Assembly (NCBI GenBank): GCA_002437665.1 | Contig: DJQW01000001.1 | Span: 392,727-456,726, forward strand | Direction: 5' to 3' | From: Alphaproteobacteria bacterium UBA6376 | Lineage (GTDB): Bacteria > Pseudomonadota > Alphaproteobacteria > Rs-D84 | Length of the DNA: 64,000 nt | Shown: in pieces, positions 1 to 64,000 of the stretch | Layout of the letters: each line of letters starts with the position of its first letter | Position numbering within the stretch: the stretch's first letter is position 1 | The notes under the pieces: generated by a model | Told to the model about the DNA's origin: nothing | The model's database searches: none | Seen by the model: only the letters and a program-made list of their open reading frames with translations | Made by a program: the position numbers and the translations under genes

Positions 1-1314
1 CAATACCAGATCTAATTTCAAATGTGCCATGGTATAACTGGACATCATGATTTCAAACCCGTGCATACGTGGCAACAAATCGTTTTCAACGTAATTCGGC
101 CAAATGCCAGCATTATTCTTGAACTTATCATAAATATAGTTCACTGCGGTTGCTAAAAATGTTCCTGTGCCGGTTGCAGGGTCAAGTAATTGAACACGAT
201 GGTACTCTTTGTCTTCTGCTTTTGCGTGTCCTTGTAAATGGACTTTTTTTATGATTTTTGACTTGTCCGCCAATCCATTTGGTAATTCAAAATCCGTTTT
301 CAATATGTCGTCCATCGCACGGACTATGTAATCAACAACCGGTTGTGGGGTATAATAAACACCACGCATTTTACGCAACGTCTTGTCATATTTGCTTAAA
401 AACGTTTCATAGAAATGAACTATAGGATCGGCTGTCTTGGTTTTACGTCCAAAATCTTTCAAAATATCTGCAACATCAGTATAACTAAAAATGCTTGCCA
501 AACTGTCAACAGACCACACAATACGCTCATCAATATCATTTCCAGCAATATAATCAAACATTTTACGCAAAAACGGCACCGTCTTAGGTATCAGGGTGGC
601 GGCTTCCTGGCGGGTGAAATCATGCATAGTTTTGTCGTGCAAACGTGCAACAAACATACCGTACGCAATCGTTTGTGCATAAATGTCTGCAAATTCTTGT
701 TCTGTCATTGTGCGAATAAGAATCTTTCGGAATGATTCCAGCTGTTCATATAATGATTGGTTTTCTGATTGATCCTTTAATGCGCCTTTTATCACGTCTG
801 CAATCAAACGTGCTTTACCGGCCATCAATTCGGCCAATTTCAATGGTGATTTTATAGTTGCGGTTTTGATGACATAAAAATCTTTTATCAAATCAACCAA
901 TGTTTGATACCGTTCTGGTAACGGTGTAATTGTTTTGCCATCAAATTCAGCTATGCGCACTCTGGCGGTTTCTTTGCCTTCTTGATAAAATCTGAATTCC
1001 AAATAATCTGTATATATCAAATTTGGCAATGCATCCAAATAACGACTTTTTTGTTCTATCTCCCTGTCTGACAAATTATCTAACCGATTAATTCCGATAT
1101 CTTTTGCCTCTATAAAACCCAACACCGCATCACTGCGTCGGACCATAAAATCAGGCGCGCCAAACGTTCCACGCGCCGGTTCATTTATTGCGACTATCCC
1201 CGTTTCAATAGATTCAAGCAATCGTTTCAGGGCGGGACGATAAGAATGTTCTTTTGCGACCCCTGTTTTGAATTCTTTATCTATATCAACCAAATATTCA
1301 CAAGCACCATACAT
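1..1314 (-). CDS. Type IIG restriction-modification enzyme, N-terminal part only (PD-(D/E)xK endonuclease + gamma-class N6-adenine methyltransferase); C-terminus lies beyond window start
   Basis: Minus-strand ORF starting at ATG 1312-1314 (AAGGA RBS 8 nt upstream) and running off the window. Translation shows GAPDFMV...GFIEAKD (PD-(D/E)xK nuclease), then YYTPQPVVDYIV and LLDPATGTGTFL (MTase motifs X/I). Not in the ORF track because there is no stop inside the window. Confidence 0.6.
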   Translation of the reverse strand, partial: MYGACEYLVDIDKEFKTGVAKEHSYRPALKRLLESIETGIVAINEPARGTFGAPDFMVRRSDAVLGFIEAKDIGINRLDNLSDREIEQKSRYLDALPNLIYTDYLEFRFYQEGKETARVRIAEFDGKTITPLPERYQTLVDLIKDFYVIKTATIKSPLKLAELMAGKARLIADVIKGALKDQSENQSLYEQLESFRKILIRTMTEQEFADIYAQTIAYGMFVARLHDKTMHDFTRQEAATLIPKTVPFLRKMFDYIAGNDIDERIVWSVDSLASIFSYTDVADILKDFGRKTKTADPIVHFYETFLSKYDKTLRKMRGVYYTPQPVVDYIVRAMDDILKTDFELPNGLADKSKIIKKVHLQGHAKAEDKEYHRVQLLDPATGTGTFLATAVNYIYDKFKNNAGIWPNYVENDLLPRMHGFEIMMSSYTMAHLKLDLVL

Positions 1315-1348
1315 GAGCCAATCCTTGATGGCCCAATCTGTTTTCTTT

Positions 1349-1371
1349 ATACAGGCAATCTAAGGACCATC
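1349..1371. repeat. Left 23-bp inverted repeat (atacaggcaatctaaggaccatc) of putative invertible promoter segment
   Basis: Perfect 23/23 reverse-complement match to 1453-1475; read directly from the sequence. Confidence 0.85.
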
Positions 1372-1400
1372 TTTTTGCCATAACCATCATTTACATGCTG

Positions 1401-1429
1401 ATTCTACCAGATTTTAACCCGTTTTGCAA
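1401..1429 (-). promoter_or_regulatory. Sigma70-like promoter TTGCAA-N17-TAGAAT inside the invertible segment, currently facing the Type IIG gene
   Basis: Minus-strand -35 TTGCAA (1424-1429), 17-nt spacer, -10 TAGAAT (1401-1406). An AAGGA RBS and the ATG of the methyltransferase gene follow about 90 nt downstream. Confidence 0.55.
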
Positions 1430-1452
1430 TAAAGGCATACTCTGGACATTCT

Positions 1453-1475
1453 GATGGTCCTTAGATTGCCTGTAT
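1453..1475. repeat. Right 23-bp inverted repeat; overlaps last 5 codons plus stop of the recombinase gene
   Basis: Reverse complement is identical to 1349-1371. Confidence 0.85.
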
Positions 1476-2054
1476 GTATCGTCCCAATGTTCTCGGACTA
1501 ACATTTAGTGCCATTGCCACGCGTCTTTTTGATATCCCCATTGCCAACATTTGTTTTGCTAATTTACTCTTGCCGTCCATTTTATGATGCTTGTTTTTGC
1601 TTCCCGTCTGTCGTCCAAGTTGCATGCCCGCCAGTTTTCTACGTTGCAATGCTTCTTTGGTCCTTTGCGCAATCATGTCACGTTCTATCTCTGCGGCCAT
1701 ACCGAATGCAAAGGCCAGTACCTTACTTTGAATTGATTCATTCAAGGTATACCCATCCTTTACACTGTAAACCTGCACTCCACGCTTTAATAGAAATTCT
1801 AATATGCGAAACAGCATGAACAGGCGTCGCCCGAAACGTGACAATTCAGAAATGATTACGATGTCCCCAGGGTGGATATTTTGCATCAAAATACCAAGCG
1901 CACGCTTTTCTGGTTCACGCGTGCCGGATATGCCAGAATCTTCTATATATTTATCTATCCGCAACCCAAGCGCCCCCGCCTTGGATTCAATACCCAGTTT
2001 TTGATTCGCACAATCTTGTTTATCCGTTGAAACCCGTATATAGCCATATATCAC
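1461..2054 (-). CDS. Serine recombinase (resolvase/invertase family, Hin/Gin/Tn3-resolvase-like)
   Basis: 197 aa; N-terminal YIRVSTDKQ catalytic-serine motif, resolvase core, C-terminal HTH (ISKRRVAMALNVSPRTLGRYI). Confidence 0.85.
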   Translation of the reverse strand: MIYGYIRVSTDKQDCANQKLGIESKAGALGLRIDKYIEDSGISGTREPEKRALGILMQNIHPGDIVIISELSRFGRRLFMLFRILEFLLKRGVQVYSVKDGYTLNESIQSKVLAFAFGMAAEIERDMIAQRTKEALQRRKLAGMQLGRQTGSKNKHHKMDGKSKLAKQMLAMGISKRRVAMALNVSPRTLGRYIQAI

Positions 2055-2220
2055 AATAAACTCCTTTGGTTCGTTGTTCTATATGTCGTAGATTTCAGTT
2101 TATTCAAGTAAATAAAGATGGTTTAAGAGTGTTCAGTAACAATACTTTTTTTATCCATCGGCACTTGAAAATAGTGGACTTTTTACCTAGTTAATATAAA
2201 ACATACAAGGATTTAGAAAC

Positions 2221-3684
2221 ATGAAAACAGTTTTAGATTTAAATGCAGAAAAGGCAAAAAATTTTTTTCTGGCAGGGGAAAATTATTTTACGGGGGATTT
2301 GCCTCCATATTTTAAGTTTAATGATGTTTTACAAAAGGCAACTGCGATTTTGCAAAACAATGAGTTTAAGCAAATATATCACAGAAAACCCAATGATGTT
2401 CCAGACATCAATTATGATATAATAATCAATAAAAATGGGGAATACGATTGGCGTAAATTGACGATAATAAACCCCATATTGTATGTAAACCTTGTAAATT
2501 GTATATGCAATGCCGATGCATGGGAAAAAATATGTAATAGGTTTAAAGAATTTAGATCAGACAATCGTATTGTGTGTTCAAGTATACCGGTTGTAAAAGG
2601 TATGCGTAGACATCAAAGAGCGCAACAGATTTCAAATTGGTTGACAGAATTTGAACAAGATTCTGTGAAACAATCGTTAATTTTCTCTCATATGGTATGT
2701 ACGGATATAGTAAATTGTTATTCATCTATATATACTCATTCTATAGCTTGGGCGCTACATGGAGAAGACGTAGCAAAAAACAATAAAACAGATATGTCTT
2801 TCTTAGGAAATATTATAGATGTCGGTATAAGAGACCTTTCATATAATCAAACTAATGGGATTCCACAAGGTTCGGTATTGATGGATTTTATTGCAGAAAT
2901 TATATTAGGCTATATAGATACCTTAATAGCAGAAAAATTAAAGCGAGAGAACATAAAAGATTACAAAATATTAAGATATAGAGATGATTATAGAATATTT
3001 ACAAATAATCCAAAAGACAGTGAAATAATATTAAAAACTATAAATGATGTTTGTCAGCATATAGGTCTAAGATTAAACACACAAAAAACATTCGCCACAG
3101 ATAAAGTTATTTCAAAAGCGATAAAAAAAGATCGGTTTGATATACCCATAAGTTTCGTGCAACCAAATTATAAAATATTTTTACAATTGTATAAAATGTC
3201 TGAAGAACAGCAGAATTCAGGAGCATTACAAAGTACGTTATCGGCATTAAATAAAAAAATAAAGATAACAAAAAAAGATAAATCAGAACTATTGATAAGT
3301 ATAATTACAGACATCGCATATAATGTCCCAAAAGTTATACCACAAGCATTTACAACTATTAGCCATATTTTAAGAAAAGAACCCAGAGAAATGCAGTTGG
3401 AATACATTACAAAAATCAAGAACAAGTTCTCTAGAAAAGCCTATACAAGTTTTGTTCATATATGGTTGCAAAGATTGAGTATAAATATTGATTATCAGAT
3501 TGAATACGAACCAGATATTTGCAAGTTTGTTAAAGATAAATCTATCGAATTGTGGAATTTTAGTTGGTTAAAAAAAGAATTTTTAGACCAATTAAAACCA
3601 TATGACATAGTAAATGCATATTTGCTTAGACGTGCAAAATTACCAATTGAAAGCAAAGAAACGAATATTTTTGAATACAATTAG
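2221..3684 (+). CDS. Stand-alone reverse transcriptase of the Abi/UG (defence-associated) class, with a C-terminal alpha-helical extension
   Basis: 487 aa. RT motifs: A (MVCTDIVNCYSSI), B' (NGIPQGSVLMDFIAEIIL), C (ILRYRDDYRIF, YxDD), D (IGLRLNTQKT). No endonuclease, maturase or integrase domain is evident. Confidence 0.7.
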   Translation: MKTVLDLNAEKAKNFFLAGENYFTGDLPPYFKFNDVLQKATAILQNNEFKQIYHRKPNDVPDINYDIIINKNGEYDWRKLTIINPILYVNLVNCICNADAWEKICNRFKEFRSDNRIVCSSIPVVKGMRRHQRAQQISNWLTEFEQDSVKQSLIFSHMVCTDIVNCYSSIYTHSIAWALHGEDVAKNNKTDMSFLGNIIDVGIRDLSYNQTNGIPQGSVLMDFIAEIILGYIDTLIAEKLKRENIKDYKILRYRDDYRIFTNNPKDSEIILKTINDVCQHIGLRLNTQKTFATDKVISKAIKKDRFDIPISFVQPNYKIFLQLYKMSEEQQNSGALQSTLSALNKKIKITKKDKSELLISIITDIAYNVPKVIPQAFTTISHILRKEPREMQLEYITKIKNKFSRKAYTSFVHIWLQRLSINIDYQIEYEPDICKFVKDKSIELWNFSWLKKEFLDQLKPYDIVNAYLLRRAKLPIESKETNIFEYN

Positions 3685-4138
3685 GTTTATTTTTACTCTA
3701 TTTAGGAATATTTTGTTTGGTCGCCCACGAACATTATCCCGAACCATTTGCATAAAAAGGCAAAGCGTGCCTGATATGTTGTTGCGCGAACTTGTTTTGC
3801 TTGTTTCAGCTGATAGACAGCATTTCTTTATAAATTGATTAACGACCGATGAAAATTTGGTAAGCCCAGAATGACTATGTTACTTCAATTAAGTGCTATC
3901 CGCACATCCTTCCATCAGGAACTACCCCTGTCTTAATGCCCTGAAACATTTACAGTTAACAAAAACGTCTAATGCAGAAATTGTCAAATGAGATTTACTC
4001 CCGTCAAAAATGTATCATTTTGTTGTTTCAGATACTCTTTATTAACCTTGTACTGCTCTGGAAATTGCTGAAACTCTCTTTTCATTCGCTCTACCCCTGC
4101 CGAGCAAAGATACGCCGGAGTATTGCGCCCCTTTTTGT

Positions 4139-4692
4139 TCAAAGGTGGAATAGACGGATTAAACAGAGCCTCTTGAACATTAACATTGAACAATTCTTAA
4201 CCACATCATTTGTTAGCTGGATAAAGTAAGGAATACGAACCACTTTGTAGCCAAGCTTCATATATAATTTAGTATTTTTTTCATCCCTTAAAATGATATC
4301 AGGGTTTGTGTAATGGTGTATCCCATCAAACTCAACAATTAACTTTAATGTCTCACTTCGATAATCGGGCCGCTTCATGTATTTGTTTCTGCCTACATTT
4401 CCCAATGATTTATCATGAATCCAATCTTGCACATCAGGAAATATGATAGCCAAATACTCTTCAAACCAGTTCTGTGCAACCCGGTGTCTGCATCAAAACC
4501 CGCAACCTGTTTTTCATTAAGTTTTAGATTAAAAGCATAAGACAAAACGCATTCCCCAATATCGCCAAGCATTCTGCCATCAACAGCAAAAGTTTTATGG
4601 ACTTTTTCATGCATGCCCACTGTAGTGGCATGAAGTTTCAGATACTCTCCTAATATAAAATTGGCTTGCTCTTCTGTTACCGTTAAGCTCAT
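4139..4692 (-). pseudogene. DUF559-type (PD-(D/E)xK-like) endonuclease-domain gene, apparently frameshifted
   Basis: ORF 4139-4453 carries LIVEFDGIHHY...KLGYKVVRIPY (DUF559 signature). Overlapping upstream ORF 4393-4692 is in another frame, with a stop just before the DUF559 frame resumes. A third fragment, 3984-4193, may also belong. Confidence 0.35.
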
Positions 4693-4904
4693 TTTATCAC
4701 ATCTTTTTCAAACTACTGTAACACGCCTCCCAGCATCATACAGAGAAAGAAACACCAGCACAAACAAAAACACCAAATTTGTTAAACACACTTTACAAAA
4801 GTGTTATTTTTGACAATTATGAAAAATAAAATAACATAATGGCCGAATTGACTTTCTACCCCGAAATTGCTACCATTATCCGATGATAATAATGGGGCAA
4901 AAAC

Positions 4905-7391
4905 ATGACGTTTGATAAATTACGTGATGACAACGAGGCATATGCTCGTTTAAAAATAAATCAGAAGTTGATTGACGCGGGCTGGTTTTTAACAGATGCC
5001 CATGAACATAAACGCAATGTGAATGTTGAGCAACGGGTTGATTCTGGCTTTGCTGACTATGAAATGTTAGATTCAAACGGCTTTCCTTTGTGTGTTATTG
5101 AAGCCAAAAAACCATCAATCAACCCATTAAGTGCAAAAGAACAAGCACGCAGATATGCAACAGAACACGGTATTCGCTTTGTTATTTTATCAAACGGTGA
5201 AATTTATTATCTGTGGGACATAAAAACGGGTAATCCACAAATCATAACCCAAATACCAACCCAAGAATCTTTGGAAATGCGCTTTGGTTTTGACCCAAGC
5301 ACCAAAGATATAATGAAAGAAAACATTATTCCGGAATATGTTGCATTACAAAAGAATCCGCGCTTGTTGGATGTGCCTGAATATCAAAACCCAAAGACTC
5401 GTGGCGCTTATTGTTGGAATAATGGTTTACGAATATTGCGTGATTATCAGCTTGGTGCCGTTCATGCAGTGCAGCAAGCTATTGCAGATGGTAAAGATAG
5501 ATTCTTGATTGAAATGGCGACTGGATTGGGCAAAACATTGACGGCTGGTGCAATAATTCAAATGTTATTACGCACCGGACACGCGCATAGGGTTTTATTC
5601 CTTGTTGACCGTATTGAATTGGAACAGCAAGCGTGGAAAAACTTTAATGATTATCTGTGTGATTTTGTAACCGTAATTTATAAAGAAAATACAAAAGATT
5701 GGCATAAAGCGGATATTGTTGTTTCAACCATCCAAACATTGATGGCCAGTGATAAATACAAACATTTTTCACCAACTGATTTTGATTTTATCATATCAGA
5801 CGAAGCGCACCGTTCAATAGGTGGTAACAGCCGCGCAGTATTTGAATATTTTATCGGTTACAAATTGGGATTAACTGCGACACCACGTGATTACATCAAA
5901 AATGTGGATATTGATAAAATCAAGGTTAATGACCCAAAAGCACTTGAACGCAGATTGTTATTGGATACATATAAAACATTTGGTTGTGAAAGCGGTGAAC
6001 CAACATACAAATATACAATGATTGACGGTATTAAAAATGGTTATCTGGTTGCCCCAATGGCTATTGATGCGCGCACAGATATAACCACAGAAATGTTATC
6101 CGAAAAAGGTTATCACGCGATTGGTGTTGACGATAATGGCGAGGATGCAGAAGCCGATGTTGTTGTGAAAGATTTTGAAAAACGCTTTTTCAATGACAAT
6201 ATAAACGCGGTATTTTGCAAAGCGTTCTTGGAAAACGCAGAACGCGACCCAATCAGTGGCGAAATTGGTAAAACATTGGTATTTTGCGTTAGTCAATCAC
6301 ACGCTGCAAAGATTACCCAGATGTTGAATGAATTGGCTATGCAGGCATTCCCAGGCAAATATAATAGTGATTTTGCAGTCCAGGTTACCAGCAATGTTCA
6401 AAATGCACAGCAAATGACAAATCAGTTTATGACGGATAATAATAATCTGGGCGGTAAATCAACATTTTTGGAAGGTTATGATACATCAAAAACGCGTGTA
6501 TGTGTAACCGTTGGAATGATGACGACTGGTTATGATTGCAGCGATTTATTAAACATCGTATTTATGCGTCCGGTATTTTCACCAACTGATTTTGTGCAAA
6601 TGAAGGGGCGCGGAACCCGTAAATATACATTCAAGTATGTTGACGCAGATAAGAATGAAACCAGAAAAGACAAAGAAAGATTCAAGATGTTTGACTTCTT
6701 TGGCAACTGCGAATATTTTGAAGAAAAGTTTGATTACGGTCAGCAATTAAAATTACCTGCATTAACAAAAGGCGCTTTGGCAGGGCCAGGACAACAACGC
6801 ACATTTACAACCTTAACATCCGAAGAGATAACGAAACTGATTCAAATGGAAACGCTTAATATCCCAGACAACGGAATGCGTATAGACCGCGAATTCTGGG
6901 GCAATTTCCAAAAGACAATCAGTGCTGATACAGATATTAAAAATGCGGTTGAAAACAGCGATTGGGATTATGCTGTATCATTGGTTAAAGACAGATACGA
7001 AAATAAACCTGAATTATATCCTAATCTGGAACGGATTAAAAAAGCGACAAAATTGGACCGCCGTTTGTCCTGGCGCGAAATATTGGAACATATATTCGGC
7101 TTGCTGCCCCGATTTAAGACACGCGATGAAATGTTAGAAGATGAATGCGATAAATACATATCTATTGTTAAACCTGACGCTGAAATTGTGCCGTCTGTTA
7201 AAAATTTCATAAAATTGTATGTCACAGACAACACATTTCGTGATATAATAGAAAAGCAGGAGTATCCGCGCCTTAATGCTGAAATTCCTGGCTTTAGTAT
7301 GCAGGATTTGAAAATGATGGGCAAAGACATCCGCGAAAATTTACCTGAATACATCAAAGAAAACATAGTATTGAATAAATATATGGGGTAA
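4905..7391 (+). CDS. hsdR: Type I restriction enzyme R subunit (HsdR)
   Basis: 828 aa. N-terminal nuclease motif (DSGFADY...IEAKKP), SF2 helicase motifs MATGLGKT, DEAH, LTATP, QMKGRGTR. Confidence 0.8.
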   Translation: MTFDKLRDDNEAYARLKINQKLIDAGWFLTDAHEHKRNVNVEQRVDSGFADYEMLDSNGFPLCVIEAKKPSINPLSAKEQARRYATEHGIRFVILSNGEIYYLWDIKTGNPQIITQIPTQESLEMRFGFDPSTKDIMKENIIPEYVALQKNPRLLDVPEYQNPKTRGAYCWNNGLRILRDYQLGAVHAVQQAIADGKDRFLIEMATGLGKTLTAGAIIQMLLRTGHAHRVLFLVDRIELEQQAWKNFNDYLCDFVTVIYKENTKDWHKADIVVSTIQTLMASDKYKHFSPTDFDFIISDEAHRSIGGNSRAVFEYFIGYKLGLTATPRDYIKNVDIDKIKVNDPKALERRLLLDTYKTFGCESGEPTYKYTMIDGIKNGYLVAPMAIDARTDITTEMLSEKGYHAIGVDDNGEDAEADVVVKDFEKRFFNDNINAVFCKAFLENAERDPISGEIGKTLVFCVSQSHAAKITQMLNELAMQAFPGKYNSDFAVQVTSNVQNAQQMTNQFMTDNNNLGGKSTFLEGYDTSKTRVCVTVGMMTTGYDCSDLLNIVFMRPVFSPTDFVQMKGRGTRKYTFKYVDADKNETRKDKERFKMFDFFGNCEYFEEKFDYGQQLKLPALTKGALAGPGQQRTFTTLTSEEITKLIQMETLNIPDNGMRIDREFWGNFQKTISADTDIKNAVENSDWDYAVSLVKDRYENKPELYPNLERIKKATKLDRRLSWREILEHIFGLLPRFKTRDEMLEDECDKYISIVKPDAEIVPSVKNFIKLYVTDNTFRDIIEKQEYPRLNAEIPGFSMQDLKMMGKDIRENLPEYIKENIVLNKYMG

Positions 7392-7395
7392 CGGT

Positions 7396-9288
7396 ATGTT
7401 AGACGCCAGAACAAAACAAACCATTGATAATGCCTGCGATACATTGGTGGGTAAAGTGCCAAGTCCACAGACACAGGTTGATATTATTACAACCGCGCTA
7501 ATTTATAAGTTTATGGACGATATGGATTTGGACGGCCTTGAATTGTCGGGCAAGCGTACATTTTTTGCCGGCGATTTAGAAGCATACGCGTTTTCAACCG
7601 TTGTTAATACCAAGGGTAATCAAGAACGGATGAACCTGTATTTGACAGGGCTTGAAAAGGTGCAGACCGCCAAATCGGTGCCTGAATTATTTCGCCGTAT
7701 TTTCAAAGAAGCACTTATTCCATTTCGCGATCCTACAACATTTGCATTGTTTCTAAAAGAAATCAACGAATTATCATACGATGATTCCGAGACAATAGGT
7801 GATGCTTTTGAATACCTTTTGAATAAAATGGCGACTGCAAAAAATGCGGGGCAGTTCAGAACGCCACGTAATATTATTGATTTCATCGTTGATGTTGTGA
7901 ATCCTACTAAAAATGATACTATTTTAGATCCTGCCTGCGGAACGGCCGGATTCTTGATTTCTGCATACAAGCACATTACACAAAATCGTAAATTGACACC
8001 AGATGAATTAAAACAGATTACGAATAATGTTGTTGGAATGGATATTGATCCAACTATGGTGAAATTAAGTCTGGCCAATCTGTATTTGCATAAATTTGAA
8101 CAACCAAATATTTATGAATATGATACTTTGTCGAATGATACACGTTGGGGTGACCGATATGATGTTATTTTAGCAAACCCACCATTCATGACCCCAAAGG
8201 GCGGAATTACACCGCATAAGCGATTTGCCATAAACGCCAACCGCAGTGAAGTTTTGTTCGTCGATTATTTTATGGAGCATTTGACAATAAACGGGCGTGC
8301 TGGCTTTGTTGTCCCAGAGGGTATTATATTCCAAACCGCAAACGCATATAAAGATTTGCGTAAAATGATGTTGGATGGTTATTTATACGCGGTTGTATCT
8401 TTACCATCTGGCGTATTCAATCCGTATGCTGGGGTAAAAACATCAATACTATTCTTTGACCGCGCGTTTGCAAAACAAAACAACAATATATTATTTGTGC
8501 GTGTTGATAATGACGGCTTTTCTTTGGGCGCACAACGCACACCGATCAAACAGAACGATTTACCAGAAACGTTAAAGATTATCAATGAATACCGCGATGG
8601 TAAAGATGTATCAGGTTATGAACGCGCAATGGTTGTGTCCAAAGAACGCATAGCAGAACAAAATTATGACCTAACCGCTGCAAAGTATGTTGAGAAAGAA
8701 ATTGTTCAATGTAATTATGGAATGGTTAGATTGGGTGATGTTTGTGAATTGTTAAATGGATATGCATTCAAAAGCGAATTGTATACGGATACTGGTATTC
8801 GTGTGATGCGTATAACAAATGTGCAGAAAGGCGAAATTGTTGATGATAACCCAAAATTTTATCCGATAGAAAAACAATCCGAAATACAAAATTACATGTT
8901 ACATGAAAATGACTTGCTTGTATCTTTAACGGGTAATGTTGGGCGTGTTGGTTTGTTGCCAAAGAATTTATTACCTGCAGGATTAAATCAACGGGTTGCA
9001 TGTTTAAGACCGGATACAGATAAAATTTTGAAGGGATATTTGTTTGCTATATTAAATCAGGATAAATTTGAAAAAGATTGTATTGAATCGTCTGGCGGAA
9101 TTGCGCAAAAGAATTTAAGCACAGTATGGTTACAAAATTACACAATCCCACTTCCGTCATTGGATGTGCAACAACAGATTGTGGATGAAATTGAAAATAA
9201 GCAATCAGCAATCAACCACGCACGCAAAATCATTGAAAATCTAGAGAGAGAGAGAGAGAATATTTTGCCTGCCTTCTTGACAGTATAG
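7396..9288 (+). CDS. hsdM: Type I methyltransferase HsdM fused in frame to an HsdS half (target-recognition domain 1 + conserved coiled-coil)
   Basis: 630 aa. N6-MTase motifs (DPACGTAGFL, NPPF). Typical HsdM C-terminus (SKERIAEQNYDLTAAKYV) runs directly into an HsdS-like TRD (VRLGDVCELLNGYAFKS...). Ends just after an (AG)8 tract. Confidence 0.8.
   Translation: MLDARTKQTIDNACDTLVGKVPSPQTQVDIITTALIYKFMDDMDLDGLELSGKRTFFAGDLEAYAFSTVVNTKGNQERMNLYLTGLEKVQTAKSVPELFRRIFKEALIPFRDPTTFALFLKEINELSYDDSETIGDAFEYLLNKMATAKNAGQFRTPRNIIDFIVDVVNPTKNDTILDPACGTAGFLISAYKHITQNRKLTPDELKQITNNVVGMDIDPTMVKLSLANLYLHKFEQPNIYEYDTLSNDTRWGDRYDVILANPPFMTPKGGITPHKRFAINANRSEVLFVDYFMEHLTINGRAGFVVPEGIIFQTANAYKDLRKMMLDGYLYAVVSLPSGVFNPYAGVKTSILFFDRAFAKQNNNILFVRVDNDGFSLGAQRTPIKQNDLPETLKIINEYRDGKDVSGYERAMVVSKERIAEQNYDLTAAKYVEKEIVQCNYGMVRLGDVCELLNGYAFKSELYTDTGIRVMRITNVQKGEIVDDNPKFYPIEKQSEIQNYMLHENDLLVSLTGNVGRVGLLPKNLLPAGLNQRVACLRPDTDKILKGYLFAILNQDKFEKDCIESSGGIAQKNLSTVWLQNYTIPLPSLDVQQQIVDEIENKQSAINHARKIIENLERERENILPAFLTV
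9243..9259. repeat. (AG)8 dinucleotide simple-sequence repeat at the hsdM-S/hsdS' junction
   Basis: agagagagagagagaga read directly. It lies about 30 nt before the stop of the HsdM-S ORF (ends 9288). The downstream half-S frame is open through the tract. Confidence 0.8.
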
Positions 9289-9305
9289 ATTACAACGAAG
9301 TAAAA

Positions 9306-9800
9306 TTGGGCGATGTTGTAAAGGTTGATTGGGGAAATACCAATTTAACAAAAGCCGCATATGAAGAAAATGGCAAATATCTTGGTGTCAGTGCTGCAGG
9401 TTGTGACGGGCGTATGTCAAATTTTGAACACGATGTGGGAGTTAGTGTTTTATCTGCGATAGGTGCAAACTGTGGAAGGGTTTTTTATCCGGATGAAAAA
9501 TTTACGGCGATTAAAAATACTATAACTTTCACACCGAATAGAACAGTTGTTGTGCCAAAATATTTATTTTTTGTTATGCGGAACAATCAATTACCACAGC
9601 GTGGCGGAGCACAACCATTTATGGCGAAAGCGGATGTTGAATCATATATTATACCACTTCCATCCATTGACGACCAGAAGCGTATAGTTGCAAAATTGGA
9701 AGCAGAACAGGAAATCATTGATACAAATAAACGCTTGATTGATTTGATGCAAGAAAAAATCAACCAAGTTATAAAACGTATATATAGGTGCAATATGTAA
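9306..9800 (+). CDS. hsdS: HsdS half-subunit (target-recognition domain 2 + second conserved coiled-coil)
   Basis: 164 aa, TTG start. TRD followed by LPSIDDQKRIVAKLEAEQEIID...; its frame is open upstream through the (AG)8 tract. Confidence 0.65.
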   Translation: MGDVVKVDWGNTNLTKAAYEENGKYLGVSAAGCDGRMSNFEHDVGVSVLSAIGANCGRVFYPDEKFTAIKNTITFTPNRTVVVPKYLFFVMRNNQLPQRGGAQPFMAKADVESYIIPLPSIDDQKRIVAKLEAEQEIIDTNKRLIDLMQEKINQVIKRIYRCNM

Positions 9801-9802
9801 TT

Positions 9803-10492
9803 ATGACTGAATATTCTGATGATAATCCAGTTTATGTATTAGCGGATTTTTTGCCGCCACTTGATGAAACTGTTGCTTATCTATATAAATACAAAGATGA
9901 TTTTGCATATCATTATGAACGAGAATTTTATAATCTTGCGTTATTCTCGTATCACCAATTGTATATGGCAATATTGCATATGTATTTGTTAAAGTTCCAC
10001 AGGATGGATATAAAAATCGCTAGTGCCTGCAGGCAGAATCGTCCAATTATAAGTGTTTTATCTCCTTCTTTTTATTCTGATGTTATGGATGAAAAAGCTC
10101 GCATTGGGTTGTTTGGTCGTAGAATTTCAACCGAAATTAAAAAGAAACATGTAGAATTAGTTCAACAAAGGGATAGAATTGCGCATTTTACTGGGAATGT
10201 GTTAACCAAAGAACAAATTGACGAACATATATCAATATCGGCGGTTGTGTTAAAAGAAATTCAATCTGTTGCTTTTTATGAATTACTTTTGCATCCAACA
10301 GACCGTTTCGGGGTTCAAGTAAACGATATAGTGACAGAAATAGACAAGTCGGAAAGGTTTTCAAAAATTTCATATCTGATTCAGGACTTCTATTTATCTA
10401 AAAATGATATAGATTTTTTACAGAGATATCCTGATTTTTGTTTTTGGAATGAATATATACAGGAAAATGGTTATGAGCCAATTGAAAATTAA
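9803..10492 (+). CDS. Hypothetical protein with HEPN-like Rx4H motif (Abi-like candidate)
   Basis: About 229 aa, directly after hsdS'; RDRIAHF motif; no other recognisable domain. Confidence 0.35.
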   Translation: MTEYSDDNPVYVLADFLPPLDETVAYLYKYKDDFAYHYEREFYNLALFSYHQLYMAILHMYLLKFHRMDIKIASACRQNRPIISVLSPSFYSDVMDEKARIGLFGRRISTEIKKKHVELVQQRDRIAHFTGNVLTKEQIDEHISISAVVLKEIQSVAFYELLLHPTDRFGVQVNDIVTEIDKSERFSKISYLIQDFYLSKNDIDFLQRYPDFCFWNEYIQENGYEPIEN

Positions 10493-10613
10493 TGCCTGTA
10501 TTTATATTAAGGAACACAAGATTTAAATTTTTCTATCAAAATTTAGGAATAAAATACAAGATAATACCACATATTTCAACCACGGGTTGAAACAAGCGGC
10601 GAATTTCCGATAT

Positions 10614-11402
10614 CTACGCAACCGCATTCTCAAATCGGTCTACGATTTCAAGTAATGTGTCTGGTACATATTTTCGGGCGGTCGCCTGTATGTCGGCTGG
10701 CACGCCATAGTACGCACCGGCAACTGCGCCCGTAATGGCGGCAATCGTGTCACTGTCGCCACCGATTGAAATTGCATTGCGTATTGCGTCTTCAAAATCG
10801 GTGGATTCTATAAAGCACTGCAACGCCTGCGGGACTGTGCCTTGGCACGAGGCATCCCAACGATAACTTTTTTGCAATTCAGAAACCGGTAAGCACGCCC
10901 CATAGTAGTTTTTGATTATGTGCCGACCTATCTCGGCTTTGTCACGGCCGGTGCGTGCCAGAAATACGGCAACGGCGGTTGCCTCGGCCCCTTTGATGGC
11001 CTCGATGTGGTCATGACTGACCGATGTTACCATGTACGACAGGCGTTTAACCTCTGATAAACTGCGGCCAACCCAGCCAGCCGCCGACACGCGCATTGCG
11101 GCACCGTTGCCCCAACTGTCGTACGGTTCGCTGTCATAGCTATCCAGCCAACGTGCAAATCTGAATCCATAGCTCTTGTCCGGGAACTGTCGGCCAATCG
11201 TGCGCATAGACCGGCGCGCCAAATCCGACAGATCGCCACCATCACGCCGCCATTTCAACAGCGCATCCGCCACCGCGATGGTCATACAAGTGTCATCTGT
11301 GATAAATCCACACGGTGAAAATAATGGAAAATCCTTGGTTCTGATATTATCAAATTCATAAATAGATCCGACAATATCACCAACTATCGCACCCCACAGC
11401 AT
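10614..11402 (-). CDS. ADP-ribosylglycohydrolase family protein (DraG/ARH-like)
   Basis: 262 aa; GAIVGDIVGS, GNGAAMRVSAAG, GGDSDTIAAITGAVAGAYYG motifs. Confidence 0.8.
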   Translation of the reverse strand: MLWGAIVGDIVGSIYEFDNIRTKDFPLFSPCGFITDDTCMTIAVADALLKWRRDGGDLSDLARRSMRTIGRQFPDKSYGFRFARWLDSYDSEPYDSWGNGAAMRVSAAGWVGRSLSEVKRLSYMVTSVSHDHIEAIKGAEATAVAVFLARTGRDKAEIGRHIIKNYYGACLPVSELQKSYRWDASCQGTVPQALQCFIESTDFEDAIRNAISIGGDSDTIAAITGAVAGAYYGVPADIQATARKYVPDTLLEIVDRFENAVA

Positions 11403-11414
11403 ATTGCGCCCCCT

Positions 11415-11936
11415 TTATAACGTGCTTAAAAAATTCTCTAACTCTTTAATCTTTTGTTTTTTCCAACCGCGATTGCTTTTTTGAAACTGGGTGTAAGTGC
11501 GCAACTCTGTGACCTTGCGCAACCATGGGGCGGGGTAATAGCCGAACACCGGTACATTTCGCGCCATGCATTGACGCAATATGGCGATGTTTTCATCACG
11601 TGCGTCACGCGCGCCCTTGGGCCACGTCGCCTCTGGCGGAATACCGCGCGATGATGCCGTGTGATACGGATAGTATTCCAGAAACAGAACCTCTGAATTT
11701 TTTACACCATGTTCACGGAACGCAGCGCAAAAATCGTCCCACCAATCGTTGTATTCCTGCAAACTGTCCAAAGGCATACCGGTTGGGGCATAGCAGCCGT
11801 CTGAGCGCATTGCGTACTCTGGCAATCGTTTTGGCCACTGCGGATTGCCACCCGGATTCCATAACAATATGACAAGACGTGGATTTCTGTCGTTACCCAA
11901 ACGCACCACCGGCAAATCGTATAAATCTCTACTCAT
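11415..11936 (-). CDS. Hypothetical protein, co-oriented 12 bp upstream partner of the ADP-ribosylglycohydrolase
   Basis: 173 aa ORF (W/Y/P-rich, YYPYHTASSRG); no domain recognised. Confidence 0.4.
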   Translation of the reverse strand: MSRDLYDLPVVRLGNDRNPRLVILLWNPGGNPQWPKRLPEYAMRSDGCYAPTGMPLDSLQEYNDWWDDFCAAFREHGVKNSEVLFLEYYPYHTASSRGIPPEATWPKGARDARDENIAILRQCMARNVPVFGYYPAPWLRKVTELRTYTQFQKSNRGWKKQKIKELENFLSTL

Positions 11937-12054
11937 ATTGTATTCCCTCCACAGTCAGACCCAAAAAAATGATGTGAAATATTTATATAAAAATTCTGCA
12001 AGAACCAGACGACAAAATCAATAAAAAACACCCCGCACGGGGTATTTTTATTAC

Positions 12055-12144
12055 TGGCGGATGGGGAGGGATTCGAACCCCCGGAAGAGTTGCCCCTTCA
12101 GCGGTTTTCAAGACCGTCGCATTCGACCGCTCTGCCACCCATCC
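12055..12144 (-). tRNA. tRNA-Ser (anticodon UGA), long variable arm
   Basis: Reverse complement GGATGGGTGGCAGAGCGG...CUUGAAAACCG...GGTTCGAATCCCTCCCCATCCGCCA folds as a class II tRNA. A terminator hairpin (12029-12050) follows the 3' end. Confidence 0.85.
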
Positions 12145-12264
12145 GAAACTGTTTCATTTTATCCGCCGGTCTTTCAAACCTGCGGTTTTGTTCGCACCGC
12201 GTTGCGGGCTCACCATTCGTTCGCGCGCGGCGGCGTTCCACTTGCCTTGCTGACTCATAAGCAA

Positions 12265-12303
12265 GACCGTCGCTATTGTCCCGCTCTGCCACCCATCCGA
12301 AAC
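12265..12303 (-). repeat. Partial duplicate (about 88 percent identity) of the 5' half of tRNA-Ser
   Basis: gaccgtcgcTATTGTCCcgctctgccacccatccgaaac versus the tRNA at 12112-12148. Confidence 0.6.
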
Positions 12304-12389
12304 GGTTTCTGGTGTTTGCCGGCACTTTTGTTCAGTGCGGTCGCATTGTATATATTTTTTTTATACTTTGCAACCGTAAAATCTGAATC

Positions 12390-12656
12390 TTATTTCGTTT
12401 TTTGCGCCTGTGCGATTTTTGCCGCGCACATTTTTGTGTAATTCGGGGCTGTGCGCGCGTATTCACGCCACAGGTCGGGTATATAAAACGCATTTGCCCC
12501 GCGCGCCAGTGTCCAGTGCACAACTTTGCCATCAGGGGCTTCGCATTGCAATTTGAAACACGCCGGAAAGAACCCGTTAAAGCAACATTTATCACACGCG
12601 CCGCGTTCGGTCAGGTTCGCAACCAAAACATCGGGCAATTTATAATCCAGAATCAT
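12390..12656 (-). CDS. Small Cys-containing protein (CxxCC), start overlaps lgt stop (ATGA)
   Basis: 88 aa from ATG 12654-12656, MILDYKLPDV...; function unknown. Confidence 0.4.
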   Translation of the reverse strand: MILDYKLPDVLVANLTERGACDKCCFNGFFPACFKLQCEAPDGKVVHWTLARGANAFYIPDLWREYARTAPNYTKMCAAKIAQAQKTK

Positions 12657-13750
12657 TTGATTTGTCCTTTGGTTTTGTCCCCCCGCATTGCACAGACAAA
12701 CAGCGTCGCGCCGGCGGCAAACATTATCGCCGACAGTAACTGGCCCATGGTCAGCCCCCAATTTGTTAAAAATCCAATTTGTGCGTCCGGCATGCGGAAC
12801 TGTTCACAGAATATGCGCGCGGTGGCATACGCCATCCCCAGCATCCCGCCAATCGCACCCGCGTGCCGACGCAGTCCCGTGAAACGATACATGCAATACA
12901 TAAATATGAACAAGACGATGCCTTCGGCGGTGGCCTCGTACAATGGACTGGGGTGCAATGGGATTTGGGTATATCCGTTAAACACGACGCCCCACGGCAT
13001 ATCGGTTGGACGACCCATAACCTCCATATTTATAAAGTTCGCAATGCGTCCGAAAAAGAATCCAATCGGGGTCACCACGGCCAGCAAGTCCAATATGCGC
13101 AGCGCGATATTCATTGTGCCACCCGTGATACCGCTGTTCGGCGCGCGATGCAGTTTGCGCGCATACAAGAACGTTGCCACGATTACACCAATCAGCCCGC
13201 CATGGAAACTCATCCCGCCATTCCATACCATAAATATCTGTAACGGGTGCGCCAGAAAATAGGGCAGGTTATAGAACAAAACGTACCCCAACCGACCCCC
13301 AAGAATCACGCCAAAAATCACCGCGGTCAACAGGTCGTCCATTTGCGCTTTGTTTAATTTAATCTGGCTGTCACTGCGCCGCATCAGGTGGCGGAACAAA
13401 TAATACCCCGCAATGAATCCGGCAATATACGCCAACGCGTACCAACGAATGTCCACGCCCAGGACAGAAAACGCAACAGGTGAAATTGGGTTGACTGTTA
13501 TTGCCATCTTAAATCCCTTGAAATTACGGGGGCATTGTATTATATATTCGGTGAATAACAAGGAGAAAGTTATGATTGCAAAGAAATCATTAAACCAGGT
13601 ATCGCCCGCCGCCACACGTAACAACGGCATGGGATTGTATCTGAAACGCGTATTCGCACTGATGTTTGCTGCGATTGGCGTAACGGCATTGGCATCGTTT
13701 GTCACGATGGTAACGCCACTGATTGACATGATGTTTACAGAAACCGGCAT
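12653..13750 (-). CDS. lgt: Prolipoprotein diacylglyceryl transferase
   Basis: 365 aa polytopic membrane protein with Lgt-like N-terminus (ITVNPISPVAF...YALAYIAGFIAGYYL). Confidence 0.8.
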   Translation of the reverse strand: MPVSVNIMSISGVTIVTNDANAVTPIAANISANTRFRYNPMPLLRVAAGDTWFNDFFAIITFSLLFTEYIIQCPRNFKGFKMAITVNPISPVAFSVLGVDIRWYALAYIAGFIAGYYLFRHLMRRSDSQIKLNKAQMDDLLTAVIFGVILGGRLGYVLFYNLPYFLAHPLQIFMVWNGGMSFHGGLIGVIVATFLYARKLHRAPNSGITGGTMNIALRILDLLAVVTPIGFFFGRIANFINMEVMGRPTDMPWGVVFNGYTQIPLHPSPLYEATAEGIVLFIFMYCMYRFTGLRRHAGAIGGMLGMAYATARIFCEQFRMPDAQIGFLTNWGLTMGQLLSAIMFAAGATLFVCAMRGDKTKGQIK

Positions 13751-14303
13751 GTCGCCACTGTATTACATTTTGTTGTTTGGTGGACTGGGACTGTCCGTCT
13801 GGGCACAGGCGCGTGCATTTTCAATGTCACCGGCGGCCGCGGCGGCAATTCTGTTTATCTATGCCGCAACATTAGGTATCGTGATGACGCCTCTGTTGCT
13901 GTTCGCATTGTATAACAGCCCGATTACAATTATCGCGGCGTTTGTACTGGCGGCGGTAATGTTCGCATGCATGGCATTGTTTGGTTACAAGACCATCAAG
14001 AATCTGTCATTCTTGGGCGTGTTCTTGACCATGGGTATGATTGGTTTAATCTTGGTTGGATTGGCGTCATTCATTTGGCCGGCGATTATCGGCGGTACAT
14101 TTGGCACAGTCGTATGCCTGATTGGCGTATTGGTATTTGCATTGTTCACCGCGTATGATATGCAGAATTTGAAGTATGCATACAACGCAATGGGCGGTGA
14201 CGAACACCAGAAAAACCAGTTGGCGGTATTGGGCGCGTTGCACCTGTACATCTCGTTCGTGGCAATGTTCCAGTATTTGCTGAGTTTGTTTAACCGCGAC
14301 TAA
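13572..14303 (+). CDS. Bax inhibitor-1/YccA family membrane protein
   Basis: ATG after AGGAGA RBS; seven TM segments; C-terminal FTAYDMQNL...LLSLF pattern. Confidence 0.75.
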   Translation: MIAKKSLNQVSPAATRNNGMGLYLKRVFALMFAAIGVTALASFVTMVTPLIDMMFTETGMSPLYYILLFGGLGLSVWAQARAFSMSPAAAAAILFIYAATLGIVMTPLLLFALYNSPITIIAAFVLAAVMFACMALFGYKTIKNLSFLGVFLTMGMIGLILVGLASFIWPAIIGGTFGTVVCLIGVLVFALFTAYDMQNLKYAYNAMGGDEHQKNQLAVLGALHLYISFVAMFQYLLSLFNRD

Positions 14304-14325
14304 GAAACCAAAAAAGGAAAGAAAA

Positions 14326-14508
14326 ATGGCGTATAAAATTGATCCATCTAAATGCATTGGCTGTCACACATGCATGGGCGCGTGTCCGGTGTGTGCGATT
14401 GCAACCACATCTGATGGTAAATGTGCGATTGATCCGGCAAAGTGCATTTCGTGCGGTACGTGCGCGGCGGTGTGTCCGGTTGCGGCGATTGCCCCTGATG
14501 TACAGTAA
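14326..14508 (+). CDS. 2x[4Fe-4S] ferredoxin
   Basis: 60 aa with two CxxCxxCxxxCP motifs. Confidence 0.8.
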   Translation: MAYKIDPSKCIGCHTCMGACPVCAIATTSDGKCAIDPAKCISCGTCAAVCPVAAIAPDVQ

Positions 14509-14608
14509 TCGTGCATGGGTTATAAAACGGGGCGTTTGCCCCGTTTCTTTTTGTTGCAAATACATAAAAACAGTATAATAATTGGTGCGTTAAAAATAGA
14601 GGATTAAA

Positions 14609-15970
14609 ATGCCAGCAAAATCAGTAAATGATATCGTCGCATTGTGCAAGCGGCGCGGTTTTATTTTCACAGGTTCTGAAATCTATGGCGGTTTGGGTGG
14701 TGCGTACGATTACGGCCCATACGGCGTCGAATTGATGAAGAATATCAAGAACGCATGGTGGAACGCCATGATTTATTCCCGTAATGATATCGAGGGGCTG
14801 GATGCGGCATTGATTTCTAACCGATTGATGTGGAAATATTCAGGGCACGAGGGCAGTTTTTCTGACCCATTGGTTGAATGCAAGAAATGCGGTGCACGCA
14901 TGCGTCAGGATAAAATGAAAGACCCAACCAAGTGCGATAATTGTGGCAGCACGGATTTAACCGACCCACGTGCGTACCAGTTGATGATGGGGCTGTCCAT
15001 TGGGGCAACCGCCGATGGTGCAATCAATGCGTACCTGCGCCCAGAAACAGCGACCACAACGTATGTGAATTTCAAAAACGTATTGGACGCATGCCCACAT
15101 AAATTGCCATTTGGTATTGCCCAGATTGGCAAGGCGTTCCGTAACGAAATTTCCCCACGTGGATTTGTATTCCGTATGCGTGAATTTGAACAGGCGGAAA
15201 TGCAGTACTTTATCAATCCTGCCGATGATGCGAAATATTTCGAAGAATGGAAGAAAACGCGTATGGCATGGTGGGTAAATGTACTGGGCATTCCTGCGGA
15301 AAAATTGCGTTTCACACCGCACGAAAAATTGGCCCATTATGCCAAGGCCGCGGGTGATATCGAATACGCGTTCCCAGATGGCTTTGACGAGGTTGAGGGC
15401 ATCCACAACCGTCAGGACTTTGATTTGGGTTCTCATACCAAGGCGCAAAATGAATTTCATATTTCTGCGCATGTTATGGAAAACCACGACAGCACGGTTA
15501 AATTGGCGTATTCTGATCCCCAGACGGGTGAAAGTTTCATCCCATTCGTCATTGAAACCGCAATGGGCGTGAACCGCGCAATGTTGGCCGTTATGATAGA
15601 GGCATATACCGAAGAGCAGTTGCCAGATGGCAAGACCCGCACAGTTCTGAAATTGAAACCAAAACTTGCACCGGTCAAGGCGGCGGTTATTCCATTGGCG
15701 CGTAATGTTCCAGAATTGGTTCAGACCGCGAACGATATTGAAAATGCGTTACGTGCATTGCATATCGGCCGCATTGAATTGGAAAATTCTGGCAACATTG
15801 GTAAGAACTATCGTCGTCATGACGAAATCGGTACACCAGTTTGCATCACCGTTGATCACCAGACGATGGAAGATGGCACAGTTACCCTGCGTCACCGTGA
15901 TGACATGAGTCAGGAACGCATCGCCATCGCGGACGTACCGCGTCGTGTGACTGAGATTATAAATGCATAA
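14609..15970 (+). CDS. glyQS: Glycine--tRNA ligase, single-chain alpha2 (GlyQS) type
   Basis: 453 aa; FTGSEIYGGLGGAYDYGPYG N-terminus and class II motifs typical of the dimeric GlyRS form. Confidence 0.85.
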   Translation: MPAKSVNDIVALCKRRGFIFTGSEIYGGLGGAYDYGPYGVELMKNIKNAWWNAMIYSRNDIEGLDAALISNRLMWKYSGHEGSFSDPLVECKKCGARMRQDKMKDPTKCDNCGSTDLTDPRAYQLMMGLSIGATADGAINAYLRPETATTTYVNFKNVLDACPHKLPFGIAQIGKAFRNEISPRGFVFRMREFEQAEMQYFINPADDAKYFEEWKKTRMAWWVNVLGIPAEKLRFTPHEKLAHYAKAAGDIEYAFPDGFDEVEGIHNRQDFDLGSHTKAQNEFHISAHVMENHDSTVKLAYSDPQTGESFIPFVIETAMGVNRAMLAVMIEAYTEEQLPDGKTRTVLKLKPKLAPVKAAVIPLARNVPELVQTANDIENALRALHIGRIELENSGNIGKNYRRHDEIGTPVCITVDHQTMEDGTVTLRHRDDMSQERIAIADVPRRVTEIINA

Positions 15971-16268
15971 AATAAATAAACGGGGCGTTGCCCCGTTTTT
16001 TTTACCCAAACGAATCGGTTGGGAATAAAATGTCAAAGACATTTGTCCCAAAAACGCAGGACAAATGTCGTATCGAAAAATTTTTTACTAAGAAAAAAAT
16101 CGTCGTTTTTTACTGTTTTTGTGAATTTTTCCCAGATTTCTGCGCCTTTTGCTGCGTGCCCCGATTTATACATGATCACATATAAAAGGAGTATAGCCGG
16201 AAAAATCCCCACTGGGTTTATATTGTGAATGTAGACAAAACAACAAACAGACAAAGGTGAAAAAACAA

Positions 16269-16511
16269 ATGACACACAGTGATGTATGGTATGCAATCGA
16301 TTGCTTTGCCAGTGCGCACAAAATGTCCTGTTCTGGATTGGCGCGTCGCAGCGGTCTTGACCCAACAATTTTTAACAAGAGCAAGCGTTGGTCAAAATAC
16401 GGTCAGCCGCGTTGGCCATCAACCGGCAGTATAGCCAAAATTTTGGCAGCGACCGGCGAAACGGTCAGCAATTTCACCAAATACTTTTCGAACAAGCAAA
16501 ATGAATTGTAA
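16269..16511 (+). CDS. Small HTH DNA-binding protein (Ner/Nlp-like candidate), paralog of 57816-58061
   Basis: 80 aa from ATG after AAGGTGA; MTHSDVWYAID...MSCSGLARRSGLDPTIFNKSKRWS...GQPRWPSTGSIAKIL, about 60 percent identical to the paralog. Confidence 0.55.
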   Translation: MTHSDVWYAIDCFASAHKMSCSGLARRSGLDPTIFNKSKRWSKYGQPRWPSTGSIAKILAATGETVSNFTKYFSNKQNEL

Positions 16512-16689
16512 AATCTGTAAATAATACCGCGCGCGAATGCACGCGGTATTACATTTTTGTAAAATAAAAATATTTTCAAAAATCTGTCTTTTGTGCTGTT
16601 TTTCGATTAAAGAATCGTGTATAATAAGAATAAACAATCATATTCACGTATTTTTGTTGTCTTTTTTTCTTTAATCAAAAGGTATAGCG

Positions 16690-17589
16690 ATGGCTACTAT
16701 AAAAACCAGAGTGACCTTGTTGAAAGAACTGTTAGCGTTAAAAGAAGTAATCGATACGGGTCAAATCCAAATCGCCGCGAATAAAAACGGCATCAAACAT
16801 TCCAATATGTCCAAATTGATTTCTGATTTGGAAACGCGCCTGAATGCGACGTTATTGCAACGTACGCCCATGGGCAGTTTGCCAACCAATGCAACACCAG
16901 AAATCTATTCTGCGATTGAGACAATATGCAACGCATTGAATAAAATAGAACAGACCACCCCCGAAGGTGAATTGACCGGTTATATTTCCGTTATGATTGC
17001 CGAAGGTTTGGTTGGCAGTTATATCTTGCGCGAACTGTCACGGTTCTATGCATTGTATCCAAAAATTCGTTTAGATTTATTGACCAATCGGCAACAGAAC
17101 CTGTCGCATATAGAGGTTGCGCTTGTTGATTCAAATTCCAATTATCAAATCCCAGGGCGCACGTTGTTCCGCCTGCGCACACCGGCATATTTCTTTACAA
17201 CACAGGAATATTTGGACACCCACGGTGTGCCACGCGATATGGACGATATGTTGGAAAACTTTGACCTGTGCATGTACCAGTCATATTTGAATATGCCCGA
17301 ATGTTCTTTTATTGCAAAGCGGGCACGTAAACTGAACACGACAACGGATTCGGTTGGATTGATATTCCGCCTGATACGTGACGGCGACGGTATCGGATTA
17401 CTGCCGGCGTGGACGGTGCAACAGCCACCAAAATTGGTGCGCGTACCGAATATAGATTTTGAATACGAACATCGTATGATTGCAGCGTGCAGTCCTAAAT
17501 TGATTGATACACCAAAAATTCGTGCGTTTATCAGATTCCTTGACGATTTCTGTAAAAAACATAATATACCTATTGAAAGGGTATATTAA
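16690..17589 (+). CDS. LysR-family transcriptional regulator
   Basis: 299 aa; N-terminal HTH, C-terminal substrate-binding domain pattern. Confidence 0.7.
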   Translation: MATIKTRVTLLKELLALKEVIDTGQIQIAANKNGIKHSNMSKLISDLETRLNATLLQRTPMGSLPTNATPEIYSAIETICNALNKIEQTTPEGELTGYISVMIAEGLVGSYILRELSRFYALYPKIRLDLLTNRQQNLSHIEVALVDSNSNYQIPGRTLFRLRTPAYFFTTQEYLDTHGVPRDMDDMLENFDLCMYQSYLNMPECSFIAKRARKLNTTTDSVGLIFRLIRDGDGIGLLPAWTVQQPPKLVRVPNIDFEYEHRMIAACSPKLIDTPKIRAFIRFLDDFCKKHNIPIERVY

Positions 17590-17592
17590 ATT

Positions 17593-18075
17593 ATGTTGGT
17601 TAAATCAGAATACGCATCGCCGATTGGTAAATTGACATTGGTCGCATCTGATAATGCGCTGGTGGGGCTGTGGATTGCAGGGCAACGTTATCATGGCGAT
17701 GTGTCGGATATTCCATTTGGCGACAATGCGATATTGCAACGCGCATCGCGTTGGCTGGATGATTATTTTGCGGGTGGCCGCCCAACTGTTGATTTTGAAT
17801 TGTCGCCACGCGGCACGGCATTTCAGTGTGCGGTGTGGCGTGCATTGCGCGAAATACCATATGGTGCGCGCGCATCATATTCCGATATCGCGCGTCGTGT
17901 CGGATGCGCATCTGCGCGGGCGGTTGGTGGTGCGGTCGGTCGCAATCCGATTTCGATTATTGTTCCATGCCATCGCGTTGTGGGCGCGCATGGTACAATG
18001 ACGGGCTATGCCGGTGGGATCGCAACCAAGGAAAAATTATTGAATTGGGAACAGGGCGTTATTCGCGCCAAATAA
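17593..18075 (+). CDS. ogt: Methylated-DNA--protein-cysteine methyltransferase
   Basis: 160 aa; PCHRVV active-site motif. Confidence 0.85.
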   Translation: MLVKSEYASPIGKLTLVASDNALVGLWIAGQRYHGDVSDIPFGDNAILQRASRWLDDYFAGGRPTVDFELSPRGTAFQCAVWRALREIPYGARASYSDIARRVGCASARAVGGAVGRNPISIIVPCHRVVGAHGTMTGYAGGIATKEKLLNWEQGVIRAK

Positions 18076-18760
18076 CAGACGCAAACATTCCATTTATTGT
18101 ATCGCGCAAATTCGCGTCATCAAAAAACTGATTGCGCTGGGCGGGTGTTGTGCCGTGTTCGTTATCTTCGAAATGCGGAATGTATTTCTGAATGGCAATT
18201 TTTTGCACACCACGATTGTGCAAATCGCGGGTGATTTCCATTAAATCCAGTTTTGAAACAAATCGCGGATCACATGTAATGCGAACCTCATAATCTTTGC
18301 CGGTCGCCTGCCATATGTCCAAACTGTGAATCATGCGGTCGTGGGCAATATTTTGACCCGACAACGCACCATATTTATCACGCGTGGTCTTATAATCCAA
18401 ACCAATCCAGTCAACTGTATCGGCGGCGCGTGCCAAATTTTCAGGGTAAAAACCATTTGTGTGCAGGCCGATTTTGAAACCCAAATCGCGAACGCGTCGC
18501 ATATAATCAATCGCCGCGTCCCCCTGCATCAATGCTTCGCCGCCGGAAAAGACGACGGCTTCTAATTTGCCGACGCGATTACGTAACCAATCAAAAACCT
18601 TGTCTGGGTCGTATTCGCCATCGCCAACATTCAACAAATGGGGATTTGAACAGTACACGCATCGCAACGGACACCCGCGCAGGAACAGCACCGCGGCCAG
18701 TTTCCCTGGGTAATCAATTGTTGTAAACGATACCAAACCCCCAATTTGAATGTCAGACAT
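18059..18760 (-). CDS. nrdG: Anaerobic ribonucleotide reductase activating protein (radical SAM)
   Basis: 233 aa; CPLRCVYCSNP cluster motif; downstream of nrdD. Confidence 0.85.
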   Translation of the reverse strand: MSDIQIGGLVSFTTIDYPGKLAAVLFLRGCPLRCVYCSNPHLLNVGDGEYDPDKVFDWLRNRVGKLEAVVFSGGEALMQGDAAIDYMRRVRDLGFKIGLHTNGFYPENLARAADTVDWIGLDYKTTRDKYGALSGQNIAHDRMIHSLDIWQATGKDYEVRITCDPRFVSKLDLMEITRDLHNRGVQKIAIQKYIPHFEDNEHGTTPAQRNQFFDDANLRDTINGMFASVIWRE

Positions 18761-18764
18761 TTTA

Positions 18765-18950
18765 TTATGCGGCCTTCTTTAACAATTCACTGTGACGTGC
18801 ACCGGTGGTCAAACTGTTTGCCTCTGTGAACGTTTTTCTTTCGCAAAATTCAGAGTATTTACCAATGTTAAAATTGGACACTGGTCTGATAAATCCCATT
18901 GAACGTGAAAAAACTTCACATGGTGTTCTCTGATTGCTGGCTGCCTGCAT
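18765..18950 (-). CDS. Small hypothetical ORF between nrdD and nrdG
   Basis: 61 aa ORF filling the nrdD-nrdG gap; no motif. Confidence 0.25.
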   Translation of the reverse strand: MQAASNQRTPCEVFSRSMGFIRPVSNFNIGKYSEFCERKTFTEANSLTTGARHSELLKKAA

Positions 18951-18983
18951 AATTTTCCTCCTTTCTTGTGCAATGCGTGTTGT

Positions 18984-21056
18984 TTATTCGTGATTACATT
19001 CACAGTTCTGATTTGCGGCGATTTCCGCGTCGCATTTCGGACAGAACTCATGACGCCCCGGCAAATACCCGTGTTTTGGACAAATCGAGAATGTCGGTGT
19101 CAATGTCATGTACGGAATCTTGTAGTTTTCAAAGATTGTACGTACGATTTTCTGGGCGGCTTCGCCACTGGATACAGGTTCGCCCATATACAGGTGCAAC
19201 ATTGTGCCACCGGTATATTTGCGCTGTAATTCTTCTTGGTGTTCCAACGCGACAAATGGGTCATCGGTAAAGTTCACCGGCAACTGTGTCGAATTGGTAT
19301 AGTATGGTGCATCGTGTGTACCCGCCGTGATGATGTCTGGGAAATTTTTCACATCGGTTTTGGCAAAGCGGTATGAACAACCCTCGGCAGGGGTGGCTTC
19401 CAAATTATACAGGTTGCCTGTTTGTTCTTGGAAATTTGCCAAGTTTTCACGAATGAAATCCATCACATCCAGAACCAATTTCTTGCCCATTGGGGTTGCG
19501 ATGTTTTCGCGGTCGCCCGTAAAGTTGCGAACCATTTCATTCGCACCATTTACACCAATGGTTGAAAAGTGATGATCCCAGTTACCCAGATAACGGCGTG
19601 TGAACGGATACAGTCCACGTTCCATATTCTTGGTAATAATCTTGCGCTTGATTTCCAGCGAATCACGACCCATATCCAGCAAACGTTTCAGTTCGCGGAA
19701 CAGCCCGTCGCGATCGCCACGATGTACATAGCCCAAACGCGCCAAATTGATTGTAACAACACCGATTGAACCGGTCTTTTCCGCCGACCCAAACAGGCCA
19801 CCACCGCGCTTTAACAATTCGCGCACGTCCAAACGCAGACGGCAGCACATAGAACGCACATCGGTTGGATTCAGGTCAGAATTTAAGAAATTCTGGAAAT
19901 TTGGAATCCCATATTTTGCCGCCAAATCAAACAACGGTTTGACATTTGGATGTTCCCATGGAAAATCATCGGTAATGTTATATGTTGGAATTGGGAACGT
20001 AAACGGACGACCCAACGCGTCACCTTCGGTCATAACCTCCAAGAACGCTTTGTTGATTGTGTCCATTTCCGCTTGCAGGTCGCCATACGTAAAATCAACC
20101 TGCTTTTTACCAATAAATGGATGCTGGTCACGCAAATCCTTTGGACATGTCCAATCGAATGTAAAGTTGATAAACGGTGTCTGCGTACCCCAACGACATG
20201 GCACAGCACAGTTAAATATCAACGTCTGCATTGCGTTTTTTACGTCTGCATATGTCAGGTTATCAATTCTGACATATGGTGCAAGGTACGTATCCACGGA
20301 CGAGAACGCCTGTGCACCCGCAAATTCATTCTGTAATGTGCCCAAGAAATTCACCATGTGCGAAATCGCGGTCGCCATGTGCTTGGCCGGTTCGCATTGC
20401 AAGTACCCTGGGACACCATTGAACCCCTCGTACAACAATTCACGCAAAGACCAGCCCGCACAATAACCCGTCAGCCAGCCCAAATCGTGAATGTGAATAG
20501 ATGCATTTTTGTGTGCCTCTGCAATTTCGCGTGGGTACAGGTTCAACCAGTATTCCGCCGTTACGCGTTCGCTGGTACGCAAAATCAACCCACCAATGGA
20601 ATAGCCAACGTTGGCATTTTCCTTGATGCGCCAGTTTGATCCACCAACGTAACCCTCAATCACCTCTACGGCGTCAACGTATGAATCGCGAATTTCGCTG
20701 CGTTTCTGGCGATATATAATATATGATTCTGCGGTCTTGTATGCCTTGGCATCCATCAGTGCCTGAATCACGGTTTCTTGGATTTGTTCAACCGATGGCA
20801 CACGGTCTGTAAATTTTGCATCCAACGTGTTCAAGACGTTTTGGGTAATTGTCGCCACATCCGCATCAGATATTTCACCTGTGACCGCAACGGCCTTTTT
20901 AATTGCATCAAATATCTTTTTGGAATCGAACGGGACAGTTTCGCCACCGCGCTTTTGTACCGCAACCAATTTGGTCGTCAGCGTTGGAATAACCTGAATT
21001 TTTGTTTCGTTTTCTGCATCAGACATCTTTCTGTCCCTTGTTTTGTTAAAACACAA
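18984..21056 (-). CDS. nrdD: Anaerobic ribonucleoside-triphosphate reductase
   Basis: 690 aa; N-terminal ATP-cone, class III RNR core, C-terminal Zn ribbon (CPKCD...CECNHE). Confidence 0.9.
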   Translation of the reverse strand: MCFNKTRDRKMSDAENETKIQVIPTLTTKLVAVQKRGGETVPFDSKKIFDAIKKAVAVTGEISDADVATITQNVLNTLDAKFTDRVPSVEQIQETVIQALMDAKAYKTAESYIIYRQKRSEIRDSYVDAVEVIEGYVGGSNWRIKENANVGYSIGGLILRTSERVTAEYWLNLYPREIAEAHKNASIHIHDLGWLTGYCAGWSLRELLYEGFNGVPGYLQCEPAKHMATAISHMVNFLGTLQNEFAGAQAFSSVDTYLAPYVRIDNLTYADVKNAMQTLIFNCAVPCRWGTQTPFINFTFDWTCPKDLRDQHPFIGKKQVDFTYGDLQAEMDTINKAFLEVMTEGDALGRPFTFPIPTYNITDDFPWEHPNVKPLFDLAAKYGIPNFQNFLNSDLNPTDVRSMCCRLRLDVRELLKRGGGLFGSAEKTGSIGVVTINLARLGYVHRGDRDGLFRELKRLLDMGRDSLEIKRKIITKNMERGLYPFTRRYLGNWDHHFSTIGVNGANEMVRNFTGDRENIATPMGKKLVLDVMDFIRENLANFQEQTGNLYNLEATPAEGCSYRFAKTDVKNFPDIITAGTHDAPYYTNSTQLPVNFTDDPFVALEHQEELQRKYTGGTMLHLYMGEPVSSGEAAQKIVRTIFENYKIPYMTLTPTFSICPKHGYLPGRHEFCPKCDAEIAANQNCECNHE

Positions 21057-21280
21057 TATCTAGTGGTTATTTTGTTTATTTGATACCAATATATAGTTTT
21101 ATAGGTTTTCTATCAATACGTAAAACAGAAATTTTTTTTCATTTTTTACTTTACTTTTCAAAAGGCGGGTTTTCCGTACGTTTGCGCCGCAGCCGATTCC
21201 TCGAATCGGAATACTAAATATGTTTTTGTGTCAATAATTTGACCAAAACGCGCCCAAAAACGATTCGTAAAATGCAAAAA

Positions 21281-21299
21281 ACACAAAATATAGGGGTGT
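21281..21299. promoter_or_regulatory. NrdR-box-like palindrome upstream of nrdD
   Basis: acacaaaatataggggtgt resembles the acaCwAtATaTwGtgt consensus; about 225 bp upstream of the nrdD start. Confidence 0.25.
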
Positions 21300-21469
21300 T
21301 TTTGTAAAACTATGTCTATATGTTGACAAAATGATGTGTTTTTCAGTGCAAAATAGACCAAAATGTTAAAATAGGTTGTGTTTCCCATCCAAAAATGATT
21401 TAGTGTAAGTATGTCTGGGTAATGGTTATCCAGATTTTTACTTAAAACTAACAAAAGAGCATAATCATT

Positions 21470-23053
21470 ATGATGAAAAATGTATATGAAATGCTGCGTG
21501 ATGTTTGTTCCCAGAATAAAGACCGTATTTTCTTTGTCAGACAGAATGAAACATATGCAGACCTGTTAAAGAAAGTAAAGCAACGTGCAGTATTGCTGGC
21601 ACAACGTTTTGGTATTAAAAAGGGCGACACGGTTGCGATTCTGTCGGGTAACACCCCAGAATTTATCAAATCGTATTTTGCCATTTTGTCCCAAGGCGCA
21701 CATGCATTGATGCTGGACACTGGTCTGTCACAGGCAGAACACCTGAACATGATGGCACGCACAAATTGCAAATTGGCATTGGCGCAAAAATCGCATTTTG
21801 TGGACGGGGGCCCGACAATGTTCGATATCGAAACCATCGACGACACCGACGAAAACGATTTCGTCGCGGCGGATGTTGACAGAAACGATATCGCAATGAT
21901 GTCTTTTACATCGGGTTCAACCGGCAATCCAAAGGTTGTTGGTCTGACGCATGACAACCTGTTGTCATTGGCACAGGGTGCATTGTTCTATGAACCGGTG
22001 ATTCATCCGGGGTACACATTCTATGGGTTCTTGCCGCTGTATCATATATATGGTGTCGTCATCAATATTATTGCCCCGATTATTTTGCGTGGCCAATTAT
22101 TGCTGCAACCAATTTTGAACCCACGCGAATTTTTGAAGGATTTCAAAGAATACAGACCAGAGGTTATACCCGCCGTCCCACGTATATGGGAGGGGTTCTA
22201 TAAAAAGATTGTGGACAGTGCACGTGAAAAACACATGTACACCGTTATGCGTATGGTGATGTCATCACGTCGCGTACTGCGCGCAATCGGATTGGGATGC
22301 ATCGTGGACAAGGTTACAAAACCCGTTCACGATATCTTTGGTGGCAATACCAAGGTTCTGGTGTCTGCGGGCGCAACACTGAAACCAACAATTCGCAAAT
22401 TCTTTGAAAGTTTGGATTTTGTGGTTGGTGATTGCTATGGCCTGACAGAAACCACGGGGCCGGCAAACTTTAACTTTGCATTCCGTCGTCCTGATGGTTC
22501 GATGTATTATGCGGGCCCATTACCAGGTAATGAAATCCAGATTCATGATCCAGACAAAGACGGCGTTGGTGAAATTTGGATGCGTGGCAATATGGTCATG
22601 CCAGGGTATCTGGATAATGACGAGGCAAACGCCGCCGCATTCGAAGATGGCTGGTTCAAGACCGGCGATTTGGGCAAATTGGACAAGTATGGTCGCCTGA
22701 TTGTCAAAGGGCGCAAGAAACAGGTCATCGTTCTGGACAGCGGTAAAAACGTCTATCCCGATGAATTGGAAGACCTGTATCTGCAAAACGATGAAATATT
22801 GGCGGCGGCGGTATTTGAATATGTCATCGCTGGCAAAATCGTACCGTTTGCGGTATTTCAGGTAAAGCCCGGCACAACGGTTACCCGCGTCGCCATGTTG
22901 TTAAAGGCATCTAATTTGAAGATTGCACCATACAAGTGGGTTAAACACTTTGCAATCACCGAAGAAGAATTGCCACAAACATCGGCCAAGAAAATCAAAC
23001 ATTTCGCGGTCAAAGAAATGTTGGACAATGGTGCGTTCCAGCGCGCAGAATAA
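21470..23053 (+). CDS. AMP-dependent acyl-CoA synthetase/ligase (FadD-like)
   Basis: 527 aa; TSGSTGNPKVV and GWFKTGDLG AMP-binding motifs. Confidence 0.85.
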   Translation: MMKNVYEMLRDVCSQNKDRIFFVRQNETYADLLKKVKQRAVLLAQRFGIKKGDTVAILSGNTPEFIKSYFAILSQGAHALMLDTGLSQAEHLNMMARTNCKLALAQKSHFVDGGPTMFDIETIDDTDENDFVAADVDRNDIAMMSFTSGSTGNPKVVGLTHDNLLSLAQGALFYEPVIHPGYTFYGFLPLYHIYGVVINIIAPIILRGQLLLQPILNPREFLKDFKEYRPEVIPAVPRIWEGFYKKIVDSAREKHMYTVMRMVMSSRRVLRAIGLGCIVDKVTKPVHDIFGGNTKVLVSAGATLKPTIRKFFESLDFVVGDCYGLTETTGPANFNFAFRRPDGSMYYAGPLPGNEIQIHDPDKDGVGEIWMRGNMVMPGYLDNDEANAAAFEDGWFKTGDLGKLDKYGRLIVKGRKKQVIVLDSGKNVYPDELEDLYLQNDEILAAAVFEYVIAGKIVPFAVFQVKPGTTVTRVAMLLKASNLKIAPYKWVKHFAITEEELPQTSAKKIKHFAVKEMLDNGAFQRAE

Positions 23054-23172
23054 TCGCGCGAACACAAAACTGCCCGCGAATGCGGGCGGTTTTCTTTTGT
23101 GCAATATAACATATTGACAAAACGTGTATTTGGGCTATATTAAACAGTGTGAGGAAACAAAAGGATTTGCGC

Positions 23173-23988
23173 ATGACTACACTGGACAAAGAACAGGTAC
23201 GGTCTATCATCAGTTACAGTACCCATATTCCATACTTTGACAAAATGACGCCTGCGGCGTTGCATGATGCGTACGGCCAGATTAAATCCACCAGTTCATG
23301 GGACACACCAACGCATTCGGTGGCAATACGCATTGGTAAAATTGATGGCAATGTTATTTGCAATGCACTGTGGAAAGAGATGTCGTTAAATCCTGTGCGC
23401 TTTGGCACAGTATCGCCATTTATGTTTGGTGGTAAAAATGACATTTATCGTTTCTGCAAGACCAGCGTTGTGGACAAATCCAGTGTTACGGGTCATTTGA
23501 TGGACGAAATTCGTCATAACTTGATTGCATATATGACATTAAACCGTGGGCACAATAACGCATGGCGTGATCACGTTTTGACAATGCCTGATGGCACAAT
23601 CAACATATTCTTGGACGAAAATGGTGCACCGAACAAGCAATACAAAATGTTGGCAAAATTGAACAAGAGCGTGCATTCGATTGCATCACAAAATATAGCA
23701 GATTTTCGTGTAAAGCGTTTCCGTAATGAAATCATCGCAGCGGTATCGGCACGTTACCCAGAGGGTATGCGTCGGGGTATGGTTACAAAAGAATCGCCGG
23801 TGTTGACCGCGCCCGCATCAGTGACAAATGTTGCGCCATTTTCTGACGAAGAATATCGTTTGGACGAAATGGCGGAAAGCGCGCAAATCACATTGGACAA
23901 TGCCCAGTATGTCAGTGGCGCACAATTCGAACAGGCGCAACAGGATTTGGAACAAATAAGAGCATTACGCGATGCGCGTACATATTAA
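23173..23988 (+). CDS. Hypothetical protein
   Basis: 271 aa ORF from ATG after AAGGA; no recognised domain. Confidence 0.5.
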   Translation: MTTLDKEQVRSIISYSTHIPYFDKMTPAALHDAYGQIKSTSSWDTPTHSVAIRIGKIDGNVICNALWKEMSLNPVRFGTVSPFMFGGKNDIYRFCKTSVVDKSSVTGHLMDEIRHNLIAYMTLNRGHNNAWRDHVLTMPDGTINIFLDENGAPNKQYKMLAKLNKSVHSIASQNIADFRVKRFRNEIIAAVSARYPEGMRRGMVTKESPVLTAPASVTNVAPFSDEEYRLDEMAESAQITLDNAQYVSGAQFEQAQQDLEQIRALRDARTY

Positions 23989-24010
23989 AAAACGCCCGTT
24001 TGGGCGTTTT

Positions 24011-25249
24011 TTATTTGCAAACCGCGGTGTATGGCGCAAATGATTCTTCGGTATCAATTTCCCCATCGCCACAGTCCAGACAGTTAAATCGTCTGTTCTG
24101 GTTATGTGTGCGGTCAATCGGAACATTCTTGCCCGACATTTCTGGAATGTTGCCGGCATAATTTTTGTTTGGAAAACCGAAATAGAACGCACGGCTGCGC
24201 CCACTGCATTCGCGTGTTGTGGCGTAACAACTGGGGTCATTCAGTTTTGATGTATCGGGCACACAATATGACGTGCATGTGTCGCTGTCCAATATCATTT
24301 TTTCGCACGGTGTGCATGACGTTTGGTTCGCGCGCAGGGTCGCGCCAACCGAACCATATATTGCACCGCTGGTAAAACGGCTGCACTTTGTTATGTTTTC
24401 CCCCTTGGACGCGTCTGCCACGCATTCCCATTCCAATGTGTCATAGTTCAAACGTGCCACCATATTATCAGGACACGATTTTGTCGGAAATGGATTGATG
24501 CATTCCCACACGTCGTCAACAATAACCGCGGTCTGTTGCGATGCGCACAACGGTTTTCTGGATTCGTCCGCCACGCATTCCAATAAATCAGAATCCCAAA
24601 TCATATCGCCACCACAGTCGGTCTTGGTATTTATGCCAACGCATTGCCAGCGTCCAAATCGATACGTTTTAATTGTCCCCGTCGGGCATTTAATGTCCGT
24701 GGTGGTGTTTGTTGTGCTGCTGCTGGCGATATTTGTAATATCGTATTGCGTCATGTACACCAGTTGACCACTGTCCAATTTCATCGTTTTCATAATGGTC
24801 TTGGGCACGGTGTACTTTGAACCAATCGCCCCCGACACAATTTTTCCGTCCATCAAAATCCCAAACGTGCCGGCGTCAGAATAATATTGTTCCAGTATTT
24901 CAAACATACTGTTGTATTCATCTGGGTTCAACGCGCCAGTTGCGGTGATAATATAACTGTATGTGGGCTTTTTATTTTTAACGATTTTGCATTCGGTTTC
25001 CTTCATACTGGCATTCATACAGAACAGCCGACTGACAATCTGGTTCTGGGCGACGCAAACATCATCAAATGTTGTACCCTTTATCTGGGCGTTGTGAACG
25101 GCGGCCGCGCATTGGGCAATCGCGTGCAAATCGGCGCGCTGGGCGGCATATTCGGTTTCAATTTCTGGGACGCGGACGCTGGGGCTGTCGATGATATAGT
25201 ACCCCAACATAAATATAGCCACCAATACCATCAGAAAAATATTCATCAT
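24011..25249 (-). CDS. Secreted Cys/Thr-rich protein (family member 1)
   Basis: 412 aa; N-terminal hydrophobic segment, more than 25 Cys, T-rich tracts, CxxC/CxPC spacing. Confidence 0.55.
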   Translation of the reverse strand: MMNIFLMVLVAIFMLGYYIIDSPSVRVPEIETEYAAQRADLHAIAQCAAAVHNAQIKGTTFDDVCVAQNQIVSRLFCMNASMKETECKIVKNKKPTYSYIITATGALNPDEYNSMFEILEQYYSDAGTFGILMDGKIVSGAIGSKYTVPKTIMKTMKLDSGQLVYMTQYDITNIASSSTTNTTTDIKCPTGTIKTYRFGRWQCVGINTKTDCGGDMIWDSDLLECVADESRKPLCASQQTAVIVDDVWECINPFPTKSCPDNMVARLNYDTLEWECVADASKGENITKCSRFTSGAIYGSVGATLRANQTSCTPCEKMILDSDTCTSYCVPDTSKLNDPSCYATTRECSGRSRAFYFGFPNKNYAGNIPEMSGKNVPIDRTHNQNRRFNCLDCGDGEIDTEESFAPYTAVCK

Positions 25250-25340
25250 TCCCTCTTGCGATTTATTAAAACTCTAAGTAATATAATAACAAAAAGCAAC
25301 AGGAAAACGCACACGAACATAAAAAAAGGGTACATGCGCA

Positions 25341-25823
25341 ATGAAGAAAATTCTGGTGATTTTATGTTTTTTGATGTTGGGGGCGTGTGGTTTTCGGCCT
25401 ATGTTTTCTGGTGGCGATACAGACATTTATGTTGCACCAATCAGCGGCATCAACGGGATTGAATTACGTAATGCTTTGAACGCAAAATTTGGCGGCGCAC
25501 GCACGTCGGATGCCGAATACACTTTGACCATCAATTTGGCCGAACCATATACCCAGTACAAGGCACTGGAATCAACCGGTGACGCCACTTGGCAAGAGGT
25601 TGGCCTGCGTGCAAATTACACATTGCGTCGTGGTGACACAGAAATCGCGCACGGTGTCGAACAGGCATCAGAATCATACACATTTGTGCGGTACTTGGTT
25701 GCGGCGAACGCGTCATATAACAATGCCGTTAAAAACGCAATTATGGTGTTGGCCGATAAAATCAGCACACGTACAATCGCCGAAACATCGCGCGTGCAAT
25801 CACAATCCGGTGGTCAAAAATAA
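25341..25823 (+). CDS. lptE: LPS-assembly lipoprotein LptE-like
   Basis: 160 aa lipoprotein (LGACGFRP lipobox) directly upstream of holA, the conserved lptE-holA arrangement. Confidence 0.55.
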   Translation: MKKILVILCFLMLGACGFRPMFSGGDTDIYVAPISGINGIELRNALNAKFGGARTSDAEYTLTINLAEPYTQYKALESTGDATWQEVGLRANYTLRRGDTEIAHGVEQASESYTFVRYLVAANASYNNAVKNAIMVLADKISTRTIAETSRVQSQSGGQK

Positions 25824-26815
25824 TGAAATGGAAAGAACCAGATTTTAACACAGGTATTGAAAAAATCACGGCGGTATTGCTGTATGGGCCGGACGCCGGT
25901 CGTATTGATGAATACTGTGATACGGCAATCAAAAAATTGGAAATTGACAAGGATAACCTGTTTGCGCTGGACGCCGATGATTTTCGGGACAAGCAAGATG
26001 CCTTGTTCGCGGAAAGTTGCACACCATCAATGTTTGGCGGCCGCAAGATGGTTATTATATCTGGCGCGGGCGATGCAATGACAACACGCATTGCCGAATT
26101 GATTGAACACAGTGGCCTGTGTGCGACGGTATTGGTATGCGCCGGCGATTTGCGCACGGGGTCATTGCGCACATATTTCGAAGATGATAAAAAAACAAAC
26201 GTTGCCGCATTGCCATGCTATACAGACGATGCGCGCGCATTGGCAACATTGATACGCAGTGAACTGTCCGCGGCGGCGGGTATCAAGCAAATTACACCCG
26301 ACGCAATGGCGTATATGACGGCGCACTTGGGCGGTGACCGTGCAATTACACGTGGTTTCTTGACCAAGATTGCATTGTATGTCGATGATAAAAAGACCGT
26401 CGAATTGGACGATGTGGAAAAATGTCTGCCGGATACGGGCGCGGTTGTTGCGGACGATTTCTTTTATTCGTTGACGGCGGGGTATATTGCCCAAACGATG
26501 CAGGCGCTGGACAGATTATTGTACACGGGCGTTGATTCAAATAAACTGTTGCGCCAATTACAAATGCATTTCAAAAAATTACAGGTTGCGGTTGTTGATG
26601 GACAACTGCCGAACCTGTTTTGGAAAGTTCGCGATAAATTCAACATGGCGATGAAGATTTGGCCTGCGTCTGAAATTGATGCGGTGCTGGTACGCCTGTC
26701 TGAATTGGAACGACAAATTCGTACAACCGGTATGCCGGTCGAGGTTTTATTTCGTGATTTCGCACTGAAATTGGCCCTGCGCGCAAACCGCTTGTCAATC
26801 AAGAGAAGGAACTAA
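25823..26815 (+). CDS. holA: DNA polymerase III delta subunit
   Basis: 330 aa; N-terminal LLYGPD clamp-loader delta pattern. Confidence 0.7.
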   Translation: MKWKEPDFNTGIEKITAVLLYGPDAGRIDEYCDTAIKKLEIDKDNLFALDADDFRDKQDALFAESCTPSMFGGRKMVIISGAGDAMTTRIAELIEHSGLCATVLVCAGDLRTGSLRTYFEDDKKTNVAALPCYTDDARALATLIRSELSAAAGIKQITPDAMAYMTAHLGGDRAITRGFLTKIALYVDDKKTVELDDVEKCLPDTGAVVADDFFYSLTAGYIAQTMQALDRLLYTGVDSNKLLRQLQMHFKKLQVAVVDGQLPNLFWKVRDKFNMAMKIWPASEIDAVLVRLSELERQIRTTGMPVEVLFRDFALKLALRANRLSIKRRN

Positions 26816-26820
26816 GAAAA

Positions 26821-27582
26821 ATGTTAGCATCTGTTTATGCACCAAAAGATTTCAAACGTCTGCGTGCGTCTGGCGATTTGGTGGCACGTTGTTTTGATTA
26901 TATTACACCATATATTCAGGCGGGTATTTCCACCGGTGAAATCGATCGTATGGTTGCATCGTGGTTGCATGCAAATGGTGCGCGTTCGTCTGACTTGGGA
27001 TACGAAGGGTATCCAAAAAGCATCTGCACATCTGTCAATGATGTTATTGTGCACGGTATCCCCAGCGATGATTGTATTTTGAAAGATGGCGATATCGTCA
27101 ATGTGGACCTGACCGCGGAATACAAGGGGTTTCATGGCGATATGTCGCGCATGTTTATGATTGGCCACGTTACGCCACGCGCGCGCGAATTGGTTCAAAC
27201 ATGCCAAGATGCACTGAATGCCGCAATCGCCGTTTGCGCCCCAGGCGTGCCGTTATCTGAAATCGGCAAAACAATCGAGGCCGTTGTTAAACCACATGGG
27301 TTTTCAATCTCGCGCGATTTTGTTGGTCATGGCATTGGCAAGGTTATGCATGATGACCCACAAATCTATCACTTTTATGACCCCATGTGGGACAAGGTAA
27401 AGATGGTGCCTGGTTTGGTGTTCACGATTGAACCGATGATAAACACGGGGCGTCCCGATTGCAAAATCGATGCCGACGGTTGGACGGCACGCACGGTTGA
27501 TGGCGGACTGTCTGCCCAGTGGGAACACACGTTGGGCATCACCGAAGATGGCGTTACGATTTTCACCGAACGCATGATGTAG
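26821..27582 (+). CDS. map: Methionine aminopeptidase type I
   Basis: 253 aa; pita-bread metal ligands (D..D..H..E..E pattern, FVGHGIG). Confidence 0.9.
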   Translation: MLASVYAPKDFKRLRASGDLVARCFDYITPYIQAGISTGEIDRMVASWLHANGARSSDLGYEGYPKSICTSVNDVIVHGIPSDDCILKDGDIVNVDLTAEYKGFHGDMSRMFMIGHVTPRARELVQTCQDALNAAIAVCAPGVPLSEIGKTIEAVVKPHGFSISRDFVGHGIGKVMHDDPQIYHFYDPMWDKVKMVPGLVFTIEPMINTGRPDCKIDADGWTARTVDGGLSAQWEHTLGITEDGVTIFTERMM

Positions 27583-27599
27583 GGGTGGGGCGCACAACA

Positions 27600-28280
27600 A
27601 TGGCGGGTTCGGACACTGATTTTCATACGGGACATCGCGAACGCCTGCGCCAGAAATTCTTGGACGGCAAATTGGCCGATTATGAATTGCTGGAAATGCT
27701 GTTGGGCTATGCAATACCACGTCGCGACGTGCGACCGTTGGCGCGCGGTCTGATGGCACAGTTCGGTGGTGTTCATCAAATTTTGACCGCCCCGTTGGAC
27801 AAATTGGTCGCGTTTCGTGGTATGGGACGCAACACCGCAATTTTCTTGAAATCAATAAACCAGATTATGGCAACCGGCTATCGCGAAAAACTGAGTGAAC
27901 AGCCAATCTTTCGTGATGCGACGGCGGTTGCCAATTATTGCCGCACGATATTGTCCGGTAAAACAACCGAAGAAATGCATGTGTTTTATCTGGGCTCTGA
28001 ATTATGCATGTTGGCGGACGATGTGCACAGTTGTGGCACAAATGACGAAGCGGTCGTGTACCCACGTGAAATTCTGAAACGTGCGCTGGTGCTGAACGCG
28101 CGCAGTGTTGTTCTGGTGCATAATCACCCAACGCCAAATAAATCATTTTCAACCGCTGACATAGAAATCACCACCGTGGTCAGGGATTTGCTGGCCGCGG
28201 CGGGAATTGAATTATTTGATCATTTTGTTGTGTCGGGCTCGATTGTGTATTCGGCACGTAATATGTTTTTGTTAAAATAA
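27600..28280 (+). CDS. radC: RadC-family JAB-domain protein
   Basis: HNHPT JAMM-like motif, HhH N-terminus; ATG at 27600 chosen within ORF 27519-28280. Confidence 0.75.
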   Translation: MAGSDTDFHTGHRERLRQKFLDGKLADYELLEMLLGYAIPRRDVRPLARGLMAQFGGVHQILTAPLDKLVAFRGMGRNTAIFLKSINQIMATGYREKLSEQPIFRDATAVANYCRTILSGKTTEEMHVFYLGSELCMLADDVHSCGTNDEAVVYPREILKRALVLNARSVVLVHNHPTPNKSFSTADIEITTVVRDLLAAAGIELFDHFVVSGSIVYSARNMFLLK

Positions 28281-28895
28281 ATCTGCAACATCGCATACAA
28301 CGCGCATTTGCTGTGCGTCCGACGCATTCAGTTCGCCATGGCGAAACGTGTACGTTGTTTTCGTTGCCATTGTTGGCGTAATCCATGTGTCCGACCATTC
28401 GCGCGAAATAATATCAACCCGAAACGCCGGCCGAAATACAAAGCGCAATTTGCGCAGGGCGCATTCCGCCCCCTCGGTCGTGCGGAATCCATCGGGCGTA
28501 ATGTCCGTGTACCCATTCTTGGTATTTAATTCCAATTTATATTCATAATAGAAATGGTCTGTACCGTTTTCAACGCGGGTGCGTGTTATGCGGTCAATGC
28601 GCCCATCGGAATTTATATCGCGATTAAATACATCAATGGCGGCAATGCCCGCGCCATATTCGTCCAGTTCGCCGGTTGTGGCGGCGTCGGGTGCGCCCAA
28701 CCCGTCGTTAAATTCGCCGTTCGCATCGCGTGATGGTGCTGCGTCGTCCACAATGCCGGCGGGTGACACAACGGTATTTGTATTGGTTGTAAACGGATTT
28801 TCCCCACCCAGTAAAATGTACAGCATAACCCCAATCGCCACCAACATAATGGCGAACATAATATTGAATCCGATACTGCCACGTTGTGTGTTCAT
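28272..28895 (-). CDS. Membrane-anchored hypothetical protein (third gene of a minus-strand operon)
   Basis: 207 aa; single N-terminal TM, D/G/N-rich periplasmic part. Confidence 0.5.
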   Translation of the reverse strand: MNTQRGSIGFNIMFAIMLVAIGVMLYILLGGENPFTTNTNTVVSPAGIVDDAAPSRDANGEFNDGLGAPDAATTGELDEYGAGIAAIDVFNRDINSDGRIDRITRTRVENGTDHFYYEYKLELNTKNGYTDITPDGFRTTEGAECALRKLRFVFRPAFRVDIISREWSDTWITPTMATKTTYTFRHGELNASDAQQMRVVCDVADLF

Positions 28896-28898
28896 GAA

Positions 28899-30152
28899 TT
28901 ATTCCTCTATGATGCGGCCCGCTTCCCAGCCCTCAATCGCGCGAATTGCGTCGACCACGCGGGACAGTTCGCTGTCGCTTAAATCGCTGATGCGACGATT
29001 TATGTTCAGGCCCGTAATCTGTTGAATCCGTCTGTGATACGCCGCAGTATTGTTTTCGGACGGCGGTGCGTATCGCGTGATTGCCCGCGCAATGGTCAGG
29101 TTATTGTACGATTTTCCGCGCAGAAGCGATGACACCGCGCGCGTTCCCGTTTCTTCGTCGGGGAATACGGCGAATCCGCCCGCCTGACCAATCGCGCCCG
29201 CCTTGCGCGAAAATTCAGAATAACGAATGTTCCCCGGATTCAGGTTTCGCCATGCGCGCGTACCACCCGTGCGACGTACGCGACGCCCATCGGCGGTTGT
29301 GTACACAACATCGCGCCCAGATGCCGCCGCCGACGTGTATTCCTGTGCCGATGGTTTGCGGGGGGAGCGCACAGACGGATTATTGGGCGTCGCATCACGT
29401 TGGGACGGTAATGGTATCAGCCGTTCGGGCGGGAATTCACCAGATGGCATATTTTCCACCGGCAATTCGCCATTTGGCAATTTATTAAACACACCATCAT
29501 CAATTTGTATCTTGTCGCGTGGTACGGTTATCGTGCCATTGGGCGCACGCCCCAGAATATCAAGTAACCGTTCTTTGTCTTCGTCTGATAATTGTTGTGA
29601 AATCGGTTCAAAGCCATTGCCTGTGTCATCTGGCATATCAATTTTGTCGCCAATAAATGTGTCGTTGGCTGGCGCGGAATCATCGCCATTGACATCGTCC
29701 GCCGCAACATTCGCACGCACCACACCAGAATCATATATATCAATGCTTTCGTATAAATCGGTCTGTTGGGGTGACATCTTTTTTTTGCGCATGTCCAACA
29801 TTTCATTGACCGTATTGATATCTACTGCAACCGTCCGACATCCGCGCGCAAACAAATCCCCGCCGTATATCATATTCAGTATCGCACCCGCGGCGGCCAA
29901 TGTCCCAAACATAATCGTTAAATTACGCAGGTTCATAAATATGTTATTTTTTGCCCCGCGTATCATTGATATGGCCCAGCCAAAAATCAACATACCCGTG
30001 ATAAAGGTTATGATAATCCATGCATATTCGGTGAATGTCTGAAAACTGCGCAGAATGCAAGACGGGTCTTCGATGTACAGGTTCGCCCCGTCCGCCCCCA
30101 AAACGTGGAATCCGGCATTGGACAGCAATCTAATAATTGTTGCAGTTTCCAT
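28899..30152 (-). CDS. Membrane protein with conserved C-terminal domain (WRNLNPGNIR motif)
   Basis: 417 aa; three TM segments then P/D-rich linker and a conserved-looking C-terminal domain. Confidence 0.5.
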   Translation of the reverse strand: METATIIRLLSNAGFHVLGADGANLYIEDPSCILRSFQTFTEYAWIIITFITGMLIFGWAISMIRGAKNNIFMNLRNLTIMFGTLAAAGAILNMIYGGDLFARGCRTVAVDINTVNEMLDMRKKKMSPQQTDLYESIDIYDSGVVRANVAADDVNGDDSAPANDTFIGDKIDMPDDTGNGFEPISQQLSDEDKERLLDILGRAPNGTITVPRDKIQIDDGVFNKLPNGELPVENMPSGEFPPERLIPLPSQRDATPNNPSVRSPRKPSAQEYTSAAASGRDVVYTTADGRRVRRTGGTRAWRNLNPGNIRYSEFSRKAGAIGQAGGFAVFPDEETGTRAVSSLLRGKSYNNLTIARAITRYAPPSENNTAAYHRRIQQITGLNINRRISDLSDSELSRVVDAIRAIEGWEAGRIIEE

Positions 30153-30169
30153 GTGCGCTCATTCGTTGC

Positions 30170-31264
30170 CTATTTTTTTGATGCAACACCTGTAAAGAAT
30201 CCTGGCATGGCAAAGTCATCGTCATTTGCGGCAATGCCCGCCCATCCAAACAAATCGCCCATCAGGCCGGTATCGTCGCGTTTCGCCTTTTTGAATGGTA
30301 AAATGTTTTTCAGTTTTCCGATTTTACCACGTGCCTCGGTCTTCTTTGGTGTGGGAATTTTGTCCTGATTTTCTGCAAATTCTGTTGCCAACTGGGCCAG
30401 TGTCGCGTCCGTATCGTCATCGTCGGTGTCTGATGGCGTGGCATCTGGGGTGTCAACAGGGGCGGGCGACATATCAAATTCATCATCCGCACTTTGCACC
30501 ACGTCTTCGTCAATGTGATCTTCGCGCAGGGGCGTCATGCTTTCCAACAACTGTTCCAGTGTTTTTTCAATCGGTTCTTCGGGTGCATCATCGGTAATGT
30601 CGGTGGTTGCAACCTGAACAGTATCGGTTTCAGTGATAACGGGTTCGGCATCAACAACTGTTGGTTCGGCAACCACGTTTTCAGTGACGGTTTCGGCAAC
30701 AACATCAACCGGTTCGGTTGTGTCCGCAACGTCAATAACTGGTGCGTCATCTGTGATATCTGTAACCACTGGTTCGGGTTCGACCACTGGTTTTGATGTC
30801 AGCACGGACAGAATTGAACTGACATTCGCGGGTGCATCCGCCACCGTGACCGGTTCGGATTCAACGTCCACCGCGGGGGCATCCGCCACCGCTGTCACAA
30901 CTTCTGCATCTGGCGTAACGTCTGCTGCCTTGGTGGCCTTTGCGGGACGACCGCGTGATTTCTTCTTTGGTTTTTCAGGTTCAATTTCTGGAACTGGGTC
31001 TATATCAATAACAGGTTCTGGTACGATTTCTGGGGTGACCATTTCCATAACAGGGGCGTCGTCCACGTCCATATCGACCGCCGGTTCTGGTTGCGCGTGT
31101 GCACCATCGGTTGCGCCCAATGCGTTATCATTGTCCACTGGAACACCAAACAAAACCGTGTCAGAATCCAACCCCAATGCACCGCGTACCTCTTCAAAAG
31201 CGGCGCGAATATCAGCCATATCAAAGATTTCACTGCCAGAAATATAGATTATTTTCGTTTTCAT
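30170..31264 (-). CDS. Highly acidic low-complexity protein with AT-hook-like KKSRGRPAK and repeated TDITDDAP units
   Basis: 364 aa; conserved-looking N-terminus (MADIRAAFEEVRGALG), long E/P/V/D-rich linker, C-terminal FAMPGFF. Confidence 0.5.
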   Translation of the reverse strand: MKTKIIYISGSEIFDMADIRAAFEEVRGALGLDSDTVLFGVPVDNDNALGATDGAHAQPEPAVDMDVDDAPVMEMVTPEIVPEPVIDIDPVPEIEPEKPKKKSRGRPAKATKAADVTPDAEVVTAVADAPAVDVESEPVTVADAPANVSSILSVLTSKPVVEPEPVVTDITDDAPVIDVADTTEPVDVVAETVTENVVAEPTVVDAEPVITETDTVQVATTDITDDAPEEPIEKTLEQLLESMTPLREDHIDEDVVQSADDEFDMSPAPVDTPDATPSDTDDDDTDATLAQLATEFAENQDKIPTPKKTEARGKIGKLKNILPFKKAKRDDTGLMGDLFGWAGIAANDDDFAMPGFFTGVASKK

Positions 31265-31345
31265 AAAACCTGTCCCCCAATAAACAGGGTTATTATATCA
31301 CATTTTAGTGTTGAACGCATATAAAAAATATCTTACACTGGGGGT

Positions 31346-31555
31346 ATGGCAGACATAAAACAGCAAATTTTTCAAGAATTAAACGCATTGGAAGAGGCCG
31401 CCGCCCGCCTGCGCGGAACGGCCGTTGCCGCCGGCAAACAAACGGATTTGGAGGTTGCAATTCTGACCGAACAGGTTCGAACCCTGCGCGATAAAAACGC
31501 CCGTGCCGTCCAAATGATTGATAAATCTGTTTCGATATTAAAGAAGTTAAAATGA
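31346..31555 (+). CDS. Small coiled-coil protein (DUF4164/ZapB-like candidate) preceding zapA
   Basis: 69 aa, entirely heptad-like. Confidence 0.45.
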   Translation: MADIKQQIFQELNALEEAAARLRGTAVAAGKQTDLEVAILTEQVRTLRDKNARAVQMIDKSVSILKKLK

Positions 31556-31830
31556 GTGTCGTTTCAATACCCATTGTGAACAAAAATTACCCCATGGGGT
31601 GCGAAGATGGCCAAGAATCGCGCCTGATTGAATTGGGAAAAATGGTTGATATGCGTGCGCGCGAGATTTTGGATAAAATCGGCCCACTGCCTGAAAACGC
31701 ACTGTTGGCGACACTGTGTATAGTTCTGGCGGACGAGGTGCATAACAGACCCGCACCCGCCGCAACTGATGCGGACTTAAAGGAAATCTTGGCACGCATC
31801 CGTGAAATTAAACATAAAATTGCACAATAA
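31552..31830 (+). CDS. zapA: Cell division protein ZapA-like
   Basis: 92 aa; VSIPIVNKNYPMGCEDGQ...LLATLCIVLADEV matches ZapA pattern. Confidence 0.55.
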   Translation: MSVVSIPIVNKNYPMGCEDGQESRLIELGKMVDMRAREILDKIGPLPENALLATLCIVLADEVHNRPAPAATDADLKEILARIREIKHKIAQ

Positions 31831-31859
31831 AAAATGCGCCCATTTGGGCGCGTTTCTTT

Positions 31860-32996
31860 TTACATCGTATGTTGGGCAAATTCACGCAACATAATATTTT
31901 GCTGTGGCGCGTATGCCAACATTCCATTGTTTTTTGCCATGGCTGCTTGCGCGGGCTCTTTGAAATAGCGGCTGCGCACCATGTCCAACAATGCCGGACG
32001 TGGCATCGCGTTCAGGTTTGGACGCGGGCCGGTTGTGGTATCGTTACGCTCCAAGAACGACACCAACGCGGAATCAGGCATTGCCTCTATACGTTGCCAT
32101 TCGGCGGCATATTGGGCGCGTGCAATCTTGCGCGTGTCGGCGGCAAATACATTCGATGCATCCCATGTTTCAAACAGGTCGCCGATTGTTTCGCGGTTGT
32201 GGCCGGTATAGATATAGCGACCCTTTTCATCTGGGACAAATTTCCCGTTTTCAATGCGGCCGCGACCCAACAGCATAATCATATGGAACTTGTTCTTGCT
32301 GCCGCGATAGCGGGGCACAACCAACATCGTACCGGCGGACAGTTCGTCTGCGGAAAAATTCTTGGCTGCAAACTGTGCGGCAACCGCATTGTGCACGGAA
32401 TCAGGTGCATCTTGTGCAACCTTGCGGCGGGCCAAATATTTACCCAGCGCGACATTATATGCACTGTCAGATTCAAACATTTGCCCTTCGTGAATGGCGT
32501 TCTGGTATTCAGGCGCGGCGTATTTTTTGCGCATTTCGGATTTGAACGCAATGCATGCGCGGCTGGCATCCGTCGGCACAATGGTCAATGTGTCGCCCAT
32601 ATCGCGCAACGCGCGGTTCAGTTGCGTGTATTGCCCATACACACAGTGATACCCAACCGGCGCACCTGGTAATTCTTGGCGGACGGCACTGCGGTATTTA
32701 ACCGTACCCAACAAAGGTTTCAATTTCTGCTGTGCGGTCAACATGTTATCGACATATTTGCCAACCAAATCGTCGGCCTTTTTGTCCAAAGACATCTGAT
32801 CCAGTTGCGATTTCATTTCTGGATTCATGATGTCAATCATCGCATTAAAAGGCATCGCATTGGTGTCCAGTGCCGCGATGGTGTGCGTACTGGTCGGCGT
32901 TTGCGCGCTGGTGTTGGAATTGCTGGCACGTGACAGGCCCGCCAAAACCACAGACGCCGGAATCAGCACATACGGAACAATTTTTTTGAATGACAT
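31860..32996 (-). CDS. Secreted hypothetical protein (possible Cys/His hydrolase)
   Basis: 378 aa with signal peptide; GYHCVYGQY and FHMIMLLGRG are reminiscent of a papain-like/CHAP fold; speculative. Confidence 0.45.
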   Translation of the reverse strand: MSFKKIVPYVLIPASVVLAGLSRASNSNTSAQTPTSTHTIAALDTNAMPFNAMIDIMNPEMKSQLDQMSLDKKADDLVGKYVDNMLTAQQKLKPLLGTVKYRSAVRQELPGAPVGYHCVYGQYTQLNRALRDMGDTLTIVPTDASRACIAFKSEMRKKYAAPEYQNAIHEGQMFESDSAYNVALGKYLARRKVAQDAPDSVHNAVAAQFAAKNFSADELSAGTMLVVPRYRGSKNKFHMIMLLGRGRIENGKFVPDEKGRYIYTGHNRETIGDLFETWDASNVFAADTRKIARAQYAAEWQRIEAMPDSALVSFLERNDTTTGPRPNLNAMPRPALLDMVRSRYFKEPAQAAMAKNNGMLAYAPQQNIMLREFAQHTM

Positions 32997-33342
32997 TTTT
33001 TACCTCCTTTGCAATCAAACAGACACACCCAGACCGTGCGGTCATGGTATGTTGATATTGTTTTTCGTTTTTGATTGGTTCACCGCGATACAAAAACTTC
33101 GCGATGTACATTCAGACAATTTGGAAATCCAAACCGCCCCGACTTGCCATAATTCTTTACCGGCAGCCCGCCCCATACGGGGAACCAAAGTTTGTATATA
33201 CATATAATAGTTATGCGCGATAAAATTTCAAGTGGAAAATTGAAAAACTATTAAATTTTTTAATGAATTTTTTCATCTCCACCTGAAAAAAAGGATTTTT
33301 TCTGTTGTTATTTTTTTTCAAATGTTCTAAATTTCGGGGGAA

Positions 33343-35574
33343 ATGAGCAAGGAAATAATCGAAAATATTGAATCACAACAACTGTCTGATGCGCTGTCCC
33401 AGCGGTATTTGTCATACGCGGTCAGCACGATTGTATCGCGCGCGCTGCCTGATGTCCGCGACGGGTTAAAGCCCGTACATCGTCGCATCTTGTATTCCAT
33501 GTTGCGCCAGAAATTGTCGCCATCGGCGGCGTTTCGTAAATGCGCGACGGTGGTCGGCGACGTGCTGGGTCACTATCATCCCCATGGGGACAGTTCGGTC
33601 TATGACGCAATGGTGCGCTTGGCCCAGGATTTCTCGGTACGCTATCCATTGATTGATGGTCAGGGTAACTTTGGTAATATCGATGGTGACCCCCAGGCGG
33701 CGTATCGTTATACCGAATCCAAAATGACCGATGCCGCCATGCTGATTATGGAGGGGATTGACGAAGACAGCGTTGACATGATGCCGAATTTTGACGGCAC
33801 AACGTCTGAACCCGTGGTTATGCCGGGGGCGTTCCCAAATTTGCTGGCCAACGGCGGTATGGGTATCGCGGTGGGTATGGCGACAAACATTCCAACCCAT
33901 AATGTGGCAGAGGTTTGCGATGCCTTGAATCTGGTAATTGATAAACCGGACGCCACCACCGCCCAGATTATGAAGAAACTGGTCGGGCCTGATTTCCCAA
34001 CGGGCGGCGTTTTGATTGACAGTTTTGACACAATCGTTAAAAACTATGAAACGGGTCGTGGCGCATTCCGCATTCGTGCGAAATGGGAAATTGAAAAACT
34101 GGATCGCGGTGCAGAGCAGGTGGTTATCACCGAAATCCCATATGGTCTGCTGAAATCCAAATTGGTGGAACAAATCGCCGGCCTGATTGACGCACGCAAA
34201 TTGCCATTGGTTGACGATATTGTCGATGAATCCACAACCGATGTTCGTATTGTTATCACACCAAAGAGCCGTAATGTCCCATTGGACAAAATGATGGCGC
34301 ACCTGTTTGCAATGACCGATTTGGAATATCGGTTCAATATGAACTTTAACGTCATCGATACCAATGGTGCACCGCGCGTGATGGGTATTGGATCGGTTCT
34401 GCGTGAATTTATCGCGCACCAGAAAAACGTTTTGGTACGTCGCACGAATTGGCGTTTGGGTAACATTACGCGTCGCTTGGAAATCTTGGGCGGTTTGCTG
34501 ATTGTGTACCTGAATTTGGATCGTGTGATTGAAATCATCAGAACCGAAGATGACGCAAAATCCGTCTTGATGTCGGAATTTAAGTTGAGCGAGGTTCAGG
34601 TAGAGGCGATTCTGAACACCCGCCTGCGCAGTTTGCGTAAACTGGAAGAAATGGAAATCCGCCGCGAAGATGCCGAATTGTTGGCGGAACAAAAGAATTT
34701 GCAGGAATTGCTGGCATCTGACCAAATGCAGAATGACCAGTTAAAGGCGTGGTTCACCGATATTAAAAAGCGTTATGATAAAAAGACCGCATTGGGTCGC
34801 CGCCGCACCACATGGGCGGAACAGACCGAAGAAATTGTGGTCAACGCCGACGAATTTATTGAAAAAGAACCATTGACCATAATCTTGTCCACGATGGGAT
34901 GGATTCGCGCGGCCAAGGGCACGTTGGATTTGAACAATTTGGATTTGAAATTCAAAGAGGGCGACGAACTGCAATTCGCATTCCATGCGATGTCGACCGA
35001 CAAAATCAACCTGTTCACATCGGCGGGCAAAATGTTCACATTGGCGGCAAACGAATTGCCGTCGGCGCGTGGGTTTGGTGAATCTGTACGTTTGATGGCG
35101 GACATCGCCGCGGATGAAACAATCGTGCGCGCGTTTGTCTTGGATGCGTCGGCAAAGTACCTGTTGGTGGCGCGCCATGGCACGGGATTCATCGTGTCGG
35201 GCGAAAATTGCTTGGCTCAGACCAAGAACGGCAAACAGGTTATGAACACAGACGCCACAAATCAGGCGATTATGTGTGTGCCGGTCACGGGTGACACGAT
35301 TGCAATGTCGGGGTCAAACGACAAACTGTTGATATTCCCGACCAGTGAAATTCCCGAAATGACCCGTGGCAAGGGTGTGATATTGCAAAAATACAACGCC
35401 GACCGTACGTATGTTTTGGACGTTATGTTCTTTAACGCGGCGGACGGTTTCGGTTGGACAACGGGGCGTGGCACGACCAAGTTGGACGATTGGACGCCGT
35501 GGACGGGGCGGCGTGCATCCCAGGGGCGCACCGTACCATTGGGATTCCCCCGCACCGGCAAATTCACAAAATAA
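33343..35574 (+). CDS. parC: DNA topoisomerase IV subunit A (ParC) / GyrA-family
   Basis: 743 aa; active-site region AAMRYTE-like ([11 protein letters not shown]), no long GyrA C-terminal box; size fits ParC. Confidence 0.8.
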
Positions 35575-35639
35575 AAACCGCCCCAAATGGGGTGGTTTTA
35601 TTTTTACCTTGCTTTTATTTTATCAAAAATTTACACTTG

Positions 35640-35873
35640 ATATGAACCCACGGGGACGTGTGGGTTCGGGACTTAGAAAATCCCATAAGAAAGCGGTGCA
35701 TTGCACCGAATGTCCGACGTATGAAAATGGTCGGCGCATATTGCGCCTGTTATTTTCTGTATCCCGACATATTTGGTCGGGAAGCGGTGGTTATATATCG
35801 AAAGCCATCGGGTCATTCTTTCTTATGATTTTTCTAACTTCCCGACCACCATACTCTGGTGGTTTTTGTTTGG
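35640..35873 (+). promoter_or_regulatory. Structured leader element copy C, ending in a terminator 18 nt before the Cys-rich gene 35891
   Basis: Stem1 TCCCGAC(35762-68)/GTCGGGA(35776-82). GTCGGGAAG(35776-84) can pair with CTTCCCGAC(35838-46). Terminator GACCACC(35844-50)/GGTGGTT(35858-64)+TTTTGTTTGG. Further 5' hairpins GAACCCACGGGG..GTGGGTTC and GGTGCATTGCACC. Confidence 0.55.
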
Positions 35874-35890
35874 TTGCACAGCAATAGGGG

Positions 35891-36337
35891 GTGTTAGTGA
35901 TAAATAATAAAATTTGTTTTTATATAATTTCTGCATTTGTGTTATGCGGGGGGCAATCCGCCGATGCGGCTGCCTGGTTGAACGGGTGCACAGAATCCAA
36001 GTATTGCATATGTGGAAATAGGATGGTCGGGGCAACTCAGAATAAATATTGCTGCCCAGAAACGAAAACATCAACAACGATAACATGTCCATCTGGTTGG
36101 ACGAAAGAAACATATTCTGGCATACAAATTCCAGAAGCACCCACTAAATACGTCTGTACCCGCGCTGACGAAACAACATACAACGCGTTATCGCATTCGT
36201 ATGTAAAAACGACGTATTCCACATGTTGGGCGGAATCCACCACCACGACCGAAACACGCTATTGCCCAACGACAACGGATTCGTGTGGTTTGAAACTTGA
36301 CTGTAAACTGGGTGACAGCCCAATCTTGGATTTATAG
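35891..36337 (+). CDS. Secreted Cys/Thr-rich protein (family member 2)
   Basis: 148 aa, GTG start, signal peptide, 14 Cys, T-rich. Confidence 0.5.
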   Translation: MLVINNKICFYIISAFVLCGGQSADAAAWLNGCTESKYCICGNRMVGATQNKYCCPETKTSTTITCPSGWTKETYSGIQIPEAPTKYVCTRADETTYNALSHSYVKTTYSTCWAESTTTTETRYCPTTTDSCGLKLDCKLGDSPILDL

Positions 36338-36355
36338 AAGCAGAGAGAATATCGC

Positions 36356-36682
36356 ATGAAAAAATTATTTTTATTGATTGTTATATTATTATGTGTGTCC
36401 GCGCGTGCTGCGGTAACAACGCCCCCAGATACAGATGCGCAGTGCCTGCCTGCTACAGTCACAACTGTTGCATGTGGGGCGGGGTACTACTTGAAAAATT
36501 CGCGCTTGGGGTGCGCGCGTTGTCCGGAAATTGGTAAAAATTCTGCGGGCAAGGTCATATACGGCACAACGCCCGATAAAAATACAGGTGGCATTGAATC
36601 ATGTTATGCACCATCGGGTGACTACATGGATGATACAGGCGGGTTTACGTTTACCAATCAATGCCAATATTCGTTAAATTGA
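36356..36682 (+). CDS. Secreted Cys-rich protein (family member 3; C..GYY...C..CP motif)
   Basis: 108 aa; signal peptide; VACGAGYYLKNSRLGCARCPEIGKN motif shared with 48911-49729. Confidence 0.5.
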   Translation: MKKLFLLIVILLCVSARAAVTTPPDTDAQCLPATVTTVACGAGYYLKNSRLGCARCPEIGKNSAGKVIYGTTPDKNTGGIESCYAPSGDYMDDTGGFTFTNQCQYSLN

Positions 36683-36758
36683 TTAAGCAATAACTTTATC
36701 ACTCATTCACTTTATCACTGTTACACTAATAAAAAACGCCCCATTTGGGGCGGTTTTA

Positions 36759-36938
36759 TTAGTGAGGCATTTTGCCTTCGGTCATGACCACGTGCTTGCG
36801 CAGTTTTGGGTCATACTTGCGGAATTTCATTTTGCCAGCCGTGTTTTCGGACTTGGTATTCTTGGTTGTTGTATAGAAATAGCCGGTTTCCTTGTTTTCC
36901 AGCTTTACAACTTCCTTGCTGCCTTTTTTAGATGCCAT
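36759..36938 (-). CDS. rpmG: 50S ribosomal protein L33
   Basis: 59 aa MASKKGSKEVVKLENKETGYFYTTTKNTKSENTAGKMKFRKYDPKLRKHVVMTEGKMPH with the L33 YTTTKN / KYDP / RKHV signature. Absent from the ORF track because it is shorter than 60 aa. Confidence 0.85.
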   Translation of the reverse strand: MASKKGSKEVVKLENKETGYFYTTTKNTKSENTAGKMKFRKYDPKLRKHVVMTEGKMPH

Positions 36939-37022
36939 GTTTATTACCTTTTGATTATTCTGATGCCGATTTTATGTTAAAAATTACCAGAAAGCAAGTG
37001 TTTTTTACTACTAATGCATTAT

Positions 37023-37118
37023 TGGTGCGGGCGAAGAGAATCGAACTCTTACGGGTTGCCCAGACACGCCCCTAAATCCAGCGCGTCTACCAGTTTGGTT
37101 GCGGCGCGCCGCAACCGC
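37023..37118 (-). pseudogene. tRNA-like sequence, probably a degenerate tRNA-Leu pseudogene
   Basis: Shares D-arm and T-arm (AAACTGGTAGACGCGCTGGATTTAGG...GTAAGAGTTCGATTCTCTT..CGCCCGCACCA) with the adjacent tRNA-Leu. Acceptor and anticodon stems do not close. Confidence 0.35.
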
Positions 37119-37156
37119 AGGACGCGATGCGCCCTAGTCGCCACGAACATTACTAT

Positions 37157-37241
37157 TGGTGCAGGTAAAGAGATTTGAACTCTTACGGGTTGCCCCACAG
37201 GAACCTAAATCCAGCGCGTCTACCAGTTTCGCCATACCTGC
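37157..37241 (-). tRNA. tRNA-Leu (anticodon UAG)
   Basis: GCAGGTA acceptor pairs with TACCTGC+A+CCA; D-arm GCG/AAACTGGTAGA/CGC; anticodon loop TT-TAG-GT; long variable arm; one U-U mismatch in the anticodon stem. Confidence 0.7.
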
Positions 37242-37254
37242 ACAGTGGAAATTT

Positions 37255-37374
37255 TTAATATACTGGGTAATTGCGGGGGTACGATGGGTCAGGGTGACTC
37301 AGATCTGATTTTACCCCGCACGCCGCCGTCGCCAATGTCGCAATCAATAAAAATCCAATAAATACACGTTTCAT
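37255..37374 (-). CDS. Small lipoprotein (39 aa)
   Basis: MKRVFIGFLLIATLATAACGVKSDLSHPDPSYPRNYPVY; lipobox LATAAC; not in the ORF track (shorter than 60 aa). Confidence 0.45.
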   Translation of the reverse strand: MKRVFIGFLLIATLATAACGVKSDLSHPDPSYPRNYPVY

Positions 37375-37505
37375 GTCCCTGATTATAATCGCGTCACGGG
37401 CATTAGTCAAATATTTACCTGATGCGGATTACTGTCCTGTTAAACGGTGGTGCTGCGCGCGTTATGATTGATACATAACTTTTTCAACCAAAGGGGAAAC
37501 AGATT

Positions 37506-39278
37506 ATGTATTACAGTAACGGTAATTACGAGGCATTTGCCGACGCGCGCAAACCAGCTGGCGCAGACAAAAAATCAGCATACATTATTGGTGGCGGATT
37601 GGCCGGATTGGCGGCGGCGGTATTTATGATACGCGACGCAAAAATGTCCGGTAAAAAGATTCAGATTCTGGAAGAGTTGTCCATTTCCGGTGGCAGTATG
37701 GACGGTATCAAGAATCCAAAGTTGGGCTATATCATTCGCGGTGGCCGTGAAATGGAGGCGCACTTTGAAACCCTGTGGGATTTGTTTCGGTCTATTCCAT
37801 CACTCGAAGATGAAAATGTATCTGTATTGGACGAATTTTATTGGCTGAACAAAGAAGACCCCAGTTTTTCGCACACGCGTGTAATTGAAAATCGTGGCCA
37901 GCAAATTCCAACCGACGGCAAATTGACACTGACGCCACGCGCGATACGCGAATTGGTCGATTTGGCAATGACACCCGAAGATAAATTGCAAGACGCCCGT
38001 ATCGACCAAGTATTTACATCGGAATTTTTTGAATCTAATTTCTGGATTTATTGGGCGACGATGTTCGCGTTTGAACCGTGGTCCAGTGCGATGGAAATGC
38101 GCCGTTATATATTACGCTTTATTCACCACGTGGGCAGTTTGGCGGACATGTCTGCATTGAAATTTACAAAATACAACCAGTATGAATCGCTGATTACACC
38201 ACTGGTTCGGTGGCTGACCGCGCGCGGGGTAAAGTTCCACTATGATACGCGCGTGACCAATGTCGTCATTGATTCTGGTGCATCGAACAAGGTTGCAAAG
38301 TCCATAGAAATGGTGCACGCCGGTCGCAAAAAAACAATCAACCTGTCGCCGGACGATTTGGTGTTTATCACCAACGGTTCTATTACCGAAAGCAGTACAT
38401 ATGGCGACAACAACACGCCCGCACCACGTCCCAGTGGCATCGGGGCCAGTTGGGAATTGTGGAAAAATATCGCCGCACAAAATTCCGAGTTTGGCCGTCC
38501 GGACAAGTTCTGTGAAAACATCCCCGCGGCAAATTGGGTAATGTCGGCGACAATCACACTGACCGACGACCGCGTTGTCCCGTACATCAAAAAGATTTGC
38601 AAGAAAGACCCGCACAGTGGTTCTATTGTTACCAGCGGCCCCGTCACAATCCGCGATTCTAATTGGCTGTACGGTTTTTCCATTTCACGCCAGCCGCATT
38701 TCCGTGCGCAAAAACCGAACGAGATTGTCGTCTGGACATACGGCCTGTTTTCGAACAAAATCGGCAACTATGTGAAAAAGAAAATTGCCGATTGCACGGG
38801 CGCAGAACTGTGCGCCGAATGGTTGTATCACATCGGTGTGCCAATCGCAGAAATCGAAGATATCGCGCACAATGCGTCGCACACCGTGCCGTGCCACATG
38901 CCGTTTATTTCAACATACTTTATGCCACGCGCATTGGGCGACCGACCATTGGTCGTGCCAACAGGGGCGGTGAACTTTGCGTTCATCGGTAACTATGCCG
39001 AAACCGATCGCGATACAGTTTTCACAACCGAATATTCGGTTCGCACCGCGATGCAGGCGGTCTATACCTTGTTGAATGTTGACCGCGCCGTGCCAGAGGT
39101 CTTTCCATCGTGCTTTGACGTACGCGTCCTGATGCGCAGCGTGTATTTCCTGAACGATAAAAAGAAACTGGCAGATATCGAAATGCCATGGTTTATGAAA
39201 ATGCTGGGTGCGGCGGGCCTTAAACATGTGCGCGACACATACATCGCCGAATTGATGCACCAAGAAGGATTGATATAA
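37506..39278 (+). CDS. Oleate hydratase (MCRA/FAD-dependent fatty-acid hydratase family)
   Basis: 590 aa; N-terminal YIIGGGLAGLAAA FAD-binding fold; size and overall pattern of MCRA proteins. Confidence 0.75.
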   Translation: MYYSNGNYEAFADARKPAGADKKSAYIIGGGLAGLAAAVFMIRDAKMSGKKIQILEELSISGGSMDGIKNPKLGYIIRGGREMEAHFETLWDLFRSIPSLEDENVSVLDEFYWLNKEDPSFSHTRVIENRGQQIPTDGKLTLTPRAIRELVDLAMTPEDKLQDARIDQVFTSEFFESNFWIYWATMFAFEPWSSAMEMRRYILRFIHHVGSLADMSALKFTKYNQYESLITPLVRWLTARGVKFHYDTRVTNVVIDSGASNKVAKSIEMVHAGRKKTINLSPDDLVFITNGSITESSTYGDNNTPAPRPSGIGASWELWKNIAAQNSEFGRPDKFCENIPAANWVMSATITLTDDRVVPYIKKICKKDPHSGSIVTSGPVTIRDSNWLYGFSISRQPHFRAQKPNEIVVWTYGLFSNKIGNYVKKKIADCTGAELCAEWLYHIGVPIAEIEDIAHNASHTVPCHMPFISTYFMPRALGDRPLVVPTGAVNFAFIGNYAETDRDTVFTTEYSVRTAMQAVYTLLNVDRAVPEVFPSCFDVRVLMRSVYFLNDKKKLADIEMPWFMKMLGAAGLKHVRDTYIAELMHQEGLI

Positions 39279-39330
39279 CTAACCTGAAACAATCCAAAAC
39301 AAAACGCCCTGTGTGGGGCGTTTCGTTTTT

Positions 39331-39663
39331 TTATTCTGCGAAAATCTTTTCTGGCGTACCCAAACAACAGAACCCGACAATCAAATCAACAAACGCCCAT
39401 ATGCACGAAATAAACACACCAATAATGCTGATGGTCAACACAGTCATCAAAATCGCCGTGCCATATTTTCCGGCATAGTATCTGTGTGCACCAATAATGC
39501 CCAAGAACCAGCACAACAGCAAATAAACAACAATCGATTTTTTGCCCTTGTACAGGCCGTTGATTGTTTTGCCCAGTGTTTTATTTGGACAACCACAGTG
39601 CGGGCACGTGATGGCCTGACTGGACATCTTTTTGCCACATTCGGTACAGAAAATCATCGCCAT
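39331..39663 (-). CDS. Zinc-ribbon + TM2-domain membrane protein
   Basis: 110 aa; CTECG...CPHCG ribbon then two TM helices (TM2 pattern). Confidence 0.6.
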   Translation of the reverse strand: MAMIFCTECGKKMSSQAITCPHCGCPNKTLGKTINGLYKGKKSIVVYLLLCWFLGIIGAHRYYAGKYGTAILMTVLTISIIGVFISCIWAFVDLIVGFCCLGTPEKIFAE

Positions 39664-39855
39664 ATCAAAATCCTTTGTTTTGATATATGATTATATACCC
39701 ACCAACCATTTGCAAGGGTAAAAATGATTGTTGAAATAAAAAATGCCCCAAACGGGTCATTTGTTATTTTTGCTCGGCCGCAGCGCATACTGTACAATTC
39801 CATAAATTGCTGAACTCAGAGAATCACAGATGTTTGTGAAGAAATAGATTCAAAA

Positions 39856-40377
39856 TTAATATTTAATTTCGTCTAATATCAAGTAAAAATCTGGGACATG
39901 TTTTGGTGACATACCATTCAACAAACTAACAGATGCGACCGACCCGAATGGCGTATAAAAATTATCGTCAAATTCATAGTATTTACGAATGCATGCGTTG
40001 ATTTGTTTTTCTAAATCAGACATTGACATATGAATCATCATATCCCAAACTTTTTCTCGAATTTCATCATATTTGTAATCGCCAAACCTGTAATTGTCCC
40101 AGGAATAAGACAAGATTTGTTCTGCTTGTTTTTCGTTCAAATCTTGTATGCTTTTTGGAAAATTGTAACGCGGATGCGCCGCACGATACATATCTAATTT
40201 TTCTTGGTTTACTGCATAAGCATTTTTATGCACATTGACTACGGCTGTTTTTTCTACTGCCTGATTGATAAAATCATCCTTCCTATTGGCAATGGCACAT
40301 GCCGGAATCAACAAAAACAGAACAAACAAGAACTTCTTCATATGCTGATTATGGCAAAGCCCCTGTATAAAAATCAA
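39856..40377 (-). CDS. Secreted hypothetical protein in AT-rich islet
   Basis: 173 aa; signal peptide (MKKFLFVLFLLIPACAIA); K/D/Y-rich. Confidence 0.5.
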   Translation of the reverse strand: MIFIQGLCHNQHMKKFLFVLFLLIPACAIANRKDDFINQAVEKTAVVNVHKNAYAVNQEKLDMYRAAHPRYNFPKSIQDLNEKQAEQILSYSWDNYRFGDYKYDEIREKVWDMMIHMSMSDLEKQINACIRKYYEFDDNFYTPFGSVASVSLLNGMSPKHVPDFYLILDEIKY

Positions 40378-40426
40378 TATCTATTTGTACGAGAGGCATC
40401 GCGATAAATCGCTCTGCTACTCATAG

Positions 40427-40443
40427 TGGCAGCCCCACCGCCC
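40427..40443. repeat. Remnant copy of tRNA-Glu 3' end (tggcagccccaccgccc)
   Basis: Matches tggcagccccac of the tRNA-Glu 3' end at 40797-40808. Confidence 0.5.
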
Positions 40444-40610
40444 CTTGACAAACAATAATCAAACACCATGCAAAAACTCTAATATAAAATATCCGTTTTT
40501 GCGGGTTTGCTAATTGTTTGTCTGCGTATTCGCCATGCGTGCCGTTGGCACTCTGGCGCATCCTTCGTGGGGCTTTTTGCAAAATAAAAAATGGCCCAAA
40601 CGGGTCATTT

Positions 40611-40637
40611 ATTATTTTGGCAGCCCCACTCGGATTG
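40611..40637. repeat. Direct repeat of tRNA-Glu 3' end plus flank (ttattttggcagccccactcggatt)
   Basis: 26/26 identical to 40791-40816. Confidence 0.75.
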
Positions 40638-40796
40638 TTCGCTGTGTGGCGCACGCGCCACCGCTCACCATACGTAAGGCGCGAACGTCGCGCAAAGTAT
40701 TGCGCTTGTTCTTGCCAACTATCATGTCGAACCTGCGGTTCTCATCCGGTGACCGACACAAAATAAAAAGACCACCTTTCGGTGGTCGTTTTATTT

Positions 40797-40871
40797 TGGC
40801 AGCCCCACTCGGATTCGAACCGGGATTCTCGCCTTGAAAGGGCGGTGTCCTAACCATTAGACGATGGGGCC
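40797..40871 (-). tRNA. tRNA-Glu (anticodon UUC)
   Basis: GGCCCCATCGTCTAATGGTTAGGACACCGCCCTTTCAAGGCG...GGTTCGAATCC...TGGGGCTGCCA. One mismatch each in the anticodon and T stems. Terminator hairpin GACCACCTTTCGGTGGTC+TTTT follows the 3' end. Confidence 0.65.
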
Positions 40872-40918
40872 AAAACTTGAAACGCAATTTTCGGTTCTGA
40901 CACCCTCTTTGTCATTCC

Positions 40919-40943
40919 TGCGCAGGCAGGAACGATGGGGCCA
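40919..40943. repeat. Hairpin repeat, family 2 (gtcattcctgcgcaggcaggaa)
   Basis: Also at 42680-42704 and inverted at 42806-42830; stem CATTCCTGC/GCAGGAATG. Confidence 0.7.
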
Positions 40944-41064
40944 AAACTTTTTATTGCCGCCAGATTATAACTGGTGCGTACCATTTTGTCAAGCGGAAAT
41001 ACGTAATAAAAACGCCTTGAAATATTTGGAGGTCATGTTACCATCGCGTGCATAGAGACAAGGG

Positions 41065-41409
41065 GTGGCAAACATGAAATCACACAATATGACATTAAAG
41101 CAACCATACTTTGATTTGATAAAAAATGGTAAAAAAACAATAGAATTGAGGTTGTATGATACAAAAAGACAACAAATAGCCCCAGGCGATGAAATCATCT
41201 TTCAAAATGGAGATAATAGCAACACCGTTGTTGTCGTGGGACTGGTGCGTGCAAGATGTTTTGCATCCCTGTTTGATATTATTGACGTGAAAGAAACGGG
41301 GTTGGAAGAAAGAGAAAAAGCAATCAGTATCATGGAACAATTCTATGACCAGGATGCCCAAAATAAATTTGGTGTTGTTGGCATCGTGGTCAAGAACAAG
41401 AGATTCTGA
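41065..41409 (+). CDS. ASCH-domain protein
   Basis: 114 aa; PYFDLIKNGKKTIELR pattern of ASCH/PUA-like fold. Confidence 0.55.
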   Translation: MANMKSHNMTLKQPYFDLIKNGKKTIELRLYDTKRQQIAPGDEIIFQNGDNSNTVVVVGLVRARCFASLFDIIDVKETGLEEREKAISIMEQFYDQDAQNKFGVVGIVVKNKRF

Positions 41410-41410
41410 G

Positions 41411-41920
41411 ATGGTAACTTACAGAAATTCGTCACGTTTTTGCATAAGGGATATTGGCTTTTACAACCAATTACCGGTATTGACCAAGAGTATTGGTGAA
41501 TCTTACCCAGGGCATTTTAGGTGGTTGAGTAATGTGTTTTTGGGTGGTTCGTGCAACGGAAATAGGGGGTATTCCTTTGCTATAGATAATAATAAATTTA
41601 CTGATGTTAGCTATGGACGTATGGTTCAGATATATAAGTTGGCTGGCTGTGCACTGTTAAAAAATACCGATGAAGAAAAGAAAATTTGTTGTTTATTTGT
41701 TGACCCAGAATACAGACATCAGGGTATTGCATCACGTTTAATAGAAAATTCATTTGAAATGCTGGGGACGAATAAGCCGTTGATGACAGTGGCCGAGAAT
41801 AACTTGTCCCAGTTGCAAAAATTGGTAAACCGTTATGGTTTTGAACTGACGTCTGTGAGAGATTCTGTATATAGACGCGGCATCAAAGAATATTATTATA
41901 ACGAGGGGTTGGCAAAATAA
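41411..41920 (+). CDS. GNAT-family N-acetyltransferase
   Basis: CCLFVDPEYRHQGIASRL (acetyl-CoA binding motif); ATG at 41411 in ORF 41345-41920. Confidence 0.6.
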   Translation: MVTYRNSSRFCIRDIGFYNQLPVLTKSIGESYPGHFRWLSNVFLGGSCNGNRGYSFAIDNNKFTDVSYGRMVQIYKLAGCALLKNTDEEKKICCLFVDPEYRHQGIASRLIENSFEMLGTNKPLMTVAENNLSQLQKLVNRYGFELTSVRDSVYRRGIKEYYYNEGLAK

Positions 41921-41967
41921 AACGGGGTGCATAAATCGCATCCCGTTTTCTTTGTCGGTCGGTTTTT

Positions 41968-42429
41968 TTATTCCACAACCACCGGTGTGTCAACAACGAC
42001 GGCCTCGGTTTCTGTGACGGTAACCGTGTTGTCTGGCGTGGCGTTGGCGTCAACGCGTTTGAATGTCATTGTCTTGCCATTGCCAATCAGGGTCAATGTG
42101 TCGTTATTCAGGTTATATTTTTCCACCGTGTTCAAGAACTGGAAATATTCGCGTTCTGTCGCCATCGCGTTTGCCGGCCCCATCATCATGGTCGATGCAC
42201 CTTGGTCAAACTGAATATGGTTGCCCGCCGCGCGATAAGAACCATTATACAGGTTCACAACCTGACCATAGAAACGCATTTCGTTTTCGTCAAACGACAG
42301 TGTGATGTCTGTGCCGTCACCATTGGCGATAAAGGATTCGCCGCGCAATGCCGCCGGATTTTGTCCGCCGTCGCCACATGCCGCCAGTGCCAATGCCATT
42401 GCGCCAAATGCCAGTGCTTTGATTTTCAT
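41968..42429 (-). CDS. Lipoprotein (META/HslJ-like candidate)
   Basis: 153 aa; lipobox LALAACG. Confidence 0.45.
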   Translation of the reverse strand: MKIKALAFGAMALALAACGDGGQNPAALRGESFIANGDGTDITLSFDENEMRFYGQVVNLYNGSYRAAGNHIQFDQGASTMMMGPANAMATEREYFQFLNTVEKYNLNNDTLTLIGNGKTMTFKRVDANATPDNTVTVTETEAVVVDTPVVVE

Positions 42430-42534
42430 GATTTTTTCTCCCTTTGTTTTTTATGTCGATGTAACGATACCATTATTTTTCATAAATGCAAGGTTGTACA
42501 AGACGTTTATATTCCCACGGCGAATATCTATTTA

Positions 42535-42585
42535 CTGGATTGCCGCGCATCGCTTGCGCCCTTGCTCCTTTGTCATTCCGTGGCT
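42535..42585. repeat. Hairpin repeat, family 1 variant (actggattgccgcgc...tttgtcattcc)
   Basis: Shares ACTGGATTGCCGCGC and TTGTCATT modules with repeats at 52085-52166 and 53238-53481. Confidence 0.6.
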
Positions 42586-42679
42586 TGTCCGGGCCCCGCA
42601 AAATTGATAAATTTTGTGGGTGGCGTCCATCGGAATCCAGGTTATGGTGTCGCGCCGAATGGCGCATTCCTATTGTCAT

Positions 42680-42830
42680 TCCTGCGCAGGCAGGAATAGG
42701 GTCTTTGAAATTACCGATATTCGTTTGTGTACAATCTACGAAAAAATATAAAAACCGCAACGTTTTGTATTTGGCTCACTGCGTTCGCACTGCTTAGTCC
42801 CTATTCCTGCCTGCGCAGGAATGACAAGTT
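42680..42830. repeat. Inverted pair of family-2 hairpin repeats flanking about 100 bp
   Basis: ttgtcattcctgcgcaggcaggaataggg (42677-42707) and its reverse complement at 42800-42830. Confidence 0.7.
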
Positions 42831-42942
42831 TCTAGAACATAACCTGTGGAGGGGTGGCGCGAATGCGACGGGGTGGTCTTTCGGTTTGAGAAAAACAAGT
42901 TAAATAAAAAACACACCGTTTCCGATGTGTTTCTTATTTAAC

Positions 42943-43019
42943 TGGCGGGATTGAAGGGGCTCGAACCCTCGACCTTCTGCGTGACAGGCAGACGCTCTAA
43001 CCAGCTGAGCTACAACCCC
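42943..43019 (-). tRNA. tRNA-Asp (anticodon GUC)
   Basis: GGGGTTGTAGCTCAGCTGGTTAGAGCGTCTGCCTGTCACGCAGAAGGTCGAGGGTTCGAGCCCCTTCAATCCCGCCA; terminator hairpin after the 3' end. Confidence 0.85.
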
Positions 43020-43136
43020 AAAGCAAGGCATATATTATACTGTTCGGATTCTAAACGCAAGTGTTTTTTTTATAAAATGGAAATTTTGTTTTGATGTTGC
43101 GGTCGAAAACAAAAAAACGGGGCGATGCCCCGTTTA

Positions 43137-44138
43137 TTATTTAATCAGTTTTCCCATCGCAACGGCGGTGTCGCCCATGCGGTTCGAGAATCCCCATTCA
43201 TTATCATACCATGCGGTCACGTGTACCAATCTGTCGCCCAAGACCTTGGTCTGGCCGGCGTCAAAGATTGAACTGTGCGCATCGTGTGTGAAATCGATGG
43301 AAACCAGTGGCAATTCGTTATAACCGAATGTTTTCGATTCTGCCGCGCGCATCGCCGCATTGATTGCATCAACCGTCGCGTCGCGTTCCAGATTCACAAC
43401 CAGTTCAACAACCGATACGTCTGGGGTTGGTACGCGGATTGCCATACCGTCCAGTTTGCCCGCCAATTTCGGCAGAACCAGACCAATCGCCTTGGCCGCG
43501 CCGGTGCTGGTTGGAATCATGGACAGGTTTGCCGCGCGTGCACGACGAAAATCCTTGTGATTCTTGTCCAATAATTGCTGATCGCCGGTGTATGCGTGCA
43601 CGGTTGTCATCCATCCCGATACGATACCGAATGTATCGTCCAGAACCTGCGCCACGGGGGCCAGACAGTTTGTTGTGCATGATGCGTTTGACACGATTAA
43701 ATCGGTCGGTTTCAGTGTGTCTTGGTTGACGCCATATACGATTGTGGCATCTGCGCCCGCCGATGGGGCAGAAACCAAAACGCGCTTTGCGCCCGCGTCC
43801 AAATGAACACGTGCCTTGTCCGCGGCGGTAAAGATACCGGTGCATTCCATAACGATATCGATACCCAATTCACGCCAAGGCAATTTTGTTGGGTCTTTTT
43901 CTGCAATGCATTTAATTTTCTGATTACCAACGATGATATATTCGCCGTCCAATTTAACGTCCATTGGCAATTTACCGTGCACAGAATCATATTGCAACAG
44001 GTACGCATTCTGTTCCGCCGGTGCCAAATCATTTACGGCAACAAATTCAATATCATCACGCTTTGATTCCAACGCCGCGCGCAGTACCAAGCGGCCAATG
44101 CGTCCGAATCCATTGATAGCAACTCTGATTTTTGACAT
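43137..44138 (-). CDS. gap: Glyceraldehyde-3-phosphate dehydrogenase
   Basis: 333 aa; INGFGRIGR NAD-binding and ASCTTNCLAP active-site motifs. Confidence 0.9.
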   Translation of the reverse strand: MSKIRVAINGFGRIGRLVLRAALESKRDDIEFVAVNDLAPAEQNAYLLQYDSVHGKLPMDVKLDGEYIIVGNQKIKCIAEKDPTKLPWRELGIDIVMECTGIFTAADKARVHLDAGAKRVLVSAPSAGADATIVYGVNQDTLKPTDLIVSNASCTTNCLAPVAQVLDDTFGIVSGWMTTVHAYTGDQQLLDKNHKDFRRARAANLSMIPTSTGAAKAIGLVLPKLAGKLDGMAIRVPTPDVSVVELVVNLERDATVDAINAAMRAAESKTFGYNELPLVSIDFTHDAHSSIFDAGQTKVLGDRLVHVTAWYDNEWGFSNRMGDTAVAMGKLIK

Positions 44139-44225
44139 ATTACTTCCTTTCGTTTGTGTCGGTTAGACAGATTCATCATAGCGCGCGATTGACAAGATTA
44201 CAATGGAATTTTATACTTAGACAAA

Positions 44226-45098
44226 ATGAAACATTCGTCATATATCATTACCGGCCCAACCGCATCAGGCAAATCTGATTTTGCCGATCGGCTGGCGCGC
44301 GCGGTGAACGGCACAATCATAAATTGCGACAGTGTCCAGATTTACCGTGGTATCGAAAACATTTCGGCCAGTCCGTTTGCCGGCCGTGAAATCACCGATG
44401 AAATCGATGGCGTGCCGTATAAACTGTTTTCCATTTTGCCACTGACCGAACAAATCAGTGTGGCAGATTATATCGCGATGGCGCGGCGTGAATATGATGC
44501 GGCACTGCGCGCGGGTCGCACACCGATATTTGTTGGTGGTACGGGGTATTACATAAATGCAATTATAAACGGTATTTCGCCAATGCCCGATATTGACGAT
44601 GCGGTGCGTGCCCGTGCGCGTGAATTGGTGACAACCGATATCGACGTGGCGCGTCGCATGTTGCCGCCCGAATTTACCGCCACCGACCCCCAGCGTGTCG
44701 CCCGCGGTGTCGAGGTATTCTTGCAAACCGGCCGCCACATTACAGAGTTCCAAAATATGCCACGCACCGGTGCGGTTGCCCCCGCCGCGTTCAAGATACT
44801 AATCAATCCGCCATTGGATGTGTTGCGGGCCCGTATTGCGGCGCGCATACCAAAAATGCTGTCGGGTGGCGCAGCGGCCGAGGGGCGGGCGGTCATTGAT
44901 TCCGGCTGGGACGCACGTCGTGCGATTGGCGCGGCGCAAATGGTTGCGTACCTGCGTGGGGAAATTGATATGGACACATGTGTCCAGAATTGGATTACAA
45001 AAACAAACCAATATGCAAAACGGCAGCGAACTTGGTTTCGTACCCAGTTCGCCGCCGATATTGTTTTGGATTCTGCGGATGCGCCAATTACTTTCTAG
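44226..45098 (+). CDS. miaA: tRNA dimethylallyltransferase
   Basis: 290 aa; GPTASGKS P-loop, MiaA pattern. Confidence 0.85.
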   Translation: MKHSSYIITGPTASGKSDFADRLARAVNGTIINCDSVQIYRGIENISASPFAGREITDEIDGVPYKLFSILPLTEQISVADYIAMARREYDAALRAGRTPIFVGGTGYYINAIINGISPMPDIDDAVRARARELVTTDIDVARRMLPPEFTATDPQRVARGVEVFLQTGRHITEFQNMPRTGAVAPAAFKILINPPLDVLRARIAARIPKMLSGGAAAEGRAVIDSGWDARRAIGAAQMVAYLRGEIDMDTCVQNWITKTNQYAKRQRTWFRTQFAADIVLDSADAPITF

Positions 45099-45621
45099 GG
45101 CCGCGTGACGCACGCGCGCGATTTGCAATCATATTGTTACGTGCCGCGGTCATGCGACGTGCCGCCGCCTGTTTTTCCAACAACCGATTGATATAACCGA
45201 AATCTGTGCACAAGACCTGTTTCAATGCGGCCTTGGCCTCGTTACGAGTACGATAAATGGTGTTGCGCTTTGTGTACGCCGACAGGTAATCCGCCATCAA
45301 GTTAGTCAATGATTTCAAGAATTGTGGGTTGGTGGAATTTGGATCGCGGCTGTCCAGCATACGAATAAAGATTCTGGATTGCAAAATCAGAAAATCTTCG
45401 GCATCGCGTGAATATTCCGCGGTCGCACGCCATGTGTTGCGGGTGTTCTCTTGGGTGGCATATGATGCGCCATATTTGTCCAAAAACAGTTCAGAAATAC
45501 TTCTGGTATATGTTGCAAACACGCGTTGTGATGCTGTCTGTGCATTGCTGAATTTTTTCATATCTTGCCCTTTTTGTGTTCTTGATGAATTTGTTATAGG
45601 ACAAAATATTATGTTTGTCAA
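45088..45621 (-). CDS. Hypothetical protein
   Basis: 177 aa ORF; no motif recognised. Confidence 0.35.
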   Translation of the reverse strand: MTNIIFCPITNSSRTQKGQDMKKFSNAQTASQRVFATYTRSISELFLDKYGASYATQENTRNTWRATAEYSRDAEDFLILQSRIFIRMLDSRDPNSTNPQFLKSLTNLMADYLSAYTKRNTIYRTRNEAKAALKQVLCTDFGYINRLLEKQAAARRMTAARNNMIANRARASRGPRK

Positions 45622-45625
45622 TATT

Positions 45626-46363
45626 TTATTGCGCTGATTCTGAACTTTCTGTGGGGTTCATTTTGGCGTACTCGCGGCGGATTACGTCCATTATGCCCGA
45701 TGCGCGCATATGGCTGGAAAATGCGGTACAGTTGTTAAATTCTGTTTCCAGTGTGCCCCAGCCGGCGTATTCCCAATCAATCAGTCCCGCCACACGCATC
45801 GTGCGCGTGTCAACAATGATATTATTGCAGATGTCGTTGTGATTCCACCCGTCGCCCGCGCCACGTTGCAGGTCGCGAATTTCCGCCGGTCGCGCGTGAT
45901 GTACGGCGGTAATAAATTCCGCCAGTTGCCGTCCCCACAGTTCGCGATTGCGCGCAATGGTGCGTGTTGGCAACTTGTTCATATTGTGCCCGCGAATAAA
46001 GTTGTATTTATAGAACACATATTGGCCCGCATGTACGATTTCGATTTTTGGAATTGCCAATGGCGATATGTGTTCAAACGCATCCGTAATCCGCTTTTCC
46101 CGCATGATGCGTTCGGCGGGCACACTGGTGTCCAAGAATTTACGTGTTTTGAATACGTATTTGTTGTCGACGATAAAACCGATGTTCCATCCGCCCTTTA
46201 TCATTTTTACATGGGTAAAGCGCAGTTCGGGTTGTGCGGCACGCAGTGCACGATATTTGTCGCGCCAATCGAACAGGCGTTTATGGCGAATGCGGTGACG
46301 CACATTGCGATCAGGTATAAAACAGACCAAAATATCACAGATTTCAAAGAACAATTTCCACAT
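45626..46363 (-). CDS. Kinase of the APH/LPS-kinase (Kdo/WaaP/choline-kinase) fold
   Basis: 245 aa; GWNHNDICNNIIVD (HxD catalytic loop) and IDWEYAGWG (DxD-like) motifs. Confidence 0.55.
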   Translation of the reverse strand: MWKLFFEICDILVCFIPDRNVRHRIRHKRLFDWRDKYRALRAAQPELRFTHVKMIKGGWNIGFIVDNKYVFKTRKFLDTSVPAERIMREKRITDAFEHISPLAIPKIEIVHAGQYVFYKYNFIRGHNMNKLPTRTIARNRELWGRQLAEFITAVHHARPAEIRDLQRGAGDGWNHNDICNNIIVDTRTMRVAGLIDWEYAGWGTLETEFNNCTAFSSHMRASGIMDVIRREYAKMNPTESSESAQ

Positions 46364-46426
46364 GTGCGCACCCTTGTTAAATTTGTGAATAATGGTATTG
46401 AAAAAAACGAAAAAAACAAGTACTTT

Positions 46427-48646
46427 ATGGGCATGTTCAAAGCGGGCGATATTGTAAAAGTTTTGATACCAAATGTTGCGAATGCCGGATACGACTATCG
46501 TTTAACGGTGGCGGCTGACATTGGTCAATTTGTTGCGTGTCGCGTCATGAACCGCCCATACGTTGGTGTGGTTTGGGGCATTGGGGATTCGGGGCTGCCC
46601 GCGGAAAAAATCAAAGACATTATTACGGTCTATGATGCGCGTCTGGCGGTTACTGATTTGCAATGGATTGCCAAGATGTCAACGTGGACACTGATGTCAT
46701 TGGGGGCGGTATTGCGATTGATTGTAAATGTGCCCGACGCATTTTTACCGCCCAAGATGGAACAACTCTATGAATTAAATATTGCAGACGGTGTGCGTAT
46801 GACCGCACCGCGTCTGGCGGTTGCCGATGCATTTGCGTCAAACGATGGCGACCCAATGTCGGCATCTGATGTCCAGAATATCGCACACGTCAGTGCCGCC
46901 GTCGTCCGCACAATGATAGGGCAGGGTTTGCTTGTTCCCAGAGAGCAAAGAGCATCCGTCTCCGCTGCGCTCCGCCGCGATATAATATATCACGATTGTG
47001 GTAATATAAAATTAAATGCCGAACAGCAATCGGCGGCGGACAAAATTGGTGCGGCGATTGACGCGGGTGGTTTTTCGGTGCACCTGTTGGACGGTATCAC
47101 GGGCAGTGGTAAAACACAGGTTTATTTTGATGCCGCATGGCGTGCGTATTCGCGCGGTGCGTCAGTATTATTGATGATGCCAGAAATCGCATTGACGGCG
47201 CAGTTTATGCATCGTTTTGCTGCGCGATTTGGTGCCGCCCCCGTCGTGTGGCACAGTAATTTAACCGCCGCGCGTCGTCGTGAAATCTGGCGCGGGGTAT
47301 TAAACGGCGAAATTCGTATGGTCGTCGGCACGCGCAGTGCATTGTTCTTGCCGTGGCAAAAATTGGGTCTGATTGTCGTGGACGAAGAACACGATACATC
47401 ATATAAACAGGAAGATATGGGGAATTATCACGCCCGCGACATGGCGGTCTTGCGTGCCAAGATTGCGGGATTTCCCGTTGTACTGGCCAGTGCGACGCCA
47501 TCGGCGGAAACCCTGCAAAATGTTGCGCTGGGGAAATACCAGTTATTGCGCCTGACATCGCGATTTGGTGGCGCGCAAATGCCAAAAATTGAAACAATCG
47601 ATTTGCGTGAAAATCGCCCCGACACGTACCAGTTGCCATCGGATGATGCAGATTCCGCGCCACGAACGGGCTATCTGTCCACGCCATTGTGCGATGCGAT
47701 TTCAGAAACACTGGCGGCGGGCCGTCAAATAATGCTGTTTATAAATCGCCGCGGTTTTGCCCCGATTGTTCAGTGTAAAAAATGCGGCTGGGTTGCCCAG
47801 TGTCCGGATTGCAGCGTCGGCATGACGTATCACCGCGCGATGGGCAAATTGCTGTGCCATATGTGTGGGCGCACCGCGCCAATGCTGGCCAAATGTCCCG
47901 ATTGCGGCGGCGATGTGTCGACGCGTGGTGCGGGCTTGGAAAAGATAGCAGAGGAGGTGTCCGCCCGTTTTCCATCGGCGCGGGTCGTATTGGTGTCCAG
48001 TGATACAATTTCATCGCGCCAGTCATTGGAACGCTTGGTCGCAAAAATGGAAAACGGCGAAATCGACATCGTCATCGGAACGCAGATTCTGGCCAAGGGT
48101 CACCATTTTCCGAACCTGACACTGGTTGGGGTTGTGGACGCCGATATGGGGTTGTTCGGTACGGATTTCCGTGCCGCCGAACATACGTTTCAGCAATTAT
48201 TTCAGGTTGCCGGTCGTGCCGGTCGTGGCGAATTCCCAGGGCGGGTATTGATGCAAACGTACCAGCCCGACCACCCAGTTTTGCGTGCGATATGTGCGGG
48301 CGATCGTGATGCGTTTATGGCGTCCGACATGGCGGCGCGCCGTGCGGCGGGAATGCCACCGTTTGGTCAACTGATTGCGGTTGTTGTAGAGGGACAAAAG
48401 GAATCCGTATTAAAGGGGTTCTGTGATGCATTGGCGGCGGCCGCGCCGATTGCCGCGGGCGTAAAAATCATGGGCCCAATCGCGGCGGGCGTGTATCAAA
48501 TCAGAAATTGGTATCGTATGCGTTTCTTGGTTGCGGGCGATACAACAACAATGTTGCAACCGGTTGTATCGCATTGGCTGGCCAAGGTAAAACAACCCGC
48601 CAACATTCGGGTCAAGGTTGATGTAAACCCACAAAACTTTATGTGA
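46427..48646 (+). CDS. priA: Primosomal protein N' (replication restart helicase PriA)
   Basis: Walker A GITGSGKT, DEEH, Cys-rich Zn-binding insert (CKKCGW...CPDCS...CHMCG...CPDCG). ATG 46427 chosen; the 45710 extension in the track overlaps the divergent kinase gene. Confidence 0.85.
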   Translation: MGMFKAGDIVKVLIPNVANAGYDYRLTVAADIGQFVACRVMNRPYVGVVWGIGDSGLPAEKIKDIITVYDARLAVTDLQWIAKMSTWTLMSLGAVLRLIVNVPDAFLPPKMEQLYELNIADGVRMTAPRLAVADAFASNDGDPMSASDVQNIAHVSAAVVRTMIGQGLLVPREQRASVSAALRRDIIYHDCGNIKLNAEQQSAADKIGAAIDAGGFSVHLLDGITGSGKTQVYFDAAWRAYSRGASVLLMMPEIALTAQFMHRFAARFGAAPVVWHSNLTAARRREIWRGVLNGEIRMVVGTRSALFLPWQKLGLIVVDEEHDTSYKQEDMGNYHARDMAVLRAKIAGFPVVLASATPSAETLQNVALGKYQLLRLTSRFGGAQMPKIETIDLRENRPDTYQLPSDDADSAPRTGYLSTPLCDAISETLAAGRQIMLFINRRGFAPIVQCKKCGWVAQCPDCSVGMTYHRAMGKLLCHMCGRTAPMLAKCPDCGGDVSTRGAGLEKIAEEVSARFPSARVVLVSSDTISSRQSLERLVAKMENGEIDIVIGTQILAKGHHFPNLTLVGVVDADMGLFGTDFRAAEHTFQQLFQVAGRAGRGEFPGRVLMQTYQPDHPVLRAICAGDRDAFMASDMAARRAAGMPPFGQLIAVVVEGQKESVLKGFCDALAAAAPIAAGVKIMGPIAAGVYQIRNWYRMRFLVAGDTTTMLQPVVSHWLAKVKQPANIRVKVDVNPQNFM

Positions 48647-48739
48647 TTTTTTAATTTTTCACTGGATTTAATTCGTATATTTGTTTAGCATACCTGTTGA
48701 CACGGGGTGTTCCTGTGTCGGGGATTCAAGACCCCATGA

Positions 48740-48880
48740 AACCAGCGTCCACGTGACGATAAAAACTCCAACGCCTATTGCGGGTTGGAGGGCTGCGAAT
48801 ACATTGAATAAGCACGCTATAACTGGTTTTATAGTCTTGAACCTCCAACCACCTGAATTTCTTGGTGGTTTTCTTTTGTT
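48740..48880 (+). promoter_or_regulatory. Structured leader element copy A, ending in a terminator 30 nt before the Cys-rich gene 48911
   Basis: GCGTCCACGTGACGATAAAAACTCCAAC... Stem1 CTCCAAC(48766-72)/GTTGGAG. GGTTGGAGG(48783-91) can pair with CCTCCAACC(48842-50). Terminator AACCACC(48847-53)/GGTGGTT(48864-70)+TTCTTTTGTT. Confidence 0.55.
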
Positions 48881-48910
48881 CGCGATACAGAAAAAAAGGG
48901 AGAGGACAAT

Positions 48911-49729
48911 ATGAAACCAATAAAAATAATTTGCGCACTTGCATTTGCGTGGGGAATTTTGTCCGTGCCCGCATACGCCGCATCAACATGCACGGCAACA
49001 CTGATTGGTTCTACGACCAGTTCGACAACATCAATCGAAAACTGTATCAATGGTGAAAAGTACCGCTGGAAAAACAGCAGTGGCACATATGTAACGGTTG
49101 AAACGTGCTTGGATTGCTCGGACGGTGCGACATTGACCGAAGATGTTTCTTATTCACATTGCACAAATAAATTCACACGCGGTTTTTGCAGAAAAAAATG
49201 CACTGTTCAAACCATAGATGAAACCGATTTTCCAGAAGGTTGCACGGGTATGGCCGCGTACACCAAGAGTTTTGGTAATACAGAGTATGTTGAATGTACG
49301 GACTGTGAAAACGGGTATAAAGGGGTTCGAAAAACCGTTTCGTCCAACTGGTGTACAAATACCACTACCCAATTTCTGTGCGAGGTTGACCCCGACGCCG
49401 AATGCACAACCGATGACGAGTGTGTTGGGAATTTTGTCACCGAACCCGATGCAAATGGCTATGTAGAGGTTTCTACATTTGGTTGGTGCAGTGGCGGACA
49501 ATGCGAGTACGAAGACAGCAAACCCACTTGTATCAAGGGGTATTATGGTGCGGAAGGCAGTACCACTTGCCACAAATGCCCAACCGAGACCGGTGGTATT
49601 CCAACAACAACCGCAAATGAATACGGTGCAACATCAATTACGGAATGTTATGCCGAAAAAGATAACAAGGGTAAAGATACTGCCGGCACGTACAGTTTTT
49701 CACAAAATTGTAACTATTCTAATAACTAA
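48911..49729 (+). CDS. Secreted Cys/Thr-rich protein (family member 4; C..GYY...C..CP motif)
   Basis: 272 aa; signal peptide (AYAAST), about 30 Cys, CIKGYYGAEGSTTCHKCPTETGG. Confidence 0.55.
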   Translation: MKPIKIICALAFAWGILSVPAYAASTCTATLIGSTTSSTTSIENCINGEKYRWKNSSGTYVTVETCLDCSDGATLTEDVSYSHCTNKFTRGFCRKKCTVQTIDETDFPEGCTGMAAYTKSFGNTEYVECTDCENGYKGVRKTVSSNWCTNTTTQFLCEVDPDAECTTDDECVGNFVTEPDANGYVEVSTFGWCSGGQCEYEDSKPTCIKGYYGAEGSTTCHKCPTETGGIPTTTANEYGATSITECYAEKDNKGKDTAGTYSFSQNCNYSNN

Positions 49730-49756
49730 AAAAAACGCCCCGTTTAGGGGCGGTTT

Positions 49757-50002
49757 TTAATGCTGATTTTCTGATTGATGTTTCTTGGCCAATACGGCGT
49801 TTTTCGCGCGACGCGCCAATGCCTTGACCTTGACCGCACCGTCTAATATTTTGTCGGTCAGCCCTGGGCGATTCAAATATTCTTCCTCGCGTTTTTCGGC
49901 CTTGCGCAATTTGGCGGCACTGTATTCTTCCAGTTCGCGACGCATGTCGGGCGAACCCAAATCCATTTCGCGGTCTTCTACGACGATTTCATCTTTGTTC
50001 AT
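49757..50002 (-). CDS. Small charged hypothetical protein
   Basis: 81 aa, K/E/R-rich helical. Confidence 0.35.
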   Translation of the reverse strand: MNKDEIVVEDREMDLGSPDMRRELEEYSAAKLRKAEKREEEYLNRPGLTDKILDGAVKVKALARRAKNAVLAKKHQSENQH

Positions 50003-50035
50003 AATATTTTCCTTTTTTTGTTTCTGATTTTATTT

Positions 50036-50995
50036 TTATACAACCTCGGTCACGGCACGTAGTGCGCCATCGCGCGACAGTTGTACAACACGAATTTTCT
50101 TTTTCATTTCCGCAATTAAATCAGTGCGGTTATACGCCGGTTGGGTATGCAAGATACGATCGGCAAATGCGGCGTATGCGGCCTCGGCACTCTCGGCATG
50201 AATGGTGGTATAGAAATGGTCGTGACCCGTCCCCAGCATTTCCCACAGAACCGCTGCATTGTCGGTTGAAATTTCACCGCCGATAATCACGTCGGGCGTC
50301 ATACGCACAACCAAATCCAGCAATCGGGCATAATTAAACTCGTTTGTCTGTTCCGTACGTGACAAAACAAAGTGAACTCGGTTCGCCTGTGGTACGCGAA
50401 TTTCGCGCGCATCTTCGACCGTAATCACACGACTGTTTTGGTCAATCAGCGTCAGCATGTGATTCAAGAATGTCGTTTTACCGGTTGCGGTTGCGCCACT
50501 GATTAAAATCGGACTGCCGTCATTTATGGCGGACATCAAACGGTCGTACGGGTCATCAGGTCGCACGTTTTCGCGTGGTTTAACCTTTAACAACTGTTGT
50601 CCGCGCGCCAAATGATAGTTTGCAAACGATGTGTCGCCCGCACCACCACCACGAATATTTAACGCCACACCGCCCGTAACGTCGCGGTCATCATATTGAA
50701 CATTCGGGCCCGCAATCGCGGTGAAACGGTGACTGCCCGGCAGGGTTGCATACACCACCGGCACACCGTGAATTGGATCAAACGGCTGTTCATAAATGTT
50801 TGCCACCGTGTGAATTAAATCCACCAAATACTGTTTGGTCAGTACCGGCGCATCATACGCCACCCACGGCACGCGCGCGCCGTGCAGTCGCATCCACACC
50901 TGACCGGCGTGGTTGATTGCGATTTCTTCTACGAATGACGGACGATAAAATTCCGCCAACGGTTTCAGCAAAGAATCCAGAACTACATTTGACAT
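50036..50995 (-). CDS. VirB11-family (type II/IV secretion) hexameric ATPase, orphan
   Basis: 319 aa; EIAINHAGQVWMRLHG, Walker A ISGATATGKTTFLN, VITVEDAREI, PDVIIGGEIS, GHDHFYTTIHAES. Confidence 0.75.
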   Translation of the reverse strand: MSNVVLDSLLKPLAEFYRPSFVEEIAINHAGQVWMRLHGARVPWVAYDAPVLTKQYLVDLIHTVANIYEQPFDPIHGVPVVYATLPGSHRFTAIAGPNVQYDDRDVTGGVALNIRGGGAGDTSFANYHLARGQQLLKVKPRENVRPDDPYDRLMSAINDGSPILISGATATGKTTFLNHMLTLIDQNSRVITVEDAREIRVPQANRVHFVLSRTEQTNEFNYARLLDLVVRMTPDVIIGGEISTDNAAVLWEMLGTGHDHFYTTIHAESAEAAYAAFADRILHTQPAYNRTDLIAEMKKKIRVVQLSRDGALRAVTEVV

Positions 50996-51077
50996 TATGT
51001 TTTGATTTTATCATAAATCCGCCCTTGAATCAAAAAGGATTATTTGATAAAATCAAAAAAACAAGAGAGATACAAAC

Positions 51078-51641
51078 ATGAAAAAATCCTTGCTGTTTAT
51101 GATGTGCGGTGCGTTGATTCTGGGCGGTTGCGCCACGGATTCCGACACCCCTTATAACGAGAAAGATTTTGCCCAGGGCGGCACGGACGCGCCATTGTAC
51201 AACGAACGTACCAGCACGTTTATGCAATCGGACAATCAGTATTCTAATATTGATTCGTACAAGCCCAAGACCGCCGAAGAGAAAGAAAAATCCAATAACA
51301 AGTGGAACACGTCGCGCATGGAAACCCGCTGGCAGGAATACAAGGGTGCAATGGTTCGCGTGCAAATCTTGTTGGGAAATACCGATTTGCGTGAAATGCG
51401 CCTGCGTCTGATTCAGAACGCCGATGGTATGGATGTCGATGGCGACAGCCGCACCATCTTGGGTCAGGTTGCAGATTTCGAAATGAAACGTGTTTGTGGC
51501 CGCAACGCGGACAGCATTGTTATGGTGTACGACCGCCCATCATTTGATGTGATGCGCCCAACACCGTTCTTTGATTATAGAATTGAGGCCGAGGGTGCAA
51601 CCATGCGCGAATACGGTTTCAGATGCGTTTATAACAAATAA
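51078..51641 (+). CDS. Lipoprotein, unknown function
   Basis: 187 aa; lipobox LILGGCA. Confidence 0.5.
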   Translation: MKKSLLFMMCGALILGGCATDSDTPYNEKDFAQGGTDAPLYNERTSTFMQSDNQYSNIDSYKPKTAEEKEKSNNKWNTSRMETRWQEYKGAMVRVQILLGNTDLREMRLRLIQNADGMDVDGDSRTILGQVADFEMKRVCGRNADSIVMVYDRPSFDVMRPTPFFDYRIEAEGATMREYGFRCVYNK

Positions 51642-51660
51642 ATTACAAAAGGGTGAACAT

Positions 51661-51993
51661 ATGAAAAAAATCATGACCGCAGTTATTGCCGCTGGGGCAT
51701 TTGCGCTGGGCGCGTGCGACAGCAATGCAAACGATGTTGCAAAAAACGGTGACACCGTCGTTATTGACTTTGCCGGATTCAAAGATGGCGTTCAATTCCC
51801 AGGGGGCACGGCAACGGGCTATAAATTGACACTGGGCAGCAACACATTCGTCCCAGGATTCGAAGAACAAGTTGTTGGTATGGCGCGTGGTGAAACCCGT
51901 GATATCAATATTACATTCCCAACGAATTATTACCCAGAATTGGCGGGCCAAGACGTGGTGTTCAAGGTCACTGTCCAAGATATCATTAAATAA
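51661..51993 (+). CDS. FKBP-type peptidyl-prolyl isomerase lipoprotein
   Basis: 110 aa; lipobox ALGACD; GDTVVIDFAGF...FVPGFEEQVVGM...GETRDINI FKBP pattern. Confidence 0.65.
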   Translation: MKKIMTAVIAAGAFALGACDSNANDVAKNGDTVVIDFAGFKDGVQFPGGTATGYKLTLGSNTFVPGFEEQVVGMARGETRDINITFPTNYYPELAGQDVVFKVTVQDIIK

Positions 51994-52084
51994 AAAAACG
52001 GGGCGTCGCCCCGTTTTTTTATAGAGAGCAAAGCGCAGAGAGCAGAGAGCAATGAAAGTGCGCCGGATGGCGCACTTTTTTATT

Positions 52085-52166
52085 CACTGGATTGCTTCGT
52101 TACACTCGCAATGACAGAGATTCTAGAACTTTTGTCATTGCGAACGTAGTGAAGCAATCCAGTCAG
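52085..52166. repeat. MITE-like self-complementary element, family 1 (actggattgc...gcaatccagt)
   Basis: About 82 bp hairpin: cactggattgcttcgttacactcgcaatgacagag / ttgtcattgcgaacgtagtgaagcaatccagt. Confidence 0.75.
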
Positions 52167-52184
52167 TAGAGCCGCGCCAACGGC

Positions 52185-52206
52185 GCACATATGTGTCGCC
52201 TGCGGG
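52185..52206. repeat. 22-bp inverted repeat (gcacatatgtgtcgcctgcggg) left of the GT92 gene
   Basis: Reverse complement identical to 53303-53324. Confidence 0.8.
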
Positions 52207-52251
52207 TGCACATATACTTTTCCCTTGAATATTTTCCTGTAATTCTGAAAA

Positions 52252-53214
52252 ATGTGGGCAAAAGGGGTAATTATGTCCGATTTTATCATCAGCAATGCAC
52301 AGAAAAAGTGGACTAAAATCGCAACGTTCCTGATTCCGTCCAAGGTTTATCGCAAGAAACTGCGTGGCATCTTGACCATGGGTGTTGGCAATTATATTCG
52401 CGCGGTGCGTGGTGAACGCAACGCAAAATTCGCGCACGAATTGGCGGTCTTGGCCGTTATGAAGGACGAGGGCGCATACCTGAAAGAATGGTTGGATTTC
52501 CATATCTTGGCGGGCGTTGAAAAATTTTATCTGTATGACAATGAATCAACCGACAACACGACCGAAATTTTGAAACCATACATTGAACGCGGAATTGTGG
52601 AATACAAATACTGGCCCGGTCGCGCCCAACAGAATCCCGTGTATTGGGACGGCCTGAACCGGCACAAGAATGATGCGCGTTGGATTGCGGTGATTGACTT
52701 GGACGAATTTGTCGTGCCGGTGCAAAACAAAACGATAACAGAGTTCTTGCACACGTTGCCACGTGGTGCACGCGAATTGGTTATGACGTGGGTTATGTAC
52801 GGTTCATCGGGCCATGTTCACAAACCAGATGGTTTGGTCATCGAAAACTTTCGCTGTCATGCCGACCGTACGCGTCCGGCGGGTTGCAAATCGATTGTGA
52901 ATCCGCGTTTTATCACGCGCTGGGCAAATCCGCATATCAACGAAGTCGCCGGATTTATCGTTGATGAAAATGGCAAGAAACTGGGCCGCATTGACCAGAC
53001 GAACAACCCACCAACGTATAACAAGATTCGTTGCAATCACTATGTGACGAAATCTTTTGATGAATATATGTCGCGTGGCACGCGTATGGCGGTGTCGGGT
53101 CGTATTGCGCCGCATCGCACACCCGAACGTTTTCGCATGAATGATATGAACGATATTTGCGACCCAATAATGGACGAATGGGCCGCCCGCGTCAAAGCAT
53201 TCAAATTGAAATAA
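52252..53214 (+). CDS. Glycosyltransferase family 92 (DUF23-like)
   Basis: 320 aa; EKFYLYDNESTDNT and downstream DxD-like region typical of GT92. Confidence 0.65.
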   Translation: MWAKGVIMSDFIISNAQKKWTKIATFLIPSKVYRKKLRGILTMGVGNYIRAVRGERNAKFAHELAVLAVMKDEGAYLKEWLDFHILAGVEKFYLYDNESTDNTTEILKPYIERGIVEYKYWPGRAQQNPVYWDGLNRHKNDARWIAVIDLDEFVVPVQNKTITEFLHTLPRGARELVMTWVMYGSSGHVHKPDGLVIENFRCHADRTRPAGCKSIVNPRFITRWANPHINEVAGFIVDENGKKLGRIDQTNNPPTYNKIRCNHYVTKSFDEYMSRGTRMAVSGRIAPHRTPERFRMNDMNDICDPIMDEWAARVKAFKLK

Positions 53215-53237
53215 CGCCACACGCGTGGAAAAATAAA

Positions 53238-53481
53238 CTGGATTGCCGCGCTACGCTCGCAATGACAAGGGTGCTAGAAGTGCAAGGAAAATAGATATAA
53301 CAAGGGCGGCAGCCCGCAGGCGACACATATGTGCTGCGCAACATTATCAACTGGATTGCCGCGCTCCGTTCGCAATGACAAGGGGGGCTAGCAGTTGGTA
53401 AAAACGGATTGTTTTTTTATAACAGGCATTCTGGCTCTTTTGTCATTGCGAGCGAGCGTAGCGACGCGTGGCAATCCAGTA
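53238..53481. repeat. Cluster of family-1 repeat halves (two direct copies 53238-53283 and 53351-53396, one inverted copy 53436-53481) plus right 22-bp IR 53303-53324
   Basis: actggattgccgcgctacgctcgcaatgacaagggtgctagaag; actggattgccgcgctccgttcgcaatgacaaggggggctagcag; ttgtcattgcgagcgagcgtagcgacgcgtggcaatccagt. Confidence 0.75.
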
Positions 53482-53566
53482 AATAAACACGCGCGCCATT
53501 CGGCGCGCTATCTATTATCTATGCTCTCTTATCTATGCTCTAAAAAATGCCCCAATCGGGGCATTT

Positions 53567-54427
53567 TTATTCCACTGCAACGATAAATATTTTTGCGTCA
53601 TTTGCGGCGCGGATTGTGGCCTCTTTATCAACCACAAAACACGTCTTCGCATTTACAATAATCCCACGCAGGTGTGCCGCCGCAACCGCACGCACGGTAT
53701 CAACGCCAATCGCCGGAATATCGATACGCAGGTCTTGCCCTGGTTTTGTCATCTTGGCAAAGACGCCACTGGCGCGACGTTTGTTTTTGCGCATATCAAC
53801 AACGCGTTCCAGCATTTTGGCTGTGCCCTCGGCCGCTTCGACCGCGATTACCTGCTTATCAACCACGACCGATGCGCCAATGTCGGCGGCACCGATGGTG
53901 TGCGAAACATCCACCGCGCGTTCAATGTCGCGCGCATCGCGCGCGGTGGGCTTTGCCTTGGTTTTAACGCCCGCCGTTTCAAATGCCAGTTCTGGCGCGG
54001 CGTCTTGTGCCGCGACAATTTCAAATCCACGTCTTTCCAGTGCCTTGTTCAATGCAACCCCCATAGAATCATAACCCCTTTGATGTTTCATAATACTGAA
54101 CAGCATTCCGATTGACCACCAATCCGGACGAATATCGGAAAAGTTCGGGTGGCCCAGTGCCCCCACAAATGTCAGTTTGTGAATCCCGCGACGGCGAAAT
54201 TCGCGAATTGCCGGCCATGCGCCGCCCAATCGCACCGTTAAATCAGGATTCAATTCGGGATTTACAAAATTCTTTAACCCCACGATATACACATCCCAGC
54301 CGTTACGGCGCAACGCGTCGCGGGTAAAGAACGGCAAATCCAACGCGCCCGCAATCAGGGCGATTTTTTTATCTGTGCTTTTTTTCTTCATGTCCAGAAT
54401 CATACGCGCAAAAGGGGCTGGAATCAA
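53567..54427 (-). CDS. lpxI: UDP-2,3-diacylglucosamine hydrolase LpxI-like (DUF1009)
   Basis: 286 aa; KKIALIAGALDLP N-terminus and IDIPAIG region as in LpxI. Confidence 0.55.
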   Translation of the reverse strand: MIPAPFARMILDMKKKSTDKKIALIAGALDLPFFTRDALRRNGWDVYIVGLKNFVNPELNPDLTVRLGGAWPAIREFRRRGIHKLTFVGALGHPNFSDIRPDWWSIGMLFSIMKHQRGYDSMGVALNKALERRGFEIVAAQDAAPELAFETAGVKTKAKPTARDARDIERAVDVSHTIGAADIGASVVVDKQVIAVEAAEGTAKMLERVVDMRKNKRRASGVFAKMTKPGQDLRIDIPAIGVDTVRAVAAAHLRGIIVNAKTCFVVDKEATIRAANDAKIFIVAVE

Positions 54428-54478
54428 GTTGCAATTTATGATAAAATTTCTGCATAATAAATAAACAGGCGAAAAAAT

Positions 54479-55249
54479 ATGAAACAGATTTCTTGGTTTG
54501 GGGTTCTGGTGGTGCTGATGCCGATGGCGTCCGGCGCGGCTGGGTACAGTAATTCGGCATTCCAGCGCGAGGTTAAAACCGGACTGGATTTGATTGGTGC
54601 GCGCGCAAACGTTGACGTGTTGCCAGACACCGCCCCTGGGGAATTGGGCGCGGATGTGTACCAGACCGTTGGTGCGGCGGACAATGCCGATACCCAGATG
54701 TTTATTCCAACAACAATGTATGTCCGTATGGGTGCGGGGCTGAATTTGGGCTTTGCCACCGATCAGGCGAAAATTGGCGATGAAAAGTTTGATGCCAGTG
54801 GCGGCTATGCAACCCAGATTGGTTTGGGATGGAATTTGTCATCGTATGTCCGGACAGAGGTTGACTTTCAATCCACAACGCTGAAATTTTCAGATATTAA
54901 AAACATCACGGCGGATTATCGTACGGTTGGCGCGATGTTGTATTTTGATTTTGCGCGCCGCTATGTCCAGATGGGTGATATCACGCGTCGCCGTACATTC
55001 GTGCCGTTTATGGGGCTGGGTGCGGGATTTGGCCAGTATGAATTTCAGGGGCGCGACGGCGCAGATGGCTTTGTCATTGCCGCACCGCGCGCCGCGTTGG
55101 GCTTTAATGTAATGTTGACTGATTTGATTGGTATTGATGTTATGTATCAGTACAATATGATGATTGGTCATGGATTTGGTTGGGGTGTACGTGATGGCGG
55201 TGTTGATAACGTCAGCAACGTTATGGCGTCATTCCGTGTGAACTTTTGA
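54479..55249 (+). CDS. Outer-membrane beta-barrel protein (Opa/OmpA-like beta-barrel family)
   Basis: 256 aa; signal peptide, alternating amphipathic strands, C-terminal ...FRVNF. Confidence 0.65.
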   Translation: MKQISWFGVLVVLMPMASGAAGYSNSAFQREVKTGLDLIGARANVDVLPDTAPGELGADVYQTVGAADNADTQMFIPTTMYVRMGAGLNLGFATDQAKIGDEKFDASGGYATQIGLGWNLSSYVRTEVDFQSTTLKFSDIKNITADYRTVGAMLYFDFARRYVQMGDITRRRTFVPFMGLGAGFGQYEFQGRDGADGFVIAAPRAALGFNVMLTDLIGIDVMYQYNMMIGHGFGWGVRDGGVDNVSNVMASFRVNF

Positions 55250-55911
55250 TGGGGGCATGTAAAATGAAATATGGATTCTTGTTTGGTCTGGTGGGTTTAA
55301 TGCCGGCGGTTGCATCCGCGGCAATCCCGTATCGTGTGGAACAGGTCAGAACCCCCGTCGCGGCAATTTCTGGCAATGATGACGAGGCATTTGCCCGCAT
55401 GCACCGTTTCTATGTTGGCGGTATGTATGATTTTTCAATGTGGGACAGTTATACGTCCGATGACATGCTGCATGTGGCGGGCAAGAACACTTCATCGTTC
55501 GAGGCCGTTGCCGGTGTCCGTATCTTTGATACTTTTCGGGTCGAGGCGAACTATGTTCGCACCGCCGCCGAATGGGACGCATTCAAATTGACGAGCAATA
55601 CCGCATTTGTGAACGCAATATTTGATGCCCGTATCGACAGTATGTATCGCCTGTTCCATTCACAGCGCATTGTGCCATACGTTGGCGCAGGTGCGGGTCT
55701 GTCGTGGAACAGTGGAGACGACATCCATCTGGACAAAAAAATCAGCCCAGTTGCCGCGGCATTGGCGGGCGTTGGCTTTGAATTGGGTGAATATTTCACG
55801 ATTGATTTGGGCTATCGTTATATGTATATGTTCAAACCAGAATTTGCGGGTCTGTCTGATTTTGCACCAACCGCGCATCAGTTCCGTGCCGGTGTTCGTC
55901 TGAATTTCTGA
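55246..55911 (+). CDS. Outer-membrane beta-barrel protein, tandem paralog
   Basis: 221 aa; signal peptide AVASAA; C-terminal GVRLNF; start overlaps previous stop (ATGA). Confidence 0.65.
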   Translation: MMGACKMKYGFLFGLVGLMPAVASAAIPYRVEQVRTPVAAISGNDDEAFARMHRFYVGGMYDFSMWDSYTSDDMLHVAGKNTSSFEAVAGVRIFDTFRVEANYVRTAAEWDAFKLTSNTAFVNAIFDARIDSMYRLFHSQRIVPYVGAGAGLSWNSGDDIHLDKKISPVAAALAGVGFELGEYFTIDLGYRYMYMFKPEFAGLSDFAPTAHQFRAGVRLNF

Positions 55912-55917
55912 GAATAA

Positions 55918-56841
55918 ATGAAAACATGTCCGTTCTTTGGCGTTTGTGGTGGTTGCAAATTTGATTTTGCTGCGGCCGATTATCACGACCAGAAAATGGC
56001 ATTGTTGCGCGATTTGCCGATTACAGGCGATGCCGTATGGACGCCGGCGGGGTTGCGCCGCCGTGCCGATTTCGCATTCGCAGACGGCCGTTTTGGATTC
56101 TATGCCCCGCATTCCAAGGATATTGTGCCCGTGCGCACATGCCCGAATTTAGTGCCCGAAATAAACAATATTTTGCCGGCGGTGGCGGCATTGCCGTGGA
56201 CGGCGTCGGGTGCGTGCCTGATTACATCGTGCGACAACGGCATTGATATCGCAATATCATCAAATGTTCCGTACTTTACGGCGGAATTTCGCGATGCGGC
56301 AATGAAAATCTCCGCAATTCGTATTACGTGGAATGACCGCACAATACGGCAAACCGGCGCACCACAGGTGAATTTTTCGGGGCGCGCCGTCGCATACCCG
56401 CCGGCGGCATTCTTGCAACCAACGGTGGCCAGTGCGGACGCATTGCGCAATATGGTTGTTGCGGCGGCGTCCGGCGCACATCATGTCGCAGATTTGTTTT
56501 GCGGACTGGGGAATTTCACATTTGCACTCAACGCCGATGGGTTCGATATCGTGGGTACGGGCGTAAAGCGTGATTTGTTCACGCATCCGCTGACGGTTGG
56601 TATGTTGCGCGCGTATGATTGCGTCGTTATGGATCCGCCACGCGCGGGCGCATTGGCGCAATGCAAAGAATTGGTTAAATCAACCACATCCCGCGTAATA
56701 TACGTATCGTGCAACCCACAAACATTTATGCGCGATGCGCGGGTGTTGACCGCGGGCGGGTATAAAATCCAGCAACTGATTCCCGTTGACCAATTTGTGG
56801 GCAGTGACCACTGGGAACTGTTTGCCGTATTTGAAAAATAA
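55918..56841 (+). CDS. 23S rRNA (uracil-5-)-methyltransferase RlmD/RumA-family (no TRAM domain)
   Basis: 307 aa; CPFFGVCGGC Fe-S motif, DLFCGLGNFT SAM motif, VSCNPQTF. Confidence 0.7.
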   Translation: MKTCPFFGVCGGCKFDFAAADYHDQKMALLRDLPITGDAVWTPAGLRRRADFAFADGRFGFYAPHSKDIVPVRTCPNLVPEINNILPAVAALPWTASGACLITSCDNGIDIAISSNVPYFTAEFRDAAMKISAIRITWNDRTIRQTGAPQVNFSGRAVAYPPAAFLQPTVASADALRNMVVAAASGAHHVADLFCGLGNFTFALNADGFDIVGTGVKRDLFTHPLTVGMLRAYDCVVMDPPRAGALAQCKELVKSTTSRVIYVSCNPQTFMRDARVLTAGGYKIQQLIPVDQFVGSDHWELFAVFEK

Positions 56842-56842
56842 G

Positions 56843-57190
56843 TCAGTTATTATTCATCAATTCGCGCTTTAACATACGTACATTCTGCGTCATATCGTCA
56901 ATCAGGCGTTGCACGCGGTTATAGTCCAACACGCGGCATGGCGCATTTGGAAAATCATTTTCAAAGAATGGTACAACCGACACCCCCAGCGCGTTTGCAA
57001 TTTGGCACATGCGCCACACAGACACGCGATTTGTCCCAGATTCGTACTTTTGAATTTGTTGTGGCGTGATACCGGTGCGTCGCCCCAGTTCTTGTTGTGA
57101 TACGCCCATAAATTCACGTGCACGCCGCAGAAATTCGCCCGCGCAGCGGTTAAATTCTTGTTCGGCGAACGTCTTTGCAATTCCAACCAT
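56843..57190 (-). CDS. XRE-family HTH transcriptional regulator
   Basis: About 115 aa from ATG 57188-57190 (AAGGA RBS); VSQQELGRRTGITPQQIQKYESG HTH. Confidence 0.7.
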   Translation of the reverse strand: MVGIAKTFAEQEFNRCAGEFLRRAREFMGVSQQELGRRTGITPQQIQKYESGTNRVSVWRMCQIANALGVSVVPFFENDFPNAPCRVLDYNRVQRLIDDMTQNVRMLKRELMNNN

Positions 57191-57220
57191 CGGTATTCCT
57201 TTTGTGCGTTTATACAACAA

Positions 57221-57410
57221 AAAACCACCAGAAATTTTTCAGGTGGTTGGAGGTTAAGAACTACTCTACCGATATAGTGTGATTTATTTATGTATATCAT
57301 CACCCTCCAACCCGTGGTTGGAGTTTTACGTCATCACGGACGCGGTAGTCGGAGTTCTTACACCCCGCAACAGCAACACGCCATTGCACGGACATTATAT
57401 GGTTTTTGTG
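57221..57410 (-). promoter_or_regulatory. Structured leader element copy B with promoter and terminator, directly upstream of the XRE regulator gene
   Basis: Minus strand: TTGTAT-N17-TATAAT (about 57410-57380). GCGTCCGTGATGACGTAAAACTCCAACC acg GGTTGGAGGG ... AACCTCCAACCACC tgaaaaatttct GGTGGTT TTTTGTTG, then RBS and ATG. Confidence 0.55.
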
Positions 57411-57631
57411 CTGCAAATACAATAAAAAAACGCCGCCGGTGTTGCCCAGCGGTGTTTCCGAATGCCCTGAAAGGAAGGAAAGGAGAAAAAGAAATGGGCA
57501 TTCTAAACTGTTAAAAGGGTTGGGGCCCAGAGTCCAGAGGAGAGAGAATGTAGGAGGGAGTCTGAATCCCTGAACCCCGCGTCGCTGGGGTTGCCCCCTT
57601 TGACGAATCGAAATGTAATACAATTTTTGTT

Positions 57632-57653
57632 ATTTGTCAAGAATATTTGTCAA
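57632..57653. promoter_or_regulatory. Direct repeats ATTTGTCAA x2 (candidate operator) upstream of Ner-like paralog
   Basis: ttATTTGTCAAgaatATTTGTCAAaaa; related inverted repeat GACATTTGTCC/GGACAAATGTC at 16038-16069 upstream of the other paralog. Confidence 0.35.
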
Positions 57654-57815
57654 AAAAATTTTTAGACAATTTTTATAGGTGTTTTTTCATGGCGGGATTT
57701 ATTGCCTAACTTGTTGATATTCCTAGGAAATGGCGCTTGTTGCGACCGCGGGGGACTGGGCATAAAATCACTGTACAGGTTCACAATAATTGGCACAAAA
57801 CCACAGGAGAATGAT

Positions 57816-58061
57816 ATGACACACGAAGATGTATGGCGCGCAATAGAACGTTTCGCCGATGAACACGGCATGTCTTGTTCCGGATTGGCCCGATGCAGCG
57901 GCCTTGATCCAACCACATTTAATCGCAGCAAACGCTGGTCGCGCGAGGGGCAGCCACGCTGGCCATCAACCAACAGTATTTCCAAAATATTGTCGTCAAC
58001 GGGGGCGAATATCGCCGATTTTACCAAGTTTATTGACCCGCCCGCACGTTCACGCGAATAA
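57816..58061 (+). CDS. Small HTH DNA-binding protein (Ner/Nlp-like candidate), paralog of 16269-16511
   Basis: 81 aa from ATG after AGGAGA; MTHEDVWRAIERFADEHGMSCSGLARCSGLDPTTFNRSKRWSREGQPRWPSTNSISKIL. Confidence 0.55.
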   Translation: MTHEDVWRAIERFADEHGMSCSGLARCSGLDPTTFNRSKRWSREGQPRWPSTNSISKILSSTGANIADFTKFIDPPARSRE

Positions 58062-58146
58062 TCGCACAAATCTGACAATGCCGCGCATGGGGTGTTGCGC
58101 GGTATTTTTTATGGACAATCGCGTGGTGTTCGTTTATGCTGAACGT

Positions 58147-58566
58147 ATGTTAAATGGCATCAGAATCTATTCCGCAGATACCGTATGGCGTCGCATATTG
58201 TCTGATTTGGCGGCGACGGTGCTGGATTCGCCCGATGTGACCGCGGTGGATTTTGATGCGCTGAATATTCCGCCACGCGCCACCGCCATGGAATTAAAGG
58301 CAGCAATATTGGCGGCAATGGACAATTCAAATATTATTCGCAATGTGTTTGGACGTGATGTATCGCTGCCGCGCCTGCAACGCCAGATTGTCGTCCTGTT
58401 GGCCCAGACGGGCGGTATGACCGCGGCACAGTTAAAGGTTGCACTGGGCTATTCCCCCAATGCCGCCACGCATACGGTTGATACGGCGATATATCAACTG
58501 CGCCGGACATTTGGACGGGAACTGATTCAAAATAACAATGGGGTGTATAAAATTGGCCGGATATAA
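58147..58566 (+). CDS. Stand-alone OmpR/PhoB-type winged-helix DNA-binding protein
   Basis: About 139 aa; LPRLQRQIVVLLAQTGGMTAAQLKVALGYSPNAATHTVDTAIYQLRRTFG (trans_reg_C pattern). Confidence 0.5.
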   Translation: MLNGIRIYSADTVWRRILSDLAATVLDSPDVTAVDFDALNIPPRATAMELKAAILAAMDNSNIIRNVFGRDVSLPRLQRQIVVLLAQTGGMTAAQLKVALGYSPNAATHTVDTAIYQLRRTFGRELIQNNNGVYKIGRI

Positions 58567-59221
58567 ACTGATTTCTTTTGATAAAATACCCAGTACTCAA
58601 ACATACGCGTTGGACATGGTGGCGTCCGGCACGGCGCGCGATCACACCATTGTTATGGCAGAGGCCCAATCCGCTGGCCGTGGCCGCTATCGCCGTACGT
58701 GGGTGTCGCACCATGGTAATTTGTATGCCAGTTTTATTTTCAGTGCGCCCGAACGCGATCCGCGTCTGTCGTATATGGTGGCGGTTGCAATCGCAGAAAC
58801 GATTCTGTCGTTTGGAATTACACCCGCGATAAAATGGCCAAATGATATCTTGATTGATGGGAAAAAGGTTTGTGGTGTCTTGATTGAATACGCCGGCGCG
58901 TTTGTAATTGTTGGCATCGGCATCAATATTAAATCCAATCCAACGGTTGCCGAAAATGTGACAACCAAATTGGAAAACTATGCCGATGTGCAAAAGGGGG
59001 AATTATTAAATCGCCTGATGCGCAATCTGGACAAATGGATGAATACGGATTTTGCAACCGTGCGTGCACGCTGGATGGAATTGGCAATCGCATTGCGCAA
59101 AATTGTAAAGTACCGCGACCAAGACGTCGAATTGATTGAAATAAACGAAAATGGTGCGCTGGTTTTGCGCCGTGGTTCGGAATATCTGTTGGCGTATGGC
59201 GACGAAATCAGTATGAAATAA
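58538..59221 (+). CDS. birA: Biotin--[acetyl-CoA-carboxylase] ligase (group I, no HTH)
   Basis: 227 aa; GRGRYRRTW and KWPNDILIDGKKVCGVLIE motifs. Confidence 0.8.
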   Translation: MGCIKLAGYKLISFDKIPSTQTYALDMVASGTARDHTIVMAEAQSAGRGRYRRTWVSHHGNLYASFIFSAPERDPRLSYMVAVAIAETILSFGITPAIKWPNDILIDGKKVCGVLIEYAGAFVIVGIGINIKSNPTVAENVTTKLENYADVQKGELLNRLMRNLDKWMNTDFATVRARWMELAIALRKIVKYRDQDVELIEINENGALVLRRGSEYLLAYGDEISMK

Positions 59222-59265
59222 ATGCCGGATTTCCGCGCGATTGCGCGTGTGATAAAAATACGCAC

Positions 59266-59294
59266 TTGACTTTTTACGCGATTTGTGATACTAT
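59266..59294 (+). promoter_or_regulatory. Strong sigma70-like promoter TTGACT-N17-TACTAT
   Basis: Read directly; followed by two hairpin+T8 terminators before the next start codon. Confidence 0.55.
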
Positions 59295-59320
59295 GCAAAA
59301 CATCAACAAGCAAGATTATG

Positions 59321-59344
59321 TCCGCATCAGGCGGATTTTTTTTA
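59321..59344 (+). terminator. Rho-independent terminator (TCCGC-atcag-GCGGA + T9)
   Basis: Hairpin plus U-run, about 30 nt downstream of the predicted TSS. Confidence 0.5.
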
Positions 59345-59355
59345 TTGCAATTTTT

Positions 59356-59387
59356 GACCGCGATTTTTCCATCGCGGTCTTTTTTTT
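59356..59387 (+). terminator. Rho-independent terminator (GACCGCGAT-ttttcc-ATCGCGGTC + T8)
   Basis: 9-bp perfect stem plus U-run, 24 nt before ATG 59411. Confidence 0.55.
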
Positions 59388-59410
59388 ATACCAAAATATG
59401 GGGGACGCAT

Positions 59411-59800
59411 ATGGAATTGGAACTGATAACGAACGGCGCGCAAATGACGCGTGATGCATATAAAATCGCACGCACGGTTTATGCCGAAACATCTGGCAAA
59501 TCATTACCATTGGTCGAAGCGTTCACATCAATGATTGCAAATATTGCGCGCGCCCGTGGTATCGCGCCAGCATCTGTTGTGGCGGATACCGGTTTATTCA
59601 CGCATGACGCAAACACAGAAATTGATACAACGGGTCGCGCGTTTCAAATGTGCCTGCGCACCGCACAACGAATGTTGCGTGGTAATTTAATGGACGCGTC
59701 GCACGGTGCAACACGATTTCACGCAGCCAATCAAATGCCAGATTGGGCGGTGTCGCGTGGATACATCGCCGATATTGATGGTGTGCTGTTTTATCTGTAA
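59411..59800 (+). CDS. Cell-wall hydrolase, SleB-like (Hydrolase_2 family)
   Basis: About 129 aa; IARTVYAETSGKS...SMIANIARARG...ATRFHAAN..PDWA...IADIDGVLFY pattern. Confidence 0.55.
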   Translation: MELELITNGAQMTRDAYKIARTVYAETSGKSLPLVEAFTSMIANIARARGIAPASVVADTGLFTHDANTEIDTTGRAFQMCLRTAQRMLRGNLMDASHGATRFHAANQMPDWAVSRGYIADIDGVLFYL

Positions 59801-59815
59801 TCGTGTGGTGAAAAA

Positions 59816-60007
59816 ATGCAACGTATAATTCATGGTGGATTTTTATCAGACCGTCGCACGCAAATTATGTCGGGCGTCGGTATATTGTCGGCGGTCGCCG
59901 CATACTTGGTTGGCGACAGCGATATATTCATATTACTGCAAACGATATTTACGCTTGGCGGAATTTATTTTATGCGCAAACAACCAAACACAACCAAAGG
60001 AAAATGA
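59816..60007 (+). CDS. Small membrane protein (holin-like candidate)
   Basis: 63 aa; two hydrophobic helices; follows the hydrolase gene. Confidence 0.3.
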   Translation: MQRIIHGGFLSDRRTQIMSGVGILSAVAAYLVGDSDIFILLQTIFTLGGIYFMRKQPNTTKGK

Positions 60008-60666
60008 TAATGGAAAAGATTCCTGAAAAATTTCAAAACACAGATGGAACATTAAACGCGGACGCATTGATAAAATCATACACTGAATTGGAACGCAAGA
60101 TTGGAACAATGGTATCTGTTCCGACCGCGGACAGTGATGATGCCACGCGTGCGCGATTTAATCGTGCGATTGGTGTGCCCGCATCGGCCGATGAATATCC
60201 AACAAATGATTTGTTTGGTGATGCAGATTTGCAGAAAAAATTTTTGGAAATTGGATTGACATCATCACAGGTTGAACAAATTTATCACATCGCAGATGAA
60301 TTTTTATCACCTGTGTTATCAGATTTATTTGTTGCGCAAAAAACAGAAAATGCATTTGCGGAATTGCAAAAATTTTTTGGCAGTGCGGACAAAATGCACG
60401 ATGCAATAAAACAAATAAATGATTTCGGTACGCGATTTTTACCCGCCGATGCGTTTGATGAATTATGCTCTACACCCCAAGGAATCCAAGGCGTGTACAG
60501 AATGATGCAATCCATTGAGCCGAATGTTGAAATTGCAAATGATGATAATAAAAATTTATCTGATTCTGATTTGCGACGCATGATGCGTGATCCAAAATAT
60601 TGGCGTGATCATGATGCGGAATATGTTCGCAAAATAGAAAATGGTTTCAAAAAATTGTATTCATAA
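60004..60666 (+). CDS. Acidic helical protein (phage scaffold-like candidate)
   Basis: 220 aa; position immediately before the capsid-like gene. Confidence 0.3.
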   Translation: MIMEKIPEKFQNTDGTLNADALIKSYTELERKIGTMVSVPTADSDDATRARFNRAIGVPASADEYPTNDLFGDADLQKKFLEIGLTSSQVEQIYHIADEFLSPVLSDLFVAQKTENAFAELQKFFGSADKMHDAIKQINDFGTRFLPADAFDELCSTPQGIQGVYRMMQSIEPNVEIANDDNKNLSDSDLRRMMRDPKYWRDHDAEYVRKIENGFKKLYS

Positions 60667-60773
60667 CGAAAAAAATTCACTTTCTCCTTTACTAATATTT
60701 TTGTTTCATATAAAATATAAAGTAAGAACAAAAAAATTTGTTCTATCCAAAAAAAATATAAAAGGAGAGAAGA

Positions 60774-61133
60774 ATGGCATTCACATTCTTGAAACCAGCG
60801 GCAAAGAAAGTTGCTGCGAAACCAGCAGCAAAAAAAGTTGCTGTTAAAAAACCAGCGGCGAAAAAGCCAGCTGCAAAACCAGCAGCGAAAAAAGTTGTTG
60901 CTAAAAAACCTGTTGCCAAGAAAGTAGCAGCGAAACCAGCAGCAAAGAAAGTTGCAGTTAAAAAAGTTGCTGCAAAACCAGCGGCAAAAAAAGTAGTTGC
61001 TAAAAAACCAGCAGCGAAAAAACCAGTTGCAAAGAAAGTCGCAGTAAAAAAGCCGGTTGCTAAAAAAGCCCCAGCGAAAAAAGTTGCTGTGAAAAAGCCA
61101 GTTGCCAAGAAAGCACCTGCAAAGAAAAAATAA
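60774..61133 (+). CDS. Lysine/alanine-rich histone H1-like repeat protein (AKKPAAKK)n
   Basis: 119 aa composed almost entirely of (V/P)AAKKPAAKK repeats; the DNA is a tandem repeat. A good RBS (AAAGGAGAGAAGA) precedes the ATG. Confidence 0.6.
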
Positions 61134-61354
61134 TAAATTTCCCCACCGTTTGGTGGGGTTTTTAATTGCATGAAAAATTTCAGTCGTATCGTAATTGGTG
61201 CGACTGAAACTTTTTATCGGATAATTCTGGTGCAATACCCAGAACCCATTTTGTTCGCATCAGGCGGCGCGACATAATCGCACAACCGTTTGATTCGTAT
61301 TTGTCGGACGTAATTCATTACGTCTTTTTTTTATTTTAATCAAAAGGAATTTTT

Positions 61355-62185
61355 ATGTCTGTTTCAATCGATAATGTTTTTATCAAACAATTCGAAGCCG
61401 ACGTTCATTTGGCGTACCAGCAAATGGGCACTAAATTGCGCGGCACAGTGCGCAGTAAATCCGGTGTCATCGGCGCATCAACAACATTTCAAAAGGTTGG
61501 TCGTGGCACGGCCGCAACAAAATCACGTCATGGTATTGTACCGGTTATGAATTTGAATCACGAACCGGTTGAATGCGTGTTACAAGATTACTATGCCGGC
61601 GATTGGGTTGACGCATTGGACGAATTGAAAACCAATATTGACGAACGTCGTGTTGTCGCCAGTGCCGGTGCATACGCATTGGGGCGCAAGACCGATGAAC
61701 TGATTGTGAATGCAATGTCGGGCGCAACCGCATCTGTGGGGGATTATTCAGCCGGCCTGTCCAAAGATTTAATCTTGTCCGCGGTCGAAGAATTGAACAA
61801 GAAAGATATTCCCGATGACGGTCGTCGTTTCGCAGTTGTCGGTGTACACCAGTGGAAAGAATTACTGGGTATCACAGAATTTGTATCGGCGGACTATGTG
61901 GGCAATGACCTGCCGTTGATATCGGGTGGCGCGTCCAAGAAATGGTTGGGCATTACATGGGTGCTGTATAACGCATTGCCATTGTCAGATACGACAAAGC
62001 GTGATTGCTTTATCTATCACGCAACCAGTATTGGTCACGCCTGTGGCCAAGAGGTCAAGACCGATATTTCATGGCACGGTGAACGCGCCGCGCACTTTAT
62101 CAGCAACAGCATGTCCCAAGGAGCGGTTCTGATTGATGGTGACGGTATTGTTCGCATGAAATGCAAAGACGCTGATGGCGAATAA
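61355..62185 (+). CDS. Phage major capsid protein, T7 gp10-like candidate
   Basis: 276 aa; segments LAYQQMGTKLRGTVRSKSG...HEPVECVLQDYYAGDWVDALDEL...ERRVVASAGAYALGRKTDELI parallel T7 gp10 (recalled from memory). Confidence 0.4.
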   Translation: MSVSIDNVFIKQFEADVHLAYQQMGTKLRGTVRSKSGVIGASTTFQKVGRGTAATKSRHGIVPVMNLNHEPVECVLQDYYAGDWVDALDELKTNIDERRVVASAGAYALGRKTDELIVNAMSGATASVGDYSAGLSKDLILSAVEELNKKDIPDDGRRFAVVGVHQWKELLGITEFVSADYVGNDLPLISGGASKKWLGITWVLYNALPLSDTTKRDCFIYHATSIGHACGQEVKTDISWHGERAAHFISNSMSQGAVLIDGDGIVRMKCKDADGE

Positions 62186-62224
62186 CCCCCCAGTTCCACA
62201 TAAACATAACCAAAGGGAAAATAA

Positions 62225-62455
62225 ATGGCTTTTCAGAATAAAAATTTGTCTGTGATTGCGTATGCAAATGGTTTTACATTGTGGCACTATGCCGAAAACG
62301 TAACGATGGCAACAATCACGGCCAGTGGTTATTTCAACGATGTTAAAACATTGATGAACACCGGCGACATTGTGATTATCAATGCGTCTGATAATACATC
62401 ACTGAAAAAGGTTGCTGTTGCGTCTGGCAATGTTACAACCGCCGCATTGGCGTAA
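62225..62455 (+). CDS. Small hypothetical protein in phage-like cluster
   Basis: 76 aa ORF. Confidence 0.3.
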   Translation: MAFQNKNLSVIAYANGFTLWHYAENVTMATITASGYFNDVKTLMNTGDIVIINASDNTSLKKVAVASGNVTTAALA

Positions 62456-62537
62456 TCGCATCTAAAATTTATTGTATGTTGGGTCGGCATGATGTATGTC
62501 GACCCCGTTTTTATTTATAAAGCATGGGAATATTATC

Positions 62538-63059
62538 ATGTTGACCAAAATAGATTTGTGTTCAATGGCATTACTGAAATTGGGCGAAAAACCAATCCAG
62601 TCGTTGTTGGACGATACGGCCGCCGCACAACTGGCGCGCACATTGTTTGACCCGTTGACCGATGCACTGATTGCGGTGCATCCATGGCGATTTGCAACCA
62701 AGAAATTTGAACTGACCAAAAACGCCGATGGCGATTTTTTAATTCCGTCGGAATGTCTGCGCGTGACGCATACCGGTGGCAATGCAATTATTGGCAATCG
62801 CATCACCGCCCAGCCAGACCACATAACGATTGTTGGTCTGACCCGTGTTGCGCCCGATGCGTATCCAGCATATTTCGCATCACTGGTTGCGACAAAATTG
62901 GCAATGGAATTTTGTGTGCCACTGACCGGTGATCAAACAATATTCAGAACACTGGCGGCGTTATATGACGCGGAATTGCAATCTGCAAAATTCATAGACA
63001 GCACCACGACCACCGTCGCGGGTATTGAAAACTTTTCACTGATAAATGCACGATTCTAG
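62538..63059 (+). CDS. Tail tubular protein A (T7 gp11-like) candidate
   Basis: About 173 aa; LKLGEKPIQSLLDDTAAAQLARTL...WRF resembles the gp11 N-terminus ILASIGEPPVSTLEGD...ARRILNKI...WTF. Confidence 0.35.
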   Translation: MLTKIDLCSMALLKLGEKPIQSLLDDTAAAQLARTLFDPLTDALIAVHPWRFATKKFELTKNADGDFLIPSECLRVTHTGGNAIIGNRITAQPDHITIVGLTRVAPDAYPAYFASLVATKLAMEFCVPLTGDQTIFRTLAALYDAELQSAKFIDSTTTTVAGIENFSLINARF

Positions 63060-63075
63060 GATTACGGGGGAACAC

Positions 63076-64000
63076 ATGGGAAATTTTGTAAAAACGACCA
63101 GTTCGTTTGCCAATGGCGATATTGCCCCAGAATTTTATACGCACGATAATTTGTCTGGCCTGTCCGCATTGGTCAATATGGACGTTATTGCTGGGGGCGG
63201 TCTGCGCCGTCGTGCGGGATTGTGCCGCGTTGCCGAATTGGACGCGTCGGCGCGATTGATATCTTTCTCGGTCGGTCAAGATGACGAATACATTCTGGCA
63301 ATAACGGCGGGACACATCAATGTGTACAGCGGCGCGACCCGCGTGTGCGATATCATTGCACCGTGGACGGCGGCGGATATTGCACGGATTCAATATGCCC
63401 AGCGTTTTGGCACAATGATTTTTGTGCATCCGGAATACCAGCCGCGCACATTGCGCAAAACGGAAACTGGGTTTGAATTGACTACATTTGAATTTGCGCG
63501 CAGTGATGATGATATGACACTTCATATACCATTCATGCGATTTGATGACACGCGCGATATAAAAATCACCGTTACCGCAAACAGTGCCGGTAATAATTTT
63601 GCGATATTTACAACCAGCGACGCATTCTGGAACGACGATTGTGTCGGTGGCACATTTTTACTGATGGACAAACAGTGGACTGTGCATCAGGTCACCAGCC
63701 CGACCGTTGCGGTGATGCGTACCAACGGGGCATTCACATTGCCCACCGCCCCCATCACCGATTGGCGCGAGACCGCATTCAGCACCCGTCGTGGTTGGCC
63801 AGTCAGCATTACTTTCCACCAAGACCGATTGGTGTTTGGTGGCGCGCGTGATTACCCATCTGGTGTATGGCTGTCTGGGGTGGGGCGGCATAATGATTTT
63901 GATGTGGGGACAGGATTGGACGATCAGGCGATTTTTATTACCTTGTTGTCCCGCCAGCGTCAGCAAATCTGTACCGTGGTCAGCAGTGATAACCTGCAAA
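63076..64000 (+). CDS. Tail tubular protein B (T7 gp12-like) candidate, 3' end beyond window
   Basis: ATG 63076, open to the window end (more than 308 aa). GGLRRRAGL and HQDRLVFGGARDY segments parallel gp12. Not in the ORF track because there is no stop in the window. Confidence 0.35.
   Translation, partial: MGNFVKTTSSFANGDIAPEFYTHDNLSGLSALVNMDVIAGGGLRRRAGLCRVAELDASARLISFSVGQDDEYILAITAGHINVYSGATRVCDIIAPWTAADIARIQYAQRFGTMIFVHPEYQPRTLRKTETGFELTTFEFARSDDDMTLHIPFMRFDDTRDIKITVTANSAGNNFAIFTTSDAFWNDDCVGGTFLLMDKQWTVHQVTSPTVAVMRTNGAFTLPTAPITDWRETAFSTRRGWPVSITFHQDRLVFGGARDYPSGVWLSGVGRHNDFDVGTGLDDQAIFITLLSRQRQQICTVVSSDNLQ

What the first reader, a model, noticed from the sequence alone, without database searches (positions are those of the whole stretch)
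9243..9259. (AG)8 slippage-prone tract exactly between the HsdM-HsdS(TRD1) fusion and the second half of HsdS
The hsdM ORF continues in frame into an HsdS target-recognition domain and its conserved coiled-coil. It stops about 30 nt after an (AG)8 tract. The second HsdS half (TRD2 plus second coiled-coil) begins 18 nt later in another frame, and that frame is open back through the repeat. Loss of one AG unit would fuse M-TRD1 to TRD2 into one long polypeptide. The present state gives a half-S, which predicts a symmetric (palindromic) target. Slipped-strand mispairing here would therefore switch the specificity class of the Type I system. This parallels poly-G switching of hsdS reported in Neisseria.
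Basis: partly seen in the sequence, partly recalled or inferred. Interest (0 to 1): 0.7.

Follow-up and report, generated by a model that had tools for sequence, protein, structure and literature searches.

The report
AG-repeat switch in fused restriction methylase
A run of eight AG units sits inside a fused methylase-plus-specificity gene of a Type I restriction system, and near-identical strains in public data differ by exactly one AG unit, so the gene flips between a full two-domain protein and a truncated one-domain protein; this is a known kind of bacterial switch, seen here in an unusual fused gene.

Summary
(AG)8A lies at 9243-9259, and none is expected by chance. It is inside a fused hsdM-hsdS gene, at the last turn of the central coiled-coil helix.

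- **Present allele:** out of frame. It gives a 630-aa M-TRD1-CC1 protein, and TRD2-CC2 is left as a 164-codon remainder.
- **Natural variation:** the same locus (99.9-100% identical over 9-14 kb) occurs with (AG)6A, which gives an in-frame 800-aa fusion, and with (AG)7A, which gives 630 aa. The window allele is the (AG)7A allele plus one C>G change that lengthens the run.
- **Hot spot:** across 3.4 kb shared by 11 contigs, the AG unit and that SNP are the only variable sites.
- **Wider family:** close relatives carry 4.5 to 9.5 units, and frame follows length. The tract marks one coiled-coil subtype of M-S fusions in several phyla. About 17-50% of alleles are out of frame at this site.

The slippage switch is well supported. 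It is only inferred that the truncated protein dimerises and recognises a palindromic target. That inference rests on engineered M-half-S fusions, a natural Vibrio M-half-S fusion (PDB 7EEW) and NgoAV. A plain ON/OFF switch is the main rival.

SSRs between hsdS TRDs are already known, so this is a new variant of moderate interest.

The parts
4905..7391 (+). hsdR: 828-aa restriction subunit with an N-terminal HSDR_N nuclease region, a ResIII/DEAD motor and Helicase_C. Intact in this allele.
   Evidence: Pfam hits. Partial match to EcoAI/FtnUII-family R, 228 bits against a cutoff of 550. PADLOC REase_I, 1.5e-60.
7396..8715 (+). hsdM part of the fused gene (residues 1-440): gamma-class N6-adenine methyltransferase with the NPPF motif (ILANPPF).
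   Evidence: PF02384 at 1.7e-58, residues 131-435. PDB sequence hits to Type I HsdM chains 5ybb, 2okc and 2y7c. Foldseek matches.
8716..9159 (+). TRD1, the first target-recognition domain, fused in frame to hsdM.
   Evidence: PF01420 Methylase_S, residues 441-617, 2e-19. The AlphaFold model shows a beta-rich domain at 442-586.
9160..9258 (+). CC1, the central conserved coiled-coil helix (residues 589-621 of the fused protein), of the 'type B' kind: KQ.AINHA..II.NLERER.
   Evidence: Helix H589-621 in the AlphaFold2 model of the 99%-identical 800-aa homologue P0001, mean pLDDT 81. Type A/B comparison.
9243..9259 (+). (AG)8A slippage-prone tract encoding ERERE at the last turn of CC1. The present length puts the downstream sequence out of frame.
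   Evidence: Natural length alleles of 4.5-9.5 units.
9260..9288 (+). Out-of-frame tail NILPAFLTV plus the TAG stop of the truncated 630-aa product.
   Evidence: The same tail ends 13 independent truncated relatives as D[NS]ILPA[FY]L...
9234..9800 (+). Frame holding the rest of the gene: the end of CC1, TRD2 and CC2. It is called as a 164-aa ORF from TTG 9306. Most likely it is not translated on its own in this allele.
   Evidence: PF01420 at 6.3e-15. The frame is open through the repeat. It is 99% identical to TRD2-CC2 of the in-frame alleles P0001/P0123. The TTG is not conserved as a start. The only SD-like element is GAAG, 5 nt upstream.
9788..10492 (+). Conserved ~230-aa ORF immediately downstream. 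Function unknown; possibly a fourth component of the system.
   Evidence: tblastn finds it directly after the M-S gene in L001 (77%), L140 (67%), and L011, L007, L061 and L066 (27-31%). No Pfam, NCBIfam or PADLOC hit.

Best explanation
The locus is a natural 'Type IMS' Type I restriction-modification system: a separate HsdR plus a single polypeptide that fuses HsdM to a two-TRD HsdS. The AG tract is a contingency (hypermutable) repeat built into the end of the central coiled-coil.

Slipped-strand mispairing during replication adds or removes AG units (inferred mechanism; the resulting length alleles are shown). Tract lengths in register give the 800-aa M-TRD1-CC1-TRD2-CC2 protein: 6.5 or 9.5 units in the usual CAATATTTT context, and 7.5 or 10.5 units in the window allele. 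This form is expected to read a bipartite asymmetric site. All other lengths, including the window's, terminate 8-10 codons after the tract. They give a 626-630 aa M-TRD1-CC1 protein that keeps the whole TRD1 and the whole CC1 helix (shown).

By analogy with engineered and natural M-half-S fusions, two truncated chains would pair through CC1. That forms an M2(half-S)2 methyltransferase that reads a symmetric (palindromic) site made of two TRD1 half-sites, and still recruits HsdR (inferred, not tested).

The population therefore carries two restriction and methylation specificities, and a single AG slip moves a lineage between them. The 164-aa downstream ORF is the stranded remainder of the gene, like hsdS2 of NgoAV.

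Confidence is split. The repeat-length switch between fused and truncated products is about 0.9. The claim that the truncated form is an active palindrome-reading enzyme is about 0.55. The figure given is for the whole statement.
For: **Anatomy**
- Domain and frame layout as described.
- The tract encodes E617-R620, the last turn of CC1 helix 589-621. CC2 is 757-796.

**Length polymorphism at one locus**
- P0123, 800 aa with (AG)6A, is on 7 contigs.
- P0122, 630 aa with (AG)7A, is on 21 contigs, including GCA_002452175.1 and JGI 3300013383.
- The window allele is on 4 contigs.
- All share the same flanking genes and are 99.9-100% identical.
- In 3.4 kb shared by 11 contigs, the only variable columns are the AG unit and the adjacent C/G.
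- Within one 13.8-kb haplotype, both ON (L089) and OFF (L085, L086) occur.

**Close clade**
- Natural alleles have 4.5, 5.5, 6.5, 7.5 and 9.5 units, and reading frame follows length exactly.
- About 59 alleles are in frame and 15 are out of frame among the listed proteins.

**Family-wide**
- In protein-selected species-representative genomes, all 8 loci with the type-B CC1 carry an AG run of at least 9 nt at these codons. Four of the 8 are frameshifted there.
- None of about 65 type-A loci is frameshifted at CC1.
- Removing one unit restores 796-831 aa ORFs in L001, L051 and L062.
- In JGI metagenomes, 19 alleles are in frame and 4 out of frame (three +1 unit, one -1 unit).

**Codon usage**
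- GAG is 4 of 31 Glu codons and AGA is 4 of 27 Arg codons in the window gene, yet ERER is always GAG-AGA. The same holds in 8 other lineages.

**Is the truncated form plausibly active?**
- hsdR is intact next to out-of-frame alleles in the window, L001, L017, L051, L062 and L126.
- Natural single-TRD M-half-S fusions exist in the same family: L018 (633 aa) and L061 (658 aa).
- The best structural match of the model is 7eew_A. PMC12429846 describes it as a natural HsdM-HsdS1/2 fusion whose dimer recapitulates M2S1.
- Engineered MSfus and M-half-S fusions of S. aureus CC398-1 are both active methylases and, with HsdR, nucleases. The half-S fusion methylates palindromic ACCN5GGT at 99.66% of sites (PMC6158711).
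- An M-half-S variant shortened by 27 bp (9 codons) in the central region behaved like the longer M-half-S construct in the in vivo eop assay, where M-half-S modified but did not restrict.
- NgoAV switches between GCA(N8)TGC and GCAN7GTCA through a poly-G tract (PMC9577141).
- SSRs in hsdS 'invariably' lie between the TRDs, and include AG[n] tracts (PMC7383803).
Against: - No methylation or expression data exist for this organism, so activity of the 630-aa product is inferred only.
- The out-of-frame tail contains a proline and replaces the short 623-626 helical turn. That could weaken dimerisation.
- Three out-of-frame lineages also have a broken hsdR: L135-137 (278+550 aa), L138 (244+591 aa) and L114. 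L017 cannot be restored to full length by slippage alone. Some OFF alleles are therefore on the way to decay.
- In-frame revertants of the window's own SNP-bearing allele were not found by exact look-up.
- Metagenome assemblies give one consensus per sample, so within-population switching and reversibility are not shown directly.
- The full-length fusion supplies only one M per S. How the second M is provided in the ON state is unresolved. EcoKI MSFusion needed extra HsdM in vitro (PMC3510504).
- The shared AG codons in different phyla may reflect common descent or transfer of the CC1 module rather than independent selection.
Confidence: 0.55

Rival explanations
1. Plain ON/OFF phase variation. 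The truncated M-TRD1-CC1 protein is inactive or unstable, so out-of-frame lengths silence both methylation and restriction. Slippage turns the whole defence system off and on, as with SSRs in hsdM or Type III mod genes.
For: - The length polymorphism supports this as well as the main explanation.
- Some OFF lineages also carry a broken hsdR or cannot be restored, consistent with a functionless state drifting to decay.
- The tail after the tract is out-of-frame sequence containing a proline.
- OFF alleles dominate in this species-level locus: 25 of 32 contigs with this genomic context.
Against: - The truncation falls exactly at the end of the CC1 helix and preserves all of TRD1 and CC1. This is the position used to engineer active half-S enzymes (PMC6158711).
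- Natural single-TRD M-half-S fusions exist in the family, and one is solved.
- A tract placed early in hsdM would be the simpler way to get ON/OFF. Known hsdS SSRs sit between the TRDs, and in NgoAV both states are active.
- hsdR is intact in most OFF loci.
Confidence: 0.28
2. The repeat is an incidental mutational hot spot with no adaptive role. ERER is simply the conserved protein sequence of this coiled-coil type, and the AG run is inherited with the module. The frameshifted alleles are ordinary loss-of-function mutations that happen to cluster there.
For: - The CC1 module is conserved at nucleotide level across phyla, so shared codons may be shared descent.
- Several OFF loci show further decay.
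- Modal tracts of 6.5 units are short for a classical contingency locus (own knowledge).
Against: - GAG and AGA are minority codons in every one of these genes, yet they are never replaced by synonymous codons, while flanking codons do vary.
- In-frame length variants of 9.5 units, and LEKERERER forms, also occur.
- ON and OFF alleles coexist within one otherwise identical 13.8-kb haplotype, which indicates very recent and probably recurrent change.
- TRD2 stays intact behind most OFF alleles.
Confidence: 0.1
3. Split-S arrangement. In the present allele the 164-aa TRD2-CC2 protein is translated on its own, from TTG 9306 or by reinitiation after the TAG 18 nt upstream. It assembles non-covalently with M-TRD1-CC1, so specificity is unchanged.
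For: - The ORF is intact and is called as a gene on 13 contigs.
- The stop and the TTG are only 18 nt apart.
- HsdS tolerates circular permutation and splitting (own knowledge; PMC3510504 discussion).
Against: - The start is TTG with only a weak GAAG upstream.
- The Leu codon is TTA, not a start codon, in L026.
- The promoter-like site at 9277-9306 would start transcription downstream of the TTG.
- In NgoAV the corresponding hsdS2 encodes no active protein.
Confidence: 0.05
4. Sequencing or assembly artefact. The frameshift reflects a miscounted dinucleotide repeat, and the real gene is always in frame.
For: Repeats can be miscalled, and the data are metagenome assemblies.
Against: - The same out-of-frame lengths recur in many independent assemblies from different studies and assemblers: 21, 4 and 3 contigs.
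- In-frame alleles recur in others.
- Short dinucleotide runs are not a typical Illumina error source (own knowledge).
Confidence: 0.02

Closest known systems
NgoAV Type I system of Neisseria gonorrhoeae (poly-G tract in hsdS1)
   Same: A simple repeat at the end of the first half of hsdS shifts the frame. The short product is TRD1 plus the central region, and the stranded second half (hsdS2) is inactive. Both states are active, with different specificities: GCA(N8)TGC and GCAN7GTCA (PMC9577141).
   Different: NgoAV has a separate hsdM and a mononucleotide tract. Here the tract is a dinucleotide and hsdS is fused to hsdM, so the short product is an M-half-S chain. Activity of either state is untested here.
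SSR-containing hsdS genes surveyed in REBASE, including the AG[n] group of Mycoplasmataceae (Atack et al. 2019, PMC7383803)
   Same: A non-triplet SSR of at least 5 units lies between the two TRDs and is predicted to toggle full-length and truncated HsdS. AG[n] tracts of about 8 units are described.
   Different: Those are stand-alone hsdS genes, and the paper does not mention M-S fusions (0 hits for 'fusion' or 'fused'). Whether the Mycoplasma tracts lie in a homologous coiled-coil module was not tested.
Engineered MSfus and M-half-S fusion of S. aureus CC398-1 (Bower et al. 2018, PMC6158711) and EcoKI MSFusion, 'Type IMS' (Roberts et al. 2012, PMC3510504)
   Same: These are the same two architectures as the in-frame and out-of-frame alleles here. 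Both are active with a separate HsdR. The half-S fusion dimerises and reads a palindrome.
   Different: Those proteins were made by mutagenesis in unrelated Type I families. Here both forms occur naturally from one gene and are interconverted by a repeat. The ON form's source of a second M is unknown.
Vibrio vulnificus YJ016 HsdM-HsdS1/2 fusion (PDB 7EEW)
   Same: A natural M fused to a single TRD plus coiled-coil, 638 aa against 630 aa here. Two chains form an M2S1-like methyltransferase. It is the best Foldseek match of the model.
   Different: It is a fixed single-TRD gene with no downstream TRD2 and no reported repeat. Sequence similarity is confined to the M domain, and the overall superposition is poor (rmsd about 20 A).
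Truncated or symmetrised HsdS of Type IC enzymes (EcoDXXI truncation, EcoR124I-NT)
   Same: A half-S carrying TRD1 and the central conserved region dimerises and yields a symmetric target (cited; PMC2877798, PMC3320862).
   Different: Laboratory constructs or transposon mutants. They are not repeat-driven and not fused to M.

Membership tests
Type I restriction-modification system, M-S fused ('Type IMS') arrangement | Separate HsdR with an N-terminal PD-(D/E)XK-type nuclease region and an SF2 helicase motor | tested here: met
   HSDR_N_2/HSDR_N, ResIII, DEAD and Helicase_C on the 828-aa ORF. REase_I at 1.5e-60. The match to the EcoAI-family model is below its cutoff, 228 against 550 bits, so no Type I subfamily (IA-IE) is assigned.
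Type I restriction-modification system, M-S fused ('Type IMS') arrangement | Gamma-class N6-adenine methyltransferase of HsdM type | tested here: met
   PF02384 at 1.7e-58. MTase_I at 3.7e-101. PDB HsdM chains by sequence and by fold. NPPF motif present.
Type I restriction-modification system, M-S fused ('Type IMS') arrangement | HsdS portion with two TRDs separated by two conserved helices, fused in frame to HsdM | tested here: met
   Met in the in-frame alleles P0001 and P0123, which have two Methylase_S domains, CC1 at 589-621 and CC2 at 757-796. In the window allele the second half is out of frame.
Type I restriction-modification system, M-S fused ('Type IMS') arrangement | ATP-dependent restriction and bipartite m6A methylation | not testable with these tools
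   No biochemical or methylome data.
SSR-mediated phase-variable hsdS (Atack et al. criteria) | Repeat unit not a multiple of three, at least 5 units for a dinucleotide, inside the ORF | tested here: met
   (AG)8A inside ORF 7396-9288.
SSR-mediated phase-variable hsdS (Atack et al. criteria) | Tract located between the two TRDs | tested here: met
   The tract encodes E617-R620 at the end of CC1, between TRD1 (442-586) and TRD2 (from 632).
SSR-mediated phase-variable hsdS (Atack et al. criteria) | Tract length differs among otherwise conserved copies of the gene | tested here: met
   6.5, 7.5 and 8.5 units at the same locus. 4.5 to 9.5 units in the close clade.
SSR-mediated phase-variable hsdS (Atack et al. 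criteria) | High-frequency, reversible switching within a clonal population | not testable with these tools
   Only consensus assemblies are available. ON and OFF within one haplotype is suggestive only.
NgoAV-like specificity switch (truncated HsdS active as a dimer) | Truncated product retains TRD1 and the central conserved helix | tested here: met
   The 630-aa product ends 9 residues after the tract. Helix 589-621 is retained.
NgoAV-like specificity switch (truncated HsdS active as a dimer) | Truncated product dimerises and methylates a symmetric site different from that of the full-length form | not testable with these tools
   Supported by precedent only.

The most novel reading that the evidence does not exclude
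The AG tract is a selected, portable contingency module. It forms part of one coiled-coil subtype of natural M-S fusion ('Type IMS') systems that has spread across distant phyla, including Patescibacteria/CPR, Poribacteria, Endomicrobia and gut Alphaproteobacteria. It lets a single gene alternate between a self-sufficient M-half-S homodimer with a palindromic target and a full M-S fusion with a bipartite target.

A more speculative extension: truncated chains also serve as the 'second M' donor that a full-length M-S fusion needs. In that case mixed ON/OFF products would be functionally coupled.
Probability: 0.4. Interest if true: 0.6.

Novelty: new variant of a known kind. Interest (0 to 1): 0.45.

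Why it matters
Repeat-driven switching of Type I specificity is established in a few pathogens and predicted for many REBASE hsdS genes. Three things are added here:

1. Direct population evidence from public assemblies. One AG unit is the only difference in about 14 kb between strains.
2. The switch occurs in a fused hsdM-hsdS gene. Its two states correspond to the MSfus and M-half-S-fusion enzymes that were previously only engineered.
3. The same tract recurs at the same codons in uncultured lineages from several phyla, with 17-50% of alleles out of frame.

If both states are active, this would be a compact natural system for studying several questions: how Type I enzymes assemble with one or two TRDs per chain, how cells survive a change of self-marking, and whether phasevarion-like epigenetic switching operates in gut commensals and CPR bacteria.

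For genome annotation there is a practical lesson. 'N6 methylase' plus 'restriction subunit S' gene pairs of about 630 and 165-190 aa in this family are one phase-variable gene.

Tried and rejected
- **Exact look-up of simulated window variants.** Variants with 6, 7, 9 and 10 units were not in the collection. The polymorphism was instead found through the 90% cluster members P0122 and P0123.
- **Naming the organism.** Cluster names of housekeeping and R proteins carried no names. The nearest named relatives of the M-S protein are MAGs labelled Alphaproteobacteria, so the host remains 'uncultured, probably alphaproteobacterial gut bacterium'.
- **Genome-representative scan.** It gave only one close relative (L001, 78%), so strain-level comparison relied on the look-up of encoding contigs.
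- **Internal promoter for TRD2.** The best sigma-70-like match in the region lies at 9277-9306. However, such sites are no more frequent than in shuffles, and its -10 element ends at the TTG. It was rejected as a driver of the 164-aa ORF.
- **Programmed frameshifting or transcriptional slippage on the tract** to make both products from one allele. No evidence was found. The majority type-A family members lack any tract yet are full-length fusions. This is kept only as a low-probability extension.
- **Recombinational hsdS shuffling with spare TRD cassettes as the switch.** No extra Methylase_S ORFs were found near the locus.
- **Literature.** Searches for natural 'Type IMS' or HsdM-HsdS fusions with repeats found nothing beyond the engineered cases and 7EEW.
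Full report
**Observation**

The sequence at 9243-9259 is AGAGAGAGAGAGAGAGA, (AG)8 plus A. Tandem Repeats Finder lists it as the only dinucleotide array in the window. A 16-nt (AG)8, even with one mismatch, never appeared in 100 dinucleotide-preserving shuffles.

**Anatomy**

Three co-oriented ORFs form the unit.
- 4905-7391 encodes an 828-aa HsdR-like protein with HSDR_N, ResIII/DEAD and Helicase_C. It matches PADLOC Type I REase at 1.5e-60. It matches the EcoAI-family model only partially.
- Four bases later, 7396-9288 encodes 630 aa comprising an HsdM-type N6-adenine methylase (PF02384, 1.7e-58) continuing in frame into one Methylase_S domain.
- 9306-9800 (TTG start, 164 aa) is a second Methylase_S domain in a different frame. 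That frame stays open back through the repeat to 9234.

Changing only the number of AG units in silico gives 798-804 aa M-TRD1-CC1-TRD2-CC2 proteins for n = 4, 7, 10 and 13. It gives 626-632 aa truncated proteins otherwise.

An AlphaFold2 model of the 99%-identical in-frame homologue P0001 (mean pLDDT 81) places the central coiled-coil helix at residues 589-621 and the C-terminal one at 757-796. The tract encodes E617-R620, the last turn of the central helix. The truncated product therefore keeps all of TRD1 and the CC1 helix, followed by the out-of-frame tail NILPAFLTV.

**What relatives show**

A search with the in-frame reconstruction found thousands of homologues. Almost all are 780-850 aa single-chain M-S fusions. 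The top hit, P0001, is 800 aa at 99% identity. The fused gene is therefore the normal state, and the window carries a frameshifted allele.

In the close clade, in-frame proteins read ...NLERER(Q/F)YFA..., sometimes LERERERQYF or LEKERERERFYF. Fifteen shorter proteins end ...LERERD(N/S)ILPA(F/Y)L.., LERETIFCLPS or LERDNILPAFLTV. These are the two alternative frames entered inside the same tract.

**Same locus, different tract lengths**

The 90% cluster of the window protein has four members: two of 630 aa and two of 800 aa. Their DNA was fetched and compared. With the same neighbours (resolvase, reverse transcriptase, DUF6998, hsdR, a ~230-aa ORF, ADP-ribosylglycohydrolase, lgt and so on) and 99.9-100% identity over 9-14 kb, the locus exists in three forms:
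- (AG)6A followed by CAATATTTT: in frame, 800 aa, 7 contigs.
- (AG)7A followed by CAATATTTT: 630 aa, 21 contigs, including GCA_002452175.1 and a JGI metagenome.
- The window form, (AG)8A followed by ATATTTT: 4 contigs.

The window form has the same total length as the (AG)7A allele. It differs by a C>G change immediately after the run, which extends the repeat by one unit.

In a 3.4-kb alignment of 11 contigs, the only variable columns are the AG unit and that C/G. Over 13.8 kb, one haplotype that differs from the window at 11 distal SNPs contains both the in-frame (L089) and out-of-frame (L085, L086) lengths. This is the pattern expected of a hypermutable site.

More distant members of the close clade add 4.5, 5.5 and 9.5 units. 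Frame follows length throughout.

**Family-wide pattern**

Among 80 species-representative genomes recovered by protein similarity, the fusion family has two kinds of central region.
- **Type A**, the majority, is short (...GYQKIIDGARQVVENYKP...) and has no AG run.
- **Type B** is longer (...KQNAINHAKEIIKNLERER(R/Q)YF...).

All eight type-B loci carry an AG run of 9-15 nt at the same codons. They come from an alphaproteobacterial MAG, Endomicrobia, Poribacteria, a sponge symbiont, and three Patescibacteria/CPR lineages. Four of the eight are frameshifted there. No type-A locus is truncated at this point.

Removing one unit restores 796-831 aa ORFs in three of the four. The fourth (L017) has an interrupted tract and further damage.

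A DNA-pattern scan of JGI metagenomes found 23 family members. Nineteen are in frame, mostly with (AG)6A. Four are out of frame: three with +1 unit and one with -1 unit. That scan required at least four GA units, so it is biased towards longer tracts.

In each gene, GAG and AGA are minority codons (4 of 31 Glu and 4 of 27 Arg codons in the window gene). Yet the ERER motif is always GAG-AGA. This points to maintenance of the repeat at DNA level, though inheritance of a transferred module cannot be excluded.

**Mechanism**

- **Shown:** the tract's position, the frame consequences, and natural length alleles in otherwise identical DNA.
- **Inferred:** the changes arise by slipped-strand mispairing and are reversible. 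This follows from the +1/-1 unit pattern, the in-frame 9.5-unit variants, and ON and OFF within one haplotype.
- **Inferred from precedent:** the 630-aa product is active as a homodimer with a palindromic target.

The precedent is close:
- Bower et al. fused HsdM to HsdS and to half-HsdS in S. aureus CC398-1. Both were active methylases and, with HsdR, nucleases. The full fusion kept ACCN5RTGA. The half-S fusion methylated palindromic ACCN5GGT at 99.66% of sites. An M-half-S variant shortened by 27 bp (9 codons) gave in vivo eop results like the longer M-half-S construct, which modified but did not restrict (PMC6158711).
- Roberts et al. named the M-S fusion arrangement 'Type IMS' (PMC3510504).
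- The best structural match of the model is PDB 7EEW. It is described as a natural Vibrio vulnificus HsdM-HsdS1/2 fusion whose dimer recapitulates M2S1.
- Two natural single-TRD fusions occur in this very family (L018 and L061).
- NgoAV shows the same logic driven by a poly-G tract, with an inactive stranded hsdS2 (PMC9577141).

The 164-aa ORF is probably not expressed separately. It has a TTG start, only a weak GAAG upstream, and the Leu codon is not a start codon in L026 (TTA).

**Rivals**

- **Plain ON/OFF.** The main alternative is that the truncated protein is inactive, so the tract simply silences the system. In its favour, three out-of-frame lineages also have a broken hsdR (L135-137, L138, L114) and L017 is decaying. 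Against it, hsdR is intact beside most out-of-frame alleles, including the window. The truncation point is also exactly where an active half-S ends.
- **Incidental hot spot, split-S with separate TRD2 translation, and assembly artefact** are less likely, for the reasons listed under rival explanations.

An open point for the ON state is where the second M comes from. One fusion chain carries one M per two-TRD S. EcoKI MSFusion needed added HsdM in vitro, and CC398-1 MSfus co-purified with a clipped M fragment.

**Comparison and novelty**

SSRs in Type I hsdS genes are known. They 'invariably' lie between the TRDs, and an AG[n] group exists in Mycoplasmataceae (PMC7383803). The principle is therefore not new.

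What differs:
- The gene is a natural hsdM-hsdS fusion, so the two states are an M-S chain and an M-half-S chain.
- The tract is a conserved feature of one coiled-coil subtype spread over several phyla.
- Public assemblies give strain-level evidence of switching.

In the held literature I found no description of a repeat in a natural M-S fusion. That library is incomplete and REBASE could not be queried. I rate it a new variant of a known kind, of moderate interest.

**Context**

The system lies in a low-GC stretch (0.36-0.40 for 1-12 kb against 0.45-0.50 elsewhere). This stretch also carries an invertase with a small inverton and a reverse transcriptase, consistent with a mobile defence island.

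Noticed in passing
window 1349-2054: Perfect 23-nt inverted repeats (1349-1371 and 1453-1475) flank an 81-nt segment. They abut the 3' end of a 197-aa resolvase/invertase-family ORF (1461-2054, minus strand). In public assemblies of the same locus (L086, L089, L090) the segment is in the opposite orientation to the window. This is therefore a small inverton found in both states in nature, about 6 kb upstream of the AG tract. Orientation varies within one haplotype (L085 versus L086)..
   Followed up: partly
window 2221-3684 (+): A 487-aa reverse transcriptase ORF (RVT_1) lies between the invertase and the restriction system. Its type (group II intron, retron or other defence RT) was not determined..
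   Followed up: no
window 9788-10492 (+): A ~230-aa ORF overlaps the end of the TRD2 frame. It is conserved directly downstream of the M-S gene in close relatives (L001 77%, L140 67%) and distant ones (L011, L007, L061, L066 at 27-31%). It has no Pfam, NCBIfam or PADLOC match. It is a candidate fourth component of this Type I family..
   Followed up: partly
window 9258: Apart from the AG unit itself, the only polymorphism in 3.4 kb among 11 same-locus contigs is a C/G immediately 3' of the tract. The G variant (the window allele) lengthens the repeat from 7.5 to 8.5 units. This shows a tract growing by substitution rather than slippage..
   Followed up: yes
window 9306-9800; P0016, P0024, P0033: The window's TRD2 is 63-70% identical to the TRD that sits in the TRD1 position of relatives P0016, P0024 and P0033. 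Proteins with identical M-TRD1 parts carry different TRD2s (for example P0002, P0003 and P0007). TRDs are therefore shuffled between alleles and between the two positions..
   Followed up: partly
L135-L137 (456-2944), L138 (506-2996), L114: In some relatives with an out-of-frame tract, hsdR is also split (278+550 aa, 244+591 aa, 494+334 aa) at different, non-repeat positions. This suggests that some silenced systems go on to decay, or lose restriction while keeping methylation..
   Followed up: partly
window 9277-9306 (+): The best sigma-70-like match in 4300-10800 (TTGACA, 18 nt, TAAAAT; 11 of 12) lies just after the tract. Promoter-like sites are no more frequent than in shuffles, and the -10 element ends at the TTG of the 164-aa ORF..
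   Followed up: partly
window 1-12000 versus the rest: GC content is 0.36-0.40 across the invertase, RT and restriction-modification stretch, against 0.45-0.50 in the remaining 52 kb. The close relative L081 has the same R and M-S genes but different flanking genes. Both suggest a horizontally acquired, mobile defence island..
   Followed up: partly
window 60792-61127: A long imperfect tandem array (periods 15, 27, 42, 57, 114) encodes Lys/Ala/Pro-rich repeats (KPAAKKVAA...), resembling histone H1-like or DNA-binding tail repeats..
   Followed up: no

Follow-up and report, generated by a model that had tools for sequence, protein, structure and literature searches.

Multigene families of variable surface proteins are known from small-genome and parasitic microbes, such as the VSPs of Giardia, the Vsp/Vlp lipoproteins of Mycoplasma and Msp2 of Anaplasma. 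The protein family described below likewise comprises many scattered paralogues per small genome and resembles these systems in its export signals and in diverging rapidly while a scaffold or terminus stays conserved. It differs from them in that no machinery for phase or antigenic variation, such as invertible promoters, repeats or gene conversion, was found and in that what its genes share is a terminator-containing RNA leader. We analyzed a stretch of 64,000 nucleotides, referred to here as the window, from contig DJQW01000001.1 of Alphaproteobacteria bacterium UBA6376, which belongs to the Rs-D84 lineage. Rs-D84 genomes are smaller than 1 Mb and lack respiration and most biosynthesis, and a dependence on partner cells has been predicted (PMC12306168).

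Two of four cysteine-rich genes share a C-terminal module

The original prediction had grouped four genes of the window, termed A to D here, into one family of signal-peptide proteins packed with Cys and Thr. All four ORFs are present at the coordinates given. The start codon of B is more likely the GTG at position 35897, as judged from gene callers and from its orthologues, which invariably begin with MINNK. The genes, together with the terminators next to C and D, are:

24011 to 25249, minus strand: gene A, a conserved membrane-anchored protein of 412 aa that belongs neither to the family nor to the leader regulon
35897 to 36337, plus strand: gene B, an ORF for an exported Cys-rich protein of 146 aa, first gene of the leader-B-C operon
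36356 to 36682, plus strand: gene C, an ORF for an exported protein of 108 aa from the short subfamily, with 12 orthologue clusters
36737 to 36752, both strands: bidirectional terminator hairpin separating C from rpmG, a convergent gene, found by a terminator scan on both strands
48911 to 49729, plus strand: gene D, an ORF for an exported protein of 272 aa, with 6 orthologue clusters
49736 to 49752, both strands: bidirectional terminator hairpin 3' of D, found by a terminator scan

The Cys content of A, B, C and D is 5.3, 8.8, 6.5 and 8.1 %, and their Thr content 9.5, 16.2, 11.1 and 15.4 %, respectively, compared to means of ∼1.5 % Cys and ∼6.0 % Thr for the remaining long ORFs of the window. 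Besides these four, no plausible gene in the window combines a high Cys content with a hydrophobic N-terminus. Classical Sec-type signal peptides (K/R, hydrophobic core, AxA) were recognized by a simple heuristic in B, C and D, but not in A. The prediction therefore held for the composition of all four proteins and for the export signals of three. It had also noted a motif common to two genes. Among the ORFs of the window, C..GYY...C..CP is indeed confined to C and D, with a single occurrence in each (residues 40 and 207, respectively).

All-versus-all alignment revealed similarity between C and D, but none for A or B. In a blastp alignment of 70 residues that extends to the C-terminus of either protein, C and D are 30 % identical, and comparison of their orthologue profiles by hhalign gave an E-value of 1.5e-5. 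The common part is a module of ∼68 residues at the extreme C-terminus with the consensus Y.C..GYYG...C..CP...G..GTT...G.T.IT.CY.P.G....D..G....T..C.Y..-end. C consists of little beyond its signal peptide and this module (residues ∼37-108, nt 36464-36679). In D, the module occupies residues ∼204-272 (nt 49520-49726) and is preceded by two internal repeats of the type C..C..G...C.N...C at residues 66-93 and 129-157. The last Cys is followed by 5 residues in both proteins, the most frequent number in the family being 4. Phmmer comparison with other family members gave E-values of 1e-28 to 1e-15 for C (P0147, P0151 and others) and of 1e-43 to 1e-31 for D (P0139-P0141), with ∼1e-13 for D against consensus-type members. 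C and D are thus paralogues of one multigene family.

A search with a profile of D and C retrieved 355 protein clusters at E≤1e-3 among 1.84 billion representatives, with lengths of 73-371 aa. The same heuristic found a signal-peptide-like N-terminus in 112 of 144 family representatives, and the N-terminal part of the members is variable, Cys/Thr-rich and, in some of them, nearly absent. All named sources are uncultured gut Alphaproteobacteria (Candidatus Enterousia and kin, order Rs-D84), and according to all sources checked the family is specific to this lineage. A phage origin was also considered, but tblastn gave no match among 50,697 phage records. Metagenome-assembled genomes (MAGs) were scanned with a module alignment of 8 consensus-like sequences and two exact peptide patterns. 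Three MAGs contained at least 13, at least 10 and at least 10 family loci; these counts are lower bounds, since only two exact patterns were used. The genome with at least 13 copies has a size of ∼1 Mb, and the scan did not retrieve the species from which the window comes. A scattered, multi-copy family of exported Cys/Thr-rich proteins therefore does exist as predicted, and its members from the window are C and D.

Ephrin-receptor-like or TNFR-type cysteine repeats are known mainly from eukaryotes. The module shows the same C..G[YF][YF]...C..CP...G.T...C spacing as the Ephrin_rec_like/GCC2_GCC3, furin-like, TNFR-like and Giardia VSP CXXC repeats. At E≤0.01, 16 of 148 family members matched Ephrin_rec_like (PF07699; best E-value 1.4e-9), and other Pfam matches were to Giardia VSP (n=3), Furin-like_2 (n=3) and TNFR_ELAPOR1 (n=2). 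The relatives P0166 (38 bits) and P0262 (30.7 bits) exceed the PF07699 gathering threshold of 23.1 bits, whereas D stays below it (15.1 bits, E-value 0.02) and C gave no match to this model. Because relatives pass the threshold and C and D do not, the family is related to Ephrin_rec_like but C and D themselves are not assignable as members, and the likeness to TNFR/furin repeats suggested earlier is valid for the family rather than for these two proteins. The first half of the module appears, by its sequence, to be a derived repeat of this type. The second half, CY.P.G....D..G....T..C.Y..-end, distinguishes the module from PF07699-type repeats, as does its being locked to the C-terminus. In contrast to the large eukaryotic receptors with Ephrin_rec_like repeats, the family members are small bacterial Sec substrates. 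The best match of the module profile among solved structures, to thyroglobulin type-2 repeats, was not significant (E-value 0.17), and an AF2 model of D built from a 12-sequence alignment was unusable (pLDDT 35). The proteins of the C/D family are probably disulfide bonded. However, the Rs-D84 lineage is anaerobic and has no respiratory chain (PMC12306168), so that the formation of disulfides in the periplasm would need an explanation of its own.

Alternatively, the module might not be the functional part but a sorting or anchoring tag that sends variable N-terminal cargo to the outer surface by a lineage-specific machinery, with a logic like that of T9SS C-terminal domains or CTERM sorting signals. 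Its strict position at the extreme C-terminus, where it ends exactly 4 residues past the last Cys in 95 of 146 proteins, would suit a tag, and so would the N-terminal Sec signal and the highly variable N-terminal regions. This layout recalls the C-terminal sorting domains of the T9SS (Bacteroidota), where a Sec signal and a variable passenger are likewise combined with a conserved domain of ∼70-100 aa at the extreme C-terminus. However, our family is found in another phylum, its module is Cys-rich, and module-only proteins exist: 26 of 146 representatives, C included, have a length of ∼100 aa or less, scarcely more than the module, and would be tags without cargo. When C, D and three relatives were scanned against NCBIfam, neither the T9SS models nor any other sorting domain matched, and no candidate sorting machinery was identified. 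We consider a tag function unlikely and continue to treat the module as a diverged cysteine-repeat domain.

A structured leader RNA upstream of B, D and a regulator gene

Two of the four genes had been described as lying behind an attenuator-like leader. B and D are indeed located directly downstream of a leader copy, C follows as the second gene of the B operon, and a third copy precedes a gene of the XRE family:

35643 to 35871, plus strand: leader copy 1, B-subtype (nhmmer E-value 3.9e-59), ending ∼25 nt before the start of B
48698 to 48877, plus strand: leader copy 2, D-subtype (nhmmer E-value 1.8e-29), ending 34 nt before the start of D
57216 to 57388, minus strand: leader copy 3, D-subtype, recognized by reading the sequence, by regular expression and by nhmmer (E-value 9.2e-23), upstream of the XRE gene
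56843 to 57190, minus strand: XRE-family helix-turn-helix regulator of 115 aa, matching Pfam HTH_3/HTH_19 and NCBIfam HTH subfamily models

The leader is 180-230 nt long, and the three copies in the window precede B-C, D and the XRE gene. Copy 1 begins with a 5' hairpin and further contains long-range helices and internal hairpins; at 35844-35864, a terminator scan located a terminator-like hairpin, behind which a U-tract follows. Its predicted minimum free energy is -100.9 kcal/mol (z -5.8 relative to shuffles), and it is 93.5-94.1 % identical at the nucleotide level to the copies of three related species, in which B and C show 74-82 % identity. Copy 2 has a z-score of -5.2 and 93-96 % identity across species, compared to 72-79 % for D, and its terminator-like hairpin CCACC-loop-GGUGGUUUU lies at 48849-48872. 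This CCACC-loop-GGUGGUUUU element is invariant and sits 20-35 nt upstream of the start codons. The predicted termination site is the GGUGGUUUUU hairpin, with U-tracts at 35865-35874, 48873-48880 and, on the minus strand, 57220-57212 for copies 1, 2 and 3, and a conserved -10-like TATAAT is found immediately upstream of helix P1.

Covariation statistics were derived from alignment A11, in which rows 1 and 2 are leader copies 2 and 3, respectively. Overall, 94.9 % of the cells are paired, and both sides change in 24 of the 45 pairs. The covariation score of 0.464 was reached by none of 500 shuffles (0.173) and compares with at most 0.085 for slid controls. An alternative helix formed by columns 152-159 with 215-222 is paired in 95.8 % and overlaps P2, P5 and the 5' arm of the terminator; column 153 covaries with two partners, columns 138 and 221. 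The leader is therefore a conserved structured RNA with covariation, a terminator and a competing antiterminator. Like trp-type attenuators and riboswitches, it has its own promoter, a covarying structure and a terminator with U-tract before the start codon. The mutually exclusive antiterminator and anti-antiterminator, with their three-way covariation, correspond to the 1:2 / 2:3 / 3:4 logic of trp-type leaders. In contrast to these systems, it has no Rfam match, no conserved leader peptide and no T-box features, and the genes that follow it are not those of a metabolic operon but paralogues encoding secreted proteins. A scan of the whole window against Rfam 15 detected only 4 tRNAs at the gathering threshold, and E-value scans of three leaders for T-boxes or other Rfam families found nothing relevant. 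Inspection of alignment A11 revealed no conserved start codon or reading frame after the SD-like GGAGG. Judged from its sequence features, the leader looks like a transcriptional on/off switch.

The association of the leader with the protein families extends over many genomes. A leader ending ∼20-35 nt before the start codon was found for 68 of 100 family ORFs; conversely, of the 87 ORFs next to a leader, 65 belong to the family and ∼11 are B-type. About one third of the family ORFs in the sampled loci have no leader directly upstream, some of these being second genes of an operon. Since loci L016-L092 were picked by the protein module, they are biased toward family genes. In a metagenome sample of 54 loci seeded with the leader instead, which covers one leader subtype and corrects this bias only partly, 35 of 46 complete downstream ORFs were C/D-type or B-type, and most of the others encode signal-peptide Cys-rich proteins of other kinds. 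Genes similar to the XRE-type regulator are located behind leaders in locus L056 and probably also in L023. The XRE gene of the window is a candidate member or regulator of the leader regulon. The suggested co-regulation has thus gained strong backing, as a shared covarying leader RNA precedes family genes in many genomes.

B itself belongs to a second small Cys-rich family and is homologous neither to C and D nor to A. It carries the signature CC..CP.GW..C.R..Y..Y..C. Its orthologues are 72-77 % identical with every Cys invariant, and 10 B-like proteins behind leaders in other genomes can be aligned with it (phmmer E-values of 7e-8 to 2e-6 for three of them, in a small database). In 11 of 11 loci, the B-type gene is followed by a short C-type ORF (91-122 aa).

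Instead of acting as a switch, the leader could be a promoter/5'UTR block that was copied together with the duplicating genes, or it could be a separate sRNA gene ending in a terminator of its own. Folding predicts the terminator state as the one of lowest energy, and co-duplication could account for part of the leader-gene association, since most leader-linked genes are paralogues. But genes without homology to the family (B-type, XRE and other secreted proteins) are likewise preceded by the leader, and a conserved alternative helix overlaps the terminator. Moreover, compensatory changes in many helices indicate selection on the structure and not recent copying, and the 20-35 nt between U-tract and start codon leave no space for a separate promoter. 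We regard these explanations as quite improbable and favor a regulatory switch.

Fast divergence on fixed cysteines and the position of gene A

B, C and D are only 72-82 % identical between species at the nucleotide level, compared to 88-99 % for the flanking genes. The leader (93-96 %) falls within the range of the flanking housekeeping genes, so the divergent elements are B, C and D. Their dN values are 0.09-0.26, versus 0.00-0.05 for seven of eight neighboring genes, the exception being an 81-aa ORF beside D with a dN of up to 0.20. The dN/dS ratios are 0.13-0.39 for B, C and D and 0.00-0.08 for the same seven neighbors. Amino acid change thus proceeds at 10-20 times the rate of the neighbors, while all cysteines covered by the orthologue alignments of the three proteins are invariant. 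Gene-wide dN/dS remains below 1, giving no sign of positive selection at the gene level, and relaxed constraint would fit these rates equally well. Hypervariation by a diversity-generating retroelement was considered and rejected, as the only reverse transcriptase of the window (2221-3684) is a full-length AbiP2 defense enzyme (E-value 2e-169). A role in a defense system was likewise rejected, since PADLOC gave no match for A to D. Given that these proteins bear export signals and evolve fast, and that the lineage is predicted to depend on partners, they may have a role at the surface or in host interaction.

Two other functions have to be weighed against such a role. The proteins could be structural components of the envelope, cross-linked by disulfides like OmcA/OmcB of Chlamydia, rather than interaction or variable proteins; the high Cys content, the export signals and the reduced genomes of the lineage would be in agreement with this. 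However, such proteins are usually conserved and low-copy, whereas this family is multi-copy, variable in length and 10-20 times faster evolving than its neighbors, and no Pfam or NCBIfam match to Omc families was found. A structural function is thus very improbable. We give hardly any credence to the proposal that the proteins are secreted bacteriocin- or defensin-like peptides for competition in the gut. Small, exported, Cys-rich, fast-evolving and multi-copy products would be expected for antimicrobials, but the window and the sampled loci contain no adjacent immunity, transporter or maturation genes, the B-type gene is the sole nearby partner recognized, PADLOC and NCBIfam gave no bacteriocin matches, and many members exceed 200 aa. 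An interaction role remains the reading that we prefer.

Gene A, for which 530 homologues are available, stands apart from the other three. Its N-terminus contains only an uncharged membrane helix and no classical Sec-type signal peptide, and the sequence M(M)NIF[IL]M[IV]LVA.FM.G[FY]Y is invariant among 46 homologues. The membrane helix is followed by a long helix and an alpha/beta domain with weak similarity to the type IVb pilin fold, and the protein carries Cys-hairpin repeats (C..W.C). A Foldseek search of the model against the PDB gave nothing significant, with weak hints to EGF-like domains and TcpB. Type IVb pilins and minor pilins (CofA, TcpA, PilS, R64-type PilM, TcpB/CofB) are the nearest comparison for A only. 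It differs from type IV pilins and pseudopilins in lacking a class III signal peptide: the 46 homologues have no short basic leader, no Gly-1 and no Glu+5. No copy of the leader RNA was found upstream of A. Taken together, A is a separate conserved envelope protein.

The original grouping of all four proteins as one homologous family is almost certainly wrong: the Cys/Thr-rich composition and the hydrophobic N-termini are common to all, but neither A nor B gave a phmmer match to the 146 members of the C/D family even at E≤10, hhalign probabilities for A and B against the module or D were 0.15-0.3 %, B has a family signature of its own, and A is conserved, apparently single-copy, constant in length at ∼410 aa and of other architecture.

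A probably co-regulated repertoire of exported proteins

Overall, we consider the following explanation, comprising the C/D family, the B family, a leader switch, an extracytoplasmic role and a separate gene A, to be probably correct. Most genes of both families would be transcribed from their own promoter through the leader, B being co-transcribed with a short C-type member. Within the leader, anti-antiterminator, antiterminator and terminator would compete, so that one signal could set the read-through for the whole repertoire at once; the gene for an XRE-type regulator has the same leader. The products would most likely act outside the cytoplasm, at the surface or released, where they would meet partner cells, host or phages, and this would account for the fast diversification on a fixed cysteine scaffold. 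The data above show the homology, the size and distribution of the family, the export signals (by heuristic), the fast evolution, the structure of the leader and its association with these genes. From them we infer disulfide bonding, the final location, the direction and signal of regulation and the biological role, and thus a repertoire under common regulation whose exported products probably contain disulfides and serve at the surface or in the interaction with partners.

A more far-reaching version is that the leader defines a new orphan riboswitch or attenuator class acting as master switch of a variable surface repertoire for attachment to, or evasion of, partner cells, host or phages, with an Ephrin-receptor/VSP-like module acquired from, or mimicking, surface proteins of eukaryotes (protists or animals). 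We put this forward tentatively and doubt that it will hold in full.

Rs-D84/Enterousia bacteria occur widely in the guts of humans and animals, where they presumably live off partner cells, but we know of no account of how they interact with anything. An exported, fast-diversifying family that accounts for 1.5 % or more of all genes is an obvious candidate for this interface, and it would give the Ephrin-receptor-like/TNFR-type cysteine repeats a bacterial branch. The leader would be a new class of structured cis-regulatory RNA in a lineage that is scarcely represented in databases of RNA families. It provides a compact, covariation-supported handle: its signal can be sought biochemically, and metatranscriptomes that are already available can reveal whether it is on or off.

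Relatedness of the four Cys/Thr-rich ORFs

The original prediction held that four ORFs, A to D, encode signal-peptide proteins rich in Cys and Thr and belong to one family. All four were found as described:

24011-25249, minus strand: ORF A, 412 aa
35891/35897-36337, plus strand: ORF B, 148/146 aa
36356-36682, plus strand: ORF C, 108 aa
48911-49729, plus strand: ORF D, 272 aa

A, B, C and D contain 5.3, 8.8, 6.5 and 8.1% Cys and 9.5, 16.2, 11.1 and 15.4% Thr, respectively, compared to means of ~1.5% Cys and ~6.0% Thr for the remaining long ORFs of the window. A six-frame scan of the window did not reveal any further plausible gene with high Cys content and a hydrophobic N-terminus. According to a simple heuristic, B, C and D carry typical Sec signal peptides, but A starts with an uncharged N-terminal membrane helix.

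Only C and D are related. All-against-all blastp of the four proteins gave a single pairing, C(40-108) with D(207-272), at 30% identity and reaching both C-termini, but A and B aligned with none. The same region was matched by hhalign of the orthologue profiles of C (A1, 13 sequences) and D (A2, 7 sequences; E 1.5e-5). The motif C..G[YFW][YFW]...C..CP, predicted to be common to two genes, indeed occurs within the window in C (residue 40) and D (residue 207) alone. A and B are excluded as homologues of C/D, since phmmer searches against 146 family representatives did not yield any match even at E<=10, and their profile-profile probabilities against D or the module (the ~68-residue C-terminal segment common to C and D) were 0.15-0.3%. 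A has 530 homologues, and the 120 listed are all ~410 aa long and 57-93% identical. Its AF2 model (pLDDT 68) comprises a TM helix, a long helix with an alpha/beta domain (residues ~29-168, well predicted), four C..W.C beta-hairpin repeats and a Cys-rich C-terminal part.

The TNFR/furin-like impression is correct for the family, as drawn from relatives of C and D: 16 of 148 scanned members match Pfam Ephrin_rec_like (PF07699; best E 1.4e-9; 38 bits for member P0166 and 30.7 bits for P0262), and Giardia VSP is matched by three members, Furin-like_2 by three and TNFR_ELAPOR1 by two. In contrast, C and D themselves are not PF07699 members by the Pfam criterion, since the motif region of D scores only 15.1 bits (threshold 23.1) and C gives no match. 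Against solved structures, the top match of the module profile, a thyroglobulin type-2 repeat region, was not significant (E 0.17). NCBIfam and PADLOC gave nothing for A-D, and the AF2 model of D was too poor to use (pLDDT 35).

The C/D family and its partner B

A word-indexed search recovered close orthologues alone (6 clusters for D, 12 for C). An exhaustive HMMER search of 1.84 billion representatives with the D+C profile A7 detected 355 clusters at E<=1e-3. The listed matches are 73-371 aa long (median 206), with medians of 8.2% Cys and 12.2% Thr, and nearly all match the profile in their final ~70 residues. The module consensus is xYRCAxGYYGxSTNGTSGCxRCPSSGGVYGTTAxAGSTSITSCYIPSGxSxSDSxGTxTYTxNCYYxN, and 95 of 146 proteins end exactly four residues past the last Cys, usually as C-Y-Y-x-x. 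With the module at the C-terminus, a sorting tag would be one rival, less likely reading of it. Export signals of the family are evident by heuristic only (112 of 144 listed matches with a signal-peptide-like N-terminus). C typifies a short subfamily with hardly more than signal peptide and module; D has two additional internal C..C..G...C.N...C repeats.

All family sources that carry a name are uncultured gut Alphaproteobacterium. A genome scan with two exact peptide patterns confirmed 108 sites; 77 loci were retained, all of them in MAGs of uncultured gut Alphaproteobacteria (roe deer, yak, rabbit, chicken, and Hadza human samples). Because the scan was limited to these patterns, copy numbers per genome are minimum values: one 0.97 Mb MAG has at least 13 loci, and two further MAGs have at least 10 apiece. 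No match was found in phage genomes. Thus, C and D belong to a large, lineage-restricted paralogous family.

B-C synteny is conserved in related loci. Directly behind leaders (180-230 nt structured RNA elements) in other genomes, we found ten B-like genes encoding signal-peptide proteins of 94-134 aa with conserved CC, CP.GW, C.R and Y..Y..C positions, three of which were matched by phmmer from B (E 7e-8 to 2e-6). Since each of them is followed by a C-type gene of 91-122 aa, leader, B-type gene and short C-type gene form a conserved bicistronic unit. B represents a partner family of C/D, to which it is tied through operon structure, without homology. In one related species (L013:3338-5220), the insertion of a DNA methyltransferase and a 332-aa gene, likely an R-M pair, separates parC from the B leader. 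It leaves leader-B-C undisturbed, which assigns the leader to B-C rather than to parC.

Relative to the syntenic loci L011-L015 of related species, nucleotide identity is 88-99% for flanking genes (with the exception of an 81-aa ORF beside D, 79% in L014), 93-96% for the leaders, and 72-82% for B/C/D. Nei-Gojobori dN was 0.09-0.26 for B/C/D versus 0.00-0.05 for seven neighbours (parC, rpmG, an MCRA-family gene, priA, a VirB11-like ATPase, a 187-aa ORF, and an FKBP gene), and dN/dS was 0.13-0.39 versus 0.00-0.08. The 81-aa ORF evolves fast as well (dN 0.02-0.20, dN/dS 0.14-0.40). Every covered cysteine of B, C and D is invariant among orthologues. B, C and D have therefore diverged rapidly with their cysteines fixed, a pattern that marks a fixed scaffold whose surfaces change quickly. 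Relaxed constraint may also be its source, because gene-wide dN/dS is below 1. As less likely rivals to a role in interactions, such proteins could be envelope cross-linking components or bacteriocin-like peptides.

A covarying leader RNA

As predicted, two of the four ORFs lie behind an attenuator-like leader. The ~250 nt non-coding regions upstream of B and of D close in CCACC-loop-GGUGGUUUU, share the same predicted architecture and are far more stably folded than their shuffled counterparts (z -5.8 and -5.2). Sequence reading and nhmmer revealed one more copy:

57216-57388, minus strand: leader copy 3, ahead of an XRE-family HTH gene

Directly upstream of copy 3 (~57435-57600, minus strand), a promoter-like TTGACA...TATTAC is followed by GC-rich hairpins over ~150 nt and by a strong terminator, CACCGCTGGGCAACACCGGCGGCGTTTTTTT; this candidate small RNA gene had no Rfam match.

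The leader is found ahead of family genes in many other genomes. An alignment of 31 D-subtype leaders (A11) folds into a 5' hairpin (P1), long-range helices P2 and P3 closing the molecule, internal hairpins P4 and P5 (CUCCUGA/UCAGGAG), and an invariant terminator. 94.9% of cells are paired, both sides change in 24 of 45 pairs, and the covariation score is 0.464 versus 0.173 for shuffles (0/500 reach 0.464) and <=0.085 for slid controls. The 3' arm of P5, UCAGGAGG, can alternatively pair with CCUCCUGA, a segment that overlaps P2 as well as the terminator's 5' arm. Pairing in this alternative helix amounts to 95.8%. Column 153, where the helix varies, covaries with each of its possible partners, columns 138 and 221, and in the subtypes CUCCUGA, CUCCAAC and UCCCGAC all three segments change in concert. 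The predicted fold is that of a classical anti-antiterminator/antiterminator/terminator arrangement. Less likely rival readings of the leader are a UTR that was passively duplicated, or an sRNA of its own. A TATAAT-like box lies directly upstream of P1, and 20-35 nt separate the U-tract from the start codon. Rfam contained no family matching the leader, and no conserved leader peptide was visible in A11.

In the module-seeded loci (L016-L092) and the window, nhmmer detected 90 leaders, one directly upstream of 68 of 100 family ORFs. The 87 leader-adjacent ORFs comprise 65 family members, ~11 B-type genes, 3 XRE regulators, and a few other secreted proteins. As a safeguard against selection bias, a second sample was drawn from a metagenome collection with the leader 3' motif alone. 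Its 54 loci contained 46 complete downstream ORFs, 30 with the module and 5 of B-type; the remainder were mostly other signal-peptide Cys-rich proteins. The covarying leader with its terminator/antiterminator alternatives is thus specifically linked to C/D- and B-type genes. Leaders also precede genes not recognised by the module HMM, both at L035, L060 and L043 and at the metagenome loci L095, L098, L106, L112 and L122 (a PAP2-like membrane protein, a 216-aa secreted protein, and several signal-peptide Cys-rich proteins); the regulon may therefore hold further divergent families.

Genomic setting and possible role

The neighbours of B-C (parC - leader - B - C - rpmG) and D (priA - leader - D - 81-aa ORF - VirB11-like ATPase) are ordinary housekeeping genes. 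The lone VirB11-like ATPase (50036-50995, minus strand; TIGR02788 146.7 bits, under cutoff) is convergent to D and adjoined by the fast-evolving 81-aa ORF (49757-50002, minus strand); no further T4SS genes occur within the window. Depending on the assembly, priA (45626-48646) is a 760-aa or a 978-aa ORF. The latter, which is the version listed for the window, probably extends too far at its 5' end, because it overlaps an opposite-strand 245-aa APH-like gene. Window positions 1-10500 are a low-GC segment (30-39% versus about 47%) in which a defence island lies. It encodes an AbiP2-type defence reverse transcriptase of full length (2221-3684; PADLOC E 2e-169) alongside a type I restriction-modification system made up of HsdR (4905-7391), an HsdM-S fusion (7396-9288) and HsdS (9306-9800). 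A glycosyltransferase of the Glyco_transf_92 family, which is known mainly from eukaryotes, is encoded 2.5 kb from D (52252-53214, plus strand) and could matter should the exported Thr-rich proteins carry O-glycans.

Many metagenome contigs, as well as MAG GCA_002452175.1 ('Alphaproteobacteria bacterium'), carry C and D in identical form, and the sources of A homologues include Candidatus Enterousia, a genus of the uncultured order Rs-D84. Rs-D84 genomes are smaller than 1 Mb and lack respiration and most biosynthesis (PMC12306168), and an obligate symbiotic or parasitic association with other cells is predicted for these bacteria (PMC12306168; see also PMC11257099). We propose that the B/C/D-type proteins carry disulfide bonds and function on the cell surface or beyond it, that the leader would set read-through of the whole repertoire upon a signal, and that this repertoire may serve interaction with partner cells, the host or phages.

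Follow-up and report, generated by a model that had tools for sequence, protein, structure and literature searches.

A multi-copy leader RNA family of gut Alphaproteobacteria with two competing folds, a candidate transcription-termination switch

Three segments of the window (the whole 64-kb stretch of DNA analysed here) are copies of one RNA family, and more than 130 further members were recovered beyond them, all in gut or rumen Alphaproteobacteria. The leader RNAs are ~170-270 nt long and fall into three structural subtypes: type 1, which resembles copies A and B; type 2, which resembles copy C; and type 3, which is larger (210-275 nt). Two sets of helices occur in all three subtypes. In fold I, the long-range helices S1 and S2 close a multi-helix junction, X1 pairs with X' to form a hairpin (H2), and the terminator is present. 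In fold II, strands of S1 and S2 are taken up by two local hairpins, P2 and H4, and the partner of X' is X2. We propose that the element probably is a cis-acting transcription-termination switch, a riboswitch-like leader in which the terminator fold would be the default. We judge it to be a new family, absent from Rfam, that would operate by a known mechanism; the novelty lies in the family itself, in its dual-sequestering architecture and in its candidate regulon of secreted proteins and XRE regulators, and the mechanistic kind is already known.

All three copies were confirmed in the window, at the following positions:

35640-35871, + strand: copy C, whole element
48697-48877, + strand: copy A, whole element (covariance model 130 bits, MFE fold)
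57389-57219, - strand: copy B, whole element (covariance model 143 bits, MFE fold)

The motif ACCACC-loop-GGTGGTTTT has three exact occurrences in the 64-kb window, one per copy, and none in 100 shuffles. Each copy folds far more stably than its dinucleotide shuffles, with MFEs of -96.6 kcal/mol (z = -7.1) for C, -72.3 kcal/mol (z = -5.3) for A and -66.5 kcal/mol (z = -5.4) for B. Scanning the window with a covariance model built from relatives returned only B (143 bits), A (130 bits) and C (27 bits, E = 3e-6); a 13.6-bit match at 21274-21394 is AT-rich, lacks the features of the element and is not a fourth copy. The first-pass annotation had described three segments sharing one architecture, and the same layout is indeed seen in the MFE folds of C, A and B, from 5' to 3': P1, S1, S2, a junction with H1, H2 and H3, and the terminator. 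Its anatomy was sound for the X/X' hairpin and the terminator; it missed the strongest helices, the long-range S1 and S2, and also P2 and H4. Copy A does not start at 48740, as had been given, but near 48697, and the CACGGGG...GTGT module cited for it sits at 48700-48718. This module, taken at first for conserved sequence, is actually the hairpin P1, whose stem covaries freely, and the region described as a spacer is structured.

The window is chromosomal, with parC (33343-35574) upstream of copy C and priA (45710-48646) upstream of copy A, both assigned by Pfam; parC carries its own terminator ahead of copy C. The priA ORF measures 978 aa from its first ATG. Other assemblies annotate this gene with 739-760 aa, so the start used here is probably over-extended and the N-terminus too long. 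Proteins of the window occur with identical sequence in the MAG GCA_002452175.1, in further assemblies and in metagenome contigs. Positions 1-10000 have a G+C content of 0.30-0.41, compared with 0.41-0.51 in the remaining window, and may be an acquired island.

Copy C comprises the following parts, given from 5' to 3' together with its promoter and the ORF behind it:

35609-35637, + strand: promoter with -35 TTGCTT, 17 nt spacer and -10 TACACT (sequence; family-wide -10 box)
35644-35667, + strand: P1, the 5' hairpin (MFE fold; compensatory changes in the type-2 consensus; 5/5 P1 pairs covary in type 1)
35668-35680, + strand: S1 5' strand GGGACUUAGAAAA (MFE fold; S1 covaries in types 1 and 3), which in fold II is the 5' arm and loop of the local hairpin P2
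35681-35684, + strand: P2 3' strand UCCC, pairing with GGGA in fold II only (read from sequence)
35684-35693, + strand: S2 5' strand CAUAAGAAAG (MFE fold; S2 complementarity kept among type-2 relatives)
35694-35708, + strand: H1 hairpin (MFE fold)
35712-35759, + strand: extra type-2 hairpins (MFE fold)
35762-35768, + strand: X1 (UCCCGAC), the 5' arm of H2 (sequence, MFE fold)
35775-35784, + strand: X' GGUCGGGAAG, pairing with X1 in fold I (7 bp) and with X2 in fold II (10 bp)
35785-35810, + strand: H3 hairpin, in both folds (MFE fold, type-2 consensus)
35812-35829, + strand: H4, alternative local hairpin GUCAU/AUGAU, whose loop is the S2 3' strand (35818-35827)
35830-35843, + strand: S1 3' strand UUUUCUAACUUCCC (MFE fold, type-2 consensus)
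35838-35847, + strand: X2 CUUCCCGACC, common to the outer S1 pairs, the X':X2 antiterminator and the terminator base
35844-35871, + strand: intrinsic terminator GACCACCA-loop-UGGUGGUU with U-run (motif, fold, terminator scan)
35891-36337, + strand: downstream ORF, Cys-rich with a signal peptide (GTG start at 35891 or 35897; SD GGGGG at 35887-35891)

The internal-hairpin region (35694-35759) is variable among type-2 members. The corresponding parts of copies A and B are:

48700-48718, + strand: copy A P1
48720-48732 and 48834-48846, + strand: copy A S1 5' strand and S1 3' strand
48736-48745, + strand: copy A S2 5' strand
48746-48758, + strand: copy A H1
48766-48772, + strand: copy A X1
48783-48791, + strand: copy A X'
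48792-48817, + strand: copy A H3
48817-48834, + strand: copy A H4
48842-48850, + strand: copy A X2
48847-48877, + strand: copy A terminator
48911-49729, + strand: ORF downstream of copy A, 272 aa, signal peptide, 22 Cys
57394-57399, - strand: copy B -10 box TATAAT
57367-57387, - strand: copy B P1
57354-57366 and 57249-57261, - strand: copy B S1 5' strand and S1 3' strand
57343-57348 and 57266-57271, - strand: copy B S2 5' strand and S2 3' strand
57329-57342, - strand: copy B H1
57316-57323, - strand: copy B X1
57304-57312, - strand: copy B X'
57277-57303, - strand: copy B H3
57245-57253, - strand: copy B X2
57219-57248, - strand: copy B terminator
56843-57190, - strand: ORF downstream of copy B, a 115-aa XRE-type HTH regulator (Pfam HTH_3, E = 2e-12)

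The S1 helix of copy A is formed by GGGGAUUCAAGAC/GUCUUGAACCUCC and its counterpart in copy C by GGGACUUAGAAAA/UUUUCUAACUUCCC. The complementarity of X1, X' and X2 is legible directly in the sequence, and so is the compensated change to which the first-pass annotation had drawn attention: CCAAC/GTTGG in A and B, CCGAC/GTCGG in C. A terminator scanner detected the intrinsic terminators of C and B, and the motif search shows one in all three copies; they end ~20-35 nt upstream of start codons. The description of the genes behind the three copies as two Cys-rich secreted proteins and an XRE regulator agrees with their signal peptides, Cys content and HTH_3 match, the ORFs behind copies C and A giving no Pfam match.

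Relatives were collected by two pattern scans. The scan of a genome collection used the terminator motif and gave at least 119 loci, with ~35 clear homologues among the matches listed; its pattern contained ACCACC/GGTGGT, so the apparent invariance of that stem in this set is an artefact of the pattern. The MAGs carrying homologues are almost all labelled as Alphaproteobacteria-type organisms ('Azospirillum sp. 51_20', 'Acetobacter sp. 46_36', Candidatus Enterousia, Ca. Scatocola, 'Rickettsiales' UMGS1180). The pattern for the metagenome scan held only X1, X' and X2 and was blind to P1, S1, S2, H3 and the terminator; roughly 100 real type-1 elements were present among the matches listed. Two loci, L154 (1290-1630) and L232 (760-1700), were excluded as chance pattern matches, being 29-30-nt palindromic tandem repeat arrays, CCCACGCTCCAACCC(A)TTGGGTTGGAGCGT. 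A phage origin was also rejected, the single pattern match on a viral contig (L251) being no element by the covariance model. The type-1 covariance-model alignment contains 107 members.

This alignment bears out the proposal of a conserved structured RNA family. For fold I, 93.6% of its cells are paired and 30 of the 40 pairs are changed on both sides, and the covariation score is 0.529, compared with 0.152 for shuffled controls and at most 0.093 for slid registers. The inner S1 pairs and all S2, P1 and H3 pairs covary via many pair types. G-U pairs are plentiful, with columns 40:305 being GU in 97 of the 107 sequences, and the transcribed strand is therefore fixed. RNAalifold independently recovered the same architecture from four type-2 members including C, whose 9-10 bp S2 helices have entirely different sequences that are all still complementary. 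The same architecture was obtained from twelve type-3 members, in which 29 of 57 pairs are compensatory and S1 covaries. Long-range pairs 250 nt apart covary. The only conserved unpaired positions in type 1 are the P1 loop (GNGUU) and the H3 loop GAAUAUAUUGAAUAA (GAAUA...AAUAA).

Every member has a terminator. It is a G+C-rich hairpin followed immediately by a U-run, the hallmark of an intrinsic (Rho-independent) terminator, and 96.7% of its stem cells are paired across the 107 sequences. Its ACCACC/GGTGGT stem had been presented as shared by all copies, and it is not invariant in the family: in members picked without reference to the terminator the upper stem covaries, occurring as ACC/GGU, GCC/GGC, ACU/AGU, GCU/AGC and GCA/UGC.

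The helices of fold II covary as well. In the type-1 alignment, 93.5% of fold II cells are paired and the score is 0.438, compared with 0.150 for shuffles. In P2, the GGG(G) of S1 is bound to a CCC further 3', which turns the S1 5' strand into the loop; column 39 covaries with column 55 in this hairpin (GC 67, GU 23, AU 16) rather than with column 306, its partner in S1, and the change from G to A at column 39 breaks the S1 pair 39:306 in 17 sequences. H4 (CAAUU/AAUUG or CUAU/AUAG), which holds the S2 3' strand in its loop and exists only in fold II, covaries at columns 273:292 (AU 62, UA 30 in type 1). The type-1 retrieval pattern fixed X1, X' and X2, and the direct covariation of X':X2 consists of one column pair together with the CCAAC/CCGAC co-change between subtypes. 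That column pair, 199:303, joins the extensions of X' and X2 just beside the X repeat (GC 82, UA 16, UG 5, AU 1 in type 1), and it supports the alternative pairing of X' with the terminator arm that had been put forward from the sequence. The fold-I neighbour of column 303 is column 43, and the two are almost never complementary. Among the type-3 elements, 12 of 12 sequences can form the X':X2 helix of 10 bp, and P2 is pairable in 97.9% and H4 in 94.8% of cells, fold II being nearly invariant in this subtype. X':X2 is 9-10 bp in every subtype and so longer than X1:X' at 6-8 bp.

X2 is common to the outer S1 pairs, to X':X2 and to the bottom four terminator pairs. Only one of the two folds can consequently form at a time, and in fold II the terminator base is lost. 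In the mechanistic class to which the element probably belongs, exclusive structures share one terminator strand; this was found here, and both folds covary, so the idea of a mutually exclusive terminator and antiterminator gains support from outside the X repeat. The two folds are far from equal in computed stability. When X':X2 was forced, the best structures were 18.2 (A), 13.6 (B) and 10.9 (C) kcal/mol less stable than the MFE, and the core of the terminator fold was computed to be favoured even before the terminator 3' arm is made. With fold I favoured by 11-18 kcal/mol, the default is probably OFF (termination), and switching away from so dominant a fold needs a factor or kinetic control.

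The element lies in 5' leaders, as had been suggested. A promoter stands at a fixed distance upstream of P1, with a -35 TTG (T 0.81, T 0.64, G 0.42), an extended -10 TG and TATAAT; a TAnnnT hexamer falls exactly at -10 in 67 of 106 members. The fixed distance of this sigma-70 promoter places the transcription start at the base of P1. At the other end, a same-strand, SD-preceded ORF follows within 150 nt in 104 of 126 elements, and 88 of the 101 distinct downstream ORFs start no more than 45 nt after the element (median 25 nt). An N-terminus resembling a signal peptide is found in 56 of these 101 ORFs and a Cys content of at least 4% in 34. Few are recognised by Pfam: HTH/XRE (6), Listeria-Bacteroides repeat (4), Ephrin_rec_like Cys-rich repeats (3), and single cases of an autotransporter, Chlam_PMP, an OMP beta-barrel, DegT, a glycosyltransferase and an EcoRI-type methylase. 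The leaders encode no conserved leader peptide, there being no ATG column common to a majority of the 107 members; the commonest, column 35 (49 of 107), is without an SD and opens ORFs ranging from 7 to 30 codons. A leader-peptide attenuator of the trp, his or leu type was ruled out on the ground that the leader holds no conserved short ORF.

We infer regulation by the element, the assignment of a fold to the ON state, switching in vivo and a factor that shifts the balance from these structural models, which suggest the following sequence of events. The sigma-70 promoter would start the transcript at the base of P1. In fold I, S1 and S2 would close around the junction with H1, H2 (X1:X') and H3, leaving the 3' half of X2 free, so that the terminator could form and polymerase would stop 17-40 nt before the start codon (OFF). 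In fold II, the local hairpin P2 would lock up the 5' strand of S1 and H4 the 3' strand of S2, and X' would leave X1 for a 9-10 bp helix with X2; the terminator would lose its bottom 4 bp and polymerase would read on into the gene (ON). Given the far greater stability of fold I, the trigger most likely acts by favouring fold II or by blocking S1/S2. A trigger acting in this way would be an antitermination signal for genes that mainly encode secreted or surface proteins and small XRE regulators.

The fixed-distance promoter and the strong intrinsic terminator of each copy would also suit stand-alone, trans-acting sibling sRNAs, for which the ~170-270-nt terminated transcript is the product, for instance as a base-pairing regulator or protein sponge, and the downstream gene is expressed by incidental read-through. 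The high stability and thermodynamic dominance of the terminated fold also speak for such transcripts, and either the conserved H3 loop GAAUAUAUUGAAUAA or the P1 loop GNGUU might serve as a binding site. Some copies, moreover, are orphans or stand in tandem, with their own -10 box and no ORF behind. We nevertheless find this unlikely. A free-standing sRNA gene would not keep the tight arrangement in which 88 of 101 same-strand ORFs, with an SD, begin within 45 nt and leave no space for a second promoter, and sRNA function leaves the covariation of helices that do not belong to the terminated fold (P2, H4, 199:303) unexplained. One role does not exclude the other, and there are known cases of riboswitch transcripts that act in trans after termination; the tandem and orphan copies and the polymorphism at the B locus suggest that the terminated RNA, too, may be functional in itself.

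Processive-antitermination leaders, in which read-through of terminators inside or behind the leader controls surface, polysaccharide and secreted-factor genes, are known from RfaH/ops-JUMPstart, the LoaP leader hairpin, EAR and HK022 put. The element could, by analogy, be a recognition site for an antitermination protein or RNA polymerase modifier (NusG-paralogue/LoaP-like or put/EAR-like), its alternative fold being a folding intermediate. The regulons of RfaH, LoaP and UpxY-type proteins consist of surface and secreted-type genes like those behind the element, which include surface, secreted, autotransporter, OMP, pilin-like, glycosyltransferase and DegT genes. The terminator inside the leader and the conserved hairpin loops would fit such a site, and subtypes this diverse could not share one small-ligand pocket. 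However, most targets here are single short genes and not long operons, and the terminator, which is part of the element, is removed by a competing helix. That this antiterminator helix itself covaries favours structural switching, and we give protein recognition of this kind only a small chance of being the right account.

Rfam offers one possible relative, the family sRNA-Xcc1 (RF02221), which sits upstream of symE in Xanthomonas integron cassettes and also upstream of an ORF6N gene in APSE phages. Copy C scores 29.4 bits against it (E = 0.004), and the alignment covers the closing stem X':X2, the H3 and H4 hairpins and the ACC tail, that is, the three-way junction of fold II. Like our element, sRNA-Xcc1 has a three-way junction closed by a G-rich/C-rich stem and followed by ACC and a U-run, lies just upstream of a gene and resembles the X'/X2 sequence of copy C; it differs in host clade and in downstream genes. 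The score is well under the gathering threshold of 53 bits, A and B gave no match to the family, and eight other type-2/type-3 members gave none at E <= 1. As the match is sub-threshold, confined to copy C and absent from these 10 other members, we do not claim membership, and a diverged sRNA-Xcc1 is in our opinion very unlikely.

A DNA-level repeat (MITE/REP-like or a mobile promoter cassette) whose palindromes only resemble RNA structure would account for a multi-copy element (3 in 64 kb) that stands ahead of unrelated genes, varies within a species at one locus, where it is also partly duplicated, and forms tandem copies, but is hardly credible for a sequence in which pairing is kept via many base-pair types and one-strand-only G-U pairs, pairs 250 nt apart covary, and promoter, terminator and SD follow in a fixed, oriented order; the sequences read show no terminal inverted repeats or target duplications, and spread of copies by recombination, though probable, leaves the structure unexplained.

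Comparison with known families agrees with the first reading of the element as unlike any known riboswitch or T-box. At Rfam 15 gathering thresholds the window gives only 4 tRNAs, and 17 homologous loci give nothing at the element; in E-value mode, A, B, C and 8 relatives have no consistent match. Across both modes, the matches other than that of copy C to sRNA-Xcc1 were to tRNA, 5S and unrelated families. Reading the 'ACCACCA' 3' arm as tRNA-like or as part of a T-box was rejected, ARAGORN and Rfam lending it no support. We found no prior description of the element in the literature on RF32, Enterousia and rumen riboswitch candidates.

In design, the proposed termination switch resembles the riboswitch and attenuator platforms (T-box, PyrR, trp-type). 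It is a promoter-bearing 5' leader with an intrinsic terminator immediately before the ORF, one segment (here X2) is common to the terminator and a competing upstream helix, and there are sequestering hairpins. Unlike these platforms, it has no Rfam aptamer or T-box match and no conserved leader peptide, its 'sensor' is a large multi-helix junction that differs between the three subtypes, and its regulon consists of secreted or surface proteins and XRE regulators rather than metabolic genes. The ligand pocket of a classic metabolite riboswitch is invariant, whereas H1 and H3 differ greatly between subtypes here. Riboswitches of the c-di-GMP-I/II and cGAMP types occur in many copies per genome before adhesin, pilin and secreted-protein genes, often acting via terminators. 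The element likewise is multi-copy and stands ahead of surface and secreted-protein genes, but it has no sequence or structure similarity to them (Rfam negative).

A more far-reaching interpretation, which we regard as possible but rather doubtful, sees in the family a novel class of riboswitch, or else the RNA partner in a novel antitermination system, that serves as a global surface-proteome switch in gut Alphaproteobacteria. If so, much of the secreted and surface proteome and several XRE regulators would be gated copy by copy by a signal new to RNA sensors, in some cases in hosts with reduced genomes (Rs-D84/'Candidatus Enterousia'-like lineages). The genomes of 'Candidatus Enterousia', order Rs-D84, are below 1 Mb and have few conventional regulators (PMC12306168). 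The host bacteria of the element are gut and rumen Alphaproteobacteria known only from metagenomes. Should the switch be real, one RNA device would control many secreted, Cys-rich, autotransporter-like and pilin-like proteins as well as small regulators, and the identity of the trigger could reveal what these organisms sense in the gut. The element would then be a well-supported orphan riboswitch or attenuator candidate with covariation that is unusually clear for both states, which makes it directly testable in vitro without culture of the host.

Several loci suggest that copies of the element spread and recombine. Within one species, two alleles of the B leader with 77% identity stand before an identical XRE ORF (57219-57389 compared with L007, L010, L011 and L012). 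The alleles differ by compensatory changes in S1, S2, H1 and H3, and the contig L012 has an extra, 5'-truncated tandem copy. This allele pair suggests recombination between paralogous leaders, and such a swap within a species suggests that leaders are exchanged between genes. In another species, a type-1 element (L026, 6870-7051) precedes an orthologue of the B-locus XRE gene and has a slightly different terminator, AACCCACC...GGTGG; in other species a type-3 element stands ahead of a similar XRE gene (L025, L059). The occurrence of type-1 or type-3 leaders before XRE genes across species indicates that the pairing of leader and XRE gene is old and the leader subtype exchangeable. Full elements also occur as tandem pairs 55-70 nt apart (L196, 408-801; L140, 6312-6739; L212, 1648-2059). 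In the two pairs read, L196 and L212, each copy has its own -10 box, and both copies of L212 are orphans, with promoter and terminator and no same-strand ORF behind. Tandem copies and the allelic variation of the B leader sit awkwardly with the picture of a plain 5' leader.

Two further features were observed near members of the family. Just upstream of copy B lies a transcription unit on the - strand with a promoter at 57640-57612 (TTGACA, 17 nt, TACATT) and a terminator at 57452-57433. Its RNA (57425-57606, 182 nt, z = -4.5) has two hairpins with long CU-rich, anti-Shine-Dalgarno-like loops and no Rfam match and is probably a trans-acting sRNA. A second repeated hairpin (TTCCCCT...AGGGG...) is found 3' of the terminator at the metagenome loci L135, L144, L146, L189, L216 and L241; in L135 and L216 it separates terminator and ORF, so that the start codon comes to lie ~100 nt away.
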